From Neoechinorhynchus agilis (lineage: Eukaryota; Animalia; Acanthocephala), in the NCBI GenBank assembly GCA_051530055.1, contig CM121341.1, positions 8,534,784 to 8,598,783 of the forward strand: a DNA stretch of 64,000 bases, read 5' to 3'. Both the position numbers and the translations under genes were made by a program. A model generated the notes under the pieces. That model saw nothing but the letters and a program-made list of their open reading frames with translations, searched no databases and was not told the DNA's origin. The number at the start of each line of letters is the position of its first letter. Positions within the stretch are counted from its first letter, which is position 1. Shown one piece after another: positions 1 through 64,000 of the stretch.

Positions 1-13
1 TGCCATCGAACAC

Positions 14-2048
14 CTACAAGACCGCTTGCTGAGTGCGTATCTTCAAAACTCGCTGATGGAGATGTTCGGTGAGGTGCCCGTATTTTGTCCTCCTCTGATA
101 CATTTGCAAGTTATTCGCCCTCCACACTTCAGGGTTTAAAGTTGAGGCATCCGCAAAGTTCAACCCAAACAGAAATTCCTGCATGTTCCGTCCCTCAAAG
201 ACACTCCACTTCGACAGTTGAACTGAGAATGGCCATATCCTCCTTCGCCCACGGCTATGGTCATTGGGCTTCGTCCTCAGCACCTAAAGGATATGATGTC
301 GTTCTCAGTTGGAGATGCAGACCACTCGCTTGCTACCAATCTTTGTCGACTAGTCGACCTTTTCATCGAAGCAAATTTACATCCTCGGGCAGTTGAGTTA
401 TTTTTTGGCGCATCTTTGTGCGCTTTGAACAAAAAGACTAGTGGGATTCGTTTTATCGCCGTTGGCTCTGTTCTACGTCGGCTCGCAAGTAAAATCCTTT
501 GCAAACGTATTGCAGAAGGGATAGGGCAGCAACTTCACCCAGTCCAACTGGGATTCTGCACACCCTGCGGGTCCGAAGCCATTGTCCACGCACTCCGCCA
601 CTTCATCACCAATAGTTCAACGCAGTGTGTGATTTTGAAGTGCGACTTTACAAATGCCTTCAATTCCATTCACCGTGCCGCTCTCAGCGCAGAGCGAAAT
701 CGTCAAAAGTTTTCGAAATCTGGCACCCGGTTTAGAATTGATCACTCTATTCCGGCTGAGTCTTCTAGGGAGTTGCGTTTTTGATTCTAATTTGGAAAAT
801 GAAATCGACCATATACTCCCGAACATCACGATTGGCTCTATTCATGATCAAGAATACCCTCTTCATCCCGAAACTACTTTATAAACTGCGTACGGCTTCC
901 TTCTTCACGCACGTCGATAAGTTAAAGAAGCTCGATGACATTGTGACGGCCTGTCCCGAGCACATTTTAAATATCAAGCTATCAGACGAGGCCCGGCGAC
1001 AAGCTTCATTGCCGGTGTCGTCGGGTGCCTTGGGTATTCGAAAAACAGCAGATGTGTCGTTTTCCGCGTTTTTATGATCATTCGATGGGATTCGGGATCT
1101 GATAAAACGTATATTGGGATCCCAGTTCTGTTTAGCGGACGAATTTCTAGTAGCGGTCCAGGAATTGTGGGAGAAGACGGATTACAACCAAGTTCCCATG
1201 AATGGCCTAAAGCAATCTATCTGGCATAAATCTTTAGTCGCCCGAGCTCATAGTTCTCTAATTTCAGGCTCTCGCGACGAGGTCGACCGGGCTAGATTGC
1301 TGGCAGTCTCTGCAAGAACCGGGAGCATGGTTAGAAGCCTTACTCCGTGGGAACGCTCTTCGTAGACGAAGCAGTTCGGATCGGAGTGTCCCTCAGATTA
1401 GGTCTACCGATTTGTGTCGAACATCGTTGCCAGCGTGGAATGATCGTGGATCCACTGGGGAGACATGGCCTTGTTTGCAACAAATCAGGGGGTCGTTTCT
1501 CACGACATGCTGAAATGAACGACGTAATTTCGTGTGCCCTGAATACGATAAACGTCCCAAACATTATAGAGCCAAGCAAATTGTGCCGACTCGATGGTTG
1601 TCGTCCGGATGACGTCACCGTATTCCCGTGGCTAGAAAGCAAATGTCTTCTCTGGTTCGCCACGTTCGCGGCAAGTAACAGGAGGTTTGTGGTGCAGTCC
1701 CCAGGGGGAGCGGCAACTGCCGCGGAGGACCACAAGGTGGCGAAATATAAAGAATTAAGTGGGTTTCACGTTTTTGTACCCTTTGGAGTGGAGACTCTTG
1801 GTGCGCACGGTAGCTCGGCACTTGGATTTACGAAGGAGTTATCGAGTAGACTCCAGGCCAAGACAGGGGACACAAGAGCTGGTGCCTTCCTGCGCCAAAA
1901 CATTGTGTGGTCGCGATCCAAAGAGGAAACGCAGCGAGTGTGGTCGCGATCACTGAGGGGAGAGTGATGCCTCTTTTTCGTGGACGGTGGTGATTATTGA
2001 AACGTTTTGTTGTTGTGTGTGTAAATGAAAGAGTTGCTTTCAAAAAAA
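14..2048 (+). mobile_element. CRE-like (RLE-type) non-LTR retrotransposon, frameshifted and internally deleted
   Basis: RT motifs (FFGASLCALNKKTSGIRFIAVGSVLRRLASK; VQLGFCTPCGSEAIVH; CDFTNAFNSIHR), then Cys/His knuckle (CVEHRC..HGLVC..FSRH) and restriction-like endonuclease motifs (RPDDVTVFPW; FVPFGVETLG); ends in an A run at ~2048. Confidence 0.85.
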
Positions 2049-2094
2049 ATAAAGATATCAAGCTTTTGGTGTTTAAAATAATCACTTTTTGATC

Positions 2095-2215
2095 GCCTCT
2101 GTACTTTTGGATACCTTCTTTTCGCTATAAAGTTTCTGATTCTCTTATCTATCAACAATAATTGATTAGTAGGGCTTTTTCGGATAAAATCGACGTTTCG
2201 GATAATCGATGTTTC
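2095..2215 (-). repeat. Diverged partial monomer of the ~245-bp repeat (array at 14746-16636), inverted
   Basis: Reverse complement contains AACGTCGATTTTATCCGAAAAAGC and GAGAATCAGAAACTTT...GAAAAGAAGGTAT, shared with the array unit. Confidence 0.65.
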
Positions 2216-2381
2216 ATTGTAAAACAACAACTAACGTTTTTAGGCTGCAAAGCTAAAACATTAAAAATCCGCTTAAAGCTTACAAGTTTCACTAGATATC
2301 TGAGGTGCACATTTTGATGGCTTGTATTTTCCTTGAAATAAAACGTGTCACTAAAGAATTTTTTATTGTCGCCCGTATTCG

Positions 2382-2453
2382 GCGTTGGTGGAGTAATGGA
2401 TAGCATGGTTGCCTTCTAAGCAACCGATCCGGGTTCGAATCACGGCCAACGCA
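2382..2453 (+). tRNA. tRNA gene with tRNA-Gly(TCC)-type body but TCT anticodon (2415-2417)
   Basis: 72-nt cloverleaf: acceptor stem GCGTTGG/CCAACGC with A73; anticodon stem GTTGC/GCAAC, loop CTTCTAA; T-loop TTCGAAT; A and B boxes present; one mismatch each in the D stem (A11-A24) and T stem (G52-A62). Confidence 0.85.
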
Positions 2454-2759
2454 CCTCTCGATTGAACGTCGATCATCGGGTTTCATCAATTCGTAGAATA
2501 AAACCATAAAACAGTTTGAATTTTTCGCGAATTATTCATGGAAGATTGTGTTTATTTAAGCTAGTCAATATTTTTAATGACATTTCATAAATTCAGAATA
2601 ACAAAGATATTCTCTTCTCTTTATTTTAAATTCAAAGGGCCGCAAAGATATTCACTTTCCTATTGACAGGCTGCATCGAGACTAACTCAGAGTTTTCGTG
2701 GATGCGTCTTTTTGCGTTCCCTAGACTAGTGTTTTCCTATGGTGATGTTTCCGAGGGAT

Positions 2760-3180
2760 CCCTGACACAAAAACAAAAGTGCGAATAAGTTCTTTTGACG
2801 AAAATGTTATTAAATGCCTTTCAACAGCATGCGAGCTACGTTAGGAACATGCCCAGGAGCATGACCACCGCCGAAACCCAAATCAGTCGGTTGATGGATG
2901 CGTTCCTTCGAAGTATCATCAATGGACAGTCGATATCCGCATCTCTTTACGAAACCCGTCCGGATCCTCAGATACCTCCCGAGGAGACGGGACTCTTCAA
3001 TGAGTTTCCTCCCCCATTCCCTTGAAGATGCATTGGCACCCCTAAACGACCAATTTGCAGGGCGAAAGTTGATTCCGAAAGCAGTTGAGTAATTTTTCGG
3101 CGCCTCTTTGTGTGGCATCGCAAAAAAGGAAGAGGGGAATCGTAACATTGCCATTACAATGTTCAGTAACCACGTTTCGT
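2760..3180 (+). mobile_element. CRE-like retrotransposon RT N-terminal fragment
   Basis: Reads GRKLIPKAVE*FFGASLCGIAKKEEGNRNIA, homologous to HPRAVELFFGASLCALNKKTSGIRFIA in the copy at 14-2048; stops just before the GC-rich repeat. Confidence 0.65.
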
Positions 3181-6100
3181 TGTCAGAAAGAGGAGCTCAA
3201 CAAAAAAGTTCTTTATGGTCGGTGGTGGAGGCGTCGGTGATGGAGGCATCGGTGCCGTCGGTAATGGAGGCATCGGTGTCGTCGGTGGTGGAGGCATCGG
3301 TGTCGTCGGTGATGGAGGCATCGGTGATGGATGCATCGGTGTCGTCGGTGGTGGAGGCATCGGTGTCGTCGGCGGTGGAGGCGTCGGTGATGGATGCATC
3401 GGTGTCGTCGGTGGTGGAGGCATCGGTGCCGTCGGTGGTGTAGGCATCGGTGTCGTCGGTGGTGGAGGCGTCGGTGATGGATGCATCGGTGTCGTCGGTG
3501 GTGTAGGCATCGGTGTCGTCGGTGGTGGAGGCGTCGGTGATGGATGCATCGGTGTCGTCGGTGGTGGAGGCGTCGGTGATGGATGCATCGGTGTCGTTGG
3601 TGGTGTAGGCATCGGTGCCGTCGGTGGTGTAGGCGTCGGTGATGGAGGCATCGGTGATGGATGCATCGGTGTCGTCGGTGGTGTAGGCATCGGTGCCGTC
3701 GATGGTGTAGGCGTCGGTGATGGAGGCATCGGTGTCGTCGGTGGTGTAGGCAACGGTGTCGTCGGTGGTGTAGGCATCGGTGATGGAGGCATCGGTGCCG
3801 TCGGTGGTGTAGGCATCGGTGTCGTCGGCGGTGGAGGCGTCGGTGATGGATGCATCGGTGTCGTCGGTGGTGGAGGCGTCGGTGATGGATGCATCGGTGT
3901 CGTCGGTGGTGTAGGCATCGGTGTCGTCGGTGATGTAGGCATCGGTGTCGTCGGTGGTGGAGGCGTCGGTGATGGATGCATCGGTGTCGTCGGTGGTGTA
4001 GGCATCGGTGTCGTCGGTGGTGGAGGCATCGGTGCCGTCGGTGGTGTAGGCAACGGTGTCGTCGGTGGTGTAGGCATCGGTGATGGAGGCATCGGTGCCG
4101 TCGGTGGTGTAGGCATCGGTGTCGTCGGCGGTGGAGGCGTCGGTGATGGATGCATCGGTGTCGTCGGTGGTGGAGGCGTCGGTGATGGATGCATCGGTGT
4201 CGTCGGTGGTGTAGGCATTGGTGTCGTCCGTGATGTAGGCATCGGTGTCGTCGGTGGTGGAGGCGTCGGTGATGGATGCATCGGTGTCGTCGGTGGTGTA
4301 GGCATCGGTGTCGTCGGTGGTGTAGACATCGGTGATGGAGGCATCGGTGTCGTCGGTGGTGTAGGCATCGGTGATGGAGGCATCGGTGCCGTCGGTGGTG
4401 TAGGCATCGGTGTCGTCGGTGGTGGAGGCGTCGGTGATGGATGCATCGGTGTCGTCGGTGGTGGAGGCATCGGTGTCGTCGGTGGTGGAGGCATCGGTGT
4501 CGTCGGTGGTGTAGGCATCGGTGATGGAGGCATCGGTGCCGTCGGTGGTGTAGGCATCGGTGTCGTCGGCGGTGGAGGCGTCGGTGATGGATGCATCGGT
4601 GTCGTCGGTGGTGGAGGCATCGGTGTCGTCGGTGGTGGAGGCATCGGTGTCGTCGGTGGTGGAGGCATCGGTGTCGTCGGTGGTGGAGGCATCGGTGTCG
4701 TCGGTGGTGGAGGCGTCGGTGATGGATGCATCGGTGTCGTCGGTGGTGTAGGCATCGGTGTCGTCGGTGATGTAGGCATCGGTGTCGTCGGTGGTGGAGG
4801 CGTCGGTGATGGATGCATCGGTGTCGTCGGTGGTGTAGGCATTGGTGTCGTCGGTGGTGGAGGCATCGGTGTCGTCGGTGGTGGAGGCGTCGGTGATGGA
4901 TGCATCGGTGTCGTCGGTGGTGGAGGCATCGGTGTCGTCGGTGGTGGAGGCGTCGGTGATGGATGCATCGGTGTCGTCGGTGGTGTAGGCATCGGTGATG
5001 GAGGCATCGGTGTCGTCGGTGGTGTAGGCATCGGTGATGGAGGCATCGGTGCCGTCGGTGGTGTAGGCATCGGTGTCGTCGGCGGTGGAGGCGTCGGTGA
5101 TGGATGCATCGGTGTCGTCGGTGGTGGAGGCATCGGTGTCGTCGGTGGTGGAGGCATCGGTGTCGTCGGTGGTGGAGGCATCGGTGTCGTCGGTGGTGGA
5201 GGCGTCGGTGATGGATGCATCGGTGTCGTCGGTGGTGTAGGCATCGGTGTCGTCGGTGGTGTAGGCATCGGTGTCGTCGGTGGTGGAGGCGTCGGTGATG
5301 GATGCATCGGTGTCGTCGGTGGTGTAGGCATCGGTGTCGTCGGTGGTGGAGGCATCGGTGTCGTCGGCGGTGGAGGCGTCGGTGATGGATGCATCGGTGT
5401 CGTTGGTGGTGGAGGCATCGGTGCCGTCGGTGGTGTAGGCATTGGTGTCGTCGGTGGTGGAGACGGCATCGATGTCATCGGTAGTGAAGGCATCGGTGTA
5501 TCGTCCTTTTTGTCGGACTTCTTCAGGTTGTTTCGCCAGTTTGTTGCTTCCGACGAAACGGACGAGATAAGCACCAAGGAACAAATAAAAATTATAGAGA
5601 GCTGCAGATTTCAACTTTGTTGGAGGACCCTCTCGGGGCAGCTTTAGTCGAGGCGTCGATTTGATTCTTTTACCTGAATAAAATTTAAGGTTCTTAAAAA
5701 TAAATTGCGAAAGGACAGCGTGTCCAAATCAACCGTCAATAACATCTCAGATGCCTGAGAACTGATGATCTCACTATTGTTTCTGGGAAAAGATTGAAAT
5801 TATGTTTGACTTTAGTACGACTTCTTTCGCCTGCAAAGCATATATGACTGATTGATTTCTTGGAAAATTTGATCAATGCAGAAATTTACGTTTGAACGAT
5901 TTTAAACTCCGGCTACTAAACGAAATCAAGAGGTATTTAAAGATTGTGCTTCCGAAATATCGGATTTAAAATAAAATCATTGTAATTTCTTTGATATAAA
6001 AAAACCGAAATGAGAAGTAGGAATGGCACTTTTTAATTTTGAGCTAAATATTGATTCTAGGGAAGCACAAAAATGCTTTTAACATTTGACGACAATATCG

Positions 6101-6837
6101 GATTAAGTTCAAAACTTTTTATTTTCCCTTTGAAATTATTTCAACGCTTCACAGATTTGCCCGCATAGTACCTGCTTGTGCCGCTTTCCTTCTTATGAAC
6201 TATTTGCTCTAGAAGAGCCATTTTTGAAGCGCATACATCCAGCGATCTAAGAATCTTCTTTTCCTCGTCACTGAATTCTCCTAAACTTTCTAAAGGCTGA
6301 TTCCGTTCATCCTCTTGAGACATGATGAGATCGTAAGTTTTATCCAGCTTTTTCACAAGTCTCAAAATATCGCACAATTGCTTAGTCCGTACCATTCTTT
6401 GATGATTGATTTTCATCCTTTTAATTGGCTCTACACAATATTGGGAAAGTACTTGAACGTGTTCTCGTGGAATATTAAGTGAAGGCAGCATTTTATTGGC
6501 TTTGTCAACACTTTCATAATGGTCAAGAAGCCGACCGCAATTCTCTGTAAGATGATAGTTTATCCGCAGAAGATATTAGAGTTTCCTAACATCACAAAAA
6601 ATATCAACTGCATTCTATGTCATGATCTAGAATTGTTTCGATTTGGGAAAGTTTGGATAAAGTGTCCTGATCATCATCATTGTCGTCGGTATGGTTATTG
6701 AGTTGGTTCACGTATGAAACTAGGTCAAAATCTATTTCACTGAATGGTTTATTTCACTTAATTTCATTATAGCGATCTAATGAGACTAACTGAATGCTAA
6801 TCTGATCAAGTCTTGTGGAAAGCTCGTCATCACACAT
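3163..6837 (-). CDS. Predicted multi-exon protein: helical N-terminus, one hydrophobic segment, ~780-aa Pro/Thr-rich mucin/extensin-like stalk
   Basis: Frame-consistent model: ATG 6837 directly after TTTTTAG; exons 6837-6760, 6729-6609, 6544-6172, 5782-5674, 5601-3163; three GT-AG introns plus one 30-nt AA-AT intron; hydrophobic FIQLSIIFICSLVLISSV precedes the PTTPMP repeats. Confidence 0.45.
3216..5500. repeat. GC-rich coding-type minisatellite (15-18 bp units, e.g. GGCATCGGTGTCGTCGGTGGTG[G/T]A)
   Basis: ~2.3 kb of in-frame repeats; three ~800-aa stop-free frames (Gly/Val on +; Pro/Thr/Met and Thr/Asp on -). Confidence 0.95.
6730..6759 (-). other. Candidate 30-nt non-canonical intron T|AA...AT|
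   Basis: Removes an in-frame TGA and gives DRYNEI|FDLVSYVNQL. Confidence 0.4.
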
Positions 6838-7462
6838 CTAAAAAGATACGGTAAATTGCAGGGAACGAACGCGAAAAGAAATGCTTTCCAATTTAATGGA
6901 AGCTGAATCTGTACCCTCCTGTGAGTTGAAGAACTTCCAATATCGTGTAATCTTCATTATAACATACAGAAAGGAAATCCAGCCATGAATGAAATTTCAC
7001 TTGCCAATGTCTCTCAAGAAATCTCGTTAATGAGGGTCATCTTCTCTATTCAAAAAAAGAGAACAAAATTGACTAAGGGAGACATTCGGTCAATTTCTCC
7101 CTAGATTTGTTGTTTAGAAGTCTTCATCCGGTAATGAGTTTATTAAAGACGTTCTGAGAACCTCCTAGGGTTCATCCTAAGTTTGCTTCTCAACCGAAGA
7201 TAATGAAACGTTTTCTACTGGGTCGAAGACTTCTAAACAACAAATTTATTTCCGATCAATTTCCCGCTAGAATTTTAATAAATTGTAAAGACGTTGTTCA
7301 TTTTTATGTGTTTTTTGGTGATGAGAGCCTCATTAGTCATTTCTTGAACGGTTTATGACTAATGAGGCGAGGATTCCTTTTTCGAAATATTTCCTAATAA
7401 TAAAGGAATCTTTCAAAAACCACTCAATATTGATTTATTGTTCTCAATATTTCGTTTGTTTG

Positions 7463-7547
7463 GTCGGACTTCTTCAGGTTGCTTGTAAGTTTTGAAATAT
7501 GTTGCTCGTATCTTTAATAACTTATAAGCAACTTGAAGAAGTCCGAC
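7463..7547. repeat. Short inverted-repeat (hairpin) element
   Basis: 22-bp arms GTCGGACTTCTTCAGGTTGCTT / AAGCAACTTGAAGAAGTCCGAC (1 mismatch); the arm sequence recurs at ~5512-5531. Confidence 0.7.
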
Positions 7548-7712
7548 AAAACAAGCCAAATATTTTTGAATTAATGAATCATGAAATGGTTAAAGGTTAA
7601 ACACCAACTTTAATTTCTATGAAATATACTCTGAGACTAGGGCATGGTTAAATTTTACAAGGTCCGTATTGTGTGCCAAAATTAGTCGTCAGAGGTTTTT
7701 AATTAATAAGAT

Positions 7713-9667
7713 TTATTTAAACGTAATATAAGTCAGGAATCCAATCTGCCAAATACCTATAGCGACCACGGCTAATAACCGTACGATGGACGATCGATAG
7801 TTTTGTTTAACACTCTTTGCGTATTCTACAATCGGTGATCGGTACCGCTCGTTTTGGTAACAATATACTTGGTTATAAATACTGGTGGCAACAACACCGA
7901 CTAAATCATCTTCATTCGATTGGATTCCAATAACGGATGTTATAAATTCACACAGTGGGTTCATGTGAGTTCATAAGAATCAAACTCACATAAAGCCACC
8001 AGCGTACGTGATTGTATTTCGCTTTTTTTAACTAAGGAATCAGTGGAACTTTGGTAAATACCAATGGTACCATCCACTTGACCAACAATGATAAATCCAT
8101 CTCGAATGGAGTGTAATGATGTCGCATCAGATCTTATTTCGATCGCAGTCATTTGGAACGTTTCGCAATCAAAACAACCCAAGACCGGTTGTTGGGACCG
8201 TCTACCTCCGAAAACGAGGCCCTGTCGATGGCGAAGTAAGCGCTTTATTCTTAAATTAGACAGGGCATCGCTCGGTGGAGTTCTCGCAATTTAGAATACA
8301 CAAAAAATGGTCAATTTAACCCCTGGAACTGCGTATACTGACAAAGGTCGGTCGTCGACTGATTTCTCAATCGTATGTTAGCCATCTTTATTGTATTTAT
8401 TTTTGTACTTTAGGCGATTGGAACGAAATTTTATTTTGGACCAATATTTCGGACTTTTGTTCCTTCTTAAGGAACGTCCAAACCCCGTAAAGCATTAAAA
8501 TAACGACAATCGAAAATAAAACCTTGTATACTCTACGTTTTTAGGTGATCTAAATTAAGAATTTTAACAAAACGCTAAGAAAATGCAATACTATATTTTG
8601 TGTTTTTGTATAACAGGAAAAAATTGAAGTAATTTATTGAATTTTGCACTTCTATAAAAGATTGTTTAAGTTTTTTATTCGCACCTGAATGTACATTTTG
8701 CTAAACTTGTATGCTGAAAAATCGGATTAAATAAATTATTTCAATTTTCTCCGTCATCCAAAAACACTAACAATCCAATCGTTTAAAAGATTGGTTAGAT
8801 CAGTTATGTGTAGAATGCCGTTTGTTACAAGTCGAGCAGTTGCTTTTAATCTATTTTTGCTCTATACTCTAAAAAATAGTTTCCATAGATGAATCAATAT
8901 TCCAGTTTCCATAGGCGAAGAATATTCCAGTTTGGTCGTCCGCGAAATCAACGAAGCCGAGTGCATATTTGAAGTCTAAAGTAAAATTCCGATTAAAATG
9001 TTGAAAGGATAAACCCGAAAATCACGCTATAAATCCAATTCAAGAACTCCACCATTATTGGACTCGAATCGTCCTCACCTCGCCAAAGAAGACATCCTTT
9101 CTGACTGGCCGATACGAACTGCCTACTCCAAAGCCAACATACAGCATTCACACATACATCATGCTGTTGAACACTCCGAATGGTATCTTTCTCAAATAAA
9201 AATACAGCTCCATTACTCATACCGACCACCAATCTATCGTTATCATCAACATCGGCACACATAATGTAATAATTGCTCTTGCAATTGCTATTCATGGGCA
9301 CCGTATATGATTTTAGCCATTCTACTTTCCAATCAATTTCTCCATCGACTAAAGGCGCGTCTAAACGACAACAACTGATTTCACAACTAGACCTAAGAAC
9401 GTAAAATCCCATCGGATCCTTTAGAAATAATCCAGATTGCATCCACATTGGGCAATCGCCCATGCTGACGGTTTGAACGCGGTAAAGACGACCATCAACA
9501 AACGAATACAACTCCATCCCATTTCCTACACCACTCTTAGACGTACCACCTCCTCCACCTACAATCAATAAGGTAACTTGTGGACTTACTTCCAGAATGA
9601 TTTGGCTATACGGTGGCCAGTCCAGCCCCACCTCATCGGATTTCCTAAAACGAATTCGTTTAGGCAT
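7713..9667 (-). CDS. PREB: PREB/Sec12-like WD40 guanine nucleotide exchange factor with C-terminal TM helix (multi-exon; internal boundaries only partly resolved)
   Basis: LIVGGGGGTSKSGVGNG K-loop motif; WD repeats (LVVGMSNGAVFLF; IIVGQVDGTIGIY; FITSV); C-terminal hydrophobic LLAVVAIGIWQIGFL; coding blocks ~9667-9079, ~8290-8008, 7954-7713. Confidence 0.75.
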
Positions 9668-9829
9668 CTTCAATGAGTTGTCTTTTCGATTAGTGATCTT
9701 TAGATAGAGCATTCGGAATACATCAGCATTGTACCCAGTAGAAAACGTTTTATTAGAGACGTTCTGCGGATCTATTCGGGCGAGAAAACGTAAAAGGAAA
9801 CTGATAATGAATCCGACGAGGTACCCACA

Positions 9830-12800
9830 ACGCCTACAACACTTCTAATGGAGGACAAAGACGTTCCTTCGCTTGGAACTCATCAATTGGAAAAGAAAAC
9901 AATTCTAACTCTCGAAGTGTTATTTAGAAGTCTTCAACCCGGTAAAGAACGCCCCTAATAAACTCTTTACCTGGTTAGACCTCTAGACAACAATTCAAAT
10001 GGAGGATAAAGATGTTCCTCCGCTTTTAACTTTTATAGATTGGAAAAGAAAAAAATTCTAACTTTGGAAGTGTTATTTCGAAGTCTTCATCCCAGCAGAG
10101 AACGTCTCTAAAAAACTCTTTACCAGCTTAAAGACTTCTAAACAACACTTCAATTGGAGGATAAAGATGTTCCTCCGCTTTTAACTTTTATAGATTGCAA
10201 AAGAAAATTCTAACTTTGGAAGTGTTATTTCGAAGTCTTCAACCCGGTAAAGAACGTCTCTAATAAACTCTTTACCGGGTTAAAGACTTCTAAACAACAC
10301 TTCAATTGGAGGATAAAGATGTTCCTCCGCTTTTAACTTTTATAGATTGGAAAAGAAAACAATTCTAACTTTGGAAGTGTTATTTAGAAGTCTTCAACCC
10401 GGTAAAGAACGTCTCTAATAAACTCTTTACCGGGTTAAAGACTTCTAAACAACACTTCTAATGGAGGATAAAGATGTTCCTCCGCTTGGAACTTTTATAG
10501 ATTGGAAAAGAAAACAATTCTAACTTTGGAAGTGTTATTTAGAAGTCTTCAACCCGGTAAAGAACGTCTCTAATAAACTCTTTACCGGGTTAAAGACTTC
10601 TAAACAACACTTCTAATGGAGGATAAAGATGTTCCTCCGCTTGGAACTCATCAATTGGAAAAGAAAACAATTCTAACTTTGGAAGTGTTATTTAGAAGTC
10701 TTCATCCCAGCAGAGAACGTCTCTAATAAACTCTTTACCGGGTTAAAGACTTCTAAACAACACTTCTAATGGAGGATAAAGATGTTCCTCCGCTTGGAAC
10801 TCATCAATTGGAAAAGAAAACAATTCTAACTTTGGAAGTGTTATTTAGAAGTCTTCAACCCGGTAAAGAACGTCTCTAATAAACTCTTTACCGGGTTAAA
10901 GACTTCTAAACAACACTTCTAATGGAGGATAAAGATGTTCCTCCGCTTGTAACTTTTATAGATTGGAAAAGAAAACAATTCTAACTTTGGAAGTGTTATT
11001 TAGAAGTCTTCAACCCGGTAAAGAACGTCTCTAATAAACTCTTTACCGGGTTAAAGACTTCTAAACAACACTTCTAATGGAGGATAAAGATGTTCCTCCG
11101 CTTGGAACTCATCAATTGGAAAAGAAAACAATTCTAACTTTGGAAGTGTTATTTAGAAGTCTTCAACCCGGTAAAGAACGTCTCTAATAAACTCTTTACC
11201 GGGTAAATGACTTCTAAACAACACTTCTAATGGAGGATAAAGACGTTCCTTCGCTTGGAACTCATCAATTGGAAAAGAAAACAATTCTAACTTTGGAAGT
11301 GTTATTTAGAAGTCTTCATCCCAGCAGAGAACGTCTCTAATAAACTCTTTACCGGGTAAAAGACTTCTAAACAACACTTCTAATGGAGGATAAAGACGTT
11401 CCTTCGCTTGGAACTCATCAATTGGAAAAGAAAACAATTCTAACTTTGGAAGTGTTATTTCGAAGTCTTCATCCCAGCAGAGAACGTCTCTAAAAAACTC
11501 TTTACCTGGTTAGACCTCTAGACAACAATTCAAATGGAGGATAAAGATGTTCCTCCGCTTTTAACTTTTATAGATTGGAAAAGAAAAAAATTCTAACTTT
11601 GGAAGTGTTATTTCGAAGTCTTCATCCCAGCAGAGAACGTCTAAAAAACTCTTTACCGGCTTAAAGACTTCTAAACAACACTTCAATTGGAGGATAAAGA
11701 TGTTCCTCCGCTTTTAACTTTTATAGATTGCAAAAGAAAATTCTAACTTTGGAAGTGTTATTTCGAAGTCTTCAACCCGGTAAAGAACGTCTCTAATAAA
11801 CTCTTTACCGGGTTAAAGACTTCTAAACAACACTTCTAATGGAGGATAAAGATGTTCCTCCGCTTTTAACTTTTATAGATTGGAAAAGAAAACAATTCTA
11901 ACTTTGGAAGTGTTATTTCGAAGTCTTCAACCCGGTAAAGAACGTCTCTAATAAACTCTTTACCGGGTTAAAGACTTCTAAACAACACTTCTAATGGAGG
12001 ATAAATGTTCCTCCGCTTGGAACTCATCAATTGGAAAAGAAAACAATTCTAACTTTGGAAGTGTTATTTAGAAGTCTTCAACCCGGTAAAGAACGTCTCT
12101 AATAAACTCTTTACCGGGTTGACTTCTAAACAACACTTCAATGGAGGATAAAGATGTTCCTCGCTTGGAACTCATCAATTGGAAAAGAAAACAATTCTAA
12201 CTTGGGAAGTGTTATTTAGAAGTCTTCATCCCAGCAGAGAACGTCTCTAATAAACTCTTTACCGGGTAAAAGACTTCTAAACAACACTTCTAATGGAGGA
12301 TAAAGACGTTCCTTCGCTTGGAACTCATCAATTGGAAAAGAAAACAATTCTAACTTTGGAAGTGTTATTTCGAAGTCTTCATCCCAGCAGAGAACGTCTC
12401 TAAAAAACTCTTTACCTGGTTAGACTCTAGACAACAATTCAAATGGAGGATAAAGATGTTCCTCCGCTTTTAACTTTTATAGATTGGAAAAGAAAAAAAT
12501 TCTAACTTTGGAAGTGTTATTTCGAAGTCTTCATCCCAGCAGAGAACGTCTAAAAAACTCTTTACCTGGTTAGACCTCTAGACAACAATTCAAATGGAGG
12601 ATAAAGATGTTCCTCCGCTTTTAACTTTTATAGATTGGAAAAGAAAAAAATTCTAACTTTGGAAGTGTTATTTCGAAGTCTTCATCCCAGCAGAGAACGT
12701 CTCTAAAAAACTCTTTACCGACTTAAAGACTTCTAAACAACACTTCAATTGGAGGATAAAGATGTTCCTCCGCTTTTAACTTTTATAGATTGCAAAAGAA

Positions 12801-12995
12801 AACAATTCTAACTTTGAAAGTGTCATTTATAAGTCTTCAACACGGTAAAGAATGTCTCTAATAAACTCTTTACCGGGTTAAAGACTTTTAAACAACATTT
12901 CTAATGGAGGATAAAGATTTTCCTCCGTTTGCAGCTTTTATAGATTGCAAGAGAAAGCAATTCTAACTTTGAAAGTGTTATTTAGAAGTCTTCAA
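9830..12995 (+). repeat. ~155-bp tandem satellite (~20 units), each unit with a 35-bp-arm hairpin
   Basis: Period measured 10381 to 10536; arms GAAGTGTTATTTAGAAGTCTTCAACCCGGTAAAGA / TCTTTACCGGGTTAAAGACTTCTAAACAACACTTC around a 15-nt loop. Confidence 0.95.
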
Positions 12996-13084
12996 CCGGT
13001 AAAAAATACTAATTTTATTATTTGTTGGATTGTCAACTGATTTTCTCGACCGCATGTATATAGTTCTTTTTTATATGTGAATTG

Positions 13085-13226
13085 TTTTAGCACTTTCGGC
13101 GGTCGAATTTTATGTTTCAACTCAGAGAAGTGATATGGCCACATAAACTCGTATGAGCAACAGTTAAGAGTTCGTACATCTCTTCGGATCCTCAGGTACC
13201 AAAATCGACCGGCGAAAGTGCTAAAA
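13085..13226. repeat. Palindromic MITE-like element
   Basis: 22-bp inverted repeats TTTTAGCACTTTCGGCGGTCGA / TCGACCGGCGAAAGTGCTAAAA. Confidence 0.7.
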
Positions 13227-13357
13227 TAATTCCCATAGATAAAAAATTTATTTTATTGCTAAGAGATACAGCGATACTTTTAAGATCACAGACGGTCCGG
13301 AAGATCGACATTAATACTGGACGAAGTTGTTGTAGAGATGTTCATCATTTTAACTTT

Positions 13358-13552
13358 TTTATAGCGAATTATCAAATAATTGATGTTTTTGATAATTTTC
13401 GGCCTTCGCGTTAGGTGCTTATCCGGAGGCATTAAATTTCTTAACATGTTAGCCAATGTTTTAGCTGTTCTCGTTCACATATTCGAAAAACTTGCGATAC
13501 GCGAAGGCCGAAAATTACCAAATAAATCAATTATTTGATAATCCGCTATAAA
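13358..13552. repeat. Palindromic MITE-like element
   Basis: Nested inverted repeats, including a perfect 19-bp pair TAATTTTCGGCCTTCGCGT / ACGCGAAGGCCGAAAATTA and an outer ~25-bp pair. Confidence 0.7.
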
Positions 13553-14039
13553 GTAATTGGACGAAGTGTTTAACGTTTTTTACTGACAAAAAGGAACAAA
13601 TTAAATAGTTGGAGAAAATTGGGAGATGAGCAAATTAATCGATTGTGTTTCTGTTAAATTCCGTTCGCGAGCTTTTTTCTATAAAACTTATTTGTGAAAA
13701 GTGTGAAATTCGTAAATCTATCAATTTTGATAACATTTCCTATTAAAAAGTATTCTAATTTCGCGAAATTCGTCTCTTTAAGGCTTTCGAATAAAAAACT
13801 TCACAAAAAGGTGCATCAGCCAACTTGGAACGGACAAGTTAAGGAGATCCTTTGGATTCCCAAAGCTAAAACCAAAAGAATTTAAAACTGCTTCTTCCAT
13901 GGTATGAATGTTAGAGATCAGTAAGGTAGACGGACGGAATTTAATGGGAACTTGTAAATCAATATCGATTCTTCTCTCATCACCAAAGAACACAAATAAT
14001 CAATTACTGTTTCTTCGAAGGTACATTTAAGAGTCTTAT

Positions 14040-14745
14040 CCATATGTCTTGTCTTACCAAAATCCACTGTATGCCCAGCCGTCCTCGTCCACAATTGTCG
14101 CCCGAATGCTTGCAGGGTTGCCTCTCAACACGGCCAAGTCTGATATTTTGAACCAGGTATTGACCTGACCTTGGATCGCCGGTTATAACCTGAAGGCGTC
14201 GCTTCAGATTCCTCGGGAGTTGAGGAGCCTCGCAATCAAGAGATCCGTAGGTACATTGGCTAAATCAAGGTATTTCGCCGTTTTCCGCCTTTCTACAGTG
14301 CTCGCTGCACCTCCAGTTTGAACCACCGAGAACTTGAGATTGCTGGCCTTGAGTGTATCGACACAGTGGCGTCCCAGAGGAGCCATTTACCCTCCCGCCA
14401 GGGAAATACGGTTTCCCCATCAGGTCTAAGCCCGTCGTCCCTACAGAAGTTTACAGGTTCCAAAATATTGGGGGTATTTACCGCATAACAAGTGCCCGGC
14501 TCAGCACCATGTTGATTTCAGAATGTCTTGCGAATCTACCGGCTGATTTTCTACAGGCAGCGGTAACGGTGAGGAAAACTCCGATCCGTACTGCCTCGCC
14601 GGAGAATACCCTCGGATGCCAGCGGGACCGCGTTCAACCAAGCAGCCAACAACCTGGCACGGACAACGTCGTCGTTTGAGTTCCATAAGAGAGAGAGCTT
14701 TGGACTCTTGCGACGAGGCCCACGCAGATTGTTTTTAGCCATACA
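14040..14745 (-). mobile_element. 5'-truncated, degenerate CRE-like retrotransposon
   Basis: Minus strand reads DDVVRARLLAAWLNAVPLASEGI, RTAVTL and [15 protein letters not shown], homologous to the C-terminal part of the copy at 14-2048. Confidence 0.75.
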
Positions 14746-16636
14746 AAAAAGAGAATCAGAAACTTTGCCGGGAAAAGAAGGTATTTAAAGGAACACGAAA
14801 AGCTAAATGTAATTCTCTCCCAAAATTCTGCATTTTTTGTGACCATTTTTTGATCTACTGGATAAATGTTCGCTATTTTGCCTCATTTTTGAATTGATCG
14901 ATTGTTAACTTTTAAATGACCACCGATTTGAGTACGTCGGAACGTCGATTTTATCCGAAAAAGCTCTACTGATCAATTTCCGTCGATTGAAAAGAGAGAA
15001 TCAGAAACTTTGCCGGGAAAAGAAGGTATTTAAAGGAACACGAAAAGCTAAATGTAATTCTCTCCCAAAATTCTGCATTTTTGTGACCATTTTTTGATCT
15101 ACTGGATAAATGTTCGCTATTTTGCCTCATTTTTGAATTGATCGATTGTTAACTTTTAAATGACCACCGATTTGAGTACGTCGGAACGTCGATTTTATCC
15201 GAAAAAGCTCTACTGATCAATTTCCGTCGATTGAAAAGAGAGAATCAGAAACTTTGCCGGGAAAAGAAGGTATTTAAAGGAACACGAAAAGCTAAATGTA
15301 ATTCTCTCCCAAAATTCTGCATTTTTTGTGACCATTTTTTGATCTACTGGATAAATGTTTGCTATTTTGCCTCATTTTTGAATTGATCGATTGTTAACTT
15401 TTAAATGACCACCGATTTGAGTACGTCGGAACGTCGATTTTATCCGAAAAAGCTCTGATCAATTCGTCGATTGAAAGGAATAGAAACTTGCGGGAAAGAA
15501 GGTATTTAAAGGAAACGAAAAGCTAAATGTAATTCTCTCCCAAATTCTGCATTTTTGTGACCATTTTTTGATCTACTGGATAAATGTTGCTATTTTGCCT
15601 CATTTTTGAATTGATCGATTGTTAACTTTTAAATGACCACCGATTTGAGTACGTCGGACGTCGATTTTATCCGAAAAAGCTCTACTGATCAATTTCCGTC
15701 GATTAAAAGAGAGAATCAGAAACTTTGCCGGGAAAAGAAGGTATTTAAAGGAAACGAAAAGCTAAATGTAATTCTCTCCCAAATTCTGCATTTTTTGTGA
15801 CCATTTTTTGATCTACTGGATAAATGTTGCTATTTTGCCTCATTTTTGAATTGATCGATGTTAACTTTTAAATGACCACCGATTTGAGTACGTCGGAACG
15901 TCGATTTTATCCGAAAAAGCTCTACTGATCAATTTCCGTCGATTAAAGAGAGAATCAGAAACTTTGCGGGAAAAGAAGGTATTTAAAGGAAACGAAAAGT
16001 AAATGTAATTCTCTCCCAAATTCTGCATTTTTGTGACATTTTTTGATCTACTGGATAAATGTTGCTATTTTGCCTCATTTTGAATTGATCGATGTTAACT
16101 TTAATGACACGATTTGAGTACGTCGAGTCGATTTTATCGAAAAAGCTCTACTGATCAATTTCGTCGATTAAAAGAGAATCAGAAACTTTGCCGGGAAAGA
16201 AGGTATTTAAAGGAACACGAAAAGCTAAATGTAATTCTCTCCCAAATTCTGCATTTTTGTGACCATTTTTTGATCTACTGGATAAATGTTGCTATTTTGC
16301 CTCATTTTTGAATTGATCGATTGTTAACTTTTAAATGACCACCGATTTGAGTACGTCGGAACGTCGATTTTATCCGAAAAAGCTCTACTGATCAATTTCC
16401 GTCGATTAAAAGAGAGAATCAGAAACTTTGCCGGGAAAAGAAGGTATTTAAAGGAACACGAAAAGCTAAATGTAATTCTCTCCCAAAATTCTGCATTTTT
16501 GTGACCATTTTTTGATCTACTGGATAAATGTTTGCTATTTTGCCTCATTTTTGAATTGATCGATTGTTAACTTTTAAATGACCACGGATTTGAGTACGTC
16601 AGAACGTCGATTTTATCCTAAAAAGCTCTACTGATC
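14746..16636 (+). repeat. ~245-bp tandem array (~7.7 units)
   Basis: Periods 245 and 244 bp measured on the first units; middle units carry many 1-nt deletions. Confidence 0.95.
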
Positions 16637-16839
16637 GATTGCTTTCTATTGGAAGTTTTGTCATCCCGGATTTGCCACCCCAAATTCAGGGTGGAAAAAA
16701 GAAAGTACCTTCCCTTCCCCCCTCGAAGATAATAATCCAAGTTTTGAACCGGGGCCGTATGCCTACACAAAGATACTGAATTAAAGTTACTGGCTGACCA
16801 GAACTTTGGATGGAAAAAGTGGGTTATTTTGCTCAAAGC

Positions 16840-17061
16840 TCATTTATTAACCATTCCACGTTCGGTGATTTGTTTGAGGAACTCATTTTGGGATTGAACG
16901 AGAACATCATTGTGCTTAATTGAACACCTCTGAACGCATTTCTGCTCCCGTTCACTCAAATGCCTTCGATCGAATGAGTGAACGCAGCTAGAGAAACAAT
17001 TCTCTGCTACTTCTAAATGCATCTTCAGAATCTCCTGTTGGATTCTTAGAAACTCGTCCAT
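16840..17061 (-). CDS. Small Tim chaperone (Tim9/Tim10B family)
   Basis: Twin CX3C motif (CFSSC ... CVQRC), ~73 aa; ATG directly after TTTCAG. Confidence 0.85.
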   Translation of the reverse strand: MDEFLRIQQEILKMHLEVAENCFSSCVHSFDRRHLSEREQKCVQRCSIKHNDVLVQSQNEFLKQITERGMVNK

Positions 17062-17091
17062 CTGAAACGAAGAAATCACGAATGTTTTTAT

Positions 17092-17436
17092 TCAGAACGT
17101 CTCATGGCTAAGATTTCCAAACGCTTCATACAAGAAAGCGAACAGAAGAAATCGCTCTTCTTCTCGCATATTCCACACGCTCCGTCCACTTGGAAGCGTC
17201 CTCCCGTAGGTCGCTATCTCGGCAAACTCGTTTGAAATAACTTCGTACACTTTCGCCACTATCTGAGCACGGTCTCCTTGTCGTCTTGAAGTGCAACTTA
17301 AAAGCTTCAGAATGTCAATAGTGATTCCCATCACTTCCCAGTCATCTTTTGAATAATTCATTCCTACGTTTAGGAAGTTTCCAATCCAGCAATAGTCGTC
17401 GCCATTCTTCCGTCGATAAATATCCTTTGTTTTCCA
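17092..17436 (-). CDS. Terminal exon of an unidentified gene, immediately upstream of the small Tim gene
   Basis: Open frame from 17436 to TGA at 17092; AATAAA overlaps the stop; 5' structure unresolved. Confidence 0.5.
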   Translation of the reverse strand, partial: WKTKDIYRRKNGDDYCWIGNFLNVGMNYSKDDWEVMGITIDILKLLSCTSRRQGDRAQIVAKVYEVISNEFAEIATYGRTLPSGRSVWNMREEERFLLFAFLYEAFGNLSHETF

Positions 17437-17609
17437 CTAAAAGACGCTCTACAAATCGATGCATCCAACCGCGATATGGAGCGAATCTTTAGATGGCCAT
17501 CGGCGTGCTAAAAAAAGCCATTCGGTCCGTGAACCTCAAGGATGTCGCCTTTGAAAACAAAGGTTTATTTTATTCACTCAAATCGTTGAGCTCTCTTAAC
17601 GGATAAAAC

Positions 17610-17945
17610 ATGACACGCCGAAGTGAACGCAATTCTGTTAGCCGTGCCCTGAATACTGTGAATGCGTCCAACATCCTAGAGCCGATCAATCTTGGCCGAT
17701 TCGATGGCCGTCGTAGACCGGACGGTGTCACAGTATTCTCGCGGTGACGCCATTCGCAGCCAGCAACATAAAATTCGCCACCATATCGCCGCTGAGGAAC
17801 GTAAAAAGATTAAATACAGGGAGCTGAGTCGAAATCGTTATTTTGTTCCCTTTGGCGCCGAGACGCTCGGGTCGTTCGCTATTGCGACGAAGGACCTGGT
17901 CTAAGAATTGTCTAAGAGATTGAGAGGAATCACATTTTTATCCTC
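17610..17945 (+). mobile_element. Degenerate CRE-like 3' (RLE) fragment
   Basis: RHAEVN..SRALNTVNASNILEP..RFDGRRRPDG and FVPFGAETLG motifs. Confidence 0.7.
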
Positions 17946-18199
17946 CAATACCTTTTTGAATCGCTCACTCTATGATAAAAAAATAGTTTTGTTTTTGCGA
18001 CCAACCATTTGCCAAGGTTAAAAATGGTGCGGTACTCACCTTTCCTCTCTCGAGGCAGCTTTCATTCGTGAGAATATTAGAGATCCAACGATGAAATGAT
18101 TCCAGCGTAAGGCTATGACTTCGGCGTTGATTCTTTTACCACTTAATAAATTTTATTATTGATTTATTTTTTTGACGAGTAACTCAGTGCGATGATCAT

Positions 18200-18530
18200 T
18201 CCATAATGATGCTTGCGGCGCAGGGCCTGGTCAAGCAATTTGCGTCACCATGTAAATCATGGCATCTGCGTCAATACGCAAATCACTACATCTTCTCCCC
18301 TTCATCATCTGAACCTTTGGGGAGGACGTCTTATTCGACTACTTCGCAGTTAGGACCTGGTCAAGCAATTGTCCAAGAGATTGAGAGGAATCACTGGCGA
18401 TCCGAGGGCAGAGGCATTCCTCCTACAAAGCAAAAGTCTGCTCTGAAAACTAGAGAACGCTGCATCCGTCCTTTCGATCGTTACACGAAAACGGCATCTC
18501 AGGGATCCAGAGGGGCGGTGGTGTCTGAAT
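18200..18530 (+). mobile_element. Degenerate CRE-like 3' fragment
   Basis: EPLGRTS..QLG..IVQEIERNHWRSEGRGIP resembles the element C-terminus; GAGATTGAGAGGAATCAC is shared with ~17915-17933. Confidence 0.5.
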
Positions 18531-19038
18531 AAAAGTGAAGCTGAAAAAATCTCTATTTGAGAAAAGTTAAAGATAAAATCCATGAGTATGTGGAAGTGGG
18601 GAAAAATTATATATCAAAGAATGACTTTAATTTATTTAAACCATTAAATTTTATTTGTTAAAGTACAAAACGTGCAATCACCACCGTCCGAAAAATTGGA
18701 GCTGCTCTCCTTCCTCGGCTGTCGCTATCGCGCTTGCAGCATTGTCTCGTTGTACTGCGAGCGAGATATTTTGTCGCAGGAATACGCCTGCTCGTGCGTC
18801 GCCGGTTCGTCCAATCACACTGGACTTCTTCAGTCAATTATTGTTTGCACACATTCACAGTTGAAAAAACTTGCCCAATCAAAGTTCTCCACGGACAAAA
18901 ACTTCTTTGTAGGCTGTACAAATGTTCTCTACGCCCCAGTTCGAATTCTACGTTTTAGCGGTCGTCATTTGAAACATTTAAAATTTCTAAATGACACAAA
19001 CGCTCGAACCGTAGCACGTTTGATTTGTGTATAGCAAC

Positions 19039-19795
19039 ATGGATACCATTTTTCAACTTCAAGATGATCTTACACTCATGGAAGATGAGCTTCGAGGTCT
19101 AGTGGCTAAAGTGTTATGTTCTATTAAAAGAAATGACTCGGGAAAGATTAAAGATGATCCTTATTGTGTGCATCACGTCGAACAGTTCATCAAACTCAGT
19201 GAAGAATACTTGATGTTGGCTAAACGTTTGAACAGCGATCTCGGATTGGCGAATAAAGAAAGGGAATTATTGTCGAATCCCTACGCGAAAATTCCATTGT
19301 ATTTTATGGAAATACTTTTATTGGCCGAAGAGAAATTAACGCGTCTGATCGAAAACGTGGACCAATTGGTGATTATAAGTGATCATCGAATCGGGATTGG
19401 AACTGAAAAACTCCTTTCCAGTGCCATTGGGTATAGTAGAAAGCCATATCCCGTTCAGAGAAAAGGGAAATTCATTTGTGATTTTATTGGAGAAACTCGA
19501 TAAGCTCTTGACATTTGGTCTTTATATGGTCCAGAACTTATAGGATGGTGAAAGGGGTCGTTTAAAGAAGCGACATCAGGATGGATATTTAAGTAAGGAA
19601 GAGTTTGAAAACGTTATGTCGGATATTATTAACTACTCCTATGTAGAAGAAATGAACGGTTCTATAAGTTCCTCGGACACCGTTGAGAGTGATCAGCAAT
19701 CGGAACAGAGCAAAGAAGACGCCCAGGAGCCTAGAGGACGACAAAGACGGAAGGGAAAAATAGTAAGTGCAAAGAGGAGTGCAAAAAAGAAGTGA
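19039..19795 (+). CDS. Unidentified two-exon gene with a weak SET-like motif and basic C-terminal tail
   Basis: ATG 4 nt after TTTGTGTATAG; exons 19039-19501 and 19587-19795 joined via a T|AA...AT| intron give KGKFICDFIGETRYLSKEEF (cf. SET motif KGEFIxEYxGEVIxxEE). Confidence 0.5.
19502..19586 (+). other. Candidate 85-nt non-canonical intron T|AA...AT|
   Basis: Upstream ORF ends in T|AA; downstream frame resumes after GGAT|; TA is duplicated at both ends. Confidence 0.5.
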
Positions 19796-21114
19796 AATTT
19801 ATCTGATAGTTTATTAGGTTAGCGAGAATCATATAAATCTATTTTGGTCATGTCGTTTTTTCAAATGTTTCCCCATATAGTGGTTCCTGAAAGAGAATTT
19901 CGTCGAAATTACTAACTTTTTAAATATTCAAGCGCTCAATGTTCCGAAATGGGAACTTAGGAACATCTCTACAGTCCATTGCCTCGAAGATTCCATTTCT
20001 GAATGCGATGAACCATTTTCTAGCCTTTGTTAAAATGCCGGACGATACCAATTGTATCAATAGCGAGAGAGGTTAGAAAAAGTAGAGCGACTGATAATAA
20101 CACGTTTATTTGCTTGTTAGTTAACAAGAATTGGAGCCATGTACATTTGAATTCCCACTGTGGCATTATTTTTGATGAAGATATTGTAATCGTTATTTTA
20201 GCGATAAACAATATTCGTTTGAAACTATAGAATGCGGATTTGGTGAAAAACGCTTGTTCAAAGAATGCGATTGTTGATTATTGAGTGTATTATTGTTTTG
20301 GTAGGGTGGGAATATCCGTTGTGCTCATGTGAAAGGGGGGGATAAAATGAGGTAAAAATTGGATTGCTTGACGAAAATTTTATAAAGGCATTTGGCGAGC
20401 GGGGCAAGACGACAGATTAGAGATTTGGATAGGTTGCAAAGGGTAGGAAAATTTGGAGAGATCGGGCAAAAGGATTACTAAATGGCGGAAGCGTTTGTAG
20501 AGATAAATTTTAAGTGTGTTGCGTTTGAGGGAAAGCGTAATTCTTAGGGAGGTTACTCGTTGGATGTCATTTGGAAGATCGGGATCGGACGTAGAGTTGC
20601 GGGAGAGAGCGGATCATTTCGAAGCATTTAGAGAAATTAAGGTAGAGTTTGTGATTGGTGCAGACATCTTTTATGTGTTTGATTTCGTTAGAGGTTAAGG
20701 AAAGGGAGAGGTGGGGTGGTGAATGGGTGATGTCGTCGGCATATAAAGTTTGGAGTGAGATGAGAGAGGCTTACGTTCGTTTAAGAAAGTATTAAAAAAG
20801 GAGGTGATTCGATGGCACCATGAAGTATGCCTTTGGCAAGGAGCACACTTTAAATTTTTCTTAAAGATGTGCTTTGAAATTTTTTTAATTGGGCATCTGA
20901 CGGGATGTAGCAAGAGCGAACTTTACATCAAGCAAGACTAATCTTGCCATAAGATCTTCAGGAGACCTACCAACAGCCCCTATCTAGCCAAACACTGAAG
21001 TTGTAATGTCCAAAATGAAAAAAGCAACCAGGTCATTTTCCTACGAAGTTTCGCACAGGTAAGAAAACGATATCTCTCTTGAGAAATCATCGCAGTGAGC
21101 CGCAGGAATACGAA

Positions 21115-21390
21115 AACAACGAAGCGGCTCGAAATTGAGACAATTCCATTATCTTTTACGCACTCATAGAGTTTTATGCCTCAATATGTCTTAGGGGCCC
21201 CTTTTTGAATTGAGACTGAATCTGCTGAGCATTAGTCTTCTTTGTAACCTGAAAAGCTATTAATAGGAAGAATAAAAATTTTGCGAAGTGTTTTTTCTGG
21301 CTGAATAACGAGTAATATTGTATAAGTCAGAAAATCTAGATTAGGTGATATGAAAATGTATAATCGATAAACAAAAGCGGGTTCTGACCT
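21115..21390 (+). repeat. Dispersed repeat, second copy at ~58137-58370
   Basis: Near-identical ACAACGAAGCGGCTCGAAATTGAGACAATTCC...AAACAAAAGCGGG; the second copy has internal deletions. Confidence 0.8.
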
Positions 21391-21533
21391 AAAAAATTCT
21401 ACTTATTTAGGAAAAATCCCCAAGTTTATCTTGCTAGTTATCCATGAGTTCCACTTTATAAATTCCAACTTAAACCTTCGGCCCGTCCCAAGTTCGGATT
21501 GGAATAAAACAATAGAAGTAAAAACCTCAACGA

Positions 21534-22570
21534 TGGATCCGGCGGAATCGGACAGACTTCTCAAGTACGGCCGAATGCCAAGAAAGCTGGATTTAAGATC
21601 GACCCAACAGATAATTTTTTGAAATCTGTTGAAGGTTCCGGTGGATCCAGTGTCACATCCAACATCGGTGTCACACGGAGCAATCCAGAATTGAAGATTT
21701 CTCAGGAATGGTGTCCACAACCTCTATTTTCCTAGAACAAAGGTTTCATCTTTTTAAAATCGGAAGCAGGAATGGAAAACTATCTTGGGTCACGAAGAGT
21801 TCCAACAACAAGATTATTCAATGCATTACGATAAGGGAGCACTTTAACAACAATTATCGAATTTCAAGAAAATTGTAATGATTATATAGACAGTGCAACC
21901 GTCGGAATGAATATCCTCAACAATAAAAATAAAGAGTCAACGAGATGTCAGCTAAGTAAGAAGATATTCAAGTGTCGATGCTTCATTCGTTATATTGGTC
22001 TAATCGATAATAAACTTGGATAGAAATGGGGATTTTCGATGGATATCGATACACGGAGCAATCGACATATTGGTGCCACAAATTATGATTATTAACATTA
22101 AAAGAGTTTACAAGAACAAGGAATTCACAAATGATTATTTTCAAACTATGTTAATGATCCTAGAAGAAAAATCCTACGAAATCGCTTCTGAATTTATGAA
22201 TGTCCTTACGAACAAGTCGAGAATGTCGATATTCGTTCAAAGATGCATTAAAGTTAAAAACATGATTTGAAAGTCATAGCATTACTTTTTAACGCTTCCC
22301 GGACCATCGAAACACCAAAAAAGTTGCATACAGTGTCCATAATTCATATTTAAAACACACATTAGGAGTTTCTAAACAATTTCTTAAATATGTGTGATTT
22401 CATGATGAAATCGTACGTGAATTATCGCTCAAACTCCACAAAGATAATATTTGAACTCGTCTTACGGTGAAGTGGAATTTGTGCTTGGAGGAAATATCTA
22501 CCAGGTTTTAGAATTCATCAACCGAACCCATTTCCTTTGTTAAACCAGTGTTTGGAATTGATGGTTGATT
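21534..22570 (+). other. Fragmented coding-like segments, possibly an unidentified multi-exon gene
   Basis: Successive short open frames with protein-like composition (e.g. 22016-22270); no homology recognised. Confidence 0.25.
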
Positions 22571-23559
22571 GAAACTTATTTCTTCCAATTTTAAATTAAA
22601 CTTTCAGCATATAAGAAAGCCCGGTAAATCGGTTGCTGCTTAATACGGCCTGTAGATATTCAAGTGTAAAAGTAAATTTCAAAGGCCTGTGAAATATAAT
22701 TAAATGGTTCTTCGCAGCATTGGTAGTAATTTTAAGTGTACTCTTTTCATTTTTATGACCTCGTTTAACTCAAAGCTCTTTGTACATAAGAATTTTAGAC
22801 TTTTCTTTGTTTAGTTAAAAGAAACATTAGGTCGAGTTTTACGACCAGTCAATTTCTTCAACAATTTTAATAATATAATCTGTTTCTATTAGGGATTCTT
22901 TAACCTAAAGTAACTTCCTTCAATCCATTTGTTTTGTTTCTTATCGTGAAAATTATCTAAATATTTCATATACCGAAAAACCCAATATTTCAATTCTAAA
23001 CAGAACAATTAAGCCATGAATATTAAATTTAGCATTCATTCCTTAATTTTTAGGCTGATTTCCTCTTCCAGAATCTTGGTATCACGTGCAAATTAGTTTC
23101 TGTGATCATGCCGCCAATAGAAAATCAAGCGCACCCTCTTTTTTGAAATCTGATTGGTTAAAACTATACGCAGCGAGCTATCACCGTCTGTACGAGTGCA
23201 TCTAATTCACTTTTGACAGTGCAAGTTATTTCAATCTCTACTGCTTTTCAACTTGTGAATTAACTTATCCCAACTGCTGTCTAACCTACGAACTAACTTT
23301 AACTAGTGCTGAAACTACGAACCTTCTTCTCAATGAACGAACTCACACTTATTTCTAGTAGGTAAGATATTTTTCTAAGATTTAGGTAATCCACAAATAA
23401 AGTCCACGATGCCCACTCTCGCGTATTATAGCTTAATATGTTCATGACTCATAGATATGCCTAAAACGATTTAACGACTTTCTAAAAGGTCCTTATTCGC
23501 TTGTTTAAAGCTTATTTATATTATTCTGCAGTGCCTGTATTCTTCGAAAGAGTGCACTT

Positions 23560-24730
23560 CATTGACGATGACACGAATCAAATGATTTACTCCATTATGA
23601 ATAAGAAGGCTGGAATTCGTCTATACAATACTAAAGGAATCGCTCTCAGAAGCACATTCAAGAAGAGTAACATTGAGCCGGCTCATGGGATTTATAGAAT
23701 GCACTGTGAGCCGTGTGAGAAAGTCTATATCGGACAAACGATTTAAACTGCGAACGTAGTCCACCGCATCCCTCGCAAAGATTGCGAAATGGCCTACGTA
23801 GGTGAAGCAATGCGGCGTTTCACTGCACGGCTGCGGGAGCCATTCTTAATCACGCTCATTTAACCACACAATCGGATTCGACAAGACCGACGTCCTCTGC
23901 ACAGAAAAGAGAAAATTCCAACGACTGATAAAAGAGTCCATATATATTGAGATGGCCTGGAAGGGAACAAAGCAAAAGTTTCGCTCTAATTACCTTTAGT
24001 TGGCCTAAACACACTCAGGGAGGCCGCTCTTCGTCTACGAACTTGACGATCCCGGGTCCCGAGTCAAAACGGAAACAATCATGGGAGTGTTGTGAAGAAT
24101 GTCTCTGTTATTTTAGATTGAATTGACAATGACCGATTCAATCAGTAGAAATGTATACATTCGTCTTTAACGCGATCTCCCTCGGGTAAAGACAAACGAC
24201 CATAATATATCCCACCAATTAGGCGATCCGACAGGCACTTAAGAAAGAGAGATATTCAAGACCAAATCTACCAACAAAAAGTCCAGCTGCGACAATCATC
24301 AGTTCCGAATTCGTAGGCGATTTTTGTTCGAATCTCATTCGAAGGATGAGTTTGACACTGAAAGTCGCTAAGGGCATTCCATCTCTCGTCGAGGAGGTCA
24401 ATTTAATTAGGGATACTTTTAAAAACAAACTACAATTGCTAAAGAATTAGTTCGCAGCCGCAACCAAATGGTTTTGTGGTTTTCTTAACGCTTTACCAAT
24501 GCCGTCGATTGATTTCTAAAATTGGTGATTGCTCCTTTGGTCTCGCTTTGGCGTGGATTGCTCAATCTCATTGATTTGCAACTGAGATGCCAAGACGTAG
24601 ACACCAAAGGAATCCATGAACTTGATTGTCCGAAAACGATACATCGCCACAGCTTGGCTAATACTCTAATACGCAAGGCTTCGCCAGCGGCATTGCATCT
24701 CTCTTCGAGGAGGTCAATTTAATTAGGGAA
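23560..24730. mobile_element. Penelope-like element fragments (GIY-YIG endonuclease remnants)
   Basis: GIYRMHCEPCEKVYIGQT and VVHRIPRKDCEMAYVGEAMRRF..RLREP; ~23743-24250 is duplicated at ~29659-30190. Confidence 0.7.
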
Positions 24731-25491
24731 TGAAATCGATAACCTTACGAGTGATTGTTTTTGTATGATAGAGATTCAAAAAATAAAATATTGAAAGCTT
24801 TTACGTTACTATTATCAAAAATATAAGTAGAATAGAAATTTTTCGATTGATAAAATTGCCTTTGTTTAAATAATTTTTCGTTGAACTATTCAGCTGCAGT
24901 TACTAATTATCAATAATCCACAATTCGATACTAAATAAATAATTTGTTTTTTAGCGTTTTTTATGTGTTCAATTTCACAAGCTCTAGAGCTTACGTATCA
25001 TCACCTACAACAATATTTTGAGGCTCAATGCTTGCACGATTCAATCTTTCGATGTCTTTAACTTCCCTCGTGTTCGTTGCGATAAACCATTAGGTAATCA
25101 CAAGTTTAATCTATAAAAATTATTTTCCAGCCTAGTAGAGTTTCATTAAAAACGCAATAATTTGAATTTTCGCGTTTTAGCTTTTGCTAACTCGGTGGGT
25201 AGACATTTTGTATGAGTCCAAAATGTTAAAAGAGCTACTTTGTTTAGTCAGTTTTGATAAGATCTTTTATTTGTCATGAAAATCCAAAGTGTTCCTTTTA
25301 CAAACAACCGTAGCGCCGATTATCGTTGTATAAAATCAATAAGCAATTTCAGTCTTTTTACTTTCTGGGATTTACTTCAATTATTTTAACAAGAACGATT
25401 AAATTTCATCACTGTGCCTTTTTCGTGTATCATTAATTATTTCTAGAAAAAACAGGGAAAATTACGCAAAAATTGAAAAGCTCAAGAAAAA

Positions 25492-27220
25492 ATGTCAAAT
25501 TCAATTCCAAATGTGGACATTGAAGATATCTTGCGAAAGATGTCGTCAATTAATTTATATTTCACTAGAACAAGTTTATGGCAGACTTGGATGTTTTTGA
25601 TCAATTCATCCTTCCGTATTATGTCATCTATGACTTCGCTTATTGATTATTTCACGAATAATGCTGATTATACATGTTGGATCCCGGATAATGTATCGAT
25701 GAGCGACGCAATTCCAATTAATGCAGATGGAAAATTCGAAAAATGTAAAGTCTTTGAGAATTATACTTCACTGTCAAATAAAATAATACCCTGCCCTAAC
25801 GGCTACATCCACCCGCTACCCGATGACAGATCGCTGGTGTTCACCTTTGATCTATACTGCGATCGGGAATACTTAAAGGATATTCCACAGTCAGCCTTCT
25901 TCGTAGGAGCAGCAATCGGTTCAGCCGTTTTGTCAATGTTTGGCGACAATTTTGGTAAGAAACCAATTGCTCTTATCGGAACTTGGCTCAATATCATATG
26001 CGGAATCGGCTGTGCGCTTTCAAATACCATCTAAATCGGATGCTTCCGATCAGCTAAAACCATTATATCTTTCTTATTGATCGGAATCACCTTGATATTT
26101 ATTTATAGTATTCCGTTTTTTATCTGGAATTTGCTGGCAGATGTGTACTCTCTCTTCTTATATTCTCAGTGTTGAAGTCTTTGCAGCGCAATACCGAGGC
26201 ATCCAGTGTATAATGGCTAATTTCATTTGGGGTATAGGAATGTTAATGTTGGATTTAGTCGCTTATTTTGTTAGAGGATGGCGGAATCTTTATTTGACAG
26301 TTTATGTTCCAGTCGCAATAACTGTACTCTATTATTGGATTATGAGAGAAAGTTTATTTTGGCTAGCTGTTCATAAACGACAAGCTGATGTAAATAAAAT
26401 ATTAACCGAAGCATACAAAATGAATTCAACGAAACAACAAGATCAAATGTTTCTTTCACTTGACGACGATATCGGACTAATAGCCGATGATTCAGAGGCC
26501 CCAACTAGTGTACCGCTGCCAAATCGGATAAAGAAAAACTTAAAAGCAATGTTTTCGTCAATTGTGTTTCCATATTCGTTGTTTTGTGGATGTCTACTGA
26601 TTTCATTGGCTTCTTTTGGTTACTTCGGATTAACTCTATCAGCATCCGCATTTTCGTCCAACGTCTACCTCCATTTCTTTATTACAACTATTATTGAAAT
26701 TCCACAGTTTGTCTCATCTAGCGTTGCAACGAAATTCTTCGGACGAAAAACTCTAAGTCTTTTCAGCAATCTTTTGCTTGTACTCATATCTATAATATTT
26801 GCTATCCTTCCTTCAAGCAATAAAGAAGCTTTGAATGTCTTCAATCACATTGCAAAGTTGTCGGCAGCGGCTAATGCTGATATTGTTTGGATTTTCGCAA
26901 CAGAGCTATTTCCAACGAGGTACAGACAATTTGGATTAGGAATTGCGGTCTCTTGGAGTCGAATCATAACAGCTTTTAGTCCTTTCTTGAAAGATCTACT
27001 GACTTCTCAAAGACTCGTAGCTATGCTTTCGATTGGAGGTTTTGCACTTTTGGTTGCCATCCTGCTAATCTTTTTACCTGAGACAAAATACCATACGATG
27101 GCAGAACTTTCTGATATGAAGGGGCTACGACAATGTGCAAGAGAAACGTTTAGTTGGATGCCGAGGAAGCCAAAAGATGAACAAGTATCGGAGCTTCAGG
27201 ATATAACAAATGGAGATTAG
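25492..27220 (+). CDS. SLC22-family organic cation/anion transporter (MFS), copy 1; exons 25492-26032 and 26097-27220
   Basis: TFDLYCDR, DNFGKKP, FRFLSG, FATELFPTRYRQFGLG and FLPETK motifs; exons joined by a 64-nt AA-AT intron giving SNTIYLFIVFRFLSG. Confidence 0.9.
26033..26096 (+). other. 64-nt non-canonical intron T|AA...AT| with internal inverted repeat
   Basis: No GT donor between the end of the conserved upstream coding block and the downstream frame; TTCCGATCA / TGATCGGAA inverted repeat. Confidence 0.75.
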
Positions 27221-27879
27221 TGCGAATGTCCAGGAATTGATTTAAAGAAATAAAAGGACATTTTGTGACGGATTGTAGGTAGAGATTAAAATTGACACAG
27301 CTAAGATATTTTTAAAGAAAGGTTTCCGGTTGTGTATTGGATAGCGATATTTTGCTGCACGAATAATGTAGTCGATTCGTCCAAAGCGTTCATGAGAAAA
27401 ATATTTTCAATCCCTCGTCGACCGTAGTTAAGTTGTTCAATCAGCATTTGCGATTGGATTAATTAATAAGACCACATTTTGCAGATTCCGCTATCTTCAA
27501 TAGAATCATCATGTCCAAAAAGTCCAGCGTAATATTGAGCTGTGAGTTCGCTGTTAAAATAGCAATCGGCTGGAATCATCTTAAACTGCTTTCTTTGTGT
27601 GCCATTCACCGTGTTCGTTTGGCCCAGGGACGATGGGTACACGGTCGGGTACTTCCAAACCGATTCTCTGCTTGGAGGATGAATTCGGCAGATAATACCC
27701 GTTCGAAATTGGTTTAAGTCGAAGGATATCAATAAGAAAGGGGCAGATGCTACAACGGGTTGTTAAAGCTACGATTCTAAATCACTGAAGTTACGATCGC
27801 AAGGCATAGAATGATTATTAGCGATGTTGAAGAAAGCGATAATAACTCTGCCAGCATTATGGACACGACCTCCGCCGAC

Positions 27880-29090
27880 AACGAGCTGGAACGTTGAATT
27901 TGGTAATAAAGAATTCGATGAAGTCCGAAAATCCAAAACGTATTCGGTACAAGAATCACGCAAGAGACTTAGGAAATAGAGAGATATCAACAGATTTGGT
28001 TTGATGGCTTCACAGTCCTTCACCAGTCTATTATTCAGGAATCATACAAACGACGATTTAGGGAATTGAAATTTAAAGAAAATTCCATGGAGTCCGAAAA
28101 TCCAAAATGTATTCGGTGCAAGAATCACGCAAGAGACTTAGGAAATAGAGAGATATCAACAGATTTGGTTAGATGGCTTCACAGTCCTTCTGTAGTCTAT
28201 TATTCAGGAATCATACAAACGACGATTTGGAGAATTCAATTTAAAAGAAAATTCCATAGAGTCAGAAAATCCAAAACGTATAGGAAATAGAGAGATATCA
28301 CCAAATTTGGTTTGATGGCTTCACAGTCCTTCTGTAGTCTATTATTCAGAAATCATACAAACGACGATTTAGGGAATTGAAATTTAATTAAAATCCATGG
28401 AGTCAGAAAATCCAAAACGTATTCGGTACAAGAATCACGCAAGAGACCTAGGAAATAGAGAGATGTCACCAGATTTGGTTAGATGGCTACCACATTCCTT
28501 CACCAGTCTATTATTCAGGAATCATACAAACGACGATTTGGAGAATTCAATTTAAAGAAAATTCCATGAAATTAGACAGAAAATCCAAAGCGTAGAGGAA
28601 ATAGAGAGATATCACCAAATTTGGTTTGATGGCTTCACAGTCCTTCTGTAGTCTATTATTCAGGAATCATACAAACGACGATTTAGGAATTAGAATTTAA
28701 TTAAAATCCATGGGAATTGAAAAATCCAAAACGTATTCGGTACAAGAATCACGCAAGAGACCTAGGAAATAGAGAGATGTCACCAGATTTGGTTAGATGG
28801 CTACACAGTCCTTCACCAGTCTATTATTCAGGAATCATACAAACGACGACTTGGGGAATTCAATTTAAAAGAAAATTCCATAGAGTCAGAAAATCCAAAA
28901 CGTATAGGAAATAGAGAGATATCACCAGATTTGGTTCGATGGCTTCACAGTCCTTCTGTAGTCTATTATTCAGGAATCATACAAACGACAACTATGGAAT
29001 TGGAATCGAAAATTTCATGGAGTCAGAAAATCCAAAGCGTATTCATTACAAGAATCACGCAAGAGACTTAGGAAATAAAGAATGCGCGTG
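27880..29090 (+). repeat. Complex tandem repeat with alternating ~140 and ~170 bp units
   Basis: Recurring GAAAATCCAAAACGTA..., AAGAATCACGCAAGAGAC and GGCTTCACAGTCCTTC blocks; start of the array is duplicated at ~63667-64000. Confidence 0.9.
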
Positions 29091-29199
29091 ATATAAAGAT
29101 CGATGGTGTCAATGTCCTTTAGCTGTTAATTATGTAAGAATAATCCAAACGCCGACTAGGGAATTGAATTCCAACCAAGATTCCCTCAATAATGAGTTA

Positions 29200-30960
29200 G
29201 CAATATGCTCAAAGAAATGGCTATCCAATCTCCATGACAAAATTGGCTTCATGGAAGGAAAGCAGTGTGCCGGGAGCCCAAACGGAGGACCTTCATAGGT
29301 TCACCATTCGTCGATGATGAGTTATTCAGTGCAATTAACAATCTGATAAAGGAAGTTGCGCCTAAAGATATCGACACAAAGAAAGCTCGAGCATTGAACT
29401 CCATGGTTAAGAAACGAGATGAGCATGAAAGCAAAGTGTACGAGATTCCCTGCGTCGAATGGGATAAATCCTATGTAGGCCAAACAAATAATTTGGAAAA
29501 AAAAGAACCAAAGAAGACAAATATGCGCTCTGAGGAGGGGCATCGATTCCAGTTCTGCGATAACGAGACCATGCGAAGTGAATTCAAATTGGATCGCTCT
29601 TAATGGAAGCCCTATTTATTCGCCAGGTTGAAACAGTGGACCGGGGAATACGACGGACTTTAAACTGCGAACGTAGTCCACCGCATCCCTCGCAAAGATT
29701 GCGAAATGGCCTACGTAGGTGAAGCAATGCGGCGTTTCACTGCACGGCTGCGGGAGCCATTCTTAATCACGCTCATTTAACCACACAATCGGATTCGACA
29801 AGACCGACGTCCTCTGCACAGAAAAGAGAAAATTCCAACGACTGATAAAAGAGCCCATATATATTGAGATGGCCTGGAAGGGAACAAAGCAAAAGTTTCG
29901 CTCTAATTACCTTTAGTTGGCCTAAACACACTCAGGGAGGCCGCTCTTCGTCTACGAACTTGACGATCCCGGGTCCCGAGTCAAAACGGAAACAATCATG
30001 GGAGTGTTGTGAAGAATGTCTCTGTTATTTTAGATTGAATTGACAATGACCGATTCAATCAGTAGAAATGTATACATTCGTCTTTAACGCGATCTCCCTC
30101 GGGTAAAGACAAACGACCATAATATATCCCACCAATTAGGCGATCCGACAGGCACTTAAGAAAGAGAGATAGTTCCGAATTCGTAGACGATTTTTGTTCG
30201 AATCTTATTCGCAGGATGAGTTTGACACTGAAATTTATATTACTTCTTGAAATGATTAGAATTTCATTTTTAAAAATCCCAAACCTTAAGAATAGCAAAA
30301 TCATGGAAGAGTGCAAGTAGCTTGTCCATTAATGCATAGCACATTCAAGAAGAGTAAAATTGAGCCGGGTCATGGGATTTATAGAATGCACTGTGAACCG
30401 TGTGAGAAAGTAAGGAAGTTTGTGTTTTTCACTAGTAATGAGGAACATGACATAGACGATTCAATGATTGGCGCTTAAAAATTCTATTATTTGTGTGGCA
30501 ACGACTTTTTTGGGGGTGCTTTAGAGCAAACTTTTAGAGGCATGATTCGGGTTGGTATTTTTGAGGTAGATCCGATTGTTTTTGGAGCCACAATCTTGTA
30601 CGCGTTTATCACAAACTTGATATTGTGGCTCCGAAAACAATTGGATCTAATAAATTCTTTTAAGTTTTTAAGCCATAAACCAGAAAAAAATTCTCTATTC
30701 TCAAACTTTAGGTTAATAAAAAAATTCAACTCCTAATCATATCTCCCACTGATCTACAATCCCGTGAGCAGCATTCGTCGGCAATCTCTAACCATCAAGA
30801 AACACGTAAGCATCGAGTGGATCTTGGTGGCACCAACTTTATAGAAATAGAGCAAAACTTAAAAAGACGGTTCGTTTTGGAGGCTTTACACATCGCCGTG
30901 TCCAATACGCGACGTGTTAAAAAAACAATACTAAAATCATGGAAGAAACGTAGTATAGCG
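29200..30960 (+). mobile_element. Cluster of Penelope-like fragments
   Basis: VYEIPCVEWDKSYVGQTNNLE, duplicated GIY-YIG block, and KRRFVLEALHI (GIY-YIG C-terminus). Confidence 0.7.
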
Positions 30961-32541
30961 CACGGGGTTCGAGCGGATAATTATTATTATTATTATTATT
31001 TCACGCCTCATACAACATACACACAATCAATCTCTTAATTCCTCTTTCTTGCTTGATCTAATATGTCTCGGGCCCAAGATGGCTGTGAGTTGTGGGACGA
31101 TCTCTTAAATCCCCTCACAGCAGCCTCGAAAACCCTTCTTTTAATTGTTAAGTAATAATAATCCTTTTCTTGTCCTGATCCTGTAAAAAAGAGAATAACA
31201 TGAAAAAATCACTTACCTCATTCGTGTTAAGTATATTAGTTTGATTAATGGGTAAAAAAACTAGATGGTTTATTGAAAAAAATTCTAAGAATTGAGGAGT
31301 TGTAATTAAAATATTTACAGCTAGAATAACAATAAGAATAAAACCAAATTTTAGACAAAAAAATTCTTGTTAAAAAGGAAAAAGGGGTTCCGTATCAATA
31401 TTATTTTTAATAAGAATACTGCTAAGCTTATTCAGCATAGTAAGATAAAATGATAGTCTGTTTTCTGGGGGCCGGCCTCGTAGCGGATAATTGGCCCGAA
31501 CTTCGGGTTTGGCGATCCCGCACTCTCGAGCTTAAAATGCTGAATGAGGAAAACATATTTTTAGATGACTGATGAGGCGAGGTTATCTCTTTCGAAATAT
31601 TTCTTATAAATCAAACAGATGATGACCGGGATTATTTTCACAAAAATCATACTTTGACTAACCCGAAGGATTTTCTACCGATGCTTATTTATATGTATAT
31701 TCATGCTACTCGAAAATAGATGAACTCGGTCAAAGGTCTAAGCGATACAAGTGGAAGACCTCTTGGTGCTTCCCGATTTTAGACACAAACACTAGCTTAG
31801 ATAATTGAGTATGACACTGAAATTTATATTATTTCTTTAAATGACGAGAATTTCATTTTTAAAAATCCCACCCTTTAAGAATAGCTCAATCGTGGAAGAG
31901 TGCAAGTAGCTTGTCCATTAATGCATTCGGATGTTTGTTCTTGATTACTTCCATGAAAATTTTAATTAAATAAGTCGCTAAGGATTTTTAAACATCCATT
32001 GTTTCTTAAAGTGATCTTTCGCTTCAGGATAAAGCCATCGAATTAATTTATTCCGAAGTAAAATTAATTTTTTTCGACATATTAAAAGACCTTGTTAGCT
32101 ATAATCTTAAAGCTCTATGAGTTTTTCAGCTGATAAATATGCAATCCAAGAGAATCGAGAAATCCAAGAACCTCCAATGATGAGCAAACACAGAACTTGT
32201 TTTTTTAACTCATTGAACAGTTTTTGCGCGATTTAAAAATCGAACATAGCTTCAGAAGCTAATTTAACGGTTCCTTTTTATATCGTGCAAGAAATCTAAT
32301 TCTTCCTTTATAGCTCACTGTTTCCCATACTCATCGCCATTCATTTAAACTCACTGAGCTGGAGTTTCGGTTCCTCATTTTAGTAATTTTCGAGGCACTT
32401 TTATGGGTCAAAACCATTAAATATTTATAATGGCCATCTTTAATTTCCTTTTTAAAAATTCAGAACGTATCTATTGCCCTATCGATCGTTCTATTGATCT
32501 TCAATTATCCTAATGTACTTTATTTTAGATTTCAACTTACA

Positions 32542-33897
32542 ATGGAGAGTCCTGACGCCTTTATTGATGCCTTTATTGACAAATTGGTGGAAACTAAGCA
32601 AACTGCAATTAGTGTCGCGGATCTCACTCCTCCGGACTTTAATCCTTCAACAATGCTCCTCTACATGTACAAAATCAGTTTAACTCACCGATTTCTAAGT
32701 TTATTGTCGGACGAATACAGCACAAAATTCACTCTGGCTTTAAATACAAAAATCATGAGATGTAGGTTTTATCCATCATGCAATCAGGATTGCAAATATA
32801 TTCATGGTTGCAAATACTTTTTAACAACTCTCAAAGGAGGCTGTACAAAAGGCCGAAAATGTGCATTTGACCACGATCTCAAGTCAGAACACAATCTCCA
32901 GGCAGCCAAGTTCCATGGTGCCGATAAAGTAAAAATCCGAACTCTCAAAAAGATCTTATTTATAACGGATTTTGAGACTGGTCATATGCTTAGATTGTGC
33001 GAGGGTTGTACGATGGATAAACAGTGCCAGAAAGTTCATGCGTGCTTTTATTTTGTGGCAAGCAATAGTTGCCGATTCGGCCCAAACTGCCATAATCCAC
33101 ACAGTGTGGTAAATTGGGAGAATAAAGATATTCTCAAGAAACATGGATTTGAATCGGTGTGTGATGACGATATGCTTGCTTATATGAAAGCAATCTACGG
33201 TGAACCAAGCTTTCCTGTCATTGGACCAACAACTCAATTTACAATACTAACATCAGCGAATGCTGAAAAGCTAGCTCAAATGACCCAAAAGTCACTGCCT
33301 TCCTCGATTGCTCCTGAAAATCTAAAATGCACCTTTGCTTTGCGTGTACGAATTCAGGAAATCTTTAATTCATGTCGCGCAGTGAACATGGTCAACATTC
33401 TGAGCGGGCAGTATCCCGTCATGTCAACGACTATTAGTCATCTATTTAACGCCACAATCTCGGACACCGATTACAAGATAACTTCCTTGCGAAGAATCGA
33501 TTCTCCAGAACTAGCATCAAATTTTGCGGGAGTGGAGCACCTTCAATCACAGTGCATATCAGAATACTGGGGATTCTATGGAATTCCATTTCAAGGAATG
33601 GTTTTCCGCCTATCAATGTATGGATTTTCACTATCAGATGAAAAATCAATATCAAAACAGAAGGACATGATTGCGTTCAGAGCTTCAATGGCTCATGAAT
33701 ACACAACCCCCGGTGATAAGGGCCAAAGACGAATGATGGTTGTGCGATGCAAATTGACAGGGCCTCCAAAAGATTTGGACTCAATGGTACCAATAGTCGT
33801 GACGAGTGATTTTTATCCGGAGTTTCTAATCACTTATGGCAAAGAAGAGGACAAAAAGATAAACGAGGAGGACGAAGAGGAGAAGGCCACCGAGTGA
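32542..33897 (+). CDS. CCCH zinc-finger protein with a degenerate C-terminal PARP/ART-like domain (PARP12/ZAP-like), intronless
   Basis: CCCH fingers (CKYFLTTLKGGCTKGRKCAFDH; CFYFVASNSCRFGPNCHNPH); C-terminal GFYGIP..., AFRASMAHEY, RRMMVVR and YPEFLITY resemble the PARP fold; ATG 13 nt after TTTTAG. Confidence 0.75.
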   Translation: MESPDAFIDAFIDKLVETKQTAISVADLTPPDFNPSTMLLYMYKISLTHRFLSLLSDEYSTKFTLALNTKIMRCRFYPSCNQDCKYIHGCKYFLTTLKGGCTKGRKCAFDHDLKSEHNLQAAKFHGADKVKIRTLKKILFITDFETGHMLRLCEGCTMDKQCQKVHACFYFVASNSCRFGPNCHNPHSVVNWENKDILKKHGFESVCDDDMLAYMKAIYGEPSFPVIGPTTQFTILTSANAEKLAQMTQKSLPSSIAPENLKCTFALRVRIQEIFNSCRAVNMVNILSGQYPVMSTTISHLFNATISDTDYKITSLRRIDSPELASNFAGVEHLQSQCISEYWGFYGIPFQGMVFRLSMYGFSLSDEKSISKQKDMIAFRASMAHEYTTPGDKGQRRMMVVRCKLTGPPKDLDSMVPIVVTSDFYPEFLITYGKEEDKKINEEDEEEKATE

Positions 33898-34259
33898 ATT
33901 CGGTGGATGCGCTGTATTCGTGTGTTTAGTTCAGATGAAAAATTGTGTTTTTGTAAATGCTTAGCAGTAGGTTTAAAAAATAAATGTCATATATCATTGT
34001 CCTCGGAGTAAATTTGATTGTACGATGGCAATTCCTGTCCCCGGTGTTATCGATACTCATTTATTTATTTGCGAAATATTTCACAATGTTTTCCTTGCCT
34101 CTTCAGTCGCTATCTAAAATGGAGATGATATAAACAGCATGTCTGGATGCAACTCAGATCCGCGGGTCAGAGTGTAGTTTGATTTGTTGCCTTCCATCGT
34201 TGTATTCCCCCGGATGTGTGGATGTATGCAACGGTAATTTCCTACGTTGCACCGTAGGT

Positions 34260-36600
34260 ATAAACCCGTCAAATAGAATTAGACTCCACGAGGGATCTAA
34301 AATACATGACAGCAGTCCAGTTATGCGGGCAATTCGCGTCTCTTAAAATCAGGTCATCGTATGTACGACAGTTCCCTTTGCCTTTACGATACAATGTCGT
34401 TGGCTTCCCGAAAAGGAACTGTTGCACGACCTGTGGGCTAGATGCCTCAGACCGAATTATATTGCCCGTGAACTGCAGTCGTCTGCGGCGCAAATATTCA
34501 CTAGGCGGTTGGACTCCGGCTCTCTTATACAGTGCTTTGTTGGTCACTTTATCTGACCATCTAACCTTGAACGCCGCACGTAAGAGAGATGAATGATTTT
34601 GACCCAACTGCCTCGTCGCCGTTGGTGACAGTGTCCAGGTCTCTGTATTGTAGTAGAGAATGCTCTCAATTAGAGTCCTGAACAGCTGCGAACGGAGTTC
34701 ATCCGGCAAAGACTAACTGTCAAACAGTGGTTTAAGTTGCCCCATTGCTCTTCAAGTTATTGCTCTCCGTCGGCTGACATCCGCACTCACCTTAGGAACG
34801 ACAGCTCCCAGATTGCTCAACGCCATTCGGCCCTTCGCCAGAGACTGTATGCGCGACATGTGGAATCGTCAAGAATTCCGTCTTTTTCGAGTTGATAGTC
34901 AGACCAATCATACTCGCCCTCTCCCGCCCTGCAGAACACCTGAAGTTGTGAAAAAGTATTCTGTCAAACCGTCAGCTGTCTTTACGGCGGACCTTGTGTT
35001 TTTATATAACGCCATAACGGATGTGACAATGATCGGGGGCACTCCATACTCCTTTAGGATACCCCCAATCATCGTTCGATTTACCGAATCGAAAGCACGA
35101 CGGAAATAAACAAATACCAGCGTCACATCCGTTTGATGAATTCGTGCCTCCTCGAGGATCCTCCTCAAAGCCAATATGTGCTCTGTGGTGCCTCGACCTT
35201 TCCTGAAGCCGTTCGATTCAATTCTTAGAAACGGTTGGAGGATTGGCAGAATTCGGCGTCTCAAAATGCTGCTGAAAAGTTTTGCCGTGTTGGACATCAA
35301 GGATATATCTCTGTAGTCCTCCACCTTTGTCGAGCGGCATTTCTTGGGGATCATTGTTAAATGCGCCGTTTGCCAGATTTGGGGTACTGAGCAACCATTT
35401 ATTATGCCATTCATTATCGGTATGATTTTCTGGCAATAGATTCAAACCTCATTACCTCTGCCATTATCCCATCTGGGCCTGATGCACGTCCCGCACGCAT
35501 CATTTTCGCCGCAGCGATCGCTTCCTTCGTGGGAATCGGTCCAGTGAAGTATGCCTCAGTGCTTGGGACGATTGTGCCTTTTGGAAGTGCAGGACTCACT
35601 TCCAAAGACGATAATGGCGAATTGAGAATTTCCGCAAAATAATTTGCGATTATCTTTTTCTGATATCCGGGGAGGGACCTTCAATCAAAGTTGGCTGTCT
35701 TTGGGATCTTCCTGTGAGAGTGTTTATCGCTCTCCATGCTAAGGAGGTACGAACAAAGCCTTCCTTATATGCGATCCCGCGAACTGCATCTTCCATCGAA
35801 GCTTTCTGCTTTTCATTATAGGCGTTGGCAAGTTCAAGACTTGCAATGCGAGCCTCAGATCATTTTCCTCTTTTTCTTAGAGTTTTGATCTGCTCAGCCA
35901 TTGCCATAAATTAACAGTCCTCCTGCCATATAACCTTTGCAGCTTTTATACGCCTCATTTTTGGGAGGGTTTTCTCGGCCGCTTCGGTCACTGCGTCGCA
36001 GATTGACTTGTAATAAAGATCAATATCCGTTTCAGCAGCTGGCATCGAGCTCGGTTGATTCTCTAGTTCGATATCGAACTCTTTCCTCTTCTCCTCATTA
36101 GCGAGGGCGCCATAGAACGGACGTGGTGAATGCTGAGGTATATGGAACAACGAGTCACTCATGCTCAACTGACACATCACCAACTTGCATAGAGAATTCT
36201 CGACCGAAGCTTTATGCTGACACGAAGGATTCGGTCAGTTATAATACTGCATAGTGCTGAGTTTCGGAGGCGGGGTGATAAACAAACGCCTACACCTCCA
36301 TTTCCTCGATTGTCCGCAGATAGGAAGGATAATGACCAGCCTCCTCCTAAATCCTCCTGATTTACGTCTGTGTCTTACTGGCCTCTTTTGCGCAATTCTT
36401 GTAAAACACAAGATCCATTCTGGCGTCCCTTCCCAATTTGGTCAGGGTTCCCCTACGCCATTGCGCTCGCAGACTGCTACAATTCAAGGATCCGATTCGT
36501 AGTATGCTTCTATTAGGAATAGCTAAGCCAAAGGGCTCACGGCTGTAAGCGCCACCTGAACAGTCCGTACCCACCACGGTGATAAGCTTCGACTGACGCT
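34260..36600 (-). mobile_element. RTE-clade non-LTR retrotransposon, frameshifted with internal deletions
   Basis: APE N-terminus (LRIGSLNCSSL), RT (IPKK..YRDISLMSNTAKLFSSIL; FRKGRGTTEHI; GVLQG) and C-terminal LFRTLIESILYYNTETWTL. Confidence 0.85.
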
Positions 36601-38109
36601 TTCATTGCCTCCGGCGACAGTTTCGCTCATTTCAACGCTCAAGTCGTCGGCGAGAGCTACGATGCCCTCGCTCTTCCCCGTTGCACTGGTGGATTTTGTT
36701 GCTCCCGTTCGCTGCTGCATCATCAATTGGAGCGGCACACCGACCCCGCGTTGACAGGCTACTATCAGTAGCTGTCTGGCCGCCGGAGCTCCTTCTTTTA
36801 CGTGACCGACAAGAATCAGTAACATCAAGTCGGATCATCGTAAAAGAAAGTTAGGGACTTCAAACGGCGTTGATCACGTGACAAAAAATATTCAATGATG
36901 TGTGACGACGTAGATCGTTTCGTTGATGACAAACTAATGGTACGTTTTTAAACGTTGACGAGAGAGAGGACATTCACAAGAGAGAGGAAGTAGTCGAGCG
37001 AGAGGACGTTGACGAGCTCCTCCATTTCCTCGATTGTCCGCAGATCCGGATGTAAATGGCCTCAAGAATCATTCTTCTCAGATCGGGTTCGCTGGATAAG
37101 AATGCCGCTTTTTCCAAATTCACCTTGTGCTACGGTAACGAGTTTGTACATTCGTTGACAATAGTCTGACCGTTGTTGCGGAGTGGCGTAACTAAAGCGC
37201 TACATCGAGGGTGCATACCAAACGTGCGCAATGTCTACGGAAGAATGCATTGAAAATATTTTGCATTTCCTCAATTTTTTACAATTGGGAATTACATCAT
37301 CGTCACACGTAATGGCGTTGGGGTTACTTGGTTTTTTCGATTTACGTCATTTGTGGGTTATGGGTTTTTTCCATCGATGCTGCAATCGCGGCAATGACAC
37401 GTTCGACTCTTATTCCCAGAATTAAAATATAATTTTCTCCGATTACAAAAATATATGGATGTTTTCTACTCTTAATTCGTATTTATGCATTTAATACTCT
37501 GTTTTTGTTGACGAACACAAGGTTTTTCAACACAAACAGTTCGAAATGTAATGATCAAAAGGACGAAGGCAGTACGCTTCAACCCACGGATTGTCGTTGT
37601 TGATTCAACAACTTTTTAGGCAGTCTCGGATTCTTCCGTGGTCAAGTGATTTTTCTTTATCAAGCGTCATTGTTAGTTTTTCTAAACATCTTGATATGCA
37701 GATGATTGAGTTCGTGTTTGTAGAAGATGACGAGGTTGAGTTCATGAAACATTGGAAGCTTTGTTGCTTTTGCGAAACGCAAAAACTTTTGTCGGTAGTG
37801 TGGAGCGTCTCTAGGATGTTCCACTGAGTTTGGTATTCGATACGTGACGTCATGATTGCAGAACTGCGTTGTGATTCTTACGTAATTTTCTGAGCATGAT
37901 GTCTATTTTGATTTTCCGTGTTGATTGAAAACAATTTATTTGTTCTTAATCGGAAAATGAAGATTTATGGTAAACATGGGAGCTTCTCTCTAGTGTGATC
38001 CTAATTTTGGATAATACTGTTGATGTTTAGAAGTCCTCACAAGGTCAAGGGTTCACTAGAGCCGTTGTTTCAACCTCCTTGGCTTCATCCTTAATTTCCT
38101 TTAAGTTTT

Positions 38110-39500
38110 CTCGCCCGAAAAGGTCCGCAGAACGTCTCTAATAAAACGTTGTTTACCGGGTTGAAGACTTGTAAACAACAAATTTATTTTCGATACGTTC
38201 TCTGCTGGGATGATGACTTCCAAATAACACCTCCCAAGTAAGAATTTTCTTTTGCAATCTATAAAAGTTAAAAGCGGAATAACATCTTTATCCTCCATTA
38301 GAAGTGTTGTCTAGAGGTCTAACCAGGTAAAGAGTTTATTAGAGACGTTCTCTGCTGGGATGAAGACTTCTAAATAACACTTCCAAAGTTAGAATTGTTT
38401 TCTTTTCCAATCTATAAAAGTTAAAAGCGGAGGAACATCTTTATCCTCCATTTGAATTGTTGTCTAGAGGTCTAACCAGGTAAAGAGTTTATTAGAGACG
38501 TTCTTTACCGGGTTGAAGACTTCTAAATAACACTTCCAAAGTTAGAATTGTTTTCTTTTCCAATCTATAAAGTTTCAAGCGGAGGAACATCTTTATCCTC
38601 CATTTGAATTGTTGTCTAGAGGTCTAACCAGGTAAAGAGTTTATTAGAGACGTTCTTTACCGGGTTGAAGACTTCTAAATAACACTTCCAAAGTTAGAAT
38701 TGTTTTCTTTTCCAATCTATAAAAGTTACAAGCGGAGGAACATCTTTATCCTCCATTTGAATTGTTGTCTAGAGGTCTAACCAGGTAAAGAGTTTATTAG
38801 GGGCGTTCTTTACCGGGTTGAAGACTTCTAAATAACACTTCCAAAGTTAGAATTGTTTTCTTTTCCAATTGATGAGTTCCAAGCGGAGGAACATCTTTAT
38901 CCTCCATTAGAAGTGTTGTTTAGAAGTCTTTTACCCGGTAAAGAGTTTATTAGAGACGTTCTCTGCTGGGATGAAGACTTCTAAATAACACTTCCCAAGT
39001 TAGAATTGTTTTCTTTTCCAATCTATAAAATTTGCAAACGGAGGAACATCTTTATCTTCCATTAGAAATGTTGTTTAAAAGTCTTTAACCCGGTAAAGAG
39101 TTTATTAGAGACATTCTTTACCGGGTTGGAGACTTCTAAATAACACTTCCAAAGTTAGAATTGTTTTCTTTTCCAATTGATGAGTTCCAAGCGAAGGAAC
39201 GTTTTTATCCTCCATTAGAAGTGTTGTTTAGAAGTCATTTACCCGGTAAAGAGTTTATTAGAGACGTTCTCTGCTGGGATGAAGACTTCTAAATGACACT
39301 TTCAAAGTTAGAATTGTTTTCCTTTCCAATCTATAAAAGTTAAAAGCGGAGGAACATCTTTATCCTCCATTAGAAGTGTTGTTTAGAAGTCTTTAACCAT
39401 GTAAAGAGTTTATTAGAGACGTTCTTTACCGTGTTGAAGACTTATAAATGACACTTTCAAAGTTAGAATTGTTTTCTTTTGCAATCTATAAAAGTTCAAA
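38110..39500 (-). repeat. Second array of the ~155-bp hairpin satellite (~9 units), inverted relative to 9830-12995
   Basis: Same unit in reverse complement; flanks 38075-38150 and 39500-39640 match the left flank of array 1. Confidence 0.95.
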
Positions 39501-39707
39501 GCTTAGGGAAGTTTTGCGTACCTCGTCGGGTTCATCCTAGGTTTGTTTGCAAGTTTTCAAACTTCAAACAAACTGACGATGAAGCTCAGGAGGTTTGCAG
39601 AACGTCTTTTGAAGACTTGTAAACAACAAATCTCATATCATATAGCCCGGTTTCTGGTATGAAAAATCGAGCACTTTATTCCTGACGAGTTTCGTAGATT
39701 ATAGAAA

Positions 39708-41582
39708 ATGTCAGATTATGGTGGAGACATGGATGGATCTTCGCACAACAACAACCGACGTAGAGATCGGTACAGTTCTCGTGGAGGTGGTCACGGCGAT
39801 TGGCATCGTCGTGGGGAGCGCCGTCGCAGCAGCCGTAGTCCACCAACAGGATTCCGTGGTCGTGGCGGCGGTGGCGGTCAATCTCGTTTCCATCGTGCTC
39901 CTCGAGACTGGGATTCGATTGAAAACGCTGAGTACAACCGTTTCGCTGGTGGATTCATTGATCCAGCATCTTCGTCGTTGTCAAGTGCGCCATGCACTCA
40001 GCCTCCGGAGAAGTCCTTTAAGGAATACGTGATGGGTGAACCAGAAGACGTTAGTGGAGAAGAAGCCGTTAAGGGATATGCCGATTATCAGCGAACGTTC
40101 CGTCGGGAACAGATTGAGACTTTTTTTGATAGACACAAGGACGAGCAGTGGTTTCGCGATCGATATGATTCCCAAAAAGTTGAAGCGGCAAATAAAGAGA
40201 TGATGCGAGTGTTTGAGTTGCGAGCTAGAGCATTGGAGGAAGTGTGTAAGGATGCGAACATTCCTGCAGTTGAGAGTGAAAGTCAGGATGACTTGATGGA
40301 GTTTTTGGATCGCGTAGTGGGTAGGATGGAAGAGTTGGAGCATAGAGAGTCCACTAATCGTGGGATCCTCGGCAGTGGAGGTGGTGGTGGTTTACATGGT
40401 TCTTGTTCAATAAAAAACGGCGATGATCAGAACCAAGAAGAAGAAGAGGAAGAGGAAGGTGAGATTGACAATGCTGGTGGTAGTGGAGATGATCATCACA
40501 TGGTGCCGGATTATCAGAAGTTCCAATCAATTTTCATCCGGAGTGTGCCTATGGGCACAACTAGGGAAGACTTGGAAAAGTACTGTTCAAAACATAAGGG
40601 ATTTCAGCGGGTTGCTTTAAGTGATCCTACTCCCGATCGGAGATTCACCCGTCGTGCGTGGATCACATTTGATGAGTCCACGAACGTTAAGGAACTCGTA
40701 GATGAGTGGAGTTCGGATAGAAGTCAAGGTTTCGAAGGCGTTAGTATGAACTATGACATCTCTAGACGAGTCAAAGCTGTCAATGGTCAACTCGATAGTG
40801 CTGATGCCATTGAGAAACATTTGGGTATTGCTTCACGTCTGATTAAACAGATGGATTCAAAGTGGTCTCTCTATGTGGACAAACCGAATCCTTTTATAAA
40901 ATCTGGACAAGAGAATGGGAAAGTGCGACTCGATTCGTTGATTGTGTACCTCCGCGTTGTTTACTCGATCGATTTCTATAATGGAGTTCAGTATCAGTCA
41001 GAGCATCAAATGCCCGTTCGATGTGGAATAGTTCATCTTCGTGGTGGTGGTGGTGGTGGTGGAGGAGGCAGTGATGATGATCCAAGTGACCTGGACGATA
41101 AGCTCATGGCTCTTTGGGATCAAAAGGAACGTTTAACCGACGAAGAGGTTGCTAGTATCGGTCTTAAGAAGGAGGAAGATGAAGTTGAGCGGTTTATGAG
41201 TGCGAATTGTGAGAAGATCGCAGACGATAAGTGGTTGTGTCCTTTGAGTGGCAAAAAGTTCAAAGCTCCTGATTTTGTTAGGAAACATTTGATAAACAAA
41301 CACTCCGAGAAACTCGAGGACGTTCGACGAGAATGCCGCCTCTTCAATGCGTACCTATACGATGCTAAGCGACCGCAGTTGCCACCTTTTAAGCGGCGAT
41401 TGGTCCCTAAGATTCAGAAAAGACCTCTGTCACCTGGACCGACACCCATTTATACGCCTCCAGGGAAACGGAATCAGAGAATGGATCCTCCTCTTCCCTC
41501 TCAGAAACTGGAAAACCTATGGGACGACCGAGAAGTTATTCAATACGACGCAAACGCTTACGCTGAATCGGATGCCAAGTGA
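39708..41582 (+). CDS. SRRT: Serrate RNA effector / Ars2, intronless
   Basis: FFDRHKDEQWFRDRY (DUF3546), RRM (SIFIRSVP..RVALSDPTPDRRFTRRAWITF) and C2H2 finger KWLCPLSGKKFKAPDFVRKHLINKH. Confidence 0.95.
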   Translation: MSDYGGDMDGSSHNNNRRRDRYSSRGGGHGDWHRRGERRRSSRSPPTGFRGRGGGGGQSRFHRAPRDWDSIENAEYNRFAGGFIDPASSSLSSAPCTQPPEKSFKEYVMGEPEDVSGEEAVKGYADYQRTFRREQIETFFDRHKDEQWFRDRYDSQKVEAANKEMMRVFELRARALEEVCKDANIPAVESESQDDLMEFLDRVVGRMEELEHRESTNRGILGSGGGGGLHGSCSIKNGDDQNQEEEEEEEGEIDNAGGSGDDHHMVPDYQKFQSIFIRSVPMGTTREDLEKYCSKHKGFQRVALSDPTPDRRFTRRAWITFDESTNVKELVDEWSSDRSQGFEGVSMNYDISRRVKAVNGQLDSADAIEKHLGIASRLIKQMDSKWSLYVDKPNPFIKSGQENGKVRLDSLIVYLRVVYSIDFYNGVQYQSEHQMPVRCGIVHLRGGGGGGGGGSDDDPSDLDDKLMALWDQKERLTDEEVASIGLKKEEDEVERFMSANCEKIADDKWLCPLSGKKFKAPDFVRKHLINKHSEKLEDVRRECRLFNAYLYDAKRPQLPPFKRRLVPKIQKRPLSPGPTPIYTPPGKRNQRMDPPLPSQKLENLWDDREVIQYDANAYAESDAK

Positions 41583-41869
41583 AATGAATTCGTCGTGTGC
41601 GCATGGCGGCTTAGTTTTTCAACTCAAAATGGTGCCCGATTGTCCCATTTTCTCTCTTTCCCTCGATCTATAGTGAAAGCGCCTTCAGTTCCAAGCAGCA
41701 ATGGCTGATTTTGGTAGTTAGGGGCGCTACAAAAAGAGAGGACGCACTTTACGTTTTTCATTCGTTAGACCTGCGTCCTACACACATATTTTAATATGCT
41801 CTCTTGATATTGTTGCCTTCATTATGCAATAGCCTTGAAAATGACATAAATTATCGTCTAGCTTTTTCC

Positions 41870-44800
41870 CGTCGTTCTCTCTTTCTCAACCTAAGCCCTT
41901 TTATCTCTATAAAACATATGATCGTACAGCTTAACATCGTTCTTACCCGTCCATTTAGAGAATATACCGAGTTTTTTCGTCCTAAAAAACCTCCGATGCG
42001 TCCTGAGAGTTCACTTTTTAATTGTACGCCTCTTCTTTTTGCTTTATTTACTTTTCTCTCTCCCCACCTGAGCCCTTTATCTCTATAAAACTTCTTTTCA
42101 ATAGGAAGAACCTTTGAATTGTTCCTAAAAAATCGTAAATTCGTCTATTTAGAGAAAATACCGAGTTTTCGTCCTAAAAACCCTCTGATGCGTCCTGAGA
42201 GTTCACTTTTTAATTGTACGTCTCTTCTTTTTGCTTTATTTACTTTTCTCTCTAACCACCTGAGCCCTTTTATCTCTATAAAACTTCTTTTCAATAGGAA
42301 GAACCTTTGAATTGTTCCTAAAAATCGTAAATTCGTCCATTTAGAGAAAATACCGAGTTTTTTCGTCCTAAAAAAACTTAATGCGTCCTGAGAGTTCACT
42401 TTTTAATTGTACGTCTCTTCTTTTTACTTTATTTACTTTTCTCTCTCCCCACCTGAGCCCTTTTATCTCTATAAAACTTCTTTTCAATAGGAAGAACCTT
42501 TGAATTGTTCCTAAAAAATCGTAAATTCGTTCATTTAGAGCAAATACCGAGTTTTTTCGTCCTAAAAAAACCCTCCGATGCGTCCTGAGAGTTCACTTTT
42601 TAATTGTACGTCTCTTCTTTTTCCTTTATTTACTTTTCTCTCTCCCCACCTGAGCCCTTCTATCTCTATAAAACTTCTTTTCAATAGGAAGAACCTTTGA
42701 ATTGTTCCTAAAAATCGTAAATTCGTCCATTTAAGAGAAAATACCGAGTTTTTCGTCCTAAAAACACTCTGATGCGTTCTGAGAGTTCACTTTTTAATTA
42801 TACGTCTCTTCTTTTTGCTTTATTTACTTTTCTCTCTCCCCACTTGAGCCCTTTTATCTCTATAAAACTTCTTTTCAATAGGAAGAACCTTTGAATTGTT
42901 CCTAAAAAATCGTAAATTCGTCCATTTAGAGAAAATACCGAGTTTTTCATCCTAAAAAAACTTAATGCGTCCTGAGAGTTCACTTTTTAATTGTACGTCT
43001 CTTCTTTTTACTTTATTTACTTTTCTCTCTCCCCACCTGAGCCCTTTTATCTCTATAAAACTTCTTTTCAATAGGAAGAACCTTTGAATTGTTCCTAAAA
43101 AATCGTAAATTCGTTCATTTAGAGCAAATACCGAGTTTTTTCGTCCTAAAAACCTCCGATGCGTTCTGAGAGTTCACTTTTTAATTGTACGTCTCTTCTT
43201 TTTGCTTTATTTACTTTTCTCTCTCCCCACTTGAGCCCTTTTATCTCTATAAAACTTCTTTTCAATAGGAAGAACCTTTGAATTGTTCCTAAAAATCGTA
43301 AATTCGTCCATTTAGAGCAAATACCGAGTTTTTTCGTCCTAAAAAAACCTCCGATGCGTTCTGAGAGTTCACTTTTTAATTGTACGTCTCTTCTTTTTGC
43401 TTTATTTACTTTTCTCTCTCCCCACTGAGCCCTTTTATCTCTATAAAACTTCTTTTCAATAGGAAGAACCTTTGAATTGTTCCTAAAAATCGTAAATTCG
43501 TCCATTTTAAGAAAAATACCGAGTTTTTTCGTCCTAAAAACACTCTGATGCGTTCTGAGAGTTCACTTTTTAATTGTACGTCTCTGCTTTTTGCTTTATT
43601 TACTTTTCTCTCTAACCACCTGAGCCCTTTTATCTCTATAAAACTTCTTTTCAATAGGAAGAACCTTTGAATTGTTCCTAAAAAATCGTAAATTCGTCTA
43701 TTTAGAGCAAATACCGAGTTTTTTCGTCCTAAAAACACTCTGATGCGTTCTGAGAGTTCACTTTTTAATTGTACGTCTCTTCTTTTTGCTTTATTTACTT
43801 TTCTCTCTCCCCACTTGAGCCCTTTTATCTCTATAAAACTTCTTTTCAATAGGAAGAACCTTTGAATTGTTCCTAAAAATCGTAAATTCGTCCATTTAGA
43901 GAAAATACCGAGTTTTTTCATCCTAAAAAAACCCTCCGATGCGTCCTGAGAGTTCACTTTTTAATTGTACGTCTCTTCTTTTTGCTTTATTTACTTTTCT
44001 CTCTCCCCACCTGAGCCCTTTTATCTCTATAAAACTTCTTTTCAATAGGAAGAACCTTTGAATTGTTCCGAAAAAATCGTAAATTCGTCCATTTAGAGAA
44101 AATACCGAGTTTTTTCATCCTAAAAAAACCCTCTGATGCGTCCTGAGAGTTCACTTTTTAATTGTACGTCTCTTCTTTTTCCTTTATTTACTTTTCTCTC
44201 TCCCCACCTGAGCTTTTTTATCTCTATAAAACTTCTTTTCAATAGGAAGAACCTTTGAATTGTTCCTAAAAATCGTAAATTCGTCCATTTAGAGCAAATA
44301 CCGAGTTTTTTCATCCTAAAAAAACCCTCTGATGCGTCCTGAGAGTTCACTTTTTAATTGTACGTCTCTTCTTTTTCCTTTATTTACTTTTCTCTCTCCC
44401 CACCTGAGCCCTTCTATCTCTATAAAACTTCTTTTCAATAGGAAGAACCTTTGAATTGTTCCTAAAAAATCGTAAATTCGTCCATTTAGAGAAAATACCT
44501 AGTTTTTTCGTCCTAAAAACCCTCTGATGCGTCCTGAGAGTTCACTTTTTAATAATACGTCTCTTCTTTTTGCTTTATTTACTTTTCTCTCTCCCCACCT
44601 GAGCCCTTTTATCTCTATAAAACTTCTTTTCAATAGGAAGAACCTTTGAATTGTTCCTAAAAATCGTAAATTCGTCCATTTAGAGAAAATACCGAGTTTT
44701 TTCGTCCTAAAAACCCTCTGATGCGTCCTGAGAGTTCACTTTTTAATTGTACGTCTCTTCTTTTTGCTTTATTTACTTTTCTCTCTCCCCACCTGAGCCC

Positions 44801-46950
44801 TTCTATCTCTATAAAACTTCTTTTCAATAGGAAGAACCTTTGAATTGTTCCTAAAAATCGTAAATTCGTCCATTTAGAGAAAATACCGAGTTTTTCATCC
44901 TAAAAACCCTCCGATGCGTCCTGAGAGTTCACTTTTTAATTGTACGTCTCTGCTTTTTGCTTTATTTACTTTTCTCTCTCCCCACCTGAGCCCCTTTATC
45001 TCTATAAAACTTCTTTTTAATAGGAAGAACCTTTGAATTGTTCCTAAAAAATCGTAAATTCGTCCATTTAGAGAAAATACCGAGTTTTTCATCCTAAAAA
45101 CCCTCTGATGCGTCCTGAGAGTTCACTTTTTAATTATACGTCTCTTCTTTTTGCTTTATTTACTTTTCTCTCTAACCACCTGAGCCCTTTTATCTCTATA
45201 AAACTTCTTTTCAATAGGAAGAACCTTTGAATTGTTCCTAAAAAATCGTAAATTCGTCTATTTAGAGAAAAATACCGAGTTTTCATCCTAAAAACTTAAT
45301 GCGTCTGAGAGTTCACTTTTTAATTGTACGTCTCTTCTTTTTACTTTATTTACTTTTCTCTCTCCCCACCTGAGCCTTTTATCTCTATAAAACTTCTTTT
45401 CAATAGGAAGAACCTTTGAATTGTTCCTAAAAATCGTAAATTCGTCCATTTAGAGAAAATACCGAGTTTTTTCGTCCTAAAAACACTCTGATGCGTCCTG
45501 AGAGTTCACTTTTTAATTGTACGTCTCTTCTTTTTGCTTTATTTACTTTTCTCTCTCCCCACCTGAGCCCTTTTATCTCTATAAAACTTCTTTTCAATAG
45601 GAAGAACCTTTGAATTGTTCCTAAAAATCGTAAATTCGTCCATTTAGAGAAAATACCGAGTTTTTTCGTCCTAAAAAACCCTCCGATGCGTCCTTAGAGT
45701 TCACTTTTTAATTGTACGTCTGCTTTTTGCTTTATTTACTTTTCTCTCTCCCCACCTGAGCCCCTTTATCTCTATAAAACTTCTTTTCAATAGGAAGAAC
45801 CTTTGAATTGTTCCTAAAAAATCGTAAATTCGTCTATTTAGAGAAAATACCGAGTTTTTCATCCTAAAAAAACTTAATGCGTCCTGAGAGTTCACTTTTT
45901 AATTGTACGTCTCTTCTTTTTGCTTTATTTACTTTTCTCTCTCCCCACCTGAGCCCTTTTATCTCTATAAAACTTCTTTTCAATAGGAAGAACCTTTGAA
46001 TTGTTCCTAAAAAATCGTAAATTCGTCCATTTAGAGAAAATACCGAGTTTTTTCGTCCTAAAAAACCCTCCGATGCGTCCTTAGAGTTCACTTTTTAATT
46101 GTACGTCTCTTCTTTTTACTTTATTTACTTTTCTCTCTCCCCACTTGAGCCCTTTTATCTCTATAAAACTTCTTTTCAATAGGAAGAACCTTTGAATTGT
46201 TCCTAAAAATCGTAAATTCGTCCATTTAGAGAAAATACCGAGTTTTTCGTCCTAAAAAACCCTCCGATGCGTCCTTAGAGTTCACTTTTTAATTGTACGT
46301 CTCTTCTTTTTACTTTATTTACTTTTCTCTCTCCACCAGAGCCCTTTTATCTCTATTAAACTTCTTTTCAATAGGAAGAACCTTTGAATTGTTCCTAAAA
46401 AATCGTAAATTCGTCCATTTAGAGAAAATACCGAGTTTTTTCGGCCTAGAACCCTCTGATGCGTCCTGAGAGTTCACTTTTTAATAATACGTCTCTTCTT
46501 TTTGGTTTATTTACTTGTCTCTCTAACCACCTGAGCCCTTTTATCTCTATAAAACTTCTTTTCAATAGGAAGAACCTTTGAATTGTTCCTAAAAAATCGT
46601 AAATTCGTCCATTTAGAGAAAATACCGAGTTTTTCGGCCTAGAACACTCTGATGCGTAATGAGAGTTCACTTTTTAATTGTACGTCTCTTCTTTTTGGTT
46701 TATTTACTTGTCTCTCTCCCCACCTGAGCCCTTTTATCTCTATAAAACTTCTTTTCAATAGGAAGAACCTTTGAATTGTTCCTAAGAATCGTAAATTCGT
46801 CCATTTAGAGAAAATACCGAGTTTTTTTTCGTCCTAAAAACACTCTGATGCGTCCTGAGAGTTCACTTTTTAATTGTACGTCTCTTCTTTTTGCTTTATT
46901 TACTTGTCTCCCCACCTGAGCCCTTGAGTTTTTTCACCCTAAAAGCTCGT
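41870..46950 (+). repeat. ~194-bp pyrimidine-rich tandem satellite (~26 units)
   Basis: Periods of 193-197 bp measured on successive ATAGGAAGAACC anchors. Confidence 0.95.
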
Positions 46951-47100
46951 TCTGAGAGCTTAGGAACTCGCGTTTTTTGTGTGTAAAAACAAGAAACCAT
47001 ACAAGCAAATCCGTCCTCTTCTACGTCATCATCGTCTATGTTTCTTCCGTACATTCCTTACCTACCTTCGCGCGCGCGCACGCTCTCTCGTTTTCGTACA

Positions 47101-47106
47101 TTTCAG
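47101..47106 (+). promoter_or_regulatory. TTTCAG splice acceptor upstream of the EF1A ATG (trans-splice or 5'UTR intron acceptor)
   Basis: 24 nt before ATG 47131; the same hexamer precedes the ATGs of small Tim, HIG1, SOD2 and IST1. Confidence 0.55.
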
Positions 47107-47130
47107 AACTCCTCTCGTCGTCGTCGTCAA

Positions 47131-48498
47131 ATGGGAAAAGAGAAGACTCACGTAAACATTGTCGTGATTGGACACGTTGATTCAGGGAAGTCCACTTCGA
47201 CTGGCCACATGATTTATCAATGCGGTGGAATCGATAAGCGAACGATTGAGAAGTTTGAGAAGGAGTCTGGTGATATGGGCAAAGGTTCATTCAAGTACGC
47301 GTGGGTTTTGGACAAACTAAAGTCCGAACGTGAGCGTGGCATCACGATCGACATCTCTCTGTGGAAGTTTGAAACTCAAAAGTTTTACATTACGATCATC
47401 GACGCTCCCGGGCATCGTGATTTCATCAAGAACATGATCACAGGCACGACTCAGGCCGATTGTGGGATTTTAGTGGTTGCTGCCGGGACCGGAGAGTTCG
47501 AGGCTGGTATCAGTGAAGACGGACAGACGAGAGAACACGCCTTACTCGCTTATACTTTGGGCGTAAAACAAATGATTGTTGCCGTCAACAAAATGGACAC
47601 CACTCAACCACCGTACAGTGAGTCCAGGTTCGACGAAATCACCAAGGAAGTGGCTAAAATGCTCAAAAAAGTCGGATACAATCCAACAAAAGTGCCGTTT
47701 ATTCCAATCTCCGGGTTTCAAGGGGACAACATGGTCACTTCTACCGAAAAGATGCCTTGGTATAAAGGTTGGTCGGCTGGTGATAAGAAAGGAAAAACTC
47801 TTCTAGAAGCTCTCGATGCCATTGAGCCACCATCTAGACCTACGGATAAACCACTCCGTCTTCCTCTTCAAGACGTCTATAAGATCGGTGGTGTAGGGAC
47901 GGTGCCTGTTGGTCGTGTGGAAACTGGCATTTTGAAGCCGGGAATGTTGGTCACTTTCGGACCCGTCAATCTGACCACCGAAGTGAAATCGGTCGAAATG
48001 CATCACGAACAGCTCCAAGAAGCTCTACCTGGTGATAATGTCGGATTTAACGTTAAAAACGTTTCCGTCAAAGACATTAGACGCGGATACGTGTGTGGTG
48101 AAGCCAAAGATCCACCAAAAGAAGCCGAATCTTTTACTGCTCAGGTGATCATTTTGAAGCATTCGAATATTAGCGCCGGATATTGCCCTGTTCTCGATTG
48201 TCATACTGCTCACATTGCTTGTAAGTTCATTGAACTTAAATCAAAGCTGGACCGAAGAACAGGAAAGGTAGTTGAAGAACAACCTAAGGTCATTAAGAGC
48301 GGTGATGCCGCCATTGTTGAACTTGCGCCCACTAAACCGATGGTCGTTGAGCCTTTTAATACTTTCCCTCCTTTGGGAAGATTCGCAGTTAGAGATATGA
48401 GACAGACGGTTGCTGTCGGTGTTGTTAAGGCCGTGAAGACCAAAGAAGTCGCAGGAAAGACAACCAAGGCCGCTGAGAAGGTTCAGAAGAAGAAGTGA
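47131..48498 (+). CDS. EEF1A: Elongation factor 1-alpha, intronless CDS
   Basis: [41 protein letters not shown] and [14 protein letters not shown] motifs. Confidence 0.99.
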
Positions 48499-49125
48499 GG
48501 ATGATCGTTTGAGAGAAGGAAACAACAATAAAAGATATTGACTTTATGGCGAGGGGTGTTTAGCATACCAACGATGACGACAATGATGATGATGAACGTT
48601 TAGTGTCTGAACTCAAAATGATTGATTCTGAACATGCACCTCCAACTGAGTCGTCGTCGTCGTAGGTTTCTTTAAAATTTAAAGGAGTTTTTTGTTTCAC
48701 AACACACAAAGGACGTAGAACTTATTGATTCGATCGGAAAACGTCGCCCATATTCGCGATCCAAGATACGATTTGAATAAGAACACCAGCAATGAAAATT
48801 ACTACGACCACTTGGTGGTAATATTTGTCGCGATCAAATTCGCATTTGAAAAACATTTTCCAAACGGAAGAGTGGCTCTGTTTTCTCGTCGTTCTCGTCA
48901 CTAGGAAACGCAGTCCGGGCTTTTTTAAACAGAAAATATATAAATTCCATCAATTTTCCGCCTTCTCGTTAAACAAAATTCAAACTTAAATTGTTGTTTA
49001 GGTCGTTTTTGAAAGCCCGAGAGATCGCGGCAGACGAATTTGTACATTTCGACTGATTGAATCAGAGTCATTATTGTACATTACACCAGAACTCATATTT
49101 GGTTGAAAAGATAATTCATTGTTAT

Positions 49126-49324
49126 TTGTCGATAGGAGAGATAAATGAAATTAAGAGTTTATTGGATCCACTATCTCGGATCTTCTTCAGCGATTGTAAA
49201 TTAATCTAATGGACTGGATCCGTCCTAGTCGATTAGATTAATTTACAATCGCTGAAGAAGATCCGAGATAGTGGATCGAAATATCCAATAAGCTCTTAAT
49301 TTCATTTATCTCTCCTATCGACAA
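49126..49324. repeat. Long near-perfect palindrome (~85-bp arms, 21-nt loop)
   Basis: 49126-49210 is the reverse complement of 49232-49324 apart from an 8-nt insertion and a few mismatches. Confidence 0.9.
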
Positions 49325-49526
49325 AAAACTCATATTTTCTAATTTATTTTCAATAAAATTCCTTCTTAAAAATATGATTAATTCTATTGCGCCCACACCA
49401 GAGTTGTTTTTTGTGCAAGTCTAATTATTTTCAGATTTACATTTTATAATTTCCTAAATTCTCGCAATATCACGATTTTCTAAAATTAATAATCAATGTT
49501 TGTTTTTAAAGAATCATTTCTGTTAT

Positions 49527-49716
49527 TGTTTAGGTCGTTTGTCTTTACCCGAGGGAGATCGCGTTAAAAACGAATGTATACGTTTCTACTGATTGAATCG
49601 GTTTCCCACCACCTGACTGCAATGCTCAACAGAATCATTTCTAATCTAAAACCAGCGAGTTATCCCGGGATGATAGTCAAGTCCGAATCGTCCCTTCATA
49701 AGCGACCTAAATAGCA
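49527..49716. mobile_element. MITE-like element with TTTAGGTCG / CGACCTAAA termini
   Basis: Same terminal motif at ~48995, 51521 and 51948; the internal segment matches 24137-24210 and 30050-30120 in reverse complement. Confidence 0.55.
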
Positions 49717-49922
49717 AACCACTCGACCGAATGCAATCCTTTCAATATAGAAGGAGAACTGCATTTTTCGATTAGTCAACTTGAATTTTCTTCTTCGTTT
49801 TTTTATGGAGATGAGGAGGGCGATGAGTTGGTCATTATAAAAATAGGGGGACTTCTTTAGGTCGCAAAACTCGATTTGAAGTTAATATGGAAAAAGTTTC
49901 TATTGCAATTCTAAGAAAAATT

Positions 49923-50282
49923 CTAATAATCAGTGATGTCTTTGTCGTCGATTGGAGTGTCTTTAAAATGTTTGTAGATTTTGAAAGCGGATCCAGCCAT
50001 TAGTATGGCGATCAGTCCGCCTTGGGTTATTACTCGAGTCCGCATCCAAAAATAAGAACGATTCGTCACCTCGTGTTTCGCTCGGTTTATGTTATAACCG
50101 AGAAGTCCCATGGCCATTACGACTCCTTAGAAGAAAGCGAAGAGCGTTAAATTATCATCATCAAAACAAATACCTATCGGAATCAGAGGATTTGTTTCGA
50201 TTCGGCGGAGAAGTCGTGATTTGTGTATTAAATTGCGCTCTTCTTCGAGTGACGTCACACTCGGAGGCGGCGATTGTGTCAT
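49923..50282 (-). CDS. HIG1 domain (HIGD/Rcf1-like) mitochondrial protein; exons 50282-50174 and 50125-49923
   Basis: NPLIPIG|VVMAMGLL and WMRTRVITQG motifs; 48-nt canonical GT-AG intron; ATG 3 nt after TTTCAG. Confidence 0.85.
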
Positions 50283-50769
50283 TGTCTGAAAAAAAGGACA
50301 TGTGGCGACATTCTAATGACGTCAACATTGTGCATTTTTGTTCACTATGAAGAGCGTCAATTTGTGTGAAGCACGGAAGAATCGTTAGTCCAGACACCAT
50401 CATAATCCCGGATTTGTTTTGAAAAGGTTGGCACTTTCAAGTCGATCTTTCGCCCCAACTTAAGAATTGTCCCGGCTTTTTGTGTTTTTGCGTGAAATAA
50501 TTCCTGTTTTAAACGGAAACGAAGATTTTTTTGTCATTGTGGATTCTGATGTTTGTGACATTTAAGAAAAGCGTCAAAATTGGCAAGTAACGTTGGAGCT
50601 GTACTTTGCAAAGTTCGATTAGTGATGCTCTCACGTTACGCCCTAAAAGATGCTTCCTTCTCAATGTGTGACGTCATTAATATGTGATTCTTTCGTATTG
50701 CATTTCTTAAGGTTACACGATTCTTCCGTATTCGCGCGTGGAGACACACAAATGACGTCATTGATCTAT

Positions 50770-51480
50770 TTAAAGAACATGTTTTGCTAGCGCATTTTCC
50801 GCATACTTCCAGTTGACGATATTAAAGATGTCATTGACGTAATTGGCTCTATTGTTTTGATATTGTAGATAGTAAGCGTGTTCCCAAACGTCAATGGTGA
50901 GAAGTGGGACTTTATGTGTAGGGAGGATATCTTGATTTTGGGTTGTGGTCAATTCGAGTGCTTTGGATTGATCATTAAAGACGAGCCATCCCCATCCTGA
51001 TCCTTGAACAGCTACACTTTGAGCAGACATTCGTTTGATGAGTTCATCTAGAGAACAGAATTGATTTTTGATAAGTTCCAATAGTTTCCCGGATGGAGAT
51101 GGGCCTCCTTGAGGACATAACATTTCCCAATAGAGGCTATGGTTAAGGTGTCCGCCTGCGTTGAACCTAACCACGTCCGACAGACGACCAACGGTTCCGA
51201 AATCACCTATAGATTTGCGGGTTTCGTTTTTAGACATCAATGACACTTCAAAACCTTTTAATTGAGCATCTTCCACGCCTTCAATCGCGGCATTTAGATT
51301 GTTTACGTACGTTTGGTGATGTTTGCCCCAGTGGAAATCGAGGGTTTTTGCACTGATGTAAGGCTCGAGTTCGTGTTTGTCGTACGAAAGGTCGGGAAGA
51401 GTGTACTTTGAACGAATCGTCACCAATCTCCTAAATCATTATTCTATGGGAGTTCAGGTTGTTGTGGCCTTTTTTTACAT
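50770..51480 (-). CDS. SOD2: Mitochondrial Mn superoxide dismutase; exons 51480-51477 and 51434-50770
   Basis: HWGKHHQTYVNNLN, FNAGGHLNHSLYW and DVWEHAYYLQY motifs; removing a 42-nt AA-AT intron gives the presequence-like MFRRLVTIRSKYTLP. Confidence 0.95.
51435..51476 (-). other. 42-nt non-canonical intron T|AA...AT|
   Basis: The only in-frame ATG after the TTTCAG acceptor (51497-51492) is followed by TAA unless this segment is removed. Confidence 0.65.
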
Positions 51481-51516
51481 TTATTTTTTTCCTGAAATCA
51501 ACAAAAATCACACTAT

Positions 51517-51960
51517 GTTGTTGTTTAGGTCGCTCATGTCGAGAAGACGAATTTTTGTATATTTCGAGAATAAAACACTTTGACAGTTGAAGCAAGAATT
51601 TTTTTTATCCGATTGATTTCGGCAAATCACAATCTCGTGCAAGAACTTTCAAGCGCAACCTCGTCGAAATCAATCGGATTTAAAAATAATTCTTGTTGTA
51701 TATTTCGAGAATAAAACACTTTGACAGTTGAAACGTAAATGTAATCCTCAATCTTAAGAAATTAAACAAGAATTGTTTTGATCGCGTTGAAGACGAATTT
51801 TTGTAACTTTTTACCCATCAAAATCGGGATAATCTTAAGGGCGATCGCAGCTGCTCTTTAAATGAAAATCATTGATATTAAAAAAAAGAATTGGCATTTT
51901 TAAATGGCAAAAAAGATATTCTTACTAAACGAACTCTCTCGAGGTAAGCGACCTAAACAA
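51517..51960. mobile_element. MITE-like element between the divergent SOD2 and IST1 genes
   Basis: TIRs TTGTTTAGGTCGCT / AGCGACCTAAACAA; direct repeat AACAAAAATCACACTAT at 51500-51516 and 51956-51972; internal hairpin. Confidence 0.6.
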
Positions 51961-52223
51961 AAATCACACTATTTATTAAAAAGGAAAATTTCGTTTTTTT
52001 TTCAATAGTACACAACCTATCCAAATTGAAGCGAAATAGCCATCGAATTGATCCAATTGGAATCATCTTAAAGTTATGAGAAAGGAATGTTGTCATTTTT
52101 TATGAATGGTCAGATCGGCGGTTCGAGAGTAACATTTGAGAAATCGCGATTTTTAACGAAAAAGAATATGTTTTTTCGGTTTCCTTCTATCGTCTCGTTT
52201 TTCCCATTTCAGACTTGCTAATA

Positions 52224-53445
52224 ATGAGTGCCAATCGGCTCAAAACGAATTTAAAACTAACGGCTCAGCGTCTTAGGTTGCTTGAGCGAAAAAAGACCGA
52301 AAATGGACTAAAAGCGAGACACGAGATTGCGGAGTATTTGAAGACGGGGAAAGTCGATCGGGCTCGTATCCGAGTTGAACACATTATCCGTGAGGATTAT
52401 TGCGTTGAGGCAATGGAAATCCTTGAGATATTCTGCGAAACTCTGCTTACCCGATTTGACGTTTTTCTGTCAACTAAAGACGCAATCGGATCAGGATTAG
52501 AAGAGGTTTTGTCCAGTTTGCTTTGGGCGGCTTCAAGGATGGAATCTGAGGTTCCAGAACTTAAAAAAGTGCGCGAGGACCTTACTCGAATTCTCGGTAA
52601 AGTCTATGCAGAGCAATGTATAACTAACAATTTAAAACACAGATCGGTCGTGATTTCTTCCAAAAAAGCCGGGTCCTATATTTTTTGCCCATAAGAGGAG
52701 AAAAGTACGGAAGAATCGTCCAAAAGTATATTTTCGAGTGACGGAGATGGCGGCGAATCTTCTTTTATCGAAAACTTGATCAATAATACGGCCGGAAAAT
52801 GAAGTAGACTATTTCACTAAGTCCTTTGAATGATTTTTCTTGTTGTTGCGAGACACGACCGGTCCAATACACACGGTTTCCGAAAAACTGGTGGCTAAAA
52901 TGAACGTTGAGGCTGTATCCAGATTGCTGATTGAACAATATTTGGTCGAAATAGCCAAAAGTAATCATGTCAAATTCAGTCCCGATCCTGGCATTATGGC
53001 ACACGACAACCACTGGAATCTCGGAAAACGGTTTCTGATTGATTTCGAAGAAGCCAGCGCCCCTACGTCGTTATCGAACAGCGACGATGCCGACACTCTA
53101 TGTGATTTGAACAGAAATGAGTGCTCAAAACCAACAACAAAGGATGCTCAAGTTCAGACTTTAGCAGTTCGTCCACCTCCATCCGAGCAAGTGGATGTTA
53201 AATCCGATCCGAGTACTTACAACACCCTTTATCCAACAGCTCCCGTAGTGCCGAATTCGCAGTCGACGCCAACGCAGCATTTGGGATTCAGTGGAACAAA
53301 GTTTGACTTTCTAAAATCAGACCATTTGAGCCTTCCTTCGGTCCCAAATACACAACTACCACAGCAACCATTGTCTAATCGCGAACTGGGCTTGGATTTT
53401 GACGAACTTAATAAACGATTCGAGGAGCTTAGGAAAAGACGATAA
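52224..53445 (+). CDS. IST1: IST1 ESCRT-III-associated factor; exons 52224-52633 and 52869-53445
   Basis: RARIRVEHIIREDY..EAMEILE, LIEQYLVEIAK and C-terminal MIM1 LDFDELNKRFEELRKRR motifs. Confidence 0.92.
52634..52868 (+). other. 235-nt non-canonical intron T|AA...AT| with subterminal inverted repeats
   Basis: Gives TNNLHTVSEKL, colinear with vertebrate TNQIGTVNDRL; GATCGGTCGTG (52642-52652) / CACGACCGGTC (52854-52864). Confidence 0.75.
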
Positions 53446-53802
53446 ACTGTTTTAACTTTTACTATAATATTCTAGTCTGAGCGTTTCTGTAACGGAAAGT
53501 AGCCAGGAGTAATCTAAAAAAACTAGTCTCAAACGATACTTTAAAACTACGTTTTTTAAAAAATGATTCGAATCAAAACAAAAAGAAGAGAATTGGAGAG
53601 GTTATGGTGATTATAATTCTAGTCGCCAACCTTTTTAGATGACTTGTGAAAAATACGTGAGATGATCATAATCTAACCCCTCTCCCTGCATAAAACGTAG
53701 TAGATTTAAATATATCGAAAAAGTTGAACTCCAAAAATTACTTTCTGATACAACTTTGGTTCCGAAACCAATCCGAATCAATAAATTCTTTTATTTTTTA
53801 TC

Positions 53803-54150
53803 AGCAACAGGAGGTTTGTGGTGCAGTCCCCAGGGGGAGCGGCAACTGCCGCGGAGGACCACAAGGTGGCGAAATATAAAGAATTAAGTAGGTTTCACGT
53901 TTTTGTACCCTTTGGAGTGGAGACTCGGGGTGCGCTCGGAAGAAGGAGTTATGCAGAGTAGACTCCAGGCCAAGACAGGGAACACAAGAGCTGGTGCCTT
54001 CCTGCGCCAAAACATTGTGTGGTCGCGATCCAAAGAGGAAACGCAGCGAGTGTGGTCGCGATCACTGAGGGAAGCTCTTCTTCGTGGACGGTGGTGATTG
54101 TTGAAACGTTTTGTTGTTGTGTGTGTAAATGAAAGAGTTGCTTTCAAAAA
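53803..54150 (+). mobile_element. 5'-truncated CRE-like copy
   Basis: Near-identical to ~1678-2048 with small deletions; same A-run 3' end. Confidence 0.9.
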
Positions 54151-55166
54151 AATTTAAAAAATCTTCAAACAAAAAAATGACTACGAGCTTCAATCACAGA
54201 AAACTCTCGACGTGAAAAATCGGAACAAAACTACGACTCAATATTTTTATTCTGGGAGTGATTATGATTAGAACAATTCAAAAAAGAACATATTTGTTCG
54301 GTCATATTACTTGGTTATGAAAATTTAGAAGGTTTCAATCCTCAATTTTTTCCTTTGAGCAAATAGACGACCAATAAAGTTGCGGATGGATTTTCTTCGA
54401 AATCAATTAAGTCGTCTGAGAAACAGGATACTGGGGTTTTGTTCTTCGTTACCCAGATTCTCTTTGAATCGCATTTTTAAATAAACGACGTAAAAGGGTC
54501 CTTATAAAAACTATATTTGTACATTTTAAGGTGAATTCGTGACATTTGGCTTTTGATCCTAAAAGTAAAGGCAAAGGCTTTTTCCGTACGGTTTCTTCGT
54601 CTGGCTGTTCGATCATTGACCTTTTTAATCTAGTAGATGTCGGTGATTTCGACTATCTTTAGAAACAGTTACAATTCGTCGTGTTCTTAAGTATCGGAGG
54701 AATCCTGAAATATAAATAACCAAAGCCAGTTTTTAAAAATTCATAAACGAATAATCATTGATTTGCGTAGTGTAAGAAAAAGAACACAAAGGACTGCTTA
54801 TGCTTTCCTTACACGTTTATGGCTCTTTAAATGATAGCAAGCGTATAATTTTAGTGCAAAAATGAATCGAACAAAGCCAGGGAGCTCTTCTGGTACTATA
54901 TTAAAGTTTTATGGATGCCTTAAACCTAAGTTGATGCTGAGGGTTCTTTTAACAAAGAAAACCGATGTCTTATGTTTCTTTTTTGGTGTTTTCTTGAATA
55001 TCTTTTAAGTAAAACACGATATTAGGTTTTTTTGTTGAATGCTAACAATGCTCCCAATGAGACATAGCGAAAGTATTCCTAAAAAATCCTGCGCACAATT
55101 TCGTTGGTTAAAAAATAAGATTAACCGATGCCACTATGCTCAGTGAAAAAGACCACATTTTCAATC

Positions 55167-56195
55167 CTAAGGTTGAGCCTCGGTCAACGGATTATCAGTT
55201 TGTAAATCGACACGTTGTGACCTCTTGTGTAGAAAATATTTGTAAAGGCCTGAGACGACAACAACTGCCACGATTAAGCCTATTCCTGAGATTTTGAAAG
55301 CATCAAGTTCTAACTTTGTGGACGTAATCTTCGACTGAGCGAATCTGAGACCCACGATTGAGATTATGTTGACTGCTCCAAGGGCTCCGACTAATCCAGC
55401 ATCCTCTTTCTGGAGTGCTTTAATAAGACAAATCTGAGCGAACAGGTACGTGACGGGTGTAAGACAGATCCAGAACAGTATTTTGGTAAGTTTAACTTTG
55501 AAGCCGTTTTGAGTGATTTCAATGATTGAGATTACGAGAGCGAATAGGAAATTTATAGCCGTACAATAGAACAAAGGTACGGTGAATGGAATCCTTCTTG
55601 AGACATTTGATACGAGAACATTGTGTATTCCTAGAAACATCGCTGCCATCAAACTTAGAGCATATCCCGTGAACTTTGTTTTGTTGACCGGAGAGGACGT
55701 GTTTGAGTTTTGTGTTCCGAATATGAACGGAGGTTTCATAACGAAAAGAACGCCTAAAACCGCGAAAACGCAGCAGAGGATGTTCACAACTCCTAGAGCT
55801 TCTTTAAGGAATATTCGAGCCAAAATGAGAGTCCATACGGAGTAAGTGAAGAAGAGCGCTAGAGCTTCAGCAACTTCAACAAAATTGAAGCTGCCAGTGA
55901 GACAAAGACTCACGCAAGCGGCCGCCGTTCCTACAGCCAATAGAAATCCGATCATTCTCCAATCGGTGACTTCGTTTTGGTATCGTTGATTCGTTTTCTT
56001 TGCTGAGTACATTTGTTGGTGACCCACGAATGACCAAATGACAAGAACGATTATACAAATTCCGTATTGAAAGAAGGCGATGTGAGTGAAATACAAGTCC
56101 TCCTGTATCAGCGAAAACACGAACGAGTTCACTGAAAACAGAAAAGCTGATGCTATGGCGAACATGACACCAACGAAACGGCTCATAGCAAACAT
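55167..56195 (-). CDS. SLC35G-like / EamA (DMT) transporter, intronless
   Basis: ~10 hydrophobic helices; LFFTYSVWTLILARIFLKE and MKPPFIFG motifs; ATG 7 nt after CTTTAG. Confidence 0.85.
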   Translation of the reverse strand: MFAMSRFVGVMFAIASAFLFSVNSFVFSLIQEDLYFTHIAFFQYGICIIVLVIWSFVGHQQMYSAKKTNQRYQNEVTDWRMIGFLLAVGTAAACVSLCLTGSFNFVEVAEALALFFTYSVWTLILARIFLKEALGVVNILCCVFAVLGVLFVMKPPFIFGTQNSNTSSPVNKTKFTGYALSLMAAMFLGIHNVLVSNVSRRIPFTVPLFYCTAINFLFALVISIIEITQNGFKVKLTKILFWICLTPVTYLFAQICLIKALQKEDAGLVGALGAVNIISIVGLRFAQSKITSTKLELDAFKISGIGLIVAVVVVSGLYKYFLHKRSQRVDLQTDNPLTEAQP

Positions 56196-56368
56196 CTTAA
56201 ATCTAAAGATTTGCTAATGATATTAACGTAAATCACGTCGGACGGGGATAACGACAAAGGGCAACTATATAACCATTAGAGATACGAATAAACAATGCAG
56301 CACGAAAGTGTTAAAGCTTCTCAGAAAGGCTTCGTTAAAGCCGCAGTCTCTTTTCTTGTAAAAAAAAT

Positions 56369-56791
56369 TTGATAAGTGAAACAGAACCCACTAATCTTTG
56401 TAGATTAGATGGAAGACGCCCTGATGGCCTGACCGTTTTTCCTTGGCGGGAGGGAAGATGTTTACGTGTGTGGACACGTTGGCAAACTCCAACATCAGAC
56501 ACTCGAAAAAAGGTCCAGAAGGAGCGGCGACGGCGGCAGAGGATCGGAAATGCTCAAAAAATTACCATTTTGTCCTCTTCGGTGTGGAAACGTACCTTGG
56601 GAGGGTCGGCACTGGCCCTCCTGAAGGACTTGGGGAAACGAATCAATGCGGCGACTGGAGAGCCAAGATCGACTTCGTTCTTGGCGCAAAAAATAAGCAT
56701 TGCGGTGCAGCGGGGCATTGCGGCTAGCATTTTGGCCAGCGCCGATGAATCGCAGCGTCGAAGAAACTATAAATTATGTATGCTTGCTTAA
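56369..56791 (+). mobile_element. CRE-like 3' RLE fragment of a different subfamily
   Basis: [27 protein letters not shown] and FLAQKISIAVQRGIAASIL motifs. Confidence 0.8.
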
Positions 56792-58839
56792 AAATTATGT
56801 CTTAAAAAAAGTGAAACGATTTGTTTATGTCGGCACTTCGGTCGGATTTAACCAAAGAAACCTTTAATTTTTGTGTCGAAGGATAAAACGCATGAGAATA
56901 ATAAAGATCAATCAGAATCGTATTTGAGAAAACTGGAGATAGCTCACCTTGAAGAATAGAAAATTTCAGAAAACCAAATTCGAATTTCAAACTAGGCGAA
57001 AAGATCTCATGACTAAAACGAACCGTGGAGAGTCTTTATAGAAGAAATGTGGCCGAAACAATAGATCTCACCTTTCATCCGTCGAGAGCTCTACTGACAT
57101 TTTCCGACAGCTTTGGCGAAGGGGACTTTGTCTCACAAGTGACATAAATGCGCCTAACACGCTCATGAATATACTGATAAATTTCTCTAAGATAACGAAA
57201 AGGTATCCGTCTTTTTTTTAATTTTACTAAGAGATGACTTTTGGAATGGTTTCTAAAAAAAAGGTGATTTACGATGGTATTAGAAATCAATGCAAATACA
57301 TTGTTCCCGATCAAAATCCAACAAGTGGCATGTAATAGCAAACAAAAAAAACCACAAAGGTGATGCAAAAATGAATTTTATTTTAAAAATTGCTACGTAA
57401 GTGAAAGAGCAAAAAAAAAGGAATTTCCGGAGCCGTCGAATTTTTGGAATAAAGACGATCTAACAGAACCGTTTGAGCCTCATTTTGCGCCTACTAGCGC
57501 AAATACGTCCAATTGAGACTTATATTCGTAAAAATCTTACGGTCCATATCGGAAACACAAAGTCTGCAGCCATTTATATCTACTGACAGCTTGTCAATCC
57601 TTACCTCCCCGTTCCAAGAAATGCGTTGTCCTATCGTCCTGAGAGCAAACAGACTGACATTGTATCATTCCGATTATCTGTAAATGGTTTTGTTTGCGCT
57701 AAGCTCACGTGGACCCTAATGGCCAATTCCAAAACGCTGACATTTCTTATTAATACGCCAACTGCGCCCTCTCATCAAGGTAGAAATATTCAACCGAGTG
57801 TTTTCGATCTTATCAATCTATCGCAAACCTCGCATTAAAACCTTCAGCACCTTATCGCAAAACTTTGTTCTTTTTCCGATTCAGAAATCGCTATAGAAAA
57901 GCCTTTAAATCTTGGGGTTAATACCGCAAAGGCAAATTTTTAAATCAAAATAATCGCACTTGCGACTAACAGCTGAAAACACAATTAAAATTTTAGTATT
58001 TCCTTTTTCAGTGTATAGTTAGCAGATCTTTCAATTTTAACGTTTGGCGATGAAACGAAAACATCGTTCAAAATGTCCAGAGCAGTTCAAAAGAAGTTTC
58101 AATTTCCTACATTTGAGCATTAAATTAAAACCCTGAATACAACGAAGCGGCTCGAAATTGAGACAATTCCATTATCTTTTACGCACTCATAGAGTTTTAT
58201 GCTTCAATATGTCTTAGGGGCCCCTTTTTGAATTGAGACTGAATCTGCTGAGCATTAGTCTTCTTTGTAACCTGAAAAAGCTTGTTTTTTCTGGCTGAAT
58301 AACGAGTAATATTGTATCAGTCAGTATGAAAATGTATAATCGATAAACAAAAGCGGGTTTTGACCTTAAAAATATCGTGATATGTAGAAAGTCTTCTTAA
58401 AATCAACAAGCTTACATCTCCAGCTTAATTGATACTTTGAAGTCGCAAGAAGCCACTGTTTTTTTACATTGGTATTCGATAAATTTCAAGGCCGTTCGGT
58501 TATCAATAATTTTATATGGATATGAATCACATTTTGAGAAATTTAACGTTTCGAGGGAATGTAATCGGTACTAATAATGTCGATATGTGCGAAGGCACCG
58601 GTGAATGTGACTGGAATGATTGTTTAGAAGTCTTCATTCGCGGTAAATGATTTCTTTTCGATTAAAGACGTTCTGCGAACCTCGTCGGGTTCATCATCAG
58701 TTCTAAAATACAAGTGGATGAGTTATTATTCCGCTCTCACATGCACTTATGGTTAATTGTGTTGTTTCATTTTGTTAGCTATGAAGGCAAAGTTGTAACC
58801 TCGTTAGACGAAGGCTTCCTTAATTAAGAACGTCGAAAG

Positions 58840-59600
58840 TTATTGCGTTCACTTTCTAAAACCATTGTTGGGTCGCATTTGACCACTGGTCAGTTTGCAC
58901 CCCGTGTAGTCCTTCTGAGTCTTGGACCGTTTATGTTCTGCCAATCTCGTCTTCAGATTCCGGCATGTTTGTTCAGACAACATCCCTCTTTTTTCTATCT
59001 CCTGGTGTGTTTCCGGGCAATGAGGTTTCCTATCAGCACTGAGGGTTGAAAATAAAATTGGCATTTTATCGGCAGACCGCTGATCTTAATTATCATAGAG
59101 ATTTTGTTACGCCAAGAGTTGGTTTGTGGGCCTATGTCTGGCGCTCCAATGCGTAGGCCCATTCAATTCGGGCCCATGGATGTTTCTTTTGACTGCGTGT
59201 TCCTTGCATGGTCCACTTGCTCCAGCGCTGAACTAAGAACATCTTTGGGGACCCCAACTTGCTGAAAATTCGTTTCAGTGTTGGATTCCGGTTATGGGCA
59301 CTGTTCCAAATTTTATAATTATTTGTTTCAGAGTCGTGTTTCACTCTTTTTTGAATCAACGCATCTAGGAACGGCAAACTTCCATTTTCATCGGACCTAT
59401 TCATATTGAATTTGATTCGATTATGTTGGCGGTTGAGATGTTCAATGAAATCGTTGGAACTCTATTCATAACCGGGGTCAAAATCACGAATATATCATCT
59501 ACATATCTTTTGAAGAAGACTGGTTTGATCGCTCTCTGAAAATCACAGCTGAATACACAGGTTCTTGCATTTTATTAATAGTATTTTTCTTTTTTAGACG
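58840..59600 (-). mobile_element. Penelope-like element fragment (RT and GIY-YIG)
   Basis: KPVFFKRYVDDIF, ENGSLPFLD and QTCRNLKTRLAEHKR motifs, with frameshifts. Confidence 0.85.
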
Positions 59601-59819
59601 CAACGATGGCATAATAAATTCTTAATCTTCCAGTAAAAGATATTAAATTTTGTTAATATCGAACGATCAAGAAGTTAAGGACGATGATAATGCTGCAAAG
59701 CCCAAGTCGAATACTCCTAAAAAGGGTTTATCGTTCTTTGGAAATAACTAACTTTAACCAAGGTTCCTAATGAGATGCAGAAATTAAAGAAGAAACAAAA
59801 GAAATAAATTCACTGAACT

Positions 59820-62800
59820 ATGAAATCGATAACCTTACGAGTGATTGTTTTTGTATGATAGAGATTCAAAAAATAAAATATTGAAAGCTTTTACGTTACT
59901 ATTATCAAAAATATAAGTAGAATAGAAATTTTTCGATTGATAAAATTGCCTTTGTTTAGATAATTTTTCGTTGAACTATTCAGCTGCAGTTACTAATTAT
60001 CAATAATCCACAATTCGATACTAAATAAATCAAAACGTTTTCTCAAAATCATAAATAAACTTTAATTATTTTAGATGTTGAACAAAATGATAACATATTG
60101 TAATCTGCGTGCGTCCAAATTAGAAATGCAAAAAGCTAAGAGTCATTCTGTGATTTCACAATCGAAGAACACTCTACGGATAATGGCTATCACTCTAAAG
60201 TACCTTTAATTAATGAAATAATTGAAAAACTGTACCATCTCCTGCATTATACACATTCATTTTTAAATGTTTCGAAACCTTTAGCACAAGAAAAATACAA
60301 CCGTTAAACCCTCTTCAACTTGTTTCCATAATTTGGAACGCGTATAATAAAAAAAGATATTAAACTAGTTTTAAGAAGTAAAGAATTTAGTTGTTTGCTA
60401 CCGATTAAATATTGGTTATTGAATATAATTTTAAAGTTTATATTGTAAAAACGCACTTTTTTAATTTGATATTGCAAAGAAAAAATTTATATTTGCGATT
60501 TAGTCCTGCTCATAAATAGCGCACTTTCTCCACTTGATGCTTAGTTCGGTTTTCGTAATATTGTTTATTTAATTTAAAAATTGATTCAAAATTTTATTTA
60601 AATGTTCTTATAGCTTCCAGTCGTCTTAGAGGATATCTTCTAGAATTTAATAAGGCCCACATATGTATTTTCGTCTTATATTTTCAAGTAACGATCGAAT
60701 CTGATTGCAAGCTAACGAATTGAAAGCAAATTTGTTTTTTAGCGGTTTTATGTGTTCAATTTCACAAGCTCTAGAGCTTACGTATCATCACCTACAACAA
60801 TATTTTGAGGCTCAATGCTTGCACGATTCAATCTTTCGATGTCTTTAACTTCCCTCGTGTTCGTTGCGATAAACCATTAGGTAATCACAAGTTTAATCTA
60901 TAAAAATTATTTTCCAGCCTAGTAGAGTTTCATTAAAAACGCAATAATTTGAATTTTCGCGTTTTAGCTTTTGCTAACTCGGCGGGTAGACATTTTGTAT
61001 GAGTCCAAAATGTTAAAAGAGCTACTTTGTTTAGTCAGTTTTGATAAGATCTTTTATTTGTCATGAAAATCCAAAGTGTTCCTTTTACAAACAACCGTAG
61101 CGCCGATTATCGTTGTATAAAATCAATAAGCAATTTCAGTCTTTTTACTTTCTGGGATTTACTTCAATTATTTTAACAAGAACGATTAAATTTCATCACT
61201 GTGCCTTTTTCGTGTATCATTAATTATTTCTAGAAAAAACAGGGAAAATTACGCAAAAATTGAAAAGCTCAAGAAAAAATGTCAAATTCAATTCCAAATG
61301 TGGACATTGAAGATATCTTGCGAAAGATGTCGTCAATTAATTTATATTTCACTAGAACAAGTTTATGGCAGACTTGGATGTTTTTGATCAATTCATCCTT
61401 CCGTATTATGTCATCTATGACTTCGCTTATTGATTATTTCACGAATAATGCTGATTATACATGTTGGATCCCGGATAATGTATCGATGAGCGACGCAATT
61501 CCAATTAATGCAGATGGAAAATTCGAAAAATGTAAAGTCTTTGAGAATTATACTTCACTGTCAAATAAAATAATACCCTGCCCTAACGGCTACATCCACC
61601 CGCTACCCGATGACAGATCGCTGGTGTTCACCTTTGATCTATACTGCGATCGGGAATACTTAAAGGATATTCCACAGTCAGCCTTCTTCGTAGGAGCAGC
61701 AATCGGTTCAGCCGTTTTGTCAATGTTTGGCGACAATTTTGGTAAGAAACCAATTGCTCTTATCGGAACTTGGCTCAATATCATATGCGGAATCGGCTGT
61801 GCGCTTTCAAATACCATCTAAATCGGATGCATCCGATCAGCTAAAACCATTATATCTTTCTTATTGATCGGAATCACCTTGATATTTATTTATAGTATTC
61901 CGTTTTTTATCTGGAATTTGCTGGCAGATGTGTACTCTCTCTTCTTATATTCTCAGTGTTGAAGTCTTTGCAGCGCAATACCGAGGCATCCAGTGTATAA
62001 TGGCTAATTTCATTTGGGGTATAGGAATGTTAATGTTGGATTTAGTCGCTTATTTTGTTAGAGGATGGCGGAATCTTTATTTGACAGTTTATGTTCCAGT
62101 CGCAATAACTGTACTCTATTATTGGATTATGAGAGAAAGTTTATTTTGGCTAGCTGTTCATAAACGACAAGCTGATGTAAATAAAATATTAACCGAAGCA
62201 TACAAAATGAATTCAACGAAACAACAAGATCAAATGTTTCTTTCACTTGACGACGATATCGGACTAATAGCCGATGATTCAGAGGCCCCAACTAGTGTAC
62301 CGCTGCCAAATCGGATAAAGAAAAACTTAAAAGCAATGTTTTCGTCAATTGTGTTTCCATATTCGTTGTTTTGTGGATGTCTACTGATTTCATTGGCTTC
62401 TTTTGGTTACTTCGGATTAACTCTATCAGCATCCGCATTTTCGTCCAACGTCTACCTCCATTTCTTTATTACAACTATTATTGAAATTCCACAGTTTGTC
62501 TCATCTAGCGTTGCAACGAAATTCTTCGGACGAAAAACTCTAAGTCTTTTCAGCAATCTTTTGCTTGTACTCATATCTATAATATTTGCTATCCTTCCTT
62601 CAAGCAATAAAGAAGCTTTGAATGTCTTCAATCACATTGCAAAGTTGTCGGCAGCGGCTAATGCTGATATTGTTTGGATTTTCGCAACAGAGCTATTTCC
62701 AACGAGGTACAGACAATTTGGATTAGGAATTGCGGTCTCTTGGAGTCGAATCATAACAGCTTTTAGTCCTTTCTTGAAAGATCTACTGACTTCTCAAAGA

Positions 62801-64000
62801 CTCGTAGCTATGCTTTCGATTGGAGGTTTTGCACTTTTGGTTGCCATCCTGCTAATCTTTTTACCTGAGACAAAATACCATACGATGGCAGAACTTTCTG
62901 ATATGAAGGGGCTACGACAATGTGCAAGAGAAACGTTTAGTTGGATGCCGAGGAAGCCAAAAGATGAACAAGTATCGGAGCTTCAGGATATAACAAATGG
63001 AGATTAGTGCGAATGTCCAGGAATTGATTTAAAGAAATAAAAGGACATTTTGTGACGGATTGTAGGTAGAGATTAAAATTGACACAGCTAAGATATTTTT
63101 AAAGAAAGGTTTCCGGTTGTGTATTGGATAGCGATATTTTGCTGCACGAATAATGTAGTCGATTCGTCCAAAGCGTTCATGAGAAAAATATTTTCAATCC
63201 CTCGTCGACCGTAGTTAAGTTGTTCAATCAGCATTTGCGATTGGATTAATTAATAAGACCACATTTTGCAGATTCCGCTATCTTCAATAGAATCATCATG
63301 TCCAAAAAGTCCAGCGTAATATTGAGCTGTGAGTTCGCTGTTAAAATAGCAATCGGCTGGAATCATCTTAAACTGCTTTCTTTGTGTGCCATTCACCGTG
63401 TTCGTTTGGCCCAGGGACGATGGGTACACGGTCGGGTACTTCCAAACCGATTCTCTGCTTGGAGGATGAATTCGGCAGATAATACCCGTTCGAAATTGGT
63501 TTAAGTCGAAGGATATCAATAAGAAAGGGGCAGATGCTACAACGGGTTGTTAAAGCTACGATTCTAAATCACTGAAGTTACGATCGCAAGGCATAGAATG
63601 ATTATTAGCGATGTTGAAGAAAGCGATAATAACTCTGCCAGCATTATGGACACGACCTCCGCCGACAACGAGCTGGAACGTTGAATTTGGTAATAAAGAA
63701 TTCGATGAAGTCCGAAAATCCAAAACGTATTCGGTACAAGAATCACGCAAGAGACTTAGGAAATAGAGAGATATCAACAGATTTGGTTTGATGGCTTCAC
63801 AGTCCTTCACCAGTCTATTATTCAGGAATCATACAAACGACGATTTAGGGAATTGAAATTTAAAGAAAATTCCATGGAGTCCGAAAATCCAAAATGTATT
63901 CGGTGCAAGAATCACGCAAGAGACTTAGGAAATAGAGAGATATCAACAGATTTGGTTAGATGGCTTCACAGTCCTTCTGTAGTCTATTATTCAGGAATCA
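59820..64000 (+). repeat. Segmental duplication, copy 2, with an extra 698-bp AT-rich segment (60031-60728)
   Basis: Colinear with 24730-28213 except for the insert; runs off the window end. Confidence 0.95.
61279..63007 (+). CDS. SLC22-family transporter, copy 2; exons 61279-61819 and 61884-63007
   Basis: ORF translations identical to copy 1; same AA-AT intron at 61820-61883. Confidence 0.9.

Follow-up and report, generated by a model that had tools for sequence, protein, structure and literature searches.

Changes of anticodon in nuclear tRNA genes, alloacceptor changes among them, have been catalogued in eukaryotes (Rogers & Griffiths-Jones 2014, PMC3923123). A later survey places most nuclear alloacceptor shifts on terminal branches and judges them to be young pseudogenes (Velandia-Huerto et al. 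2016, PMC4981973). The gene described here, which combines a tRNA-Gly(UCC)-type body with the anticodon UCU, is an event of this known kind, a nuclear tRNA anticodon shift. Like the catalogued alloacceptor shifts, it appears to be a duplicate that keeps the body of one isotype and has gained the anticodon of another by a point substitution. The catalogued shifts are defined by synteny between species, whereas the present case is known from the sequence of one acanthocephalan. No Gly(UCC)-to-Arg(UCU) shift is named in the portions of text from PMC3923123 and PMC4981973 on which this comparison is based.

A second point of reference is provided by the nev-tRNAs of nematodes (Hamashima et al. 2012, cited in PMC3923123). 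These tRNAs and the present gene are alike in being nuclear and in having an anticodon and a body that point to different amino acids. What sets the nev-tRNAs apart is their long variable arm, their charging with leucine and their conservation across nematodes.

The combination of glycine with UCU also occurs in tunicate mitochondria, where AGR codons are read as glycine by a tRNA-Gly(UCU) that is encoded in the mtDNA. We know of no AGR=Gly code outside tunicates. The likeness to the present gene ends with that combination: the tunicate tRNA is mitochondrially encoded and serves an AGR=Gly code, whereas our gene is nuclear and the mitochondria of acanthocephalans are annotated with AGR as serine and with tRNAs of their own. 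The published acanthocephalan mitogenomes, including those of two Neoechinorhynchus species, are annotated with the invertebrate mitochondrial code and contain 22 tRNA genes, among them trnG(ucc), trnR(ucg) and trnS1 (PMC11460826). By this literature, tunicate-type decoding of AGR as glycine is absent from the host lineage.

The gene lies on CM121341.1, a 19.4-Mb chromosome of assembly GCA_051530055.1 from Neoechinorhynchus agilis (Acanthocephala). The published assembly of this species comprises 46.2 Mb with an N50 of 16.4 Mb and three large scaffolds, and is accompanied by 74 individual mRNA-seq libraries (PMC12690905). The stretch that we analysed, a 64-kb portion of the chromosome, is called the window. 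Scans of public collections for the Gly(UCC)-type 5' end combined with the worm's anticodon arm bearing TCY gave no match among JGI metagenome contigs, few of which are of animal origin; nor did a scan for the same body with TCY among viral contigs, where animal contigs are also few, and these blanks carry little weight. A looser TCT pattern had one match in the JGI metagenomes (L001), on a GC-rich contig in which ARAGORN finds no tRNA, and this was discarded as a chance match.

Structure and descent of the tRNA body

The features of the gene and of its immediate surroundings are collected in Table 1. The gene is a full-length match to the Rfam tRNA family RF00005 (model positions 1-71), scoring 50.3 bits where the gathering threshold is 29 (E value 8e-8), and it is the sole tRNA of the window. 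It has no intron. The 7-bp acceptor stem and the 5-bp anticodon stem are perfect, the base at position 73 is A, and the anticodon loop is the heptanucleotide CTTCTAA. ARAGORN reports a tRNA-Arg with anticodon tct. The body is of the glycine type, and tRNA-Arg calls made by anticodon-based tools for genes such as this one should be read with caution.

Table 1. Features of the tRNA gene and of the sequence around it (window coordinates)
Feature	Position	Strand	Basis or remark
tRNA gene, tRNA-Gly(UCC)-type body with anticodon TCT	2382-2453	+	Rfam, ARAGORN, human alignment, DNA contig
Anticodon T34 C35 T36	2415-2417	+	the paralogue has C at position 36 (2417)
D loop AATGGATA, 8 nt, with A20 at 2400	2395-2402	+	sequence; also found in human tRNA-Arg-TCT-3-1
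D-stem mismatch A11-A24	2392 and 2405	+	non-standard pair in cmscan; cloverleaf evaluation
T-stem mismatch G52-A62	2432 and 2442	+	non-standard pair in cmscan
A box (tRNA positions 8-19) TGGAGTAATGG	2389-2399	+	read from sequence; normal type
B box GGTTCGAATCA	2432-2442	+	10/11 consensus; last base, A62, deviates
First run of at least four T after the gene (T5)	2521-2525	+	68 nt downstream; next T5 at 2571-2575
TTTTTTATT	2359-2367	+	15-23 nt upstream of the tRNA gene; from sequence only
Non-LTR retrotransposon remnant	257-2056	+	RVT_1 at 257-784; A-rich 3' end near 2048-2056; upstream of the tRNA gene
Dispersed-repeat piece	2257-2335		just upstream of the tRNA gene; outside the tRNA unit

For comparison, human Gly-TCC-2-1, Gly-GCC and Gly-CCC were taken as printed in PMC4928997, and the body of human Arg-TCT-3-1 as printed in PMC9126842 and PMC13267816. 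In an ungapped alignment the window tRNA is identical to Gly-TCC-2-1 at 58 of 72 positions, and all seven acceptor pairs together with A73 are the same in the two. The corresponding counts are 50/72 for Gly-GCC, 52/76 for Gly-CCC and 47/74 for Arg-TCT-3-1. With the presence of a TCC paralogue in the same genome (see below), these figures place the gene by descent in the tRNA-Gly(UCC) family, as a reading from the sequence alone had proposed in describing a Gly(TCC)-type scaffold with a TCT anticodon. Descent from tRNA-Arg(UCU) is not indicated: in the comparison with the human arginine gene all four stems differ.

The 14 differences from human Gly-TCC include several that are compensatory. Pair 28:42 has changed from C-G to U-A and pair 27:43 from G.U to G-C. 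The structure is likewise kept in the tertiary Levitt pair 15:48, now A:U instead of G:C, and in 26:44, which has gone from A/U to G/C. Because so many of the differences preserve structure, the body must descend from a tRNA lineage under constraint. The differences that do not preserve it are base 36, A62, a swap of D-stem positions 11 and 12, and loop bases 20, 20a and 59. In type, the anticodon arm and the T arm agree with those of Gly-TCC-2-1, whereas the anticodon itself is UCU rather than UCC, the T stem contains a mismatch, and the D loop reads AATGGATA where the human glycine tRNA has AGTGGTGA.

Two loops of the gene resemble those of an arginine tRNA. Human Arg-TCT-3-1 and the window tRNA have the same anticodon, the same CTTCTAA loop and the same D loop; A20, C35 and U36 are common to both. 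A15, which lies in the A box of the window tRNA, is likewise found in human Arg-TCT. The discriminators differ, being A73 in the window tRNA and G73 in the human one.

Two stem mismatches had been noticed earlier, and two were recovered by cmscan, A11-A24 and G52-A62. They do not weigh equally. Evaluated as free RNA, the cloverleaf of the window tRNA has an energy of -14.5 kcal/mol; with C at position 62 this becomes -21.6 kcal/mol, and the human Gly-TCC cloverleaf gives -20.4 kcal/mol under the same evaluation. The G52-A62 pair therefore costs about 7 kcal/mol, and the T-stem mismatch accounts for the energy deficit. Since human Gly-TCC has one D-stem mismatch of its own, A12-C23, only G52-A62 can be regarded as a clear defect.

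Comparison with a tRNA-Gly(TCC) paralogue

Contigs from one DNA run and several RNA runs, all from one organism, were compared with 372 bases of the window (2232-2603) at 80% likeness. Two DNA contigs bear on the tRNA gene. The first, of 185 nt, covers 2271-2455 with 0 differences at a word depth of 109; it has T at 2417 and runs through the gene from one of the window's own flanks to the other, a support for T2417 that is not fully independent, as the DNA run was perhaps among those used for the assembly. The second, of 138 nt and depth 378, aligns to 2382-2450 with six differences (63/69 alike) and has C at 2417. The remaining 69 nt show no likeness to the 5' flank of the window copy and end in CAGAATACCCGGTTCGCTTCTTGAGCAACA. 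The five differences other than that at 2417 fall in 2382-2411 or 2421-2450; by a rule that we infer, differences are displayed only if they lie at least 31 letters from the end of the aligned piece. Because its 5' flank is different and it carries these five further differences, the C-bearing contig represents another locus of the genome, identified by its sequence as a tRNA-Gly(TCC) gene. The word depth of this paralogue is about 3.5 times that of the window copy.

The flanks of the window copy, 2336-2381 and 2454-2568, behave as single-copy sequence in the DNA run, matching only their own contigs at 80% likeness or above. In the same run, one contig, of depth about 124, matches the window over 2271-2300 and departs from it thereafter, and another of depth about 123 joins the window at 2569, while the depths of the tRNA-bearing contig and of the left flank are 109 and 308. 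Behind this pattern there may be haplotypes among the pooled worms that lack 2301-2568, or there may be repeats instead.

We favour, with moderate confidence, the view that the window gene, present at a single locus, is a paralogue of tRNA-Gly(UCC) that has diverged and carries the substitution C36U, and that it is decaying or neutral. On this account a Gly(UCC) gene would have been duplicated and one copy would have drifted under relaxed constraint. A C-to-T transition at anticodon position 36 would then have converted UCC to UCU. Loss of C36 would remove a nearly universal glycine determinant and leave A20, C35, U36 and A73, the main arginine set; at the same stroke the 7-nt anticodon loop would become that of tRNA-Arg(UCU).

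Drift of the window copy is indicated by its six differences in 69 positions from the TCC paralogue, by the broken pair shared by T stem and B box, and by the lack of a T run within 67 nt of the gene. From these signs we take it that the gene is probably in decay, or marginal, as a template of Pol III. The earlier suggestion of a pseudogene thus stands as the favoured reading, in a form that admits a neutral in-between state, and the repeat setting and the prior from the literature add their weight to the T-stem mismatch, the far terminator and the divergence. Against decay, the covariance score is well above the tRNA threshold, the promoter boxes have been kept, and the acceptor and anticodon stems are perfect. 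The D loop, with its A20, and the anticodon loop also fit arginine identity suspiciously well. If the D-loop bases proved to be derived in the window copy alone, they would point to selection. If the gene is a drifting paralogue and nothing else, it reflects no more than the ordinary turnover of tRNA genes.

Charging identity and transcription

Glycine identity depends on C35, C36 and pairs of the acceptor stem, and C35 and C36 are conserved as determinants in all domains; tRNA-Gly identity has not been studied in higher eukaryotes (PMC9976931). Arginine identity depends on A20, C35, U or G at 36, and A or G at 73, with A20 and C35 the main elements in mammals, plants and E. coli (PMC9976931). 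Judged by these elements, the window tRNA is divided. It retains the glycine acceptor stem (G1-C72, C2-G71 and G3-C70, with A73, as in human Gly-TCC) and lacks the NCC anticodon with C35 and C36, position 36 being U. The main arginine set is present: the sequence-only reading had listed A20, C35 and U36, all of which were found, and A73 completes them within a UCU tRNA. We therefore expect that the product, if made, would probably be charged mainly by ArgRS and would read AGA as arginine.

Modification of the anticodon loop would also fit. The sequence U36-A37 is the signature for t6A37, and in yeast mcm5U34 is found in both tRNA-Gly(UCC) and tRNA-Arg(UCU).

If AGA is read correctly by a tRNA charged by ArgRS, the C36U change would be near neutral and the copy could persist without harm. 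The step from Gly(UCC) to Arg(UCU) may therefore be an easy and harmless path, along which a single transition costs a determinant of glycine identity and makes the arginine set complete.

AGA is a genuine arginine codon in this genome, as had been stated earlier for EF1A. The intronless EF1A gene at 47131-48498 contains seven AGA codons, and all seven align with arginine in human eEF1A2; they make up 7 of its 24 arginine codons.

These observations bear on a stronger interpretation, which we consider less likely: that a gene derived from Gly(UCC) has undergone working alloacceptor remoulding, and is expressed, arginylated by ArgRS and selected as an AGA decoder. A live switch from glycine to arginine, in which a tRNA with a glycine acceptor stem serves as an ArgRS-charged AGA decoder in a genome-reduced parasite, is possible but rather unlikely. 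On this view a single C36U change would suffice, because the worm's Gly(UCC) scaffold would already have had an arginine-type D loop with A20 as well as C35. In its favour are the complete set of major arginine determinants and the loss of the glycine determinant C36 (PMC9976931), the identity of the D loop and 7-nt anticodon loop to those of human Arg-TCT-3-1, the intact promoter boxes, acceptor stem and anticodon stem, the frequency of AGA among the arginine codons of EF1A, and the precedent of functional anticodon shifts in eukaryotes (PMC3923123). Against it are a T-stem mismatch that falls within the B box, a moderate Rfam score, a single locus amid repeat debris, and the finding that most such shifts are pseudogenes (PMC4981973). 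The proposal of arginine remoulding agrees with the sequence in that arginine determinants are present and C36 is gone; it and the pseudogene reading both remain standing. Were expression and arginylation demonstrated, the gene would offer the tRNA identity field a case of moderate interest, a clean alloacceptor switch made naturally and in one step in the nucleus of an animal.

The signals for Pol III transcription are mixed and bear on both readings. The A and B boxes expected of an active Pol III tRNA gene are present. The earlier description of both boxes as intact is correct for the A box; the B box falls short of it at the last base. A T run shortly after the 3' end is missing, the first lying at +68, which is far for tRNA genes, judged from other animals. 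This distance counts against a working remoulded gene, as does the B-box deviation. The trailer folds no better than shuffled sequences (z +1.2 and +0.3), and the idea of a dicistronic unit of tRNA and structured trailer was rejected on these values. Upstream, TTTTTTATT has a sequence that might act as a TATA-like element or might halt Pol III transcripts arriving from further upstream.

The RNA runs are mRNA-seq-like, with contigs of up to 14 kb, and mature tRNAs are not reported by runs of this kind. No RNA contig falls on 2336-2418, nor does one fall on the canonical TCC paralogue, so that these mRNA-seq-like data are uninformative for tRNAs. In three runs, contigs of depth about 3 begin at 2419, 2429 or 2456 and extend to 2561, 2576 or past 2603, beyond the T5 at 2521-2525; they carry no strand information. 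Read-through or trailer RNA from the tRNA gene may account for these contigs; so may a Pol II transcript of the adjacent repeat-coding region that has nothing to do with the tRNA gene. Their position at the 3' half of the gene, with none upstream, is compatible with transcription from the tRNA gene, and their start there can be counted in favour of a remoulded, expressed gene. On the other side, no RNA contig in these mRNA-seq-like runs crosses the anticodon.

One of the contigs has an unusual junction. In the contig covering 2419-2561 (depth 2.8), GGCGTTGGT, nine letters equal to 2381-2389, stands directly before 2419, and the 29 nt of 2390-2418 are missing. Such a skip could arise if reverse transcriptase jumped on a precursor, or if the contig is a chimera or derives from a deletion allele.

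It is improbable that the tRNA acts instead as a cytosolic mistranslator, charged by GlyRS through its acceptor stem and inserting glycine for AGA at a level low enough to be tolerated. The retention of the first three acceptor pairs and A73 of human Gly-TCC would allow such charging, and the weight given to C36 comes from systems other than higher eukaryotes. However, C35 and C36 are conserved as glycine determinants in every tested system (PMC9976931), the AGA codons of EF1A lie strictly at conserved arginine positions, and the structural defects and poor terminator argue for a low output.

Surroundings of the gene and remaining alternatives

The tRNA gene lies in a region of repeat debris. 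Besides the remnant and the dispersed-repeat piece of Table 1, this includes a fragment at 2100-2200 related to the satellite at 14749-16640 and a 2.3-kb tandem repeat that begins at 3218. A second 3' fragment of the non-LTR remnant lies 51 kb away at 53803-54163 (89% alike), and a further reverse transcriptase fragment is found at 34908-35414 on the minus strand. In the DNA run the repeat piece at 2257-2335 is covered by at least five other contigs, 80-90% alike, which then diverge from the window. One copy of this repeat lies inside a 2.8-kb RNA contig of depth 200.

The tRNA gene might instead be the head of a tRNA-derived SINE or other repeat, and the long trailer before the first T5 does resemble a SINE body. 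This is very improbable. The flanking sequences on both sides are single-copy in the DNA run at the 80% level, the trailer has no notable fold, the hammerhead core CTGATGA is absent within 3 kb of the gene, and the 64-kb window contains no second copy. Membership of a tRNA-derived SINE family, with its many copies and common body, was rejected on the single-copy flanks and the lack of another copy in the window.

That a normal tRNA-Gly(TCC) gene was misassembled or miscalled is still harder to maintain, and we give this idea hardly any credence. Its appeal is that part of the DNA depth reads TCC, a result that the sequence-only reading had said would indicate a pseudogene or a miscalled base. 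In the DNA run, TCC occurs only on the paralogue contig, with its other 5' flank and five more differences, whereas the exact 185-nt contig with the window's own flanks has T, and an error at 2417 was rejected on these grounds.

The initial suggestion that the gene encodes a tRNA-Gly(UCU) that mitochondria import for the decoding of AGR as glycine has a probability close to nil: the analogy with tunicate mitochondria is its sole support, and since the host is an acanthocephalan, a group whose mitogenomes are annotated with the invertebrate code rather than AGR=Gly and have 22 tRNA genes including their own trnG(ucc) and trnS1 (PMC11460826), the rationale for import falls by a condition that the suggestion itself had set, namely that the mtDNA use AGR as glycine. 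A mitochondrial link is neither needed nor supported, and the gene has no bearing on the evolution of mitochondrial codes.

Several other features of the window were recorded in passing. A tandem repeat of 2.3 kb at 3218-5499 has units of 24, 63 and 87 nt built on a 24-nt base unit and is open in three frames on both strands; its minus strand would encode an 804-aa Pro/Thr-rich repeat protein of the TTPMPPPP type, for which there is no Pfam match. A hairpin at 7446-7564 has 55-nt arms, 85% complementary, and a 9-nt loop, and a related piece of 26-33 nt is found at 5501-5533. Satellite arrays occupy 9836-13007, 14749-16640 and 41948-46925, with periods of about 152, 235 and 194 bp, respectively, and about 200 bp separate the end of the last from the start of the intronless EF1A gene. 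Finally, 24941-28213 and 60729-64000 form a direct duplication of 3.27 kb, 99.9% identical, that carries an SLC22/MFS-type transporter gene.
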